Shown here in pieces: positions 1 to 32,000 of a stretch of DNA of 32,000 nt (positions are counted from its first letter, which is position 1; each line of letters starts with the position of its first letter). The translations under genes and the position numbers were made by a program. The DNA lies in assembly GCF_001545095.1 (NCBI RefSeq), contig NZ_CP013213.1:2370001-2402000 (forward strand), given 5' to 3'. The DNA is from Erysipelothrix larvae (lineage in GTDB: Bacteria; Bacillota_I; Bacilli_A; Erysipelotrichales; Erysipelotrichaceae). Under the pieces are notes generated by a model. The model was not told where the DNA came from and made no database searches. It saw nothing but the letters and a program-made list of their open reading frames with translations.

Positions 1-160
1 AACATAGTTTTTCTACTGCTTTTTGATCGCGAAGCGCTGTTGTTCTTTTATGGTAGTTTACATGAACTGCAATTACATCAATTCCTTGTTGATACAATGA
101 ATGTAAAAGTGCCATTGAGTCACAGCCACCAGATACGCCAACAACTACATGTTTATACAT
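1..160 (-). CDS. tilS: tRNA(Ile)-lysidine synthase, first 53 codons (gene runs off the left edge)
   Basis: Reverse translation from ATG at 158-160 gives MYKHVVVGVSGGCDSMALLHSLYQQGIDVIAVHVNYHKRTTALRDQKAVEKLC. It has the PP-loop SGGxDS motif and an HVNYHKR block typical of the TilS N-terminus. SD-like GGGGGTGA lies just upstream (165-172). Confidence 0.8.
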   Translation of the reverse strand, partial: MYKHVVVGVSGGCDSMALLHSLYQQGIDVIAVHVNYHKRTTALRDQKAVEKLC

Positions 161-187
161 ACTATCACCCCCACTATTCTAACACAA

Positions 188-847
188 TTAATGAACGAAC
201 GTTTCAGATACCTTCTTAAGAATCTCTTTAAACATCTGCGTTTCTGGTGTTATTTGTGAAGTTACCCCAATAACCCGTGCTGAGTTTATGAATTTTGTAT
301 CATTTAGGAATAATACGGATTCACGACTCATTCCTTCAGGTTGCCCTAAGTAATACAGATGTCTTTTGTTAGCGGCACCAATTTGATCGACATTTGAAGC
401 TTGATGAATGAGTTCCTTTTTTGACGACATTGGTACAACCAATAACTTATGATTCTTCTTTTGTATTACTAACCCAAAATGTTGATAGCCAGATTCATTA
501 AGATAAGCATGTCCAAAATCAATATAACAAATGTCCCCAATATTTACCTCGATATTAACATTTTCACTTGATTTAAATGCAGAACGTAATATTCGATTCA
601 TACCACTTATGCATTCTTGTTTTAATAACAAGATTGAAAGCCCCTTGAGGTATTCTTTATATTTATCTAGATATTCTTCGAGCATTCTTTCTCGGTCATC
701 TTCATCCATTACCCCACTAAGCCATGATTCTTCGATCTTATATTTCATATCTTCCTCCCTGTAATCATCTCGTAATCGGTAGTTTCTATTATTTTTGAAA
801 CTAAAATTGTATAGCTTTTCTTCGTTCATTGCATCGATAATCTGCAT
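188..847 (-). CDS. MazF/PemK-fold domain protein with ~100-aa acidic helical N-terminal extension (function unknown)
   Basis: 219-aa ORF ending 28 bp upstream of the tilS start, so probably co-transcribed. The C-terminal ~115 aa align by eye to B. subtilis EndoA/MazF: GDICYIDFG..ESGYQHFGLVIQ vs GDVYFADLS..EQGGVRPVLVIQ, LLVVPMSS vs IVAAITAQ, and SRESVLFLNDTKFINSARV vs ERDSVILLEQIRTIDKQRL. Confidence 0.6.
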   Translation of the reverse strand: MQIIDAMNEEKLYNFSFKNNRNYRLRDDYREEDMKYKIEESWLSGVMDEDDRERMLEEYLDKYKEYLKGLSILLLKQECISGMNRILRSAFKSSENVNIEVNIGDICYIDFGHAYLNESGYQHFGLVIQKKNHKLLVVPMSSKKELIHQASNVDQIGAANKRHLYYLGQPEGMSRESVLFLNDTKFINSARVIGVTSQITPETQMFKEILKKVSETFVH

Positions 848-1257
848 TCCATAAATTCCACCAAGACAACTTTATATTAATGAAAACCTCCTCTCATATA
901 TAGTTACCCCCGTTAATTAACTATACAATTAAATATTAAAATCCTATAAATTAATTTTATATTTTCGATAATTTTTCATGTTTCTTTCACAGTTCTTCAC
1001 ATAGATTTCACAAACGTAAATTTTTTCCAAAAATACGTAATTATAAGCACTATACATTGGTGTTTATTTAAGATTTATTTTTTCATTTTCTTTGTAATTC
1101 AGCTATTTTTTTATTCAATTCCACCTCTTTTTGCCCTTCATTTTTTAGGTTATTTTCTCTAAATATACCCTTGAATCACATAATTTGACGCTTCTTAGGG
1201 GTAGAATTGGTTTATTCGGTTGATAACTTGGAACCAAAGCACGGTTTCGTAAACAGC

Positions 1258-1286
1258 ATAAAAAAGAGCAGACGTTCATCTGCTCT
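1258..1286 (-). terminator. Rho-independent terminator downstream of mreB
   Basis: Minus-sense AGAGCAGA-tgaacg-TCTGCTCT (8-bp stem, 1265-1272/1279-1286) followed by a U-run (A-run 1260-1264 on plus). It lies 19 nt after the mreB stop. Confidence 0.7.
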
Positions 1287-1304
1287 TTGGGTCTCACTAT
1301 AATT

Positions 1305-2300
1305 TTAGCGTGTTACATATTCGAGGTTTTCAAGCATGATGCCTGTACCTTCCGCAACACATGTTAATGCATTTTCCGCAACATAAACTGGTGTGTTTAG
1401 TGCTTCTGAGATTAAGTGATCAAGACCTCTTAATAATGCACCCCCACCGGTTAATACGATACCACGTGTTACGATATCAGCACTAAGTTCTGGTGGTGTT
1501 TGTTCAAGAACTGTACGGCATGCTCTTACAATTGCTTGTAGGCTTTCATGCATTGATGTTTCAGTTTCTGATGCACGTAGTGAGATTGTATTTGGAAGCC
1601 CTGTAACAAGGTCACGTCCACTTACTTCAATCACTTCATCTTCTTCAGTATCTGCCATCCAAGCAGTACCAATACTTTTCTTAATTTCTTCTGCTGTACG
1701 ATCACCGATTAGCAGTTTATAAGTGTCTTTAACATATTTGATAATAACACGATCGAGTGTATCTCCTGCAATCTTAAGGGATGTACTTGTTACGATATCA
1801 CCTAATGAAAGGATTGCGACATCTGTTGTACCACCACCTATGTCAAGAACCATTGAACCTGTAGGCTTCGAGATATCGAGTTTTGCACCAACTGCTGCTA
1901 CTTTTGGTTCTTCTTCAATAAATACGCGTTTAGCACCGGTACGGTATGCTGCATCACTAATCGCTTTACGTTCTACTGATGTAATGTTTGACGGACAGCA
2001 AATTAATACTGTTGGTCTTGAGAATACCCCTTTGAGTTTTAATTTTCTCATGAAATATTGAAGCATCATTTCTGTTACTTCGAAGTCTGCAATTACCCCA
2101 TCTTTTAGTGGACGGATTGCTAGTACGCGACCTGGTGTACGTCCAAGCATATCTTTCGCTTCACGTCCTACTGCTAAACATTTTTTAGTTTGCGCATCAA
2201 TTGATACAACTGAAGGTTCGTCTAAAACAATTCCTTCACCTTTGACATAAATTAATACGTTTGCTGTTCCTAAGTCAATTCCTACTGCTTTTGAAAACAT
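1305..2300 (-). CDS. mreB: Rod-shape-determining actin homologue MreB/Mbl
   Basis: 331 aa starting MFSKAVGIDLGTANVLIYVKGEGIVLDEPSVV, with LKDGVIADFEVTE, DIGGGTTDVAILSLG and GIVLTGGGALLRGL. These are canonical MreB phosphate/adenosine motifs over the full length. Confidence 0.92.
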   Translation of the reverse strand: MFSKAVGIDLGTANVLIYVKGEGIVLDEPSVVSIDAQTKKCLAVGREAKDMLGRTPGRVLAIRPLKDGVIADFEVTEMMLQYFMRKLKLKGVFSRPTVLICCPSNITSVERKAISDAAYRTGAKRVFIEEEPKVAAVGAKLDISKPTGSMVLDIGGGTTDVAILSLGDIVTSTSLKIAGDTLDRVIIKYVKDTYKLLIGDRTAEEIKKSIGTAWMADTEEDEVIEVSGRDLVTGLPNTISLRASETETSMHESLQAIVRACRTVLEQTPPELSADIVTRGIVLTGGGALLRGLDHLISEALNTPVYVAENALTCVAEGTGIMLENLEYVTR

Positions 2301-2312
2301 ATCTTTACTCCT

Positions 2313-2528
2313 TTATCCTATATAAGTGCTTGATAAACTTAATATAAATTGCGCAACCAAATACCCCAAACCCATTGATAGTAGGATATAAAGCATCATT
2401 GCTTTTGATTCATGACCCTTTCGAATTAGCTTAGAAAAGTCAATTCCGGATAGCGCATAAGCGCATACCACAAAAGATATAATTGTTACTACGATACGAA
2501 TAATAGTATAAGTATTCATTGCGCTCAC
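2313..2528 (-). CDS. Small two-TM membrane protein, DUF1146/YwzB-like
   Basis: 71 aa with two hydrophobic helices separated by GIDFSKLIRKGHESKA. Size, topology and position (just upstream of mreB/mbl, in the slot where B. subtilis has ywzB) fit DUF1146. SD AAAGGTGAG lies upstream. Confidence 0.6.
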   Translation of the reverse strand: MSAMNTYTIIRIVVTIISFVVCAYALSGIDFSKLIRKGHESKAMMLYILLSMGLGYLVAQFILSLSSTYIG

Positions 2529-2897
2529 CTTTAATACTATAACAAACTCTCCACATAATATCTATGAATTCGCTGTTTCTACCATTTTTTCACATAGATA
2601 TAGGCATTGTTATCATACAACAAACCCCTTGGAAATACCATAAAAAAGGCGAAAATATTCACCTTTTACTTCCAATTTGTTACTATTCAGCGCGAAGTAT
2701 AAAACCACATATGAAGCAATGTAGGAGAATTATAGAAAAAAAGTTCTCCACAACATGTTAATTTTGAAAAACCCTTTAGAGTATTGTTATCAAACGTAAT
2801 TTTACAGTTGGTATAATCGGCGCTTTTTTCTGGTCATATTCTGCTATGAAGATGTATTCAATTTATGTTTCAAATTTGTGGTTGATATCACCAGTCT

Positions 2898-3245
2898 TTG
2901 ATTTTTATCTGGCAAAATTTATCCGCATTTTTCAGGTTTACAATCGCTTTTGATTCAGTGTTTAAGGTCAAATGCGAACCAAAGCTGAAAGATATATTTG
3001 AGCCATTTCAAGCATCACCCATTCTGTACGTTGATGAAACTGGTTGGAAAGTAAACAGAGGACGCGTGTGGTTCCATACAATCTGTAGCAACAACCATCC
3101 GTACTTTTTAGTGACTCAAAGGCGCGCCGATAAAGAGATTAGTCCTATTGTTCTCTTATGTAAGTATCGGGGTTCATTGTTACTTGATGACTTCAAGTCA
3201 TTTTTTAGCTTAACTCAAGATTTTTTAAATAAGTATTTGAGTTAG
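2898..3245 (+). pseudogene. IS66-family DDE transposase fragment (truncated, no intact IS)
   Basis: The ORF contains ILYVDETGWKVNRGRVWFHT...YFLVTQRRADKEI...YRGSLLLDDFKSFFSL. This matches the IS66 catalytic-core pattern DET(g/p)w.v.g...W.w....yf.....Rg.e....l..f.G.l.sD.y.aY. Only ~100 residues of a ~500-aa enzyme remain and no terminal inverted repeats were recognised. Confidence 0.5.
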
Positions 3246-3370
3246 CTCAATTAATGTATCAGATCCTATGATGCATATGAATTATTATCATTTTCATAAG
3301 TATTCAACGCTACATGATGAATGGTTTTTACTGCACTTAATCATAATAGGAACATATTATTCAAATACAA

Positions 3371-3402
3371 TTGTTTTTTTTTTTTTTTGGTTTTGATAAA
3401 AT
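3371..3402 (+). promoter_or_regulatory. Candidate promoter of the lipoprotein gene with T15 in the spacer
   Basis: TTGTTT (3371-3376), then a 20-nt spacer consisting mostly of the T15 run, then an extended -10 TGaTAAAAT (3394-3402). SD GAGGAGG is at 3411-3417 and the ATG at 3427. Confidence 0.35.
3374..3388. repeat. Homopolymeric T15 tract
   Basis: 15 consecutive T counted directly (3374-3388), inside the putative promoter of the lipoprotein gene. Confidence 0.95.
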
Positions 3403-3426
3403 CGTTTTATGAGGAGGATATTTCCC

Positions 3427-3939
3427 ATGAAATATATTTCATTACTTATAGCAGTACTATTATTAGTTGGTTGTTCGAGAACTGGCAACACTTCTCTTGA
3501 CGATTTGCAAGATCAGGTTAACAATCAGAATCAAACCATCACATTACTGAATGAAGAAATCGACAATTTAGTATTAAGACTAGAAGAGGAAAAAGTAAAC
3601 ATCAATTACACTGAAAAAGAAACCTTTATATTGATACCCAATTATCTAATTTCTATATCGATTCCAATTGTTCTTCCAGAATTCATAGAAGTCTCGTTAA
3701 GTGAGAAAGGTATAAACTTCTCATTCATAAATGAAGACTCTAAAGAATCAGAGAATCTTTTAACAGTATCGCTTATTAACAATGCTAATTACAACGAGAA
3801 CTCGTTTACAATTGTTTATAATTATTCAGATGAATGGTTCCTAGCAATTGTCAGAGAAATTGACACAAATTTATCTGATATTGGCAGAGAAAAATGTTCA
3901 GAATTTCTAGATTCAGTTGAAAAATGGGAATGGAATTAA
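3427..3939 (+). CDS. Lipoprotein of unknown function
   Basis: MKYISLLIAVLLLVGCSRTG is a signal peptide with lipobox LVGC. The ATG at 3427 has SD GAGGAGG 9 nt upstream, while the ORF-track start at 3409 overlaps that SD. The mature part is N/E-rich with no recognisable domain. Confidence 0.75.
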   Translation: MKYISLLIAVLLLVGCSRTGNTSLDDLQDQVNNQNQTITLLNEEIDNLVLRLEEEKVNINYTEKETFILIPNYLISISIPIVLPEFIEVSLSEKGINFSFINEDSKESENLLTVSLINNANYNENSFTIVYNYSDEWFLAIVREIDTNLSDIGREKCSEFLDSVEKWEWN

Positions 3940-4347
3940 GACCATGCGCCAAATTTAAGCCCGCTGTGTTGAAGTGAAATTTGTACTTCCCTATTTCCTA
4001 CGTGCAGCTTAAAGTTGCTCTTTTTTCCTAGCAATTCTTAAATTCGTTGACAGACTATTCTTCTTGCTAACTCAAGAAGATGCAAAGCAGGGTACATGTA
4101 TTCTTGAATTTGCAAATACATACCAACCTCTAAAGCATTCATTTTTTCTGTCTCATAAGTAATATACATCCTGAGGGGATTCCAGTCATCAAATCCATAA
4201 TGCAACACTATATCTAAGTGGTATTGTAGAACTCGATATACTAGGGACTAACAACTTCAAGGAAGGTGTACATGGGAAATTCATCAAAGAGAATTTAACC
4301 AACTTATACAACTCTGATAATCCACCCATTTCAAAAAGGGAAAAGCA

Positions 4348-4384
4348 AAGAAGACCTCAGCCAATCACTGACTAAGGTCTTCTT
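4348..4384. terminator. Bidirectional hairpin terminator downstream of upp
   Basis: AAGAAGACCT (4348-4357) pairs with AGGTCTTCTT (4375-4384): a 10-bp perfect stem with a 17-nt loop. A T-rich tail follows on both strands (TTTTC on plus, TGCTTTTCCCTTTTT on minus). Confidence 0.6.
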
Positions 4385-4410
4385 TTTCATTAATAAATTA
4401 ACGCCAGTTT

Positions 4411-5031
4411 TTACTTTGTTCCGAAAATTCGGTCTCCAGCATCTCCCAATCCAGGAACAATATATCCTTTATCATTGAGATGACTATCGAGTGCTGCGAG
4501 GAAAATATCAACATCTGGATGTTTTTCTTTGATTACTTCTACACCCTCTGGTGCTCCAACAAGACACACAAGTTTAATACTTTTTGCGCCACGTTTTTTT
4601 ACCATTTCAATGGCAGCATCTGCGGAACCACCTGTTGCAAGCATTGGGTCTAAAACCATGACTTCCGCTTCCCCTAAGTTTTCAGGGAACTTTGCAAAAT
4701 ACTCATGAGGCATCAATGTTTCTTCATCACGGTAAACGCCAATATGTCCAACTTTTGCAGTTGGGATTAAATCTAAGATACCATTGACCATACCCAGTCC
4801 TGCGCGCAAGATTGGAACTAAAACGATATCACGATTTAACTCATACGTTTCACATGTTTCCACAGGGGTTTCAATTGTAACAGGTTCCAATTTAAGATCA
4901 CGTGTAATCTCATAAGCCATGAGTCCTGCGATTTCATCAAGATTTTCTCTAAAGTCTTTTGTACGTGTTGTTGTACGTCTCATTTGCGTAATTTTGTGTG
5001 TGATTAATGGGTGATTTAAAACTGTAATCAT
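4411..5031 (-). CDS. upp: Uracil phosphoribosyltransferase
   Basis: 206 aa starting [29 protein letters not shown], with the PRPP loop [13 protein letters not shown] and C-terminal [17 protein letters not shown]. Full-length Upp match. Confidence 0.95.
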
Positions 5032-5047
5032 AGTTATCTCCTTTACG

Positions 5048-6271
5048 TTATCGTCTCACCGGATAGTTCGGTGTAAATTGTTCAACTTCTTGTCGAATAC
5101 GTGCCAATACTGCTTCGTCCTCACGGTGTGTGAGTGCTTCATGAATCCATAAAGCGACCTTCTTGAATTCGTCTTCCTTGAATCCACGACTTGTCATTGC
5201 TGCTGTACCAAAACGTAATCCACTGGTAACAAATGGGCGTTCAGTATCAAACGGAATGGCATTTTTATTTGCAGTAATTCCCACTTTATCGAGTATTATT
5301 TCTGCATGTTTCCCTGTAACACCAATGCTTGATTTTACGTCCACCAATAATAGATGATTATCGGATCCGCCACTGATAATATTATACCCTAAATCTTCCA
5401 TCGTTTCCGATAAAACTTTTATGTTTGAGACAACTTGTTTCATATAATCTTTAAATTCTGGTTCCATTGCTTCTTTAAAGCAAACTGCCTTACCTGCAAT
5501 CACATGCATCAAGGGTCCACCTTGCATTCCTGGGAATACACTGCGATCTAATGCTGAAGCAAATTCTTCTTTACAAAGAATCAATCCACCACGAGGACCA
5601 CGCAAAGTTTTATGGGTTGTACTCGTTACAAAATCAGCATATGGAACCGGTGATTGATGAAGTCCTGCAGCAATCAGTCCTGCAATGTGTGCCATATCTA
5701 CCATCAAATATGCACCAACTTCATCTGCGATTTCCCTAAACTTCTTAAAATCGATTTCTCGTGCATAGGCACTTGCGCCAGCAACAATTAATTTTGGACG
5801 GATTTCCTTTGCCATTTCTAATACACGATCATAGTCAATGCGTTGGGTCAGTTGATCCACACCATATCCAAAGAACGTATAATTAATGCCTGAAAAGTTT
5901 AATTGATGACCGTGTGTTAAGTGTCCGCCTGCATTTAAATCCATGCCAAGAACGACATCTCCATGTTCTAAAACGGTCATATACACTGCCATATTTGCTT
6001 GTGAACCACTGTGTGGTTGCACATTTGCATGTTCTGCTCCAAATAATTTTTTTGCACGTTCGATTGCTAAAGTCTCCACGACATCCACACATTCGCATCC
6101 GCCATAATAGCGTTTACCGGGATATCCTTCAGCATACTTGTTTGTCAATACACTGCCAACAGCCTCATAAATGTCCTGTGACACGTAATTCTCAGAAGCT
6201 ATCAGCTCAATATGTGTCATTTGACGATTGGCTTCTTGCTCTATTGCGCGTTGAATCTCAGTATCCTTCAT
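5048..6271 (-). CDS. glyA: Serine hydroxymethyltransferase
   Basis: 407 aa with [25 protein letters not shown] and the PLP-lysine motif [15 protein letters not shown]. Confidence 0.97.
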
Positions 6272-6309
6272 CCTATTTCTCCTTTTTTACCTTATATATT
6301 AGCACTAAA

Positions 6310-6942
6310 TTAGTGCGATTCCAAATAGTCTTTTACCGTTTTCTCCAAACGGTCACGTGAAATCGGACCCGCCCTGAGTTCTTTAATCTCTGGAAGATTC
6401 GTTAAGTCAAAGACACTTGATGATTTTCCACCATGTACTCTTCCTTCAACAACCCCCTCGATTAATCCGTCAAGTTGATCTAAAACCATTTCAGAATTTG
6501 TCCCTGTTGGTTCACCCGATTTATTTGCAGAAGGCAACCAAATGGGTCCGCCCACAGCATCAATCACAGTTTTAACCCACGAATCATCTGCCATACGAAT
6601 TCCTAAGGTTGTTTGTTCTCCTAAGAACTCAAATACATCGGGTTTCTTATTGAAAATAAAGGTTACTGCACCAGGCATCCATGCTTTCACCAAATGTTCG
6701 GTTAACGCATCTAAAACGACAAGGTTCTTGATTTGTTCAAAGCTTGATACCATTAGGGGGAAGGGTTTTGTATCGGGTCTTCCCTTAACCTGTATTAAAT
6801 GTTCATACACTGCTTTATCAAAAGAATGGATTGCTAATCCATACACTGTATCAGTTGGGATTGCTACAACCCCACCTTTTTTAATAATATGTCCAATTTC
6901 TTTGACTTCATTTCGTGTTAATCGTTTTGTTTCCATACTCAC
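6310..6942 (-). CDS. tsaC: L-threonylcarbamoyladenylate synthase, YrdC-domain-only type
   Basis: 210 aa with GGVVAIPTDTVYGLA, RPDTKPFPLMV and LPSANKSGEP (YrdC/Sua5 fold). It is syntenic with B. subtilis ywlC and overlaps the prmC stop by 4 nt. Confidence 0.85.
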   Translation of the reverse strand: MSMETKRLTRNEVKEIGHIIKKGGVVAIPTDTVYGLAIHSFDKAVYEHLIQVKGRPDTKPFPLMVSSFEQIKNLVVLDALTEHLVKAWMPGAVTFIFNKKPDVFEFLGEQTTLGIRMADDSWVKTVIDAVGGPIWLPSANKSGEPTGTNSEMVLDQLDGLIEGVVEGRVHGGKSSSVFDLTNLPEIKELRAGPISRDRLEKTVKDYLESH

Positions 6943-7781
6943 ACTCCTAAAAATACAAATACCATCCGATCCAATCCATTTAAATCTTGCTTCAGTTCAA
7001 CTTGAGCATTTGGGAATGATTCCTTCGCGAGGTTGCAGACTGCTTCACCAATATCAAAGCCAATCTCAAATGCCATCATCCCATTGGGTTTGATCATCTT
7101 ATGTGCATTTTCAAACACTTTACGATAGAAGTATAAACCATCTTCGCCGCCAAATAAAGCAACATGCGGTTCATGTGTTAATACAGAATGCTGAATGTGT
7201 TCTGTATTCTTGATGTAAGGCGGATTGCATACTAAGACATCCACCTCCAACCCCTGTTCAATTGCAGGCTCTAACATATCGCCTTCATAGAAGGTAACCC
7301 GAGCATTATTGATGTGTGCATTTTCCTGTGCAACTTCTAATGCTTCTTTACTTATATCCGTTGCATAGACTGTGGATAACACTTCGCTTGCAAGTGCAAT
7401 TGCAATTGCACCACTCCCAGTCGCAACATCAATAATGACTGGATTGTAATAACGTTCATCAATCGCCATAAGGATTTCGCCCACAAGCTCTTCCGTTTCT
7501 TCACGTGGTATTAAGACGTTTTCATTCACCATGATCTTGTAGTTATAGAACCAAGAATATCCTAACACATATCCCATCGGTTCATCGTTTAAGATCCGTG
7601 CCATCTTTGCTTCATAATCTTTGGCGATGTCTGGGTCACATACTTCATCCAATACGTCATACAGTTCCATGTCTTTTTCTCTTAATAGTTCAACCATAAG
7701 AAAACGTGCAAAACCGCTGTATACACCAGCGGAATCGCACGCTTTAATTGATTTATTAATGATTTGTTTATACGTCATCAT
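6939..7781 (-). CDS. prmC: Release-factor glutamine N5-methyltransferase
   Basis: 280 aa with the SAM motif IIDVATGSGAIAI and catalytic VCNPPYI (NPPY). It has a 4-nt overlap with prfA upstream. Confidence 0.9.
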   Translation of the reverse strand: MMTYKQIINKSIKACDSAGVYSGFARFLMVELLREKDMELYDVLDEVCDPDIAKDYEAKMARILNDEPMGYVLGYSWFYNYKIMVNENVLIPREETEELVGEILMAIDERYYNPVIIDVATGSGAIAIALASEVLSTVYATDISKEALEVAQENAHINNARVTFYEGDMLEPAIEQGLEVDVLVCNPPYIKNTEHIQHSVLTHEPHVALFGGEDGLYFYRKVFENAHKMIKPNGMMAFEIGFDIGEAVCNLAKESFPNAQVELKQDLNGLDRMVFVFLGV

Positions 7782-8860
7782 AATCCTTGCTCCAAAATTT
7801 CACGTTGTTCTTGTTCTAATAATGCATCAACAATTTCACCCATTCGACCTTCCATAATCATATCCAGTTTTTGAAGTGTTAACCCAATACGGTGGTCACT
7901 CACTCTATTTTGCGGATAATTATAGGTACGAATCTTCTCTGAACGATCGCCTCGTCCTACTTTAGACGCACGCTCTTGGCTTTTCGCTGCATCGCGTTCA
8001 CGTTGATGTTCTTCAAAGACACGTGCACGAATGATTCGCATCGCCTTATCTCGGTTATCATGTTGAGAACGGCCATCTTGACAGTTCACACTGATTCCTG
8101 TTGGTTTATGGGTAATTCTTACTGCTGAATCAGTTTTATTAACGTGTTGTCCACCCGCACCACTGGCACGGTGTGTTTCAATTACTAAATCATTTGGATC
8201 AATATCAATTTCATCATCATCAACATCTGCCATGACTAAAACAGTCGCTGTTGAAGTATGGATGCGTCCTTGTGTTTCTGTCTTTGGCACGCGTTGTACA
8301 CGATGTGCACCCGATTCAAACTTAAAGTGACGGTAAGCATCATTCCCTTTCACGACAAAAGAAATCATCGTGAATCCGCCTGCTTCAGATTCTGTTGCTT
8401 CAAGCACTTCAATCTTTAGACCAATACTTTCTGCATAGCGTGAATACATGCGGTATAAATCACCGGCAAAGATGTTTCCTTCATCACCACCGGCAGCCCC
8501 TCGTATTTCCACAATTGCATCGTGGTCATCTGCTGGATCTCTTGGGATTAAAAGTACACGTAATTTTTCAATACTTGTTTCAATTTGTTCTTGATACTGG
8601 GCCATTTCTTCTTGCGCAAGTTCTACAAGTTCTGGTTCATCACCAATCTCTAACATTTCCTTCGCTTGCACATAAAAATCATGGCTTTCTAAATATGTAT
8701 CGTAAAGTGACACAGTCTCACGCATCCCTGCTTGCTCACGTCCCAACTTCATCAGTTGTTTTGGATCGCTTGCAACTTCAGGTTTCATGAGTTCTTCATT
8801 AATTTCCTCATATCGCCCTTTGATACCATCCAAGCGATCCTTCATCGTTTTATCCATCAT
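7778..8860 (-). CDS. prfA: Peptide chain release factor 1
   Basis: 360 aa with [17 protein letters not shown] (RF1-type PxT tripeptide) and [19 protein letters not shown] (GGQ). Confidence 0.97.
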
Positions 8861-9480
8861 TTTACTTTACTCAACTCCTCTTGAATCTTTTGAAGACTCG
8901 GTTTTCCATCGACTTCATGGTGATGGCGACAACGTGCTTCATACGCTTCACTTGCACCTACAAGTACAATTGGGTCATTGTAAGATGCGGGCTTACCATT
9001 CACGAGTCGTTGTGTCCGTGTTGCAGGGCAACCACATACTGTACATACTGCAGTAAGCTTGGTTACAAACTCTGCATGGGTTAATAATGTTGGAATTACA
9101 CCAAATGGTTCGCCACGGAAATCCATATCAAGACCCGCAACCATTACACGCAATCCTTTTAAAGCTAAATAATCACAAATAGCGATAATGTTCTCATCAA
9201 AGAATTGAACTTCATCAATCGCAACTACATCAATACTGTCATCAATGTATTTTAAAACATCCAACGAATTATCAATTGGAATACTTCTTACTTGACTTCC
9301 CGCATGCGAAACTACAAATTCTTCTGCATACCGATTATCAATTGCAGGCTTGAATACCAGCACATTCTTCTTTGCAAATTGCAGTGTATTGATTCGACGA
9401 ATTAATTCTTCGGTTTTCCCTGCAAACATACAACCTGTAATTACTTCCAGATATCCTGGATTATACTGATGATACATCAT
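8857..9480 (-). CDS. tdk: Thymidine kinase
   Basis: 207 aa with P-loop [21 protein letters not shown] and the Zn-ribbon C..C...C ([13 protein letters not shown]...RCRHHH). Confidence 0.95.
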
Positions 9481-9523
9481 TTCCTTAGCACCTCTACTCT
9501 TAACTATTTTACCCTAAAAGACC

Positions 9524-9547
9524 AAAAAAAATAAGGGCTGAACCCTT
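9524..9547 (-). terminator. Rho-independent terminator of rpmE
   Basis: Minus-sense AAGGG-UUCAG-CCCUU followed by A + U8 (A-run 9524-9531 on plus). The stem overlaps the rpmE stop codon. The stem is short (5 bp). Confidence 0.55.
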
Positions 9548-9752
9548 ATTCTTTTATACCATATTTTTTGTTGAACTTATCAATACGTCCAGCTGCGGCT
9601 GCAAAACGTTGTTTTCCTGTGTAGAATGGGTGGCAATTTGAGCATGTATCAACGCGAACTTCCTTCGCAGTTGAACCAACTTCAAATTCAGCACCACATG
9701 ACGTACATACAGCTTTTATCTTATTGTATTGAGGATGAATTCCTTGTTTCAT
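9546..9752 (-). CDS. rpmE: 50S ribosomal protein L31 (Zn-ribbon type)
   Basis: [50 protein letters not shown]..., 68 aa. The start is set at the internal ATG 9750-9752, which has SD AGGAG (9764-9768). The CxxC...CxxC pair is present. Confidence 0.9.
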
Positions 9753-9773
9753 ATCGACATGTCTCCTTTTCGC

Positions 9774-9794
9774 CTTGGCTGGCCTCCAACCAAG
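9774..9794 (-). promoter_or_regulatory. 5'-UTR stem-loop of rpmE
   Basis: 9-bp stem (9774-9782/9786-9794) with a 3-nt loop, 5 nt upstream of the SD. The single non-Watson-Crick position is G.U in the minus (mRNA) sense but C.A in the plus sense, so the structure is strand-specific. Confidence 0.4.
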
Positions 9795-9808
9795 ATTTGT
9801 GCTAAACA

Positions 9809-9837
9809 ACAATACCACATCATTCACTATAAATCAA
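9809..9837 (-). promoter_or_regulatory. Candidate sigma-A promoter of rpmE
   Basis: Minus-sense TTGATT-17 nt-TATTGT with TGn extension (tgGTATTGT). The predicted TSS is near 9802, giving a ~50-nt leader that contains the hairpin. Confidence 0.5.
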
Positions 9838-9988
9838 TAGATAACCCTTGATTAATTTGAATCTCCCTCGTTAACAATCCAAACACGTCTTAGATTCAGC
9901 ACATAAGCGTAATCTTTGAAGAAATGACAATAAACTCATTTTTTTACACACTTACTTGCCTAAGTGTTACAGTGCACCACCAAATAGA

Positions 9989-10636
9989 TTATTTATTACT
10001 TATTTCATTATTTAGTTTTATCCAAAGTGCCGGTCGAACGCCTCCTTGACCATCACCATTGCGAAAAGGACCGCCAACATTCCCCTTAAATATATTGTTG
10101 CCTTGTATCCCAATGTTACCATCTCCGTGGATATACACCGCTTTGATATTATTGCGACCTGGGGAACGAAGCCACCACCACCAAACATAGCCATCTTCAC
10201 CCTCAAATCCTGCACTTCGCTTTGGATTATTCGCATCTTTTCTTTCAAACCAGTATCGCTTATTTTTTCTTGGATGATATAGATTTCCACTGCTGTCTCC
10301 AAAATAACGACATGCAACCTCTTCAATGCTCAATAGAAAGACATAATCGACTGTATCCAAACCACCTTTTGTGCCATACCATTGATTATCAAGATTCTCT
10401 ATTTGAGTCGGTATAATTTTTTGCTTCTCGATGTCAGAGAAACGATTGTAAAAATCACGATTGAGATATTGTCGCAAAGCGCAGTTTTCCCATGTCACAT
10501 CAACATACGCATCATGGTAAGCGTGTTGCTCGATGATATGTTTTGTAATGATCAACGCTGAATCGTTTTTGATATCCAGCACGTTCCATTCAAGTCCCCC
10601 AAACATCAAGGTCGAGCCGATTTCTAAATGTTTCAT
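9989..10636 (-). CDS. DUF6273-like protein (no signal peptide)
   Basis: 215 aa with FGGLEWNVLDIKNDSALIITKHII, VTWENCALRQYLNRDFYNRFS, VWWWWLRSPG and GVRPALWI. This is the motif set I associate with DUF6273 of gut Firmicutes. Its start lies 2 nt after the merR stop. Confidence 0.65.
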   Translation of the reverse strand: MKHLEIGSTLMFGGLEWNVLDIKNDSALIITKHIIEQHAYHDAYVDVTWENCALRQYLNRDFYNRFSDIEKQKIIPTQIENLDNQWYGTKGGLDTVDYVFLLSIEEVACRYFGDSSGNLYHPRKNKRYWFERKDANNPKRSAGFEGEDGYVWWWWLRSPGRNNIKAVYIHGDGNIGIQGNNIFKGNVGGPFRNGDGQGGVRPALWIKLNNEISNK

Positions 10637-10638
10637 GT

Positions 10639-11640
10639 TTACTTCTCCTTAATAGGGAACAATAAATCGAGTTGGAGGTCATTCATTGATCCATTTTGAG
10701 CATAATTATAAAAATTCAGTATTTCTTCAAATCCTTGTCCTGGAAGGGTTTCATTCGATTCCCATCGTGGTGAACCCCAATCATTGCTGTACTTATCCGA
10801 TGCATTCACCCATTCTCCCAACCGTCTCCAGTCTTCAAAATCCCACGCTCTTAGGACATGCGCTGCATAGAGACCTCCTTTGAATGTTCGTTTTATGAGC
10901 GGTTTTAATACCGTCATATCATCGGGTATTGACACCCACGTCTCATATGCCTTTGATGGAACCCCCACACCTTGAAACTCTGGTGAGCAATCAAATCCAA
11001 AGCTTCTCAGATCGGGTTTGATTTCAAGCAGATTATTTTCCGCTATGAACTTACGGACCATTTCCATTGATTTTCCTTCTGTATCTTCTCCAGTTGCTAA
11101 AGCTGCTGCAACAGTCATGGGTGGCAAATAGACAATACGGACATCATTATCTTGCATTTTCATCAGATCTTCGCTTGATTTGCCTAAATCTTCCATTGTT
11201 AAGGTTCCAATCGAGTTCTCTACTTGATTCTGTGAATAAGAAAGGGCATTAATAGAAAAAAATACACTCTCATCATCAAGAATATTTAAAGAAATATCAA
11301 CGGTATTGCTGATATCTTCGACAAACCGAACCAGAATCTCTTTTACAGTCGATAGTGCACTTATTTCTACATCCAATTCGTTAATGTTTTGTTGGAAGAT
11401 TTCCACAGTTTTTGATGCATCCTCATTTTCAAGAATCATACTGATTTGCTTAACTGGGATTCGTAGTTTGCGTAATATTATTATTTGTCTCAGCTTTTTT
11501 ATCGAAGTTTCATCATACACTCGATAAGCATACCCTTCTTTTCTATGGCTTTGAATTAATCCTGCCTTTTCATAGTACCTTAGCATTCGTGGTGATATTC
11601 CATATATTTTTGACACTTGACTTATCGTTTGTAGTTCCAT
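10639..11640 (-). CDS. MerR-family transcriptional regulator with C-terminal GyrI-like effector-binding domain
   Basis: MELQTISQVSKIYGISPRMLRYYEKAGLI is a MerR HTH, followed by a coiled-coil linker and a ~170-aa C-terminal domain of BmrR/GyrI-like type (VRIVYLPPMTVAA...GGLYAAHV). The start is set at ATG 11638-11640 (SD GAGAGG at 11647-11652) rather than the TTG at 11655. Confidence 0.85.
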   Translation of the reverse strand: MELQTISQVSKIYGISPRMLRYYEKAGLIQSHRKEGYAYRVYDETSIKKLRQIIILRKLRIPVKQISMILENEDASKTVEIFQQNINELDVEISALSTVKEILVRFVEDISNTVDISLNILDDESVFFSINALSYSQNQVENSIGTLTMEDLGKSSEDLMKMQDNDVRIVYLPPMTVAAALATGEDTEGKSMEMVRKFIAENNLLEIKPDLRSFGFDCSPEFQGVGVPSKAYETWVSIPDDMTVLKPLIKRTFKGGLYAAHVLRAWDFEDWRRLGEWVNASDKYSNDWGSPRWESNETLPGQGFEEILNFYNYAQNGSMNDLQLDLLFPIKEK

Positions 11641-11667
11641 GTTAATACCTCTCAATCTGATGTACCC

Positions 11668-11698
11668 ATTATAAAGTATGACACGGTGTTCTAGTCAA
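11668..11698 (-). promoter_or_regulatory. MerR-type promoter (19-bp spacer) of the merR-DUF6273 operon
   Basis: Minus-sense TTGACT-agaacaccgtgtcatactt-TATAAT. Both hexamers are near-consensus and separated by 19 nt, the over-long spacer characteristic of MerR-activated promoters. A short dyad ACAC-c-GTGT lies in the spacer. Confidence 0.6.
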
Positions 11699-11705
11699 TT
11701 AATTT

Positions 11706-11756
11706 ATAAAAAAAATCTATTTGAATCCGTTAATCAATAACTGCATCAAATAGATT
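11706..11756 (-). terminator. Rho-independent terminator after the fucO remnant / end of the glycosidase operon
   Basis: AATCTATTTGA (11714-11724) pairs with TCAAATAGATT (11746-11756): an 11-bp perfect stem with a 21-nt loop. In the minus sense it is followed by U8 (A-run 11708-11715, which overlaps the stem base by 2 nt). Confidence 0.7.
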
Positions 11757-11766
11757 GAATTAACAA

Positions 11767-11939
11767 TTACATTAAAGCCTTGTATAAACCAATGATTTCT
11801 TCAATGTTTGTTTCTCTTGGGTTCCCTGGTGTACATACATCTCTGAATGCATCTTCAGCAATCTTATCAAGATCCTCTGCCTTAACGCCTAATCCTGAGA
11901 TTGTTGCAGGAATTCCTACATCTTTGATTATTTTATCAA
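11767..11939 (-). pseudogene. 3'-terminal fragment (~57 codons) of a lactaldehyde reductase (fucO) allele
   Basis: It encodes DKIIKDVGIPATISGLGVKAEDLDKIAEDAFRDVCTPGNPRETNIEEIIGLYKALM*. The intact fucO C-terminus at 23617-23789 reads DKLSKDVGIPATISELGVKAEDLDKIAEDAFRDVCTPGNPRETNIEEIIGLYKALM*. No upstream fucO sequence is present; the M of the 74-aa track ORF is fortuitous. Confidence 0.88.
11768..11939. repeat. Direct repeat copy A (fucO 3' end)
   Basis: Aligns without gaps to 23618-23789 (offset 11850). I count 5 mismatches in the first 159 positions (11782, 11788, 11827, 11894, 11914) and 4 more in the last 13 positions. Similarity is lost beyond 11940. Confidence 0.9.
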
Positions 11940-14491
11940 CTTTTCCTAATGTAAAATTCATGTTCTCCAGGCCCAAGTAAATGTTCTTCATTATTCGGTA
12001 AAACTAACTTTGCATTCGCGTTAAAAGGAACTGTAATTTTGAACTGTAAATTTAGTTTATTATCATAGCCCCAATAACTTTTATATAACCCATATTCTGA
12101 TTCAAAACTGCTATCAATATACTGGAGAGATTGATGAGGATTTGGTCTTATGGTCATAAAAGTTTCTTCACTCATATCTGGATTAAATCCGCAGACTTGC
12201 TGATACATCCATTGTGCAATACTACCATATGCGTAATGGTTCATACTATTCATTTGTGTTCCACTTATTGAACCATCAGAATTTAAAGAATTCCACCTTT
12301 CCCATATGGTTGTAGCCCCCAGATTGACTTGATATAACCAGCTAGGATATCCTTCATTAAGCAGTAATTTGTATGCGAGATCATTTCTGCCAACACTTGT
12401 TAGTGCGGGGCAAATTAGATGAGTCCCAAGAAATCCAGTGTTTATGTATCCATTATTATCTTCAATTTCTTTTACAATCCCTGCTTTGAGTTTATGCTCT
12501 GATTTCTCAGGATAAAGTCCAGTGTGAATTAGAGTAGCAAATGCAGTTTGTGTTGGTTCAATGACTAAGCTTCCACTAGTATCAAAATAAAAATCAATAA
12601 AAGCTGATTTAATGTTGGCCGCTAGTTCTTTAAATTCATTTTCTCTTTCATCGCCTAACTCTCGCGCTGCTTTCCAACATAAATTTACTGACAGATAATA
12701 ATATGAAGACGCCAAAAATTGAATGTCTGTCTTTCCTATTGGATTGTTTATATTTCCATTATCCAAAGCCAACCAATCACCAAGATGCTTGTCATTTTGC
12801 CATAGATAAGAAACACTATTTTCATTAACCCTTTGAGTAACATAATCTACCCAACCTGTCATCATACTATAGTTTTCACTCAGCATTTTTTTATCTCCAT
12901 AAATCTCGTATAAAGTCCAAGGAAGAACAGTTGCCACATCACCCCAACCACACGCTCCATTTGTTATATAGAAGGGGTTTATCCCATCATGTTTAGGGAT
13001 TTTCGGCAAAGGAGAAAAGAATGGAATTGATCCATCAAGTAGTTTTTGTTCTTCTCTAAGACTTCGTAAGTAGTGTCTGAAGAAGGCTTGACTATTCATG
13101 TGAAAACATGCGGATTTTGCAAAAACTGTAACATCACCTGTCCAACCTACTCTTTCGTCTCTCTGCGGACAATCAGTTGGTATATCTAGAAAATTACATC
13201 TTTGTGATCGCATCGTATTTTCAATTAATTGATTGACTTTAAAGCTTGCAGTCTTTATAGTTCCTGTTTGCTCTATTTTTGACATTATGTGAAATCCAGT
13301 AAAGTCTATATTATCTATACTATCTGTGCTTTGAACTTTTGCATATCTGAACCCATAATATGTAAAATGAGGTCTTACTATCTCATTATTTCCATTAGAT
13401 ATATATGAGAACTCTGCTTTTGCACTTCTAAGATTATCATTATAAAATTCATTGTTTTGAAGTAATTCACCATACTGTACTTCTACTTTTTGGCCATGTT
13501 TTAGTTTGCCTTTTAACTCAATCCAACCGGTTATCATTTCGCCAAAATCTAATATCAAATACCCATCCTCATGCATAGTTTTTTTTATAGGTTTGATAGA
13601 TTTTTCTTTAATTACAGGTGGATTCGAACGTTCAATTAGCAGCTCCTTAGAATCATCGAACTCAATAACATTTATTGTCTTACAGTTTAGAGTTGTATTG
13701 ATGTGTTCACCTTTGTAAATTCCATTAGATAAAACATATGATTCCTTTGCTTCCCATGTCTTATCAGTGATAATTACATCTTCTTTCCCAGAGTGATATG
13801 TTACTCTTAATTCCGCAATGCACTTTTTAGTATCACCATATATATTTGGTCTGTTTTCATCAAATCCAAATTCACCTTTATACCATCCCTCACCTAATAT
13901 AATAGATAGAAGATTTTCACCTTCAATAAATTGATTCGTTACGTCATAGGTTTGATATTCATTAATCAAATCATATGAATGATACCCCGGTTGAAGATAT
14001 TCATCTCCTACCTTTGTATTATTCAAATACGCCTCATATAACCCAACACCATAAATATATAGTCTTGCATTTAATACATTGTCATCTATACAGAAATTTT
14101 TGAACAGTATTGGCATTCTATTTGAATCATCTACAACCCCTATCCATTTTGCTATCCAAGGATCTTTAATTTTACCTGTTTCAAACCAAGTAGTTTCACT
14201 CCATACCTCTTCTGAATCAGTTTTGATATACACTCGCCAATAATAACGAGTGTAAGCAGACAATGATAAATCTACATATATGTTTGGTAGTGGATAAGAC
14301 ACAAGTTTACCACTATCAAATACTGTATATTTCATTTCTGAATCTAAAGACACTTGTACCTGGGTGATCAAACTATTCTTTCCGATTGCACCCTTCACTT
14401 TCCAGGACAATTTTATGTACGGAAAATCATTTCCAAGTGGCCTATCAATTTGATTGGTTTTCAGACCATAGATTTTAATTCCTTGAGTCAT
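11936..14491 (-). CDS. Alpha-L-rhamnosidase, glycoside hydrolase family 78 (cytoplasmic)
   Basis: 851 aa with the N-terminal block ARLYIYGVGLYEAYLNNTKVGDEYLQPGYHSYD and the catalytic-domain motif DIPTDCPQRDERVGWTGD, both typical of bacterial GH78. No signal peptide. The start overlaps the GH3 stop (TAATG). Confidence 0.9.
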   Translation of the reverse strand: MTQGIKIYGLKTNQIDRPLGNDFPYIKLSWKVKGAIGKNSLITQVQVSLDSEMKYTVFDSGKLVSYPLPNIYVDLSLSAYTRYYWRVYIKTDSEEVWSETTWFETGKIKDPWIAKWIGVVDDSNRMPILFKNFCIDDNVLNARLYIYGVGLYEAYLNNTKVGDEYLQPGYHSYDLINEYQTYDVTNQFIEGENLLSIILGEGWYKGEFGFDENRPNIYGDTKKCIAELRVTYHSGKEDVIITDKTWEAKESYVLSNGIYKGEHINTTLNCKTINVIEFDDSKELLIERSNPPVIKEKSIKPIKKTMHEDGYLILDFGEMITGWIELKGKLKHGQKVEVQYGELLQNNEFYNDNLRSAKAEFSYISNGNNEIVRPHFTYYGFRYAKVQSTDSIDNIDFTGFHIMSKIEQTGTIKTASFKVNQLIENTMRSQRCNFLDIPTDCPQRDERVGWTGDVTVFAKSACFHMNSQAFFRHYLRSLREEQKLLDGSIPFFSPLPKIPKHDGINPFYITNGACGWGDVATVLPWTLYEIYGDKKMLSENYSMMTGWVDYVTQRVNENSVSYLWQNDKHLGDWLALDNGNINNPIGKTDIQFLASSYYYLSVNLCWKAARELGDERENEFKELAANIKSAFIDFYFDTSGSLVIEPTQTAFATLIHTGLYPEKSEHKLKAGIVKEIEDNNGYINTGFLGTHLICPALTSVGRNDLAYKLLLNEGYPSWLYQVNLGATTIWERWNSLNSDGSISGTQMNSMNHYAYGSIAQWMYQQVCGFNPDMSEETFMTIRPNPHQSLQYIDSSFESEYGLYKSYWGYDNKLNLQFKITVPFNANAKLVLPNNEEHLLGPGEHEFYIRKS

Positions 14492-16173
14492 TAGTATTTT
14501 AATTCCTTTCTACCACAGAAAGGATCAATAGGATTATTACCTTTAAAGTCACTATCTCCTAAGACTTTTTTTACAACCATCTCAATGACATAATCATTAT
14601 TTGAATATGCGTTTATATAGGTTTTTATCATGGGTACATCAAACAGATGGTAAGGGTTGGCAAGACTAATGAAAATCACAGGTATTTCACCTGCAAACCA
14701 AGGTATATTATTCCCCTGTCCCCAAAACGTGTACCAATTAATCCTATTGGTTGTCTTATTACTTGCATTCTCTACATTCCCCATGTAAATGACTAAATCA
14801 TATTTTTCTTTTAGGTCTCTCACATTATCGACACCATTATTAAAATTCTCTTTTTCATAAAGGATGACATTGAATCCCGACTTTTCTAATTCTAGTTTTG
14901 TTTTCTTAATTACCCTTTCATTAGAATCAAAATCACCAATTACTTCAAGTAATACATTCTTATATCTGTCAGAATTGATTGGCAATAAATTCTGTGTATC
15001 TTTCACTAAAGTAATTGATTGATCAGCAAGTTGAATTGCCCATTCAATATGTTTTTTACATTTTAGAACATTCAACCCTTCTATAGGTGGTATCAATGTG
15101 CCATTAGTTTGCTTTTCATTCAATTTCATACTTGCTTTTAAAGCTAAGATTCTTCTGTTAGCAGCTAATAATCTTTCTTCAGATAATAATCCATTTTTAT
15201 ATCCTGATAGCATAAATTTGTAATCTTCTTCCAAGTCTTTATTAAAAAGGAACATGTCGCATCCGTTTTCTATAGCTGTCGGCACTGAAATGTTTCGTGG
15301 CATTGCAGAAGCAAAGCCAACCATAGGCGTAGCGTCAGAAATGATTAAACCATTGAACTTAAGTTTATCCCTCAATAGATTGTTTAGTAATTCTTTTGAC
15401 AATGAAGCGGGAATAATTTTGTCTTTATCTTCTTTGTTGAAATAGGTCTGGTATGCAGGAAGGGCAATATGTCCAGCCATGATAGTTTTAGCACCTGATT
15501 TAATCATTCCCTCATACACTATTCCAAATGTATTATCCCATTCTTGAATAGATAAATGATTAACTGAAGTTAGCAAGTGCTGATCTCTTTCATCAATACC
15601 ATCTCCAGGAAAATGTTTGACAGACACTTCAACATTATTTTCATGAGCTGCTCGCATATATTCTTTAGCATAGTCTAAGACAACTTTGGGGTCGTTTCCA
15701 TAAGTTCGAACATTTGTAATCGGATTTCTAAACTCAAAGTCAATATCTACCACCGGAGCAAACGCCCAGTTTATCCCTAAAGACGCTGCTTCTATACTAG
15801 AAACTTGACCCAAACGGTAAGCATATTTCTTATCTCCTGCTGCAGCACACGCCATTTGCTTTCCAAAAGGGGTTCCATCAATTGCTGCCCCATCTCCCCC
15901 TGCTTCTATATTAGAAGGTATTAATAAAGGTATCTTACTGTGCTTTTGAACGAAAGAGAATGTGTTGTACATTTCCTCACCAACTCCGTCTCTAAAAAAT
16001 AGTCCTCCAATATGAAAATTCAACAATGAATTTAGATACTCAGGATTTGTGGAATATCCTATAGGACAAAATAATTGCCCTATCTTTTCCTCAAGCGTCA
16101 TTTTATTCAAGGTGTTTTCTACCCACTCAACTTCTTTATTTGTTAAATTAAATGGTTCCATTTTTAAATTCAT
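14491..16173 (-). CDS. Glycoside hydrolase family 3, NagZ/YbbD-like subfamily (beta-hexosaminidase/beta-glucosidase or phosphorylase)
   Basis: 560 aa. KHFPGDGIDERDQH has the same spacing as B. subtilis NagZ KHFPGHGDTDVDSH (Asp-His dyad). The nucleophile context is FNGLIISDATPM. It has two domains and no signal peptide. SD AGGAGA is present. Confidence 0.85.
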   Translation of the reverse strand: MNLKMEPFNLTNKEVEWVENTLNKMTLEEKIGQLFCPIGYSTNPEYLNSLLNFHIGGLFFRDGVGEEMYNTFSFVQKHSKIPLLIPSNIEAGGDGAAIDGTPFGKQMACAAAGDKKYAYRLGQVSSIEAASLGINWAFAPVVDIDFEFRNPITNVRTYGNDPKVVLDYAKEYMRAAHENNVEVSVKHFPGDGIDERDQHLLTSVNHLSIQEWDNTFGIVYEGMIKSGAKTIMAGHIALPAYQTYFNKEDKDKIIPASLSKELLNNLLRDKLKFNGLIISDATPMVGFASAMPRNISVPTAIENGCDMFLFNKDLEEDYKFMLSGYKNGLLSEERLLAANRRILALKASMKLNEKQTNGTLIPPIEGLNVLKCKKHIEWAIQLADQSITLVKDTQNLLPINSDRYKNVLLEVIGDFDSNERVIKKTKLELEKSGFNVILYEKENFNNGVDNVRDLKEKYDLVIYMGNVENASNKTTNRINWYTFWGQGNNIPWFAGEIPVIFISLANPYHLFDVPMIKTYINAYSNNDYVIEMVVKKVLGDSDFKGNNPIDPFCGRKELKY

Positions 16174-16226
16174 TATTATTCTCCTTATATATGCATTCAG
16201 CCAAAGAATTTATCCTTGGCCGAATA

Positions 16227-16865
16227 TTAAAACAATATTTTTAATATATCTTTAATTGAACTCAGTTTGTAAGTAGTTTTACAATATGAAGCTGCTTCTC
16301 CGATTCCTGCGCAGTCAATCCCGCCATCAAGTGCAGCATCTATTCCAGCTACAGCATCTTCTACAACAAGACATTCGGAAACATTTACCCCTAATCGTTG
16401 TGCAGCTTTTGTAAACACTTCTGGATTTGGCTTAGAATAAGTAATATCTGTCCCATCACATATAACACTAAAGCTATTCATTATCCCTAATTGCTTCAAG
16501 ATAAACTTAGCATTTTTACTCGACGAACCAATTGCTAACATAACTCCTTTAGCACTCAAGCTCTCTATGGTTTCGCTAACTTCTGGAGATAAATTTGATT
16601 TGTCAATTTGCTTTAGTAACTCAATGTAAATCTTATTTTTTTTATCAGCAATTAATTCTTTTTCTTCAAGAGAGAGCACAACTTCATTTTTTTTAAGTAT
16701 AATATCGAGACTTTCCATTCTACTAATACCTCGTAATCTATTGTTGATACTCTCATCAAAGTGTACATCCAAATCATCAGCAATTTGCTTCCATGCAATA
16801 AAATGGTATTCATCTGTAGAACAAATTACTCCATCTAGATCAAATATTACAGCTTTATATTTCAT
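16227..16865 (-). CDS. pgmB: Beta-phosphoglucomutase (HAD superfamily)
   Basis: 212 aa. MKYKAVIFDLDGVICSTDEYHFIAWKQIA, LRGISRMESL, IGSSSKNA and VVEDAVAGIDAALDGG track Lactococcus lactis beta-PGM (FDLDGVITDT..YHFRAW, LKGVSREDSL, ASASKNG, GLEDSQAGIQAIKDSG). The start overlaps the upstream permease stop by 11 nt. Confidence 0.85.
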   Translation of the reverse strand: MKYKAVIFDLDGVICSTDEYHFIAWKQIADDLDVHFDESINNRLRGISRMESLDIILKKNEVVLSLEEKELIADKKNKIYIELLKQIDKSNLSPEVSETIESLSAKGVMLAIGSSSKNAKFILKQLGIMNSFSVICDGTDITYSKPNPEVFTKAAQRLGVNVSECLVVEDAVAGIDAALDGGIDCAGIGEAASYCKTTYKLSSIKDILKILF

Positions 16866-17844
16866 TATTCCCTCTCTTCTTGATTAGATTTATTATTCTT
16901 CCTATTGCTTTCTCATTGTTAAGATAAATTAAAAAAGCTACCAATATTATTGCAGTTACTATTTGTTGAATGGATGAATCAACATTTACTCTTGCATACA
17001 TAAGTGAAATAAATGCTGTAGTCACTGCTCCCATTAAGTAACCAATATTTGCATTTGTAAATCTTCTTATATACCCCCCAATAAACATCGGTAAAAAAGC
17101 TGTAAACATCACGCCAATCGATGCAAAGTTTAGTGCCATTTGAATGGTTCCTGTGTGCGTGGCACTAATAAACCCCACAACCCCCATCAACGAGCCAGAA
17201 ATAACATAGCAAACTACAGCATTTTTCACTTCTCTTATTCCTGTAGTTACAGCTACTTTTTGCCCTGTCTGCAATGCTCTGTAAGAATATCCAAATTCTG
17301 TATAATCAAATACAAGAGTAACAAGAAGTAAACTAATTGATATTATTACCAAGTAGTTTATCACATTAGGAAAACTGGTCAGCTCAATGTTAGTAACAAA
17401 AGATACTCCAAAGCCATTGGTGATGACAAATGCAATACCTTCATATAGTAGTGCAACTCCAAGAGATATAATTATCGGCGGTAGTTTTACCACTACATAG
17501 GTCAGCCCTGAAATTAAACCTAATATTGCTCCAACAAATACTGATATAATCAACATTGTCCAGACTGATAAATTGGCATTCAAAGCAATAGTAGCGCTTA
17601 TAACCGATGATAACAATGCAACAGAACCTATAGAAAAATCGAATCTTCCAGAATCTAAATTAATGGAGAGCGCTATTGTTGTTAACATTACAGATGCCGT
17701 TGATCTAAAAAACACAATATAATTTCCTGCTGTTTCAAACAATTTAACCCCTTGAAATACGCAGATAAGATTAACAGCAATAAATGTTGTTAATGGTATA
17801 CTTGTTGTTCCTATAAATCTATTAAAAAGGTTTTTTTTATTCAT
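16855..17844 (-). CDS. ABC transporter permease, CUT2 (RbsC-like) type
   Basis: 329 aa, about 9-10 hydrophobic helices, with DSGRFDFSIGSVALL equivalent to the RbsC GGIDLSVGS motif. SD GGAGAG is present. Confidence 0.8.
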   Translation of the reverse strand: MNKKNLFNRFIGTTSIPLTTFIAVNLICVFQGVKLFETAGNYIVFFRSTASVMLTTIALSINLDSGRFDFSIGSVALLSSVISATIALNANLSVWTMLIISVFVGAILGLISGLTYVVVKLPPIIISLGVALLYEGIAFVITNGFGVSFVTNIELTSFPNVINYLVIISISLLLVTLVFDYTEFGYSYRALQTGQKVAVTTGIREVKNAVVCYVISGSLMGVVGFISATHTGTIQMALNFASIGVMFTAFLPMFIGGYIRRFTNANIGYLMGAVTTAFISLMYARVNVDSSIQQIVTAIILVAFLIYLNNEKAIGRIINLIKKRGNNEI

Positions 17845-17876
17845 TGTCTCTCCGATCTTGTTTTTTTATAAAAACT

Positions 17877-17911
17877 AATCTTTATCCCCTTTGTTTTTGG
17901 GGATAAAGATT
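17877..17911 (-). promoter_or_regulatory. Intra-operon stem-loop between the binding-protein and permease genes
   Basis: AATCTTTATCCCC (17877-17889) pairs with GGGGATAAAGATT (17899-17911): a 13-bp perfect stem with a 9-nt loop. In the minus sense it is followed by AGUUUUUAUAAAAAAA, then SD GGAGAG and the ATG at 17844. Confidence 0.6.
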
Positions 17912-17928
17912 ATTTGTGATTTTACTTT

Positions 17929-19116
17929 TTACTGTGTCAAGTTTCTGATTTGATCGTAACTATACTGAGATACAAAATCTGAGAACTCATCGTAACTTGC
18001 ATTTAATAACAAACTAAGCATTTCTTTTGAATATGCAGGCGCCTCAACTGAGCTATCTAGTGCGTATAATCTTTCAAATTCTTCAAATGAGGTCGCAATC
18101 CAATATCCTTGACTCAGGGCTAATGCTTCATTATTATCAGTTCTAACAGGATTCCCTTGAACTGCTCGCAACGTTGCGATAAATATAGGACCAATACTTG
18201 CTGAGAACTTTCCAGCCAAATAATCAAGAACCCCATTTTCCATTGCCTCACCATATGCTGAAGCAAATGCATCTACACTGGCAATCTTTACATTTGATCC
18301 TTGTACTGCTGCACCAAAGAAATCAGAACCGTTTCCTACAGCTAGTAATACCTCTAGTCCAGGTAATTGCGCCATTTGCGTACACATTGCAAACCAAGCA
18401 TCATCCATATCATAACCGCCTACATATCCTAGTATTTCTACATCGCCTACTGCCCCTGTATCTATCGACCCATCAGCATAAATTTGACCCACAATACCTT
18501 CCACTGTTGCCTGACCTTTATAGTTTGCTCCCTCACCCCCTGCTTTTACCATTGCATATAACATTCCTGCAGCTCTGTAAATATGCATATCTGTGTAGTA
18601 CGGTATCGCTCCACCAAAAATTGCAAAATTACTTTTACCTTGGTCTAGATAATGATTCGCCATGTCATAACCAGTTTCAAACTCTCGTTCTAATGATGGA
18701 CCTATCGCTCCAACATAATATTCATAATTCTTAAATTTATCATATTCTTCGTCCGTCAATGTTCCTGTAGCAACTGCGTAGAATATACCTTGCTTTTCTG
18801 CTAGCTCAATCTGCGCCGAACGATCAAATGACGAAAACGATATTACTGCCTTTACATTGTTTGTTATAAATGTTTCAAACGCAGATATTTCTTGTGCTGA
18901 ATCGACTAACTCATCTGAGTAAATGAACTCAACATTAAATTGATTTTGAATATATTCTGTAAAATAATTTCTGAACGCAAGTGCTTCTGCTGATGTTGTG
19001 TCAGATACTAAAACTCCAATTCTTACTGTATCCGCCTCGTTAGAGTCGCCACATCCTGTTAGTAGCAAACTAACACTAACTAGAAGACACATAATTAACT
19101 TTATATTTTTTTTCAC
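17929..19116 (-). CDS. ABC transporter substrate-binding lipoprotein (type I periplasmic-binding fold)
   Basis: 395 aa. (M)KKNIKLIMCLLVSVSLLLTGCGDS is a lipoprotein signal with lipobox LTGC. GTG start at 19114-19116 with SD GGAGGA 6 nt upstream. The gene sits between the two permease genes. Confidence 0.7.
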   Translation of the reverse strand: MKKNIKLIMCLLVSVSLLLTGCGDSNEADTVRIGVLVSDTTSAEALAFRNYFTEYIQNQFNVEFIYSDELVDSAQEISAFETFITNNVKAVISFSSFDRSAQIELAEKQGIFYAVATGTLTDEEYDKFKNYEYYVGAIGPSLEREFETGYDMANHYLDQGKSNFAIFGGAIPYYTDMHIYRAAGMLYAMVKAGGEGANYKGQATVEGIVGQIYADGSIDTGAVGDVEILGYVGGYDMDDAWFAMCTQMAQLPGLEVLLAVGNGSDFFGAAVQGSNVKIASVDAFASAYGEAMENGVLDYLAGKFSASIGPIFIATLRAVQGNPVRTDNNEALALSQGYWIATSFEEFERLYALDSSVEAPAYSKEMLSLLLNASYDEFSDFVSQYSYDQIRNLTQ

Positions 19117-19150
19117 CTTTTTTCCTCCTTATATCTTAGGTGTATGATTT

Positions 19151-20122
19151 TTATCTCGGAAGTATTTTTCTTCTTTGATTACTCGTTGCAAGATAAACAA
19201 CCAGAATAAATATTATTGCTTTTACAATTTGATTTATTCCAGAATTCATATTAAACATAACCATTATCTGACTTAGAAAAGTCATAGAAAACGATCCTAC
19301 TATTGCTGAATATATTTTACTTCTTGCACCTCCTGAAATAGGCATCCCCCCGAATACTATCGCAATAATCACATCCATCCCAACACTTGATGCACTATTC
19401 CTAGTTAATGTTGGGGCGTACACTATTAATAGAAATGCTCCAATTCCAACTCCTAATCCTGATAATGCAAACGAAATAATAGATATTTTTTTACTTGATA
19501 TACCTGTTAACCTTGCACAGATAGGATTTCCTCCGATAAACTTTTGCATTCGCCCTAATCGCGTAAAATTGAATAAAAACGTACAAAGTCCTGCGAAAAC
19601 CATGAGCGTTGCTATCTTAAACCATTCAGTGTTTAGATTTTGCACCGAAGAAGCAGAGATTGACACGGTTGAGCCAGTTCCATTTACACTAATCAATAAC
19701 AAAACAATTGCATTTAGGACACTTAGCATTGCTATTGTTGTAACGAAAACAGGGAGATTAAATATTGAAGCCAAAACTGAATTGAATAATGCAATAGAAA
19801 CTGCGACAAGAATACATACAAGAAACATTAGTAGAATACTATTTGTTGCATTAAATGTAATTGCACCTAATAAAGCACTAACCGTTACAGAAGCACCTAA
19901 ACTTATGTCGAAAGAACCTAAAGAATATATAAATATAGCACCAGTAGCAACGATTGCTACTACAACAGATTGATTTAGGATTGCCTTAAGCCCAAATAGT
20001 ACATTAATATTTCTTAAACTTCCTATAACGAAAAACATCATAGATAATGCAATTAACCCAAATATAGGTGCGAAGTTCATAATTCTATTTTTTATATTTA
20101 TTTTTTTCATCTTTTTCTCCAC
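19151..20122 (-). CDS. ABC transporter permease, CUT2 (RbsC-like) type
   Basis: 323 aa, polytopic, with YSLGSFDISLGASVTV as the RbsC-like motif. It directly abuts the ATPase gene stop. Confidence 0.8.
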   Translation of the reverse strand: MEKKMKKINIKNRIMNFAPIFGLIALSMMFFVIGSLRNINVLFGLKAILNQSVVVAIVATGAIFIYSLGSFDISLGASVTVSALLGAITFNATNSILLMFLVCILVAVSIALFNSVLASIFNLPVFVTTIAMLSVLNAIVLLLISVNGTGSTVSISASSVQNLNTEWFKIATLMVFAGLCTFLFNFTRLGRMQKFIGGNPICARLTGISSKKISIISFALSGLGVGIGAFLLIVYAPTLTRNSASSVGMDVIIAIVFGGMPISGGARSKIYSAIVGSFSMTFLSQIMVMFNMNSGINQIVKAIIFILVVYLATSNQRRKILPR

Positions 20123-21643
20123 CTATATCATGTAATGAATAATATCCGATTCGCTAAGATTCTCATTTCTCATTAATTCTTTCGATATTTTCCCATCTTT
20201 CATCACTATTAACCTATCAACCATGCCAATTAACTCTGTTAATTCTTCAGAAATAATAACAATCGTTTTTCCTTCTTTTTTCATTTCATAAATTAATCGA
20301 TACATAGCTTGCTTAACTCCAACATCTACCCCTCTAGTAGGGCAGTCAAGAATTAGAATTTCACTTCCTCTACCGATCCATTTCCCAAATACTACTTTTT
20401 GCTTATTACCTCCAGATAGTGCTGAAACGCGTTGATTCATACTTGAGCATTTAATACTTAATAAATTGATTTGACTTTTTACGTATTCTATTTCTCGCTT
20501 TGATGTTATAACGCCAAATTGATTCACCATTAAGTCTAGTCCTGCAATAGCAATGTTATCTCTTATACTTGCATCAAGATTCAACGATTCAACATCTCTA
20601 TCTTTTGAAACATAGCCAATATTGCTTTTTATCGCATCACGTTCCGTTTTTATAGTTTTTCCATTTGCTATAACTTTCCCTTTATCAGGGGATAATGACC
20701 CAAACAATATTTTCCCCAATTCATGCATTCCACAGTGTGATAACCCACCAACTCCTAATATTTCTCCACTATGAATTCTTAAGTTTATATCCCTCACATT
20801 ATTGGAATAACAAACATTCTTTAGTTCAACAACAACATCACTTGAAGTTGTACCATCATAATCAGTACGGTAATAACTTCCTTCTAACTCTCTACCAATC
20901 ATTGCTGTTTTTATCTTCTCTTCATCAAAATCCTCTTTTTTAAAATGTGTTATTATTTTCCCATCCCTTAATACGGTTAATGAATCACAAACTTCTGTGA
21001 TTTCATCTAAATCATGAGAGATAAATATAACTGATTTGTTATTATTTCTCATATCTTCTATAAGCTTATAAATTATCTCTCGTCCCCCTTGAGATAACGC
21101 AGTTGTCGTTTCATCAATAATTAGTAAATCTGGTCTTTTGCTCATTACTTTTGCGATTTCTACTAACTTTCTATCTTGAATACTTAACATGCCGGTCATT
21201 ATAGAAGCATCAATATGTGATGCATTAATTTCATCTAAAGCCTTTTGCGCACTGCTTATCATTTTTTTTCGATTGATTAGCCCAAACTTATTTAATCTGT
21301 TCCTAATCTCTTTAAACTCACCACTTTCTGCCAAATATATATTTTCCGCAACACTAATCCCTGGTACAGTTCCACTTTCTTGAACTATCATACCTACACC
21401 ACATTCTAACGCTTCAATCATTGAATTCGGATTCCAATTATTGCTATTAAATAACATGGATCCTTTATCAGCATTTTGAATTCCTGATAGAATTGAAGTA
21501 ACGGTTGACTTCCCTGACCCATTCTCTCCAACAAGACCTAGTACTTCTCCTCTATTTACCGAGAAGCTCACGCTATCTAATGCTACAGTTGTGTCGAAAT
21601 TTTTACATATGTTTTTAACTTCTACTATAATATCTTTGTTCAT
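20123..21643 (-). CDS. Sugar ABC transporter ATP-binding protein with fused tandem NBDs (RbsA/MglA-like)
   Basis: 506 aa. NBD1 has Walker A GENGSGKST and Walker B LLIIDETT. NBD2 has a degenerate Walker A GVGGLSHCGMHELG, signature LSGGNKQKV and ILILDCPTRGVD. This architecture is typical of CUT2 importers. Confidence 0.9.
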   Translation of the reverse strand: MNKDIIVEVKNICKNFDTTVALDSVSFSVNRGEVLGLVGENGSGKSTVTSILSGIQNADKGSMLFNSNNWNPNSMIEALECGVGMIVQESGTVPGISVAENIYLAESGEFKEIRNRLNKFGLINRKKMISSAQKALDEINASHIDASIMTGMLSIQDRKLVEIAKVMSKRPDLLIIDETTTALSQGGREIIYKLIEDMRNNNKSVIFISHDLDEITEVCDSLTVLRDGKIITHFKKEDFDEEKIKTAMIGRELEGSYYRTDYDGTTSSDVVVELKNVCYSNNVRDINLRIHSGEILGVGGLSHCGMHELGKILFGSLSPDKGKVIANGKTIKTERDAIKSNIGYVSKDRDVESLNLDASIRDNIAIAGLDLMVNQFGVITSKREIEYVKSQINLLSIKCSSMNQRVSALSGGNKQKVVFGKWIGRGSEILILDCPTRGVDVGVKQAMYRLIYEMKKEGKTIVIISEELTELIGMVDRLIVMKDGKISKELMRNENLSESDIIHYMI

Positions 21644-21666
21644 TTCATATCCTTCCTATCGATGAC

Positions 21667-21680
21667 AGTAATCGCTTTCA
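21667..21680 (-). promoter_or_regulatory. Candidate CcpA catabolite-responsive element (cre) in the operon leader
   Basis: Minus-sense TGAAAGCGATTACT matches TGWNANCGNTNWCA at 13 of 14 positions. It lies about +46..+59 relative to the predicted TSS. Confidence 0.4.
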
Positions 21681-21732
21681 GACAGATTTAAAAAATTTTA
21701 TTGAATCTGATTAATGTAATTTGTATATATTA

Positions 21733-21761
21733 ATTATATTTTTAATTATATGAGATTCCAA
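21733..21761 (-). promoter_or_regulatory. Candidate sigma-A promoter of the ABC/pgmB/GH3/GH78 operon
   Basis: Minus-sense TTGGAA-17 nt-TATAAT. Confidence 0.55.
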
Positions 21762-21821
21762 TGTTCTATTTTGGTCTATTAAATTGACGTTAATTAATCT
21801 AAAGTTTAAATTTAAGACTAT

Positions 21822-21850
21822 TTGACTATCTTTAATTGATATTTTATAAT
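21822..21850 (+). promoter_or_regulatory. Candidate sigma-A promoter of the AraC-family regulator gene
   Basis: TTGACT (21822-21827)-17 nt-TATAAT (21845-21850). SD AGGAGA is at 21884-21889 and the ATG at 21895. Confidence 0.6.
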
Positions 21851-21894
21851 ATTCTTGAAATTGCTTTCTTTTTTTAGTAATTCAGGAGAACAAT

Positions 21895-22941
21895 ATGAAC
21901 TTTGATACACTAGTAAATAACTTATATCACTATAACTCTGACGAAGAGTTTTATAAGCAGTATTATTATGCAAAACAACAACCGTATTCGCTCGATAAAT
22001 TTTTAACTGAGTTGGATTTTGATTTTGTAAAAAGAAACCATTTGATAATACCTGAGATTGCTTCAACGATACCCCCTCGTTACGAGGATTCGTTTTTCTT
22101 TGGAAAAAATCCAAATGCTTCTATCCTTGTTTTACGCCATAACAGATTTAGTCCTGCCATTGAACATAGCCATACATTTTTTGAGCTACTTTACGTTTAT
22201 GATGGGACATGTATTCATACTATTGATAATCAAACTGTGATACTTAAAAAAGGGGATATATGTATTATCCCTCCTGGGGTAACTCATTCAGTTTCAGTCT
22301 TCGATGATAGTATTATTTTCAATTGTATTATAAGGAAAGCTACACTTCATAACGTATTCTTCAATTTTTTAAGAAACACAAATATTCTTTCTGCTTTTTT
22401 TCTAAACAATATTTACTCAGAAAAAGGAAGCACCTACATTGTATTTCATACCGGGAATGATAATGAAATCCGCAATAGTTTTCTATATATGTATTGGGAA
22501 ACAGTAAATGAATCACTTTATTGGGATCAAATGATTGGTTTTACACTAATGTTAACTTTTGGTATTTTAATTCGTAATTATGACAAAAGTGTAGAATTAC
22601 CTTCGCCAGCAAACAAAAGTGATATCAAACGATATGAAATTTTGCAATATATGCAAGACAATTTTGCAAGTATTTCACTTGATGATCTGGCATCCTATTT
22701 TCATTACACTCCTGAGTATATGTCGAAGTTAATCAAGAAAGTTTTTGGAAAAAACTACACATACATACTTCAAGACATTAGGTTAGAAAAAGCGAAGATA
22801 TTACTATATGATACAAATCTTTCTATCTCTAACATTTCAAACCAAATTGGATACGAAAACACAGAGAGCTTTATACGGTCATTCAAAAAGAAGAATCATA
22901 TGACCCCAACAGAATATAGGAAGAGTGGATACACACTCTAG
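21895..22941 (+). CDS. AraC-family transcriptional regulator (cupin sensor + HTH), divergent from the glycosidase/ABC operon
   Basis: 348 aa. The N-terminal cupin is HSHTFFELLYVYDGTCIHTIDNQTVILKKGDICIIPPGVTHS. The C-terminal AraC HTH pair is ISLDDLASYFHYTPEYMSKLIKKVFG...ISNISNQIGYENTESFIRSFKKKNHMTPTEYRK. Confidence 0.85.
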   Translation: MNFDTLVNNLYHYNSDEEFYKQYYYAKQQPYSLDKFLTELDFDFVKRNHLIIPEIASTIPPRYEDSFFFGKNPNASILVLRHNRFSPAIEHSHTFFELLYVYDGTCIHTIDNQTVILKKGDICIIPPGVTHSVSVFDDSIIFNCIIRKATLHNVFFNFLRNTNILSAFFLNNIYSEKGSTYIVFHTGNDNEIRNSFLYMYWETVNESLYWDQMIGFTLMLTFGILIRNYDKSVELPSPANKSDIKRYEILQYMQDNFASISLDDLASYFHYTPEYMSKLIKKVFGKNYTYILQDIRLEKAKILLYDTNLSISNISNQIGYENTESFIRSFKKKNHMTPTEYRKSGYTL

Positions 22942-22956
22942 TCACTCTAAAAATTG

Positions 22957-22989
22957 AAATTATGCTAGATGAAATTAAGCATAATTTTT
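22957..22989 (+). terminator. Rho-independent terminator of the AraC-family gene
   Basis: AAATTATGCT (22957-22966) pairs with AGCATAATTT (22978-22987): a 10-bp perfect stem running into TTTTT. Confidence 0.65.
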
Positions 22990-23527
22990 CCTCTAGAGCC
23001 TTAAGAATCATAGTAATCCACTTTTTATCCCCTAGCTATCTTAATATCTAGTCTGTTAGTAATAAATTTAATACGCATCTAGTCTTCTGTGATTATCTAT
23101 TTTCCTATTTTAACATTTATAACAACCCTTCTTTTTGCAAAACGATAAGTAATTTCAAGTTACATTCACAATAAATGAGAAACTTTATATGTACGCAGTA
23201 GCCGAGTTTCTATATACTATTTTCCTAAATAAATTAGACAATAAAGATACTATTAATCCAACTTATTGAATCGCTGTCCTTTGTCTCCTAAATTTGCCAA
23301 CTGCCCAAAAATATTATTGATATGAGAAATCATCAGCTTCATTTTAAAATCTCATTGTTGTTTTTGGTATGAATTCCAAATAGTTCCTAAGTCGTACTCA
23401 GTAATTCGTATATTCATAAATCTTCAAGTAGCAACGATAGATCTAGCCGTTGTGATACCTAGCACACTTTAAATTATTGGTTCTTAAAAAAGATATATAC
23501 CCACAAAACAGCATAGAAAACACATTT

Positions 23528-23554
23528 AAAAAAGACACATATTTTATATGTGCC
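23528..23554 (-). terminator. Rho-independent terminator of fucO / rha operon
   Basis: Minus-sense GGCACATAU-aaa-AUAUGUGUC (one A.C mismatch) followed by U6 (A-run 23528-23533 on plus). It lies ~60 nt after the fucO stop. Confidence 0.6.
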
Positions 23555-23616
23555 TAAATAAATACTTATTCATTATTTTATGGTGCGGTCTAGAGGATCT
23601 ACTCTGTAAGCATATA

Positions 23617-24768
23617 CTACATTAAAGCCTTATATAAGCCAATGATTTCTTCAATGTTTGTTTCTCTTGGGTTCCCGGGTGTACATACATCTCTGAATGC
23701 ATCTTCAGCAATCTTATCAAGATCCTCTGCCTTAACGCCTAATTCTGAGATTGTTGCAGGAATGCCTACATCTTTGCTGAGTTTATCAATTGCAGCACAT
23801 GCTGCATCACGTGCTTCTTCAAGACTCATTGCATCGGCTCCTGGTACATTAAGTGCAATTGCAATATCACGATATTTCTCGCCCGTGTAGTCCTTATTAT
23901 ACTTCATAACAGATGGAAGGAGTGCAGCGCATGCAACACCATGTGGTACATTGTACCACGCTGAAAGTGGATGAGCCATACCGTGAACAAGCCCAAGACC
24001 TACATTAGAGAATCCCATACCCGCGATATATTGCCCCAATGCCATCTTTTCACGCGCTTCTTGGCATCCATCTACCGAGTCTCTTAATGATGCACCAATA
24101 ATCTCGATTGCCTTTATATGAAGCATGTCTGTCATTTCCCATGCGCCTTGTGTAATGTATCCTTCAATTGCATGTGTCATTGCATCCATACCCGTTGCAG
24201 CACACAGTGCTTTTGGCATGCCCATCATCATATCGCTGTCTACAAATGCCACAATCGGAATATCGTGAGGATCTACGCATACAAACTTACGATTGTTTGC
24301 TTTATCAGTAATTACATAGTTAATGGTTACTTCTGCGGCTGTCCCTGATGTTGTAGGAACTGCAAGAATTGGTAAACATGGATTTTTAGTATCCGCAATA
24401 CCTTCTAAACTAATGACATCTGAAAACTCTGGATTTTTCACAATGATTGCGATTGCTTTTGCGGTGTCAATCGGTGATCCACCACCAATTGCTACAATAC
24501 AATCTCCTTGGTTTGCTTCTACGAATGCAACACCATCTTGTACATTTTCAATGGTTGGATTTGGAACAATCCCATCATAAGTTACATAGCTAATGCCTTT
24601 TTCATCGAGATGTTTTGTAACCATCTCAACAACTCCAAACTTAACCAAGTCTGCATCTGTTACAATAACAGGTTTCTTAAACCCTCTCGCAAGGATTTCT
24701 GTTGCGACATTCGCAACTGCACCTTTTCCAAAATAAGACGTCTCATTCAATATCATTCTGTTTGCCAT
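23617..24768 (-). CDS. fucO: L-lactaldehyde reductase (1,2-propanediol oxidoreductase), iron-containing ADH family
   Basis: 383 aa, colinear with E. coli FucO: MANRMILNETSYFGKGAV, AIGGGSPIDTAKAI, TTSGTAAEVTINYVITD, FVCVDPHDIP, GLGLVHGMAHPL and DVCTPGNPRE. Confidence 0.92.
   Translation of the reverse strand: MANRMILNETSYFGKGAVANVATEILARGFKKPVIVTDADLVKFGVVEMVTKHLDEKGISYVTYDGIVPNPTIENVQDGVAFVEANQGDCIVAIGGGSPIDTAKAIAIIVKNPEFSDVISLEGIADTKNPCLPILAVPTTSGTAAEVTINYVITDKANNRKFVCVDPHDIPIVAFVDSDMMMGMPKALCAATGMDAMTHAIEGYITQGAWEMTDMLHIKAIEIIGASLRDSVDGCQEAREKMALGQYIAGMGFSNVGLGLVHGMAHPLSAWYNVPHGVACAALLPSVMKYNKDYTGEKYRDIAIALNVPGADAMSLEEARDAACAAIDKLSKDVGIPATISELGVKAEDLDKIAEDAFRDVCTPGNPRETNIEEIIGLYKALM
23618..23789. 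repeat. Direct repeat copy B (3' end of the intact fucO)
   Basis: Partner of 11768-11939; see copy A. Confidence 0.9.
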
Positions 24769-24969
24769 ATGTTTCCTCCTTTTCGAAACTTAAGTAAGCA
24801 GTGGGTATAAACCCTGAATACCATTCATAAGTTAATTTAATCACAAACTTATGCTTTTTCTATCTGTTTTTTTTATACTGTTTTAGAAAAAACCATGCAT
24901 TGACTCTATATTCTCACTCATATATCCTACAATTTTTGATTTTTTTCATCGTTCGCTCACAAATTATCC

Positions 24970-25794
24970 TTAGTCAAGATACTCCGTTCTTGGTTTCACA
25001 CCAAAGCCGCATGCTAAATCACGCAGATTTTGATCGGTGATTGTTTGGCGAATTCCGCCTTGTGCTTGAACATAGGTGTAAATTTGTGCTGCCTTCTCTG
25101 CCGTTTCAATAAGACCAAACACTTCATCCATGGTGTTCCCTGCACCATAAACCCCATGTTGTGGCCACATTACAAGTCGTGTTTCTTTCATTTTTGCTGC
25201 GGTTGCTTCACCTATTTCAGTAGTTCCTGGAACCATCCATGGAATAATGGATACGCCTTCCGGGAAGACTACTAAGCATTCTGTACACATTTGCCACAAA
25301 GTACGAGTAAACAAACGTTCGTCAAGTTCATGCGTAAAAGTCATTGCAAGTAAATGACTTGCATGGTTATGCATAATGACGCGATTTTCTGGATCAATGG
25401 ATAAACGTGCGATATGACTCATAAAGTGACTTGGTAGTTCACTTGTCGGATTAGCATCATTGAGAAGCCCCCATAAAAGCTCCAGTGTTTTCCCATCACT
25501 TCCAACCCGTACAATCCCTAAATTGGCTTCAGGATCATCCGCAACATTTTTAAAATATTTTCCTGACCCTGTTACAATGAATATTTTCCCAACAAGTTCG
25601 CTTGCATCAAAAATCATTGGAATTTGTCTTAGTACTGTATTTACATCTAAATAATGCGAAATTTCTTCTTCTAACAAGAGGTATGAAATATTCCCGCCAT
25701 TACGTTCATCCCAACCTAAGCGATACAAATTGGAAGTTGTGGCTACCATTTCTTTTACAAATTGAGCATTTAGTATATTTTCTTTTGTCATCAT
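24970..25794 (-). CDS. rhaD: Rhamnulose-1-phosphate aldolase
   Basis: 274 aa, the same length as E. coli RhaD and colinear with it: [64 protein letters not shown] and ETAEKAAQ. Confidence 0.93.
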
Positions 25795-25808
25795 TAATCT
25801 CCTTGCCT

Positions 25809-27056
25809 TTATCGTTTCAACAACACGTTTGTTTCATAATCTTGTACTTCTTTGAGCCAATCTAGCCCCACAGAAACACCTTGAATTTCACAATAGTAGT
25901 TCCACACATCAGCATATGGGAAATCTTTGAGTTCTTCTGTAAGTGCCAGACGTGTTGTGAAGTCTCCATTAAGTTCTGCACATTTCAACGTGTCAATTGG
26001 TTCTAACATCGCTTTAAGAACTGCTTTAATAGTATTACGCGTACCAATCACCCACGCTGCAACACGATTAATGGTTGCATCAAAGAAGTCAAGTCCGATA
26101 TGTGTTTTATCCAATAGGTTATTTCTCACGAGTTCTTTCCCAATTTCTTGAAGTTCATCATCCATAATTACAACATGATCTGAATCCCAACGGACTGGAC
26201 GGGACACATGGAGTAAGATGCCCTCACTAAAGAGTCCAATTGATGATAACTTGTTTGAGATGACTTCAGTTGGGTGGAAATGTCCTGCATCCAAACATAC
26301 GAGCTTATTTCGTGTTAATCCATATCCCATGTAGAATTCATGAGAACCCACAGTATACGCTTCAGCACCAATTCCAAAGAGTTTGCTTTCAACTGCATCC
26401 AATGTATAGCGTTTATCCAATGGTTCCGCAAACACTTCATCCAACGCTTCCATGAGTCGTTTACGTGGAGAAAGGCGGTCGATCGGATTATCTTTATAGC
26501 CATCAGGCACCCAGAAATTATTAATACTTACTTGACCCAATTCTTTTCCAAAGTACTCCGCAATTTTTCGAGAACGCTTTCCATGTTCAATCCAGAAATC
26601 ACGAACTTCAGGGTCACTTGATGCTAGGGTGAATCCATCTTTATACATAGGGTGTGAGAAGAATGTTGGGTTGAAGTCTAATCCTAATCCTTGTTCTTTC
26701 GCCCATTTTACCCACGTCTCATAATGTCTTGGTTCAATTTCATTGAGATCAACCGTCTCATCTGTATCTAAATAGATTGCGTGAAGATTAAGCTTGTGAT
26801 TTCCTGGTATATACGATAACGCTTTTTCTAAGTCTTGACGCAATTCATTAGGATTTGTCGCTTTACCAGGATGATTTCCTGTGACACTGATACCTCCAGA
26901 TAATGCATCATCACTTAAAAACCCTTGCACATCATCCCCTTGCCATACATGCATGGATACCTTTACTTTCTTTAACTCCTCTAGTACTGCATCTGTATCA
27001 ACGCCAATCTGTGCATATTTTTCTTTTGCAGCTAAATATCGTTCTTTTTTATTCAT
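25809..27056 (-). CDS. rhaA: L-rhamnose isomerase
   Basis: 415 aa, colinear with E. coli RhaA: [80 protein letters not shown] and [21 protein letters not shown]. Confidence 0.96.
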
Positions 27057-28528
27057 ATCGTTTCCCTCTTTCTATTTTCGCGGTGGATTATTCGCGTGTA
27101 ATCATCAAATATTTTCGAATTAAATTTTGACGGTTTGTACACACGTGTTTCAAAGGACTGTTTAATACGCTCTCTAGCTTCTTTGATATCATTAAATTCA
27201 CCCATCGTAATCATTTGTATCACGATATTCCCTATTGCTGTTGCTTCACTTGGCCCCGCCTCAACAATCACATTCGCAACATCTGCTGTGAGTTGATTTA
27301 GAAACTCATTATTTGCACCTCCACCGACGATGTGTAATTTCTTAATATTGCCATGTGTCTTACTAAGCTTCTCGAGTTTTGTTAATTCATACGCATAACA
27401 TAGCGCTAAACTATCATAAACACAGCGTACAATTTCATGTGGACTTTTAGGAATCACTTGATTAGTCTCTTCACAATAGTTTTGTAAGGCTTCAATCATA
27501 TTATGCGGATTCAGAAACCGTTCATCATTCACATCAATAAACTGTTGAAATGCAGGGCTTTGTGATGCCATTGATGCAAGTTGTGGATAACTGTACTCAT
27601 AATCTTGCATCCGTGCTACTTCTTGAATCAACCACATTCCCATGATGTTTTTAAGAAACCGAATTGTATTGCACGCACCCCATTCATTTGTATAGTTTGC
27701 ATGGTATGCATCGTATGTTAAGTTTGCTTCCTGTGTCTCTATCCCTAATAAGGACCACGTTCCACTGCTAATATATGCCCAATCACCTTCACACCCTGGA
27801 GTTCCTAAAACCGCGGATGCGGTGTCATGACTTGCAACATTAATGAGGGTTACCTCAGGAAGATCAACGTCTTTGAATGCTTCTTGATTTAAGGTCCCTA
27901 AGATTGATCCTGGCTCGACCAATGGTGCAAACAAGTCTTTTGATATCCCTAGTTCCTCTAAGAGCTTATCATCCCAATCTTGTGTTTTTGAATTCAACAA
28001 TTGCATCGTCGATGCATTTGTTCTCTCAGTCACTTTAACACCCGTAAATACAAACCCTAGATAATCTGGTATCAAAAGTAATGTACTCGCTTTGTCGAGC
28101 CTATCTCTACCTTCTACCGATAATTGAAACACTGTATTAAAGGGTTGTATTTGTATTCCCGTTATCTCATAGAGATGTTTCAATGACATTCTTTTTGAAA
28201 ACTGTGCAATCGCATTATCTGTTCTTTCATCTCTATATGAAATTGGTTGGTCAAGAAGCGTATCATCCTTATCTAAAAGGCAATAATCAACACCCCATGT
28301 ATCAATTCCCATTGTGCATTCATTGATACCACGTTGTTTAAGAACACAAAGTCCATTCAATATCTCACGAACGAGATAGTCAACATTCCATCGATCATGA
28401 CCATCACTGAAAGTGAATTCATTTTTAAACCGATGAATTTCTTCCATGCGTATTGTTCCATCAACACATTCACTTTTTACTAGGCGGCCGCTTGACGCAC
28501 CAATGTCAACTGCAATATATGTCTTCAC
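27053..28528 (-). CDS. rhaB: Rhamnulokinase (FGGY carbohydrate kinase)
   Basis: 491 aa with [27 protein letters not shown] and [21 protein letters not shown] start at 28526-28528 with SD AGGAG 7 nt upstream. 4-nt overlap with rhaA. Confidence 0.9.
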
Positions 28529-28582
28529 ACCATCACTCCTTTCACATTGTTGTTATTTCCTACACCTTAATATTAATTGATA

Positions 28583-28596
28583 TGTTACCGTTTTCC
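28583..28596. promoter_or_regulatory. Candidate cre in the rhaB / AraC-regulator divergent intergenic region
   Basis: Plus-sense TGTTACCGTTTTCC (minus-sense GGAAAACGGTAACA) matches TGWNANCGNTNWCA at 13 of 14 positions in either orientation. Confidence 0.3.
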
Positions 28597-28652
28597 ATTA
28601 AAGAATTTTGGTGTATAATTGCACTATCTTGGTAAGATAAAAGGAGGCTTGT

Positions 28653-29522
28653 ATGAACTATTGGGAAAATGCAAATCATGCTTGGACAAAGGATTCAAAA
28701 AGGGTGATTAATACACCCTCAAATAAAACAAAATCACTGTTTAATTACATCCAGGAAATTGGTCACTTCAAAGCTTATCAACCTTACTATACTGAACGCG
28801 CAAATCTTCCTTCCTATTTGATGAAATTAACACTTAGTGGAACTGGGCATTTAAACTATAAAGGTCAAGACTACATCTTGGATCAAGGCGATATTTTCTT
28901 CATAGATTGTCAGCACTATCAGCATTACAAAACAATCAGTGATATCCCATGGGAAATGGACTGGATTCATGTGTATGGCGGAATTACCTCTCAACTTTAT
29001 GAAGAATACAATAAGGATGGCAACCCTGTATTTCATACCAACGCGCTCCCTGAAGAAAATACAATTCATCATTTAGTTCAAACACTGATAAAAGATCAAA
29101 GTAAAGCAAATGCTCGCACCGACTTTCACTCATCAGTGAAAATACACGAGCTCCTAAACGAGCTCATCATTCAAAAGTATCACTTGGATTTTAGTATTGA
29201 TGATATCCCACAATATATCCTTGAACTCAAAGAGTATTTAGATTCTCATTTCCATAATGTGATCACACTAAACGATTTGGAACACTTATTTCACTTAAAT
29301 AAGTATCAAATAAACAAAGACTTTTCAAAGTATATTGGACTGCCTCCAATTGATTATCTGATTACTAAGAAAGTCTCACATGCTAAAGATCTCTTGCGCT
29401 ACACTGATCTATCAATTCAAGAAATATCATTAAACATCGGCATCGATAACTTTGCGTATTTTAGTCGATTATTTAAGAACAAAACTGGCATGACACCATC
29501 TTTCTTTAGAAAAGAGGGCTAG
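28653..29522 (+). CDS. AraC-family transcriptional regulator, divergent from rhaBAD-fucO (probable rhamnose-responsive activator)
   Basis: 289 aa with an N-terminal cupin (GDIFFIDCQHYQHYKT). The C-terminal AraC HTH pair is ITLNDLEHLFHLNKYQINKDFSKYIG...IQEISLNIGIDNFAYFSRLFKNKTGMTPSFFRK. SD AAGGAGG is present. Confidence 0.8.
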   Translation: MNYWENANHAWTKDSKRVINTPSNKTKSLFNYIQEIGHFKAYQPYYTERANLPSYLMKLTLSGTGHLNYKGQDYILDQGDIFFIDCQHYQHYKTISDIPWEMDWIHVYGGITSQLYEEYNKDGNPVFHTNALPEENTIHHLVQTLIKDQSKANARTDFHSSVKIHELLNELIIQKYHLDFSIDDIPQYILELKEYLDSHFHNVITLNDLEHLFHLNKYQINKDFSKYIGLPPIDYLITKKVSHAKDLLRYTDLSIQEISLNIGIDNFAYFSRLFKNKTGMTPSFFRKEG

Positions 29523-29550
29523 TTTATTACGTTTTAGTATTTCATCACAC

Positions 29551-29593
29551 AAAAAGGTGCAGTCAACAGTTATTTGCGACTACACCTTTTTTT
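29551..29593. terminator. Bidirectional terminator between the convergent AraC gene and anti-sigma gene
   Basis: AAGGTGCAGTC (29554-29564) pairs with GACTACACCTT (29578-29588): an 11-bp stem with one mismatch, an A5 run before and a T7 run after. Confidence 0.7.
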
Positions 29594-29678
29594 GATTTAT
29601 TCACTGAATGATCTAAAACTGTATTAAGACTAGATGATTTCTAACTTCCTAGTAGGAGTCCACCTTACATAACCGTCA

Positions 29679-31028
29679 TCATTTCTTACTGATCGTATAG
29701 ATTGTTTGGGTATCTGACCCCGGCGTTTTAACTGTTAATGTGATGCGATGATAATCACCAGTAAGTAAGAGTTCTTGAGGATCTTGACTAATTTCTTTAT
29801 ATGAATAGTTGTCTGACAGATCACTTGTTACAAAGAGCTCTTTCACACCATCTTTTGTATTTACTCGCATGACTGCAATCATGCTCCTAGTAGAACTAAT
29901 GCGATTGTAAGCTTCCGTCGTATTATTCCCAGTATAGGTATCATTTGTTTCTAAATTAATGACTTGATATTGTCCCCCATTTTCTGCACCATTCCCTAAA
30001 TCTTGACCAAATATAATCGAGTCAGAAATGAGTTTATAGTTTCGTGAGGCACAACCAGAACGTTCGATAATAGACCCGTCAGGTTTGACCACAACAAACT
30101 TAAGTGGCGCACTGTTATTGCACGTACTTGTGTTTTTCGTATCAAGTTTACTCAACATAAATGTGTTGTTGTAGACACTGATGTTTGTAAAGTAATCCGT
30201 TGCGATTAATTCAACATCGAGTACCTTAACTTCTTTAGTATCCAGGTTTACAATTTCCCATTTTGGATCGGTGTTCATATCTCTTAAATACATAAAATAC
30301 ACAGTTCCATTTGATACAAAGAATTGATGGAAAGCAGATGTTTTCTTTCCTTCCAACAGCATTGTTCGATTATTTCCTGATATAGCATAAACATTTTGTG
30401 CGACATCATAGTAGTTCTCACGATCGATTTCAGTATCATAATTATCAATCACATATAAAACTCCGTCCACAACAACAATTGGAGTTCTCGAATATACCTC
30501 ATCATGGTATGTATAGATCTTTTTCATGCCTTGATTTGTTGATTCCCAGATGGCCTTAATTCTTTCGTCCATTCCAACAAAGTCTGGATCATACTCAATG
30601 TAATAGCGATCATTCTCAGAGTTATCCACATACTTCATTTGAGTTAATCCATCACCAGGATTTTGTTTTGACACTTCAGATTTTGTGACTTGAATATTTT
30701 CGATATTATTCAATACAAACTCAATTGAAATGAGTTCATCTTCATATACTTCAGTCTTAACTTCTTCAAAAATATCATTAAATATCAGTGGTTTAGAGAC
30801 TGTCTTTAAGATATCATTTTGTAAGACAAACGCCTGTGCTGTAACACTTGTATTTATCACGATAACATACAGTGCAAATGATGCCATAACAGTTGAGAGT
30901 GATCCAAATACACGTTTTCTTCTTTTTTTGCGTTGCATGGTTTCAATAGCACCATCGATAAGAGCATCAATATTTCGATTTGATTTTTCATCAAGCATTT
31001 TTGTATACCCTTCTATGTTTTTATTCAT
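29679..31028 (-). CDS. Membrane protein, putative anti-sigma factor with large extracytoplasmic domain
   Basis: 449 aa. It has a ~40-aa cytoplasmic N-terminus ending KKRRKR, a single TM (FGSLSTVMASFALYVIVINTSV) and ~380 aa outside with repeated beta-strand-like YY/VY blocks. The start overlaps the sigma-factor stop by 8 nt. Confidence 0.5.
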   Translation of the reverse strand: MNKNIEGYTKMLDEKSNRNIDALIDGAIETMQRKKRRKRVFGSLSTVMASFALYVIVINTSVTAQAFVLQNDILKTVSKPLIFNDIFEEVKTEVYEDELISIEFVLNNIENIQVTKSEVSKQNPGDGLTQMKYVDNSENDRYYIEYDPDFVGMDERIKAIWESTNQGMKKIYTYHDEVYSRTPIVVVDGVLYVIDNYDTEIDRENYYDVAQNVYAISGNNRTMLLEGKKTSAFHQFFVSNGTVYFMYLRDMNTDPKWEIVNLDTKEVKVLDVELIATDYFTNISVYNNTFMLSKLDTKNTSTCNNSAPLKFVVVKPDGSIIERSGCASRNYKLISDSIIFGQDLGNGAENGGQYQVINLETNDTYTGNNTTEAYNRISSTRSMIAVMRVNTKDGVKELFVTSDLSDNYSYKEISQDPQELLLTGDYHRITLTVKTPGSDTQTIYTISKK

Positions 31029-31506
31029 ACAGATCGTGCATCTCCTTTCGTAAAATATCCAGTGCCCTATAATAGTCCGTTTTCACCGTGTTTTCTTTCA
31101 ACCCTAAAACACGTGCAATCATCGCAAACGTATAATCATTCAATGTCTTCAACGTCACAATTTCGCGTTGAGGTGATTTCAATTGATTAATATATTCATA
31201 AACAAAAGTGAAATCCTCTGGTTCTGAAACAGCTATTCTATCTTCTTCCAATTCATAGACTGGCTTATGCTTCATTAATTCTGTTTTGCATTCATTAATC
31301 AAGATCCGAATTATCCATGTTTTGAGATATTCGGGTTTCCTCACCTTTTTACGATATTTATAAACGCGATAGATGGTTTCACTGATGACATCATCAACAG
31401 TTGCATCATCTTGTATATACGAGTATGCGATTTTCAGCAATTCACTTGATATTGATTTCAAGTATTCAGCCAATGCATCATCGTTTTTTAATACCCTTCG
31501 GTCCAT
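31021..31506 (-). CDS. ECF-type RNA polymerase sigma-70 family factor
   Basis: 161 aa. Region 2 is DDVISETIYRVYKYRKKVRKPEYLKTWIIRILINECKT. Region 4 is SPQREIVTLKTLNDYTFAMIARVLGLKENTVKTDYYRALDILRK. Confidence 0.8.
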   Translation of the reverse strand: MDRRVLKNDDALAEYLKSISSELLKIAYSYIQDDATVDDVISETIYRVYKYRKKVRKPEYLKTWIIRILINECKTELMKHKPVYELEEDRIAVSEPEDFTFVYEYINQLKSPQREIVTLKTLNDYTFAMIARVLGLKENTVKTDYYRALDILRKEMHDLYE

Positions 31507-31636
31507 AGTCTCTGTCGTACGATATACTTGAACGTTAGTCCTTCAATCATACATCCCCTTTCACATATTAGAATGGCTTGACAGGGCGAATAGTTTCAAC
31601 ATTCGTAATTATTCTCTAGATCATCCCATTACATTA

Positions 31637-31676
31637 AAAAATGTGCCCTCTTTGATATCAGTGTAGCACATTTTTA
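31637..31676. terminator. Hairpin with flanking A/T runs (possible bidirectional terminator)
   Basis: AAATGTGC (31640-31647) pairs with GCACATTT (31667-31674): an 8-bp stem with a 19-nt loop, an A-run before and a T-run after. It separates the 62-aa ORF from the sigma operon. Confidence 0.4.
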
Positions 31677-31764
31677 AAGTCCATATTTTTTTGGTTTGGT
31701 TCAAATACGCATCATTGGTTCAATTCAGTGAAATTCATTTACCATGACACGCAATTTGAATCTC

Positions 31765-31953
31765 TTATGGGTTTCTACTTACATGATCAAGTTCAATCAC
31801 ACGTTGACTCGCAATTGCTTTATCACCCATGGGATTTGCTATCGAAATTTCTTCAAACACAACAACATCATAGCTACTGTAATAAAACGCGTCAATGAGT
31901 GTTCGATTTTGAGTTATTGACCCTTGTGAATCAATACGCTTTTGTATGACCAT
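31765..31953 (-). CDS. Hypothetical small protein (62 aa)
   Basis: ATG at 31951-31953 with SD GAGGGGG ~8 nt upstream. No recognisable motif. Confidence 0.35.
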   Translation of the reverse strand: MVIQKRIDSQGSITQNRTLIDAFYYSSYDVVVFEEISIANPMGDKAIASQRVIELDHVSRNP

Positions 31954-32000
31954 GATATACGCCCCCTCTACGGTATAGTGACTGATATTACTTAAGTCCA

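Follow-up and report, generated by a model that had tools for sequence, protein, structure and literature searches.

The locus described here raises the question how a whole set of catabolic genes can come to lie between an intact gene, fucO, and a second copy of that gene's own 3' end. The window, i.e., the whole stretch of 32 kb that was analysed, contains two direct repeats, copy A at 11767-11939 and copy B at 23617-23789, which align without gaps at an offset of 11850 bp and share ~95% identity over 172-173 bp. An earlier note on this DNA had aligned 11768-11939 with 23618-23789 at the same offset, which was confirmed in two ways, by a fixed-offset comparison and by a repeat search across the 32-kb window, with agreeing results. 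This is the sole long repeat in the window, and as the next direct repeat in the 32 kb measures merely 41 nt at 71%, it is not a product of chance. Copy B was correctly recognised as the 3' end of an intact fucO: it forms the last 173 nt of a complete open reading frame on the minus strand (23617-24768), which encodes a lactaldehyde reductase/Fe-ADH of 383 aa with the Pfam domains PF00465 and PF25137. Copy A, likewise on the minus strand, is a displaced orphan fragment of 56-57 codons plus TAA that lacks a start codon and abuts the gene of a GH78 glycosidase; as claimed, it begins at the stop codon of this gene (TGA, 11936-11938), which lies inside the repeat. The five mismatches counted before, four silent and one exchanging Gly for Glu, were found again at 11782 (Tyr), 11788 (Gly), 11827 (Pro) and 11914 (Gly) and at 11894, where copy A encodes Gly and copy B Glu. 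Three more at 11927, 11929 and 11931 (Ile-Ile in copy A vs Leu-Ser in copy B) had been missed because that count covered the first 159 aligned bases only. The stop codons differ as was reported (TAA at 11767-11769 vs TAG at 23617-23619), at this 3' edge of the repeat the differences between the copies are all silent, and the homology ends at the stop codon. The description of unrelated downstream DNA with separate terminators also holds: each copy is followed by a hairpin and then a T-run, and the hairpin on the copy B side is placed at 23533-23555.

The surroundings of the repeats are those of a native rhamnose locus. Upstream of fucO lie rhaD, rhaA and rhaB (minus strand) and rhaR (plus strand) at 24970-29522, assigned by Pfam and by their synteny in Enterococcus, and fucO itself shares 64-82% amino acid identity with 79 orthologous loci, mostly from Enterococcus and many of them beside rhaR-rhaBAD. 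Behind copy A, the putative original fucO terminator (11706-11756, minus strand; hairpin and T-run, fold of -17.5 kcal/mol, z = -4.1) follows GH78 and the orphan fragment in the window and fucO in a sister strain, where it is kept. The conserved right flank is formed by a gene for a merR-family regulator (10639-11698 including the promoter, minus strand; 333 aa from the ATG at 11640; Pfam), whose promoter reads TTGACT-19 nt-TATAAT at 11698-11668. The only IS trace is an IS66 fragment at 2898-3245, 8.5 kb from the module. The terminator on the copy B side (23533-23555, minus strand), which now serves fucO, is located within a non-coding spacer of 675 bp (22942-23616, GC 0.29) in which no ORF exceeds 48 codons in any frame, no pseudogene remnant was seen and comparisons with Pfam, Rfam, plasmids and loci gave no match. 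This spacer came in together with the 3' edge of copy B; a donor carrying both was searched for and not found.

The cargo between the repeats is one intact cassette, foreign in composition and in phylogeny. On the minus strand it comprises a predicted GH78 alpha-L-rhamnosidase (11936-14491; 851 aa; all five domains present in Pfam; closest non-self homologue 56% identical; N-terminus by inspection without evident signal peptide), a GH3 glycosidase (14491-16173; 560 aa; Pfam), a HAD-family hydrolase or phosphatase-type protein (16227-16865; 212 aa; Pfam) and the four genes of an ABC transporter (16855-21643; PF00005 and PF02653, together with a PF13407 match under Pfam's cut-off): an ATPase with two ABC domains (20123-21643), a permease (19151-20122), a binding protein (17929-19116) and a second permease (16855-17844). 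On the plus strand, divergent from the transporter operon, follows the cassette's own AraC-family regulator (21895-22941; Pfam). All these genes are full length and the cassette is gene-for-gene syntenic with two Lachnospiraceae-like loci, L081 and L082, at 55-69% amino acid identity (GH3 69%, transporter 61-69%, regulator 64-65%; the HAD protein was assigned in the same comparison). Judged by sequence, it would count as a complete GH78 cassette, with the full domain set, a partner glycosidase, a transporter, a regulator and conserved synteny. The cargo had been called more AT-rich than its flanks by eye, and the GC content of the genes bears this out, with 0.31-0.34 (binding protein 0.38) vs 0.38-0.42 in fucO, rha and housekeeping genes. 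Relative synonymous codon usage (RSCU) correlates with that of host housekeeping genes at 0.58 in the cargo vs 0.93 in rha/fucO, so that codon usage, GC content and the Lachnospiraceae-like homologues together support the foreign origin proposed earlier. Of 13 cargo and rha proteins 12 were found in the collection, each in a 90% cluster with this genome alone, the exceptions being one spurious, unrelated 48-aa fragment and one permease that was unmatched under the start codon tested; at an identity of at least 90% the cargo occurs in no other sequenced genome of the collection searched. Physiologically, the cassette probably frees L-rhamnose that feeds the adjacent RhaA/B/D and FucO.

How the cassette was joined to fucO is best seen in the sister strain. 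Recombination between the repeats had been predicted to leave an empty site of the order fucO-terminator(11706-11756)-merR, and exactly this form, with the cargo absent, exists in strain L080, the second of only two genomes of this species in the searched collections (Logan short-read assembly SRR6161627, viewed at assembly level). The merR-side flank is ~99% identical in both strains, and the sequence of the orphan fragment is in L080 the end of its only fucO. In a three-way alignment this fucO end carries copy B states on the 5' side (11894, 11914, 11927-11931) and copy A states on the 3' side (11827, 11788, 11782, the stop codon and the downstream DNA). It is thus a reciprocal mosaic of the two copies in the window, which places a single crossover, as had been postulated between fucO 3' segments, in the 66-bp core 11828-11893, over which copy A, copy B (23678-23743) and L080 show no difference. 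We therefore favour, with a probability of roughly 60%, that a clostridial-type cassette for taking up and hydrolysing rhamnosides was acquired horizontally and joined by one crossover in the last ~172 bp of fucO.

Since the species is represented by two genomes only, a gain in the window strain and a loss in L080 are both left standing. That the filled form is ancestral, and L080 was emptied by RecA-mediated deletion between the repeats or by replacement with a cassette-free allele while the rhamnose pathway was lost, is a reading of direction only to which we give somewhat less than even odds; the first origin of the repeats would still be explained by the acquisition. L080 lacks rhaR-rhaBAD, although the synteny rhaR-rhaBAD-fucO is conserved across Enterococcus, and its fucO carries a nonsense change at codon 141 (TCA to TAA), so that inter-repeat recombination may have removed the module from this strain, whose site would then not be ancestral. 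The mosaic of L080 is exactly what results if the crossover falls within the 66-bp core, the longest stretch of identity, and the intactness of all cargo genes would allow a long retention by selection. However, this order of events needs one event more than a gain in the window lineage, the codon usage of the cargo is still clearly foreign and the cargo is confined to this one genome. Moreover, the rha genes of L080 were not cleanly deleted; 275 bp of unrelated DNA stand in their place, and because of this replacement its history is not a plain series of deletions.

The favoured acquisition by a crossover leads to the question which agent performed it. Pfam revealed no integrase or transposase domain in any cargo ORF or, in six frames, in the 675-bp spacer, just as the earlier note had stated for the module. 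A composite transposon or IS structure was rejected: the module has no transposase, inverted repeats of at least 30 nt were not found by repeat search, and the duplication measures 172 bp. Given the lack of a recombinase gene, the likeliest agent is homologous recombination by the host, i.e., a Campbell-type event, and the crossover was probably RecA-dependent. Alternatively, the module could be what is left of a prophage, ICE or IME that integrated site-specifically at the 3' end of fucO, with an integrase that has since disappeared or works in trans, leaving the module cis-mobilisable. Its topology and dimensions do match those of icd/icdC in E. coli K-12 (PMC13626634), fucO has a replacement 3' end with the displaced fragment at the far end, and L080 offers what would be the unoccupied attB. 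Against such an element, which we regard as unlikely, speak the 11.85 kb without a recombinase gene or a remnant of one, the lack of phage and conjugation genes in the module, the extent of the cargo, which spans AraC to GH78 just like the non-mobile homologous loci, and the position of the crossover, which falls mid-repeat between two stretches of fucO-like sequence instead of at the 5' edge. A recombinase encoded outside the 32-kb window may nevertheless act in trans.

At 11932-11939 (minus strand) the GH78 end meets fucO-derived DNA in an illegitimate junction with 8 bp of microhomology, TTGATAAA; the GH78 stop is supplied out of frame by the junction sequence, and GH78 departs from its homologues in its last ~5 residues. 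The incoming DNA, probably circular, would have borne a diverged copy of the fucO 3' segment, flanked on one side by its own downstream spacer and terminator and fused on the other to the GH78 end. One reciprocal crossover within the core would insert the cassette; fucO would stay intact but gain a foreign last ~60 bp, stop codon and terminator, and its original 3' end and terminator would be displaced 11.85 kb downstream, where the terminator would now close the cassette operon. The reverse reaction via the same repeats would lead to a precise loss of the cassette. It is also conceivable, albeit improbable, that the donor was linear and entered by homology-facilitated illegitimate recombination, with fucO as homologous anchor and the GH78 end joined at TTGATAAA, without a circle. 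This would account for one homologous junction in the fucO core and one microhomology junction replacing the last few GH78 codons, and the mechanism has been put forward to explain the displaced orphan 3' modules of T6SS and Rhs loci (PMC5361080). However, the recipient DNA by the anchor is present twice over 172 bp, whereas this mechanism replaces or deletes it; the illegitimate joint is here located upstream of the homologous crossover, which results in duplication and not in deletion. Moreover, one linear donor and one chromosome cannot yield the observed topology without a second sister chromosome, and natural transformability is not known from Enterococcus-like hosts.

The divergence of the two copies further bears on their origin. 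Over its last 20 codons copy B differs from L080 at 3 of ~12 synonymous sites and in the stop codon, with 0 replacements, and pS amounts to 0.24 there vs 0.037 in the remaining fucO (Fisher p = 0.008; the divergence statistics comprise 4-5 differences per segment). All 5 of the changes that are specific to copy A lie within its first 46 bp, and the other 126 bp have none (p = 0.0012, weakening to p = 0.04 if the mismatches at 11927-11931 are counted as junction and not as homology). Such a clustering does not fit a uniform decay in situ but fits two segments with separate histories. Among 80 orthologues, the L to I, S to I and E to G changes of copy A hit residues conserved in FucO (L in 80/80, S/G/A only, and E in 77/80), a pattern that looks like that of non-functional sequence. 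The silent differences at the 3' edge and the end of homology at the stop codon appear as expected for orthologous functional alleles from different contexts. The interpretation that the copies diverged as two functional alleles thus stood at the 3' edge, with its silent changes only, and did not stand at the 5' edge, where conserved residues are replaced in copy A. These replacements would also suit a sequence that diverged in place after a duplication of the fucO end in situ or after the decay of a second ADH paralogue. We nonetheless consider this highly improbable, given the uneven distribution of the changes, the four silent-only differences at the 3' edge, the stop of homology at the stop codon and the lack of an ADH gene behind GH78 in all homologous cassettes; nor was a second complete ADH gene found.

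An extension of the single-crossover reading, which we regard as rather doubtful, treats the fucO 3' segment as a portable recombination handle and the cassette plus its ~172-bp handle as an integrase-free mobile module. Host recombination could release such a module as a circle, which could then re-enter any related genome with a similar enough fucO, restoring the gene each time. The cargo-proximal part of the handle would always travel with the cassette and decay, and the far part would be exchanged again and again with functional host alleles. This would explain the gradient of non-functional-type changes beside GH78 and silent changes only at the far edge.

This is a clean but mechanistically ordinary case in which recombination added or removed genes with no integrase involved. 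It provides a natural, well-resolved example of a whole catabolic cassette from a distant lineage that can be added or removed without a dedicated recombinase, via the short 3' end of a metabolic gene, whereby the host gene remains intact and the new genes land beside the pathway that uses their product (rhamnose via RhaA/B/D and FucO). Since the filled and the empty form both exist in nature and the crossover is pinned to 66 bp, excision, circle formation and re-integration are testable by PCR. For genome annotation, orphan 3' fragments beside intact paralogues can mark island boundaries even where no integrase is present.

Among known systems, the icd/icdC pair flanking prophage e14 comes closest. 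The elements e14 and phage 21 carry a replacement gene end for icd and leave the icdC fragment, and excision of e14 generates a chimeric yet functional icd (PMC13626634). In E. coli K-12 the icd/icdC repeat measures 165 bp and is 92.7% identical, with 12 mismatches, 10 of them silent, and homology ending at the stop codon. As at fucO, the cargo is enclosed by an intact gene (in icd, the element supplies its last ~165 bp) and a displaced, directly oriented C-terminal fragment pseudogene. Unlike the fucO module, with its catabolic cargo, its crossover in mid-repeat and its lack of a recombinase, e14 has intE, xisE and phage genes. In the Campbell-type integration of a circle by the host's homologous recombination, a fragment with a gene's 3' end yields, by one crossover, one complete and one truncated copy; most known cases of such insertion-duplication come from laboratory constructs and plasmid integration. 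The fucO locus shares with it the homologous segment duplicated around the insert (172-173 bp) and the reciprocal split of the polymorphisms relative to L080, but it would differ from the usual cases as a natural event with only 172 bp of homology at ~95% and a presumed circle. With the rhamnoside/rhamnose utilisation loci of Lachnospiraceae-like Clostridia (such as L081, GCA_031555615.1) it shares the order AraC/ATPase-permease-SBP-permease-HAD-GH3-GH78. The L081 cassette adjoins rhaB-rhaA; the window copy differs from loci of this type in that it has no counterpart of the conserved 78-aa ORF that separates AraC from the ATPase, resides in a host with Enterococcus-like rha/fucO genes and is flanked by fucO repeats. 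Finally, as in the C-terminal displacement of Rhs, CDI and T6SS effector-immunity loci, incoming DNA with a conserved handle upstream replaces the resident 3' part and pushes the old end downstream without an integrase. However, those systems vary toxin tips under selection driven by conflict, whereas here the FucO product is unchanged and the payload serves sugar utilisation.

On the minus strand, the genes of this region are arranged in the order rhaB, rhaA and rhaD, from which rhaR diverges, fucO, a non-coding spacer of 675 bp, an AraC regulator on the opposite strand, the ABC ATPase, a permease, the binding protein (SBP), a second permease, HAD, GH3, GH78, the fucO' fragment with a terminator, merR, DUF6273, rpmE, tdk, prfA and more housekeeping genes. 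The 3' end of fucO is present in two copies, 11768-11939 (copy A) and 23618-23789 (copy B), which align gap-free at an offset of 11850 bp with 95% identity; if the last base of each stop codon is counted in, the repeat extends over 11767-11939 and 23617-23789. Fixed-offset comparison, MAFFT and a repeat search all return this match, in agreement with an earlier note made from the sequence, and as the runner-up direct repeat within the 32 kb comprises only 41 nt at 71% identity, the repeat is not due to chance. Copy B is the end of a complete Fe-ADH/FucO ORF of 383 aa; copy A lacks the 5' part and begins at the end of GH78. The sequences 3' of the two copies are unrelated and each has a hairpin and a T-run, and with this the unrelated flanks and separate terminators described in that note are confirmed. 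Four mismatches are silent (11782 Tyr, 11788 Gly, 11827 Pro, 11914 Gly), one is a replacement (11894, Glu in copy B and Gly in copy A), those at 11927, 11929 and 11931 give Leu-Ser in copy B and Ile-Ile in copy A, and the stop codons are TAA in copy A and TAG in copy B. The mismatch count of the note was right for the first 159 aligned bases and did not include the three junction-proximal mismatches beyond them. The GH78 stop codon TGA (11936-11938) lies within TTGATAAA, which is common to both sides, and is itself fucO-derived sequence. Because the final approximately five residues of GH78 are unlike the ends of its homologues and fucO-derived DNA, read in another frame, provides the stop codon, the GH78/fucO' junction is illegitimate.

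A second member is found in each of the 90% clusters of fucO, merR, DUF6273, tdk, g449 and the sigma factor, and these second members are encoded on a 97-kb Logan contig (SRR6161627) of a sister strain that was located by cluster look-up and then via an identical tdk protein. The sister-strain locus, L080, matches the window at about 99.2% identity across both flanks and shows the order sigma factor, g449, a unique stretch of 275 bp, fucO, terminator and merR, after which come the right-flank genes of the window, and it follows from this gene order that it lacks both the cassette and rhaR-rhaBAD. The empty site that had been predicted (fucO-terminator-merR) does exist in this strain, as represented by a short-read assembly. 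In a three-way alignment, the end of L080 fucO shows the copy-B states at 11894, 11914 and 11927-11931 and the copy-A states at 11827, 11788 and 11782, at the stop codon and in all downstream sequence, and the stretch identical in copy A, copy B and L080 comprises 66 bp (11828-11893 = 23678-23743). As L080 is a mosaic of copy-B and copy-A states, a single crossover separates the filled from the empty form, and this crossover lies inside the 66-bp core. On the left, the variable region is bounded by an ECF-type sigma factor of 161 aa and a 449-aa protein without Pfam domain, possibly its anti-sigma partner, the two overlapping by 8 nt (29679-31506, minus strand); both are kept in the sister strain. 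Upstream of merR, at 11668-11698 (minus strand), TTGACT and TATAAT are separated by a 19-nt spacer that contains the dyad ACACcGTGT; such an over-long spacer is typical of MerR-regulated promoters, and this one was missed by a promoter scan restricted to spacers of 16-18 nt. The merR protein carries a C-terminal Cass2 effector-binding domain. Rfam had no match anywhere in the window.

The differences between the copies are informative on their origin. At the 3' edge, L080 (or copy A) differs from copy B within the final 20 codons at three of about 12 synonymous sites and in the stop codon (TAA/TAG), with zero replacement changes; pS amounts to 0.24 in these 20 codons, 0.037 in the other 362 fucO codons and 0.013 in ten pooled flanking genes (Fisher p = 0.008), and the homology of copies A and B ends precisely at the stop codon. 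Orthologous alleles that are both functional and come from different genomic contexts differ in this way; an arbitrary in-situ duplication would look different. At the 5' edge, copy A alone deviates from copy B, L080 and 80 orthologues, with Ile at a position occupied by Leu in 80/80 orthologues, Ile where the orthologues show only Ser, Gly or Ala, and Gly where 77 of the 80 have Glu, which are changes of a non-functional sequence. The two functional alleles proposed in the earlier note are thus supported at the 3' edge but not at the 5' edge, where conserved residues are altered. Five changes specific to copy A fall within 46 bp, and the adjoining 126 bp contain none (p = 0.0012; p = 0.04 for heterogeneity if the three junction-proximal changes are left out). 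Taken with the silent 3' edge, this uneven distribution means that the two ends of copy A differ in history, which agrees with a crossover product and disagrees with uniform decay in place.

Between the strains, pS is 0.037 in fucO and 0.028 in merR. Against a local background of 0.013 this is an elevation of only about 2.5-fold, and individual genes have values anywhere between 0 and 0.07, so a single imported tract behind both indels was set aside. The synonymous divergence from L080 is patchy across window positions 4411-9480, with one synonymous difference in the 3.2 kb of tdk-prfA-prmC-sua5, pS of about 0.02 in glyA, upp, g449 and DUF6273, and 0.07 in g188, which suggests mosaic ancestry in a population that undergoes recombination. 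Divergence from L080 peaks at 2500-3500, with 28 differences per kb. A 115-aa ORF at 2898-3245 (plus strand) matches part of an IS66-family transposase domain (E = 7e-6) and is therefore an IS remnant.

The unit rhaR-rhaBAD-fucO is conserved in Enterococcus and relatives, with amino acid identities to these orthologues of mostly 65-84% for fucO, rhaA and rhaD and about 55-65% for rhaB and rhaR, its codon usage resembles that of the housekeeping genes of the window (RSCU r = 0.93), and on these sequence grounds we treat it as native to the host. Among the GTDB species representatives the nearest fucO shows 82% amino acid identity, and in none of them is the cassette or merR found downstream of fucO. 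The cargo is one foreign cassette. The enclosed genes are more AT-rich than their surroundings, as was noticed before (GC 0.31-0.34, SBP 0.38, vs 0.38-0.42 in the flanks), and their RSCU correlates with that of the housekeeping genes at only 0.58. The top non-self homologues of GH78 are just 56% identical, those with a name stemming from Lachnospiraceae, Blautia and Roseburia MAGs. Two Lachnospiraceae-like loci, L081 (GCA_031555615.1) and L082, share the identical order AraC/ATPase-permease-SBP-permease-HAD-GH3-GH78 at 55-69% amino acid identity, and every cassette gene in the window is full length; in neither locus is GH78 followed by an ADH gene, and in L081 AraC-rhaB-rhaA occupies this place. 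In a collection of about 15 billion proteins, 12 of 13 queried cargo and rha proteins were found, in 90%-identity clusters containing this genome alone; one permease was absent under the start codon tested, and P0135, an apparent second member of the SBP cluster, was rejected as an unrelated 48-aa marine fragment. Neither the module nor the spacer was matched in the plasmid collection. The 675-bp spacer contains no ORF and has no Pfam match and no tblastx match to any fetched locus, hence it shows no visible pseudogene remnant, be it of an integrase or of a neighbouring gene. Of a 78-aa ORF conserved in L081 and L082 between AraC and the ABC ATPase, the window shows no trace (tblastn), and the 251-bp intergenic region at 21644-21894 has 21% GC and stops in every frame. 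The binding protein (17929-19116) has 395 aa vs 435-439 aa in the homologous loci, with about 40 alignment columns missing, its match to Pfam PF13407 is below the cut-off, and its GC content of 0.38 is the highest among the cargo genes. The N-termini of GH78 and GH3 show no evident signal peptide, which points to intracellular cleavage of rhamnosides. Read solely from domain content and neighbourhood, the cassette points to rhamnoside import by the ABC system and intracellular release of L-rhamnose, which RhaA/B/D and FucO, encoded next door, would catabolise.

Judged from two genomes of the species, a gain of the cassette in the window lineage and its loss in L080 are about equally likely. 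Neither GTDB representatives nor metagenomes provided a closer outgroup; a metagenome scan with a degenerate fucO-core pattern gave no match, and a metagenome search with merR yielded nothing above 59% identity. A loss in the sister strain is plausible given its missing rha genes and the nonsense codon in its fucO, but the foreign codon usage and uniqueness of the cargo speak against it, and a gain needs fewer events. The nonsense codon (TCA to TAA at codon 141, L080 6984-6986, corresponding to window ~24346-24348) leaves ORFs of 140 and 211 aa and fits a loss of the rhamnose pathway in the sister strain; as nine of the 12 differences across codons 1-362 are otherwise synonymous, this inactivation looks recent. 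The rha region itself is replaced in L080 rather than cleanly deleted: an unrelated stretch of 275 bp (L080 6205-6480) stands in place of 4.8 kb with rhaR-rhaBAD (window 24861-29678), homology ends on the left precisely at the stop codon of g449 (TAA vs TGA), and on the right it ends about 95 bp before the ATG of fucO, with a patchy divergent stretch. Because the rha genes are swapped for unrelated DNA with a break at the g449 stop codon, this may be an allele replacement by recombination.

In the proposed mechanism, the incoming DNA would have carried the cassette together with an approximately 172-bp 3' segment of a related fucO, about 5% diverged. At one edge this segment would have been attached to a spacer and terminator of its own, and at the other it would have been joined to the end of GH78. 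One recombination event between this DNA and the chromosomal fucO, within the identical core, would yield an intact fucO whose tail and terminator are foreign, place the cargo behind it and displace the original fucO tail beyond the cargo, where its terminator would now end the cassette operon; the reverse reaction would be a precise removal of the cassette. The topology recognized in the earlier note, one complete gene and one 3' fragment with cargo between, is right and has its predicted empty counterpart, and the module contains neither recombinase nor transposase, nor inverted repeats; the absence of an integrase and of a transposase was also stated there. As no recombinase is found in cis, host homologous recombination with a circular intermediate, a Campbell-type event, is the most likely agent; an integrase acting in trans and encoded outside the 32-kb window is possible.

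The mechanism is of a known kind. The closest analogue is e14 in icd of Escherichia coli: in strain MG1655, a 165-bp sequence is common to icd and icdC, 10 of its 12 mismatches are silent, the homology stops at the stop codon, and the displaced fragment is located at the element's far end (PMC13626634). However, e14 possesses intE and xisE, and none was found when the fucO module was tested for this defining feature. The outcome also resembles the displaced orphan 3' modules of Rhs and T6SS loci, which were ascribed to homology-facilitated illegitimate recombination (PMC5361080); this process normally deletes recipient DNA, whereas the fucO locus shows a duplication. Laboratory insertion-duplication (Campbell) integration agrees with the fucO module in every sequence-testable feature. 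What is unusual here is the tidiness, the lack of an integrase and a natural pair of filled and empty alleles that confines the crossover to 66 bp.

Follow-up and report, generated by a model that had tools for sequence, protein, structure and literature searches.

A BglP-type GH3 protein paired with beta-phosphoglucomutase in a rhamnosidase operon of Erysipelothrix larvae: a likely phosphorolytic route for decorated beta-glucosides

Gut and lactic acid bacteria degrade flavonoid rutinosides in two hydrolytic steps, a GH78 rhamnosidase acting first and a beta-glucosidase of family GH1 or GH3 second. Within family GH3, Macdonald et al. (Withers laboratory) reportedly characterized BglP as a retaining beta-glucoside phosphorylase in J Biol Chem in 2018, and a Gln-to-Ser change, also attributed to Macdonald 2018, is said to switch its specificity from glucoside to GlcNAc. 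We take the Gln inside the D-Q-H motif to be tied to glucoside rather than GlcNAc specificity. Macdonald et al. are also said to have described Nag3 of Cellulomonas fimi, in J Biol Chem in 2015, as a GH3 N-acetylglucosaminide/glucoside phosphorylase.

A GH3 beta-glucoside phosphorylase has thus been on record since 2018, and the review that documents it gives only two characterized GH3 phosphorylases and records BglP with aryl glycosides only (PMC8950772). Nag3, compared here by description only, resembles the GH3 protein considered below in being a His acid/base enzyme, which with phosphate forms beta-sugar 1-phosphates, and differs from it in preferring to cleave GlcNAc-anhydroMurNAc in peptidoglycan recycling (PMC8950772). 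GH3 phosphorylases use beta-glucose 1-phosphate (beta-Glc1P) as donor (PMC11442529; PMC8950772). The same metabolic logic, conversion of beta-Glc1P to glucose 6-phosphate (Glc6P) with the saving of one ATP, underlies the modules for maltose, trehalose, kojibiose, and nigerose in which a GH65 phosphorylase is combined with a beta-phosphoglucomutase (beta-PGM) (PMC11442529). The GH65 enzymes differ in that they are inverting and act on alpha-glucosides, whereas the GH3 protein described here is predicted to be retaining and to act on beta-glucosides.

The locus was analyzed within a 32,000-nucleotide stretch of the E. larvae genome, hereafter the window (Table 1); an E. larvae protein 100% identical in sequence bears out this source. 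Its operon extends along the minus strand from position 21643 down to 11936 and is probably controlled by the divergent AraC-family regulator, a homologous divergent AraC gene being present in 43 of 81 loci. Overall, the data make it likely that this operon encodes a cytoplasmic pathway that breaks down decorated beta-glucosides by phosphorolysis, in which a phosphorylase of family GH3 passes its product to a beta-PGM.

Table 1. Coordinates of the features discussed (positions counted from the first nucleotide of the window)
Feature	Position	Strand	Remarks
Cytoplasmic GH78 alpha-L-rhamnosidase	11936..14491	-	five rhamnosidase Pfam domains
BglP-type GH3 retaining beta-glucoside phosphorylase (predicted)	14491..16173	-	560 aa; 5VQD/5VQE homology
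RNA hairpin, 14-bp, beta-PGM/GH3 spacer	16194..16226	-	MFE -19.5 kcal/mol
Beta-phosphoglucomutase (pgmB)	16227..16865	-	212 aa; TIGR01990 224.5 bits
Second ABC permease	16855..17844	-	BPD_transp_2
Substrate-binding lipoprotein	17929..19116	-	LTGC lipobox ending N-terminus
ABC permease	19151..20122	-	BPD_transp_2
ABC ATPase, two fused nucleotide-binding domains, RbsA/AraG-like	20123..21643	-	ABC_tran twice
Divergent intergenic control region	21644..21894	.	promoter-like hexamers in both directions
AraC-family regulator, divergent from operon	21895..22941	+	HTH_18 and AraC_binding domains
Rhamnose catabolism genes rhaB-rhaA-rhaD-fucO	23617..28528	-	all four above NCBIfam equivalog cutoffs
Second AraC-family regulator, divergent from rhaB	28653..29522	+	

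An earlier note on this DNA had described a 560-aa GH3 protein with a motif spaced as in NagZ, and this description holds. The protein contains the GH3 N-terminal catalytic domain (Pfam PF00933, E 9e-57, residues 26 to 344), and its residues 186 to 199, KHFPGDGIDERDQH, are in register with KHFPGHGDTDVDSH of Bacillus subtilis YbbD/NagZ in every column of a HMMER alignment. DQH falls, as supposed in the note, on the position of the Asp-His dyad (D197 and H199, corresponding to YbbD D232 and H234), and the protein thereby carries the pattern K-H-[FI]-P-G-x-G-x4-D-x-H with the dyad that is required of the NagZ-like GH3 subgroup. D280 aligns with the YbbD nucleophile D318, present as D318N in crystal chains 3LK6/4GYJ, and an Asp occupies this position in 73 of 75 aligned sequences, BglP and YbbD included. 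Between the two dyad residues, Q198 matches the Gln of the BglP DQH (approximately residue 205, from the alignment offset) and S233 of YbbD. The motif KHFPGDGx[DE]xxDQH is essentially invariant in the family of homologues compared here, with DQH itself found in 73 of 76 family ORFs; candidate clade-specific residues from the alignment include D191, D194, R293, and R334.

The best solved relative is BglP (5VQD/5VQE; E 8e-143, residues 3 to 555), which is far closer (43% identity) than the YbbD hydrolase (E 3e-41, 27% identity). Foldseek likewise ranked 5VQE first (E 5e-45) with an AlphaFold model of the protein; built from a shallow alignment, with a mean pLDDT of 69.6 and values below 50 in the active-site loops (residues 188 to 205), this model served for fold ranking only and not for active-site geometry. 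BglP, a metagenome enzyme from a mine-tailings bioreactor (GenBank AUG44408.1), and the E. larvae protein are both two-domain proteins of approximately 560 aa that align end to end and agree in KHFPGDG..RDQH, in the nucleophile Asp, and at 99 columns that are near-invariant in the family. By homology, then, the E. larvae GH3 belongs to a known enzyme class, the BglP type, rather than to a novel one. Its activity is nonetheless predicted from sequence, and an identity to BglP of only 42 to 43% leaves room for a shifted balance between phosphate and water. YbbD shares with it an N-terminal barrel followed by an alpha/beta domain, the dyad, the nucleophile, and the K-H-F-P-G motif but has DSH in place of DQH and H226 in place of D191; it is, moreover, secreted as a lipoprotein and is a hydrolase specific for GlcNAc, whereas no signal peptide is visible in the N terminus of the E. 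larvae protein.

The public name of the protein (NCBI, UniRef) is beta-hexosaminidase, and its best NCBIfam match is the NagZ model, which would make it a beta-N-acetylhexosaminidase of cell wall recycling. The NagZ model, however, has its cutoff at 207 bits and yields a score of 105; the motif contains Gln at the position that Ser or Thr occupies in NagZ enzymes; and no GlcNAc/MurNAc gene was found among the neighbor gene clusters examined, in which GH78, beta-PGM, and rha genes are recurrent. A role in peptidoglycan recycling was rejected on these grounds. We regard a hexosaminidase as highly improbable and the public annotation as probably wrong.

The gene immediately upstream, pgmB, had been called a clear beta-PGM, and the profile searches bear this out, its product scoring 224.5 bits against the equivalog cutoff of 189.4 for TIGR01990 (EC 5.4.2.6) and matching beta-PGMs of known structure with E values from 4e-42 to 1e-33. 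It has the DxD nucleophile/acid pair, the cap-domain Arg, the Ser/Lys phosphate site, and the ED Mg site, the roles of these residues being presumably those of the L. lactis enzyme. Among 61 syntenic beta-PGM homologues, D9, D11, T17, H21, R49, S114, S116, N118, E169, and D170 are invariant and K145 is nearly so, and all 61 syntenic HAD ORFs match TIGR01990 at E 1e-50 or better. The ORF coordinates also agree with the note on how tightly the genes are packed, the start of pgmB sharing 11 nt with the preceding permease gene and the GH3 stop overlapping the GH78 start as TAATG.

A census of the surrounding genes showed very strong conservation of the association between the two enzymes. Of 81 loci, 69 have a beta-PGM gene no more than 10 kb from the GH3 gene; the two genes share a strand in 67 loci and are immediate neighbors in 35. 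Because many of these loci are related, fewer independent observations stand behind the counts than the figures suggest. Ten or more distinct gene arrangements occur between GH3 and beta-PGM, and the pairing extends over many Bacillota families and one Treponema metagenome-assembled genome (MAG), the hosts including Lachnospiraceae, Butyrivibrio, Mediterraneibacter, Paenibacillus, Caproicibacter, Acholeplasmatales, Holdemania, and Treponema. An incidental neighbor would not be expected to stay with the GH3 gene through such rearrangements.

None of the 80 genome loci encodes a protein more than 47% identical to BglP, whose own context came from a metagenome scan. On a contig encoding a protein identical to BglP over the 557 crystallized residues, the next gene downstream belongs to the beta-PGM family. 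The type enzyme thus has this pairing in its native surroundings, and the suggestion in the earlier note that it might be a new pathway design falls away. The BglP locus and the window are also alike in having an ABC importer upstream and a GH3 lacking a signal peptide. They differ in that the BglP locus has an importer of the SBP_bac_1/BPD_transp_1 type together with a histidine kinase, an MFS gene after the mutase, and no GH78 in the approximately 2 kb seen downstream. No description of the complete module of importer, phosphorylase, mutase, and decoration remover was found in the searchable literature, of which the primary BglP and Nag3 papers did not form part.

No GH65 was detected in the 80 related loci (ORFs of at least 560 aa, one representative per cluster) or, in agreement with what had been noted, in the 32-kb window, where all ORFs of at least 100 aa were listed and most of those not overlapping a larger gene were compared with Pfam or NCBIfam; no remaining ORF in the window is long enough for a GH65. 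A GH65-dependent role of the beta-PGM was rejected, no GH65 having been detected in these regions. A broader alternative is that the GH3 acts mainly as a hydrolase in vivo, while the beta-PGM serves a GH65 encoded elsewhere or behaves as a sugar-phosphate phosphatase. In E. larvae the GH65 search covered the 32-kb window, and the argument of the earlier note from His dyad to phosphorylase is insufficient: NagZ-type hydrolases share the dyad, and phosphate recognition, needed for phosphorylase activity, is ascribed to three further active-site positions in the passage of PMC10913872 that summarizes Franceus 2021. That GH3 phosphorylase activity has been specifically examined is also evident from the title of Ducatti 2016, which PMC10286314 lists among its references. 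Against a mainly hydrolytic GH3 stand the persistence of the GH3/beta-PGM link through repeated operon rearrangement in distant taxa, with GH65 undetected in the 80 further loci; the HAD protein, which scores above the equivalog cutoff for beta-PGM and retains the residues of the mutase; and the closest characterized relative, BglP, being a phosphorylase. We consider this alternative improbable. The proposed sequence of GH3 phosphorylase and beta-PGM is supported in its core by BglP homology and the pairing in 69 of the 81 loci, whereas the rutinoside or neohesperidoside proposed as its substrate can still only be inferred.

As to the remaining components, the GH78 protein has a six-hairpin catalytic domain (Bac_rhamnosid6H, E 2.5e-102) with flanking rhamnosidase domains, its best PDB match is 6GSZ (E 7e-126), and no signal peptide is visible in its N terminus. 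The presence next door of rhaBAD-fucO, also pointed out in the note, was confirmed for all four genes, and rha genes flank the GH3 module in 10 other loci as well. GH78 genes, in long and short forms, are found in 52 of the 81 loci and an esterase gene in 21; loci without GH78 often have an esterase (BD-FAE) or GH43 instead. In the importer, the permeases and the RbsA-like fused ATPase (best NCBIfam matches RbsA and AraG, each below cutoff) fit the ribose/monosaccharide (CUT2) type. The sole Pfam match of the binding lipoprotein is a sub-threshold Peripla_BP_4, its best PDB match has an E value of 0.0075, and an NCBIfam search with it found no family. The ATPase is kept in 57 of the 81 loci, the permease cluster in 58, and the lipoprotein in 55. 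Importers of this type usually carry monosaccharides, which is an awkward fit with diglycoside uptake.

The pathway that we propose would begin with the uptake of a small glycoside by the lipoprotein-dependent ABC importer, import being necessary because both glycosidases lack signal peptides. GH78 would then strip the terminal alpha-L-rhamnose, to be used by the neighboring rhaBAD-fucO products, and the GH3 would split the exposed beta-glucoside by double displacement, with D280 as the nucleophile forming the glucosyl-enzyme. The D197/H199 dyad would take the place of the usual Glu, and phosphate, which the E. larvae enzyme is predicted to favor over water, would attack the intermediate to give beta-Glc1P. 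Conversion of the latter to Glc6P by the beta-PGM would save the ATP of the hexokinase step. The rhamnose-first order of the two glycosidase steps, itself predicted, would be that of the known rutinoside pathway; in contrast to the hydrolytic second step of that pathway, with its release of free glucose, the second step here would be phosphorolytic. The earlier note placed this route in "an anaerobe", too simple a label for a genus that PMC9662008 describes as facultatively anaerobic.

The conserved GH78 together with the nearby rha genes makes a rhamnosylated beta-glucoside a plausible substrate, and in E. larvae this would be a rhamnosyl-beta-glucoside, whose aglycone might, at a guess, be a plant phenolic or something else. 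Extended to the loci with an esterase, the same neighborhoods suggest rhamnosylated or acylated beta-glucosides as the natural substrates. More tentatively, the combination of importer, BglP-type GH3, beta-PGM, and decoration remover (GH78, BD-FAE, or GH43) may represent the physiological role of GH3 phosphorylases, as a widespread ATP-saving route in the cytoplasm by which gut Bacillota use plant aryl beta-glucosides that carry rhamnose or acyl groups, rutinosides for example.

Phosphorolysis could also be correct with a substrate that is no plant flavonoid rhamnoglucoside but another rhamnose-capped beta-glucoside, such as a fragment of a polysaccharide from bacteria or plants, a saponin, or a glycolipid, or the ABC system could import free rhamnose while glycosides enter otherwise. 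The resemblance of the importer to monosaccharide systems, the binding protein that matches no known family above threshold, and a rha cluster with no other transporter beside it within the 32-kb window would fit such a reading, as would the different importer type at the BglP locus and the lack of GH78 in the approximately 2 kb downstream there. Yet neither glycosidase has a signal peptide, and the importer is the only transporter of the operon and accompanies the enzymes in 55 to 58 of the 81 loci. On balance, we hold this alternative to be somewhat unlikely.

A beta-PGM gene in a genome, then, need not signal alpha-glucoside metabolism of the GH65 type. If the module does serve as the widespread route suggested above, beta-Glc1P would have in the GH3 clade a second major natural source next to GH65. 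The module also gives GH3 phosphorylases a concrete natural-substrate hypothesis in rhamnosylated or acylated beta-glucosides. If that hypothesis is right, it would bear on how Bacillota of the gut and insect gut obtain energy from plant glycosides in the diet and set free the aglycones.

With respect to expression signals, a promoter and terminator scan found neither type of site enriched over shuffles; the limits of the operon were accordingly drawn from the spacing of the genes and from synteny. For the same reason, the promoter-like hexamers of the divergent intergenic region (positions 21761 to 21733 on the minus strand and 21822 to 21850 on the plus strand) are weak evidence. The 53-nt spacer between beta-PGM and GH3 contains a stable hairpin, not followed by a U-tract, with a minimum free energy that gives a z-score of -4.1 relative to shuffles.

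HMMER alignments to solved structures placed residues 186 to 199 of the predicted 560-aa GH3, KHFPGDGIDERDQH, column for column on KHFPGHGDTDVDSH of YbbD, the B. subtilis NagZ hydrolase, and aligned the YbbD nucleophile D318 with D280 (in the chains of the D318N crystals, this column is N). By a wide margin, the top solved relative was 5VQD/5VQE (E 8e-143 over residues 3 to 555), named "beta-glucoside phosphorylase BglX" in the database, which is BglP, a retaining phosphorylase reportedly discovered in a metagenomic screen by the Withers and Hallam laboratories. Identity was 42 to 43% to BglP versus 27% to YbbD, and Foldseek, run with a moderate-confidence AlphaFold model of the GH3, ranked 5VQE first (E 5e-45), then YbbD (5e-27), then the classical GH3 enzymes. 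BglP (KHFPGDGVDYRDQH) and the window GH3 have the D-Q-H triplet in common, whereas NagZ enzymes carry D-S/T-H; DQH was found in 73 of 76 family ORFs from related loci. A Gln-to-Ser change in BglP is said, in a 2018 abstract, to turn glucoside into GlcNAc specificity, and we infer that the residue concerned is the Gln of DQH. Given the DQH motif, the BglP homology, and the gene context, the public name of the window GH3 (beta-hexosaminidase/beta-N-acetylhexosaminidase) is probably a misannotation.

The His dyad by itself is insufficient to make a GH3 a phosphorylase, and later work, as summarized in PMC10913872, attributes the recognition of phosphate to three additional positions. Only two GH3 phosphorylases, BglP and C. 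fimi Nag3, are listed as characterized in a 2022 review; both use beta-sugar 1-phosphates, and the recorded BglP substrates are aryl glycosides only (PMC8950772). Judged from its sequence, the window GH3 is a new member of this already characterized BglP clade, so that the enzyme itself is not novel.

The gene neighbor of BglP was identified on metagenomic contigs. On L081, a JGI metagenome contig (region 2335 to 4652), the encoded protein matches BglP with 100% identity across the 557 crystallized residues and is immediately followed by a HAD gene. The best model for the latter is beta-phosphoglucomutase (beta-PGM), with a score of 189.3 bits (cutoff, 189.4), and it passes the subfamily model. 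Contigs L090 and L097 likewise encode a BglP-identical protein (100%), and L097 confirms the adjacent beta-PGM-family gene. In the native context seen on these contigs, a histidine kinase and an importer (SBP_bac_1 and two BPD_transp_1 genes) precede BglP, and the beta-PGM-family gene and an MFS gene follow it. Because the HAD gene directly follows on L081 and L097 agrees, a beta-PGM neighbor is the genomic context of the type enzyme, and the earlier note's proposal that the GH3/beta-PGM pairing was new does not hold. The literature searched, which did not cover the primary BglP papers, contained no description of the pairing or of a GH78-containing module; potential novelty is thus confined to the wider module, comprising an ABC importer, GH3, beta-PGM, and a remover of decorations, and to what it implies about the substrate.

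In the window, assigned to Erysipelothrix larvae through a protein with 100% identity, the 212-aa HAD protein scored 224.5 bits against the beta-PGM equivalog model (cutoff, 189.4), matched solved beta-PGMs at E 4e-42, and retains the catalytic residues. Together with the motif alignment, this score confirmed the earlier observation of a GH3 in NagZ register beside a genuine beta-PGM gene. Every gene of interest is encoded by the minus strand. The HAD gene overlaps the permease gene by 11 nt, and the GH3 stop and GH78 start have TAATG in common. The HAD gene is separated from GH3 by a 53-nt spacer containing a hairpin. The hairpin lacks a U-tract, which rules out a classical terminator, and may instead serve in processing or stabilization. 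The rhaB-rhaA-rhaD-fucO genes have an AraC regulator of their own, no GH65 was found among the window ORFs, and the remaining genes are housekeeping (mreB, upp, glyA, prfA, tdk, and others).

Features of the operon and its surroundings (window positions)
Feature	Position	Strand	Remarks
Gene run	21643 to 11936	-	Joined by overlaps or short spacers
Fused double ABC ATPase	from 21643	-	First in run
BPD_transp_2 permease		-	Second in run, after ATPase
Substrate-binding lipoprotein	17929-19116	-	Lipobox
Second permease		-	Between lipoprotein and HAD gene
HAD protein (beta-PGM), 212 aa	16227-16865	-	Between second permease and GH3
RNA hairpin, 14 bp	16194-16226	-	dG -19.5 kcal/mol, z -4.1; between beta-PGM stop and GH3 ribosome-binding site
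GH3, 560 aa	14491-16173	-	
GH78, 851 aa	to 11936	-	Last in run
AraC-family gene	21895-22941		Divergent from operon
rhaB, rhaA, rhaD, fucO	28528-23617		Upstream of operon; all four above NCBIfam equivalog cutoffs
MerR-family regulator with Cass2 effector-binding domain, then DUF6273 protein	9989-11655	-	Just downstream of GH78
ECF-type sigma factor, overlapping 449-aa protein	29679-31506	-	Sigma factor SigV-like, below cutoff

The pairing was then surveyed in 80 genome loci with GH3 relatives (47 to 73% identity; 10-kb flanks, ORFs clustered), 81 with the window. By tblastn, beta-PGM lay within 10 kb of GH3 in 69 of the 81 loci; in 67 the two genes shared a strand, and in 35 they were immediate neighbors. 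About half of the 12 loci lacking it were truncated at contig ends. All 61 HAD ORFs of the cluster matched TIGR01990 (E ≤1e-50). Gene order between the two was variable, the main arrangements being beta-PGM-GH3 (the window type), GH3-beta-PGM, GH3-short GH78-beta-PGM, GH3-GH78-MBL-beta-PGM, and GH3-esterase-beta-PGM, with GH3-ROK-beta-PGM on gut metagenome contigs. Among the hosts were Lachnospiraceae, Butyrivibrio, Mediterraneibacter, Holdemania, Paenibacillus, Caproicibacter, Acholeplasmatales, Vallitaleaceae, and one Treponema MAG. The recurrent ORF clusters were all non-GH65, and a Pfam scan of one representative per cluster of otherwise unassigned ORFs of at least 560 aa detected no GH65 in the loci. 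Synteny of GH3 with beta-PGM, without GH65, is conserved across these loci. The operon mirrors the phosphorylase-mutase logic of GH65 modules but, unlike these, has a predicted retaining enzyme for beta-glucosides.

Neither GH3 nor GH78 has a signal peptide and the binding protein has a lipobox, indicating that the glycoside would be imported whole into the cytoplasm. The importer is ribose-type. For the lipoprotein, neither Pfam nor NCBIfam gave an above-threshold match (best PDB match, E 0.0075), yet it is kept with the module in 55 of the 81 loci; it appears to represent an uncharacterized binding-protein family. GH78 accompanies GH3 in 52 of the 81 loci, and in 10 loci the module has rha genes beside it. 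A missing GH78 is replaced by a BD-FAE-type esterase (21 loci), an MBL-fold hydrolase, or GH43. In the variant module of Paenibacillus, Caproicibacter, and Acholeplasmatales (L063 to L076), the BD-FAE esterase takes the place of GH78 in the order GH3-esterase-beta-PGM, and the divergent regulator, a protein of about 837 aa present in 20 loci, fuses an AraC DNA-binding region to a GH39-like domain.

This set of GH78, esterase, MBL, and GH43 suggests "decorated" beta-glucosides as substrates, in which the glucose bears rhamnose, a pentose, or an acyl group. Plant secondary metabolites typically carry decorations of this kind, which, with the aryl-glycoside substrates of BglP, fit flavonoid rutinosides, a compatible if unproven substrate. 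Since GH3 enzymes act from the nonreducing end, GH78 would act first and so expose the beta-glucoside for cleavage by GH3. Retaining phosphorylases convert beta-glucosides to beta-Glc1P, which beta-PGM turns into Glc6P, sparing one ATP; the GH3 and beta-PGM of the operon would follow this route. The phosphorolytic mechanism proposed in the earlier note is likely right, given BglP homology and beta-PGM synteny, while its novelty was overstated and its substrate is unproven.

In Lachnospiraceae (L001 to L036 and similar loci), the region downstream of GH78 often encodes a sugar-binding-domain/GGDEF protein, seen in 19 loci, and a methyl-accepting chemotaxis protein, seen in 29, which hints at signaling or chemotaxis tied to the module's substrate. 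Elsewhere in the window, the 449-aa protein matched no family and is predicted to have a single membrane segment, and with the overlapping ECF-type sigma factor is possibly a sigma/anti-sigma pair. The closest GH3 relatives (69 to 74% identity) are nearly all labeled Lachnospiraceae or come from metagenome contigs, with no Erysipelotrichaceae among them. GC content is 0.30 to 0.36 in the module (about 11000 to 23000) versus 0.39 to 0.41 in the flanking housekeeping and rha genes (5000 to 10000 and 24000 to 28000), which, together with these relatives, suggests horizontal acquisition of the module.
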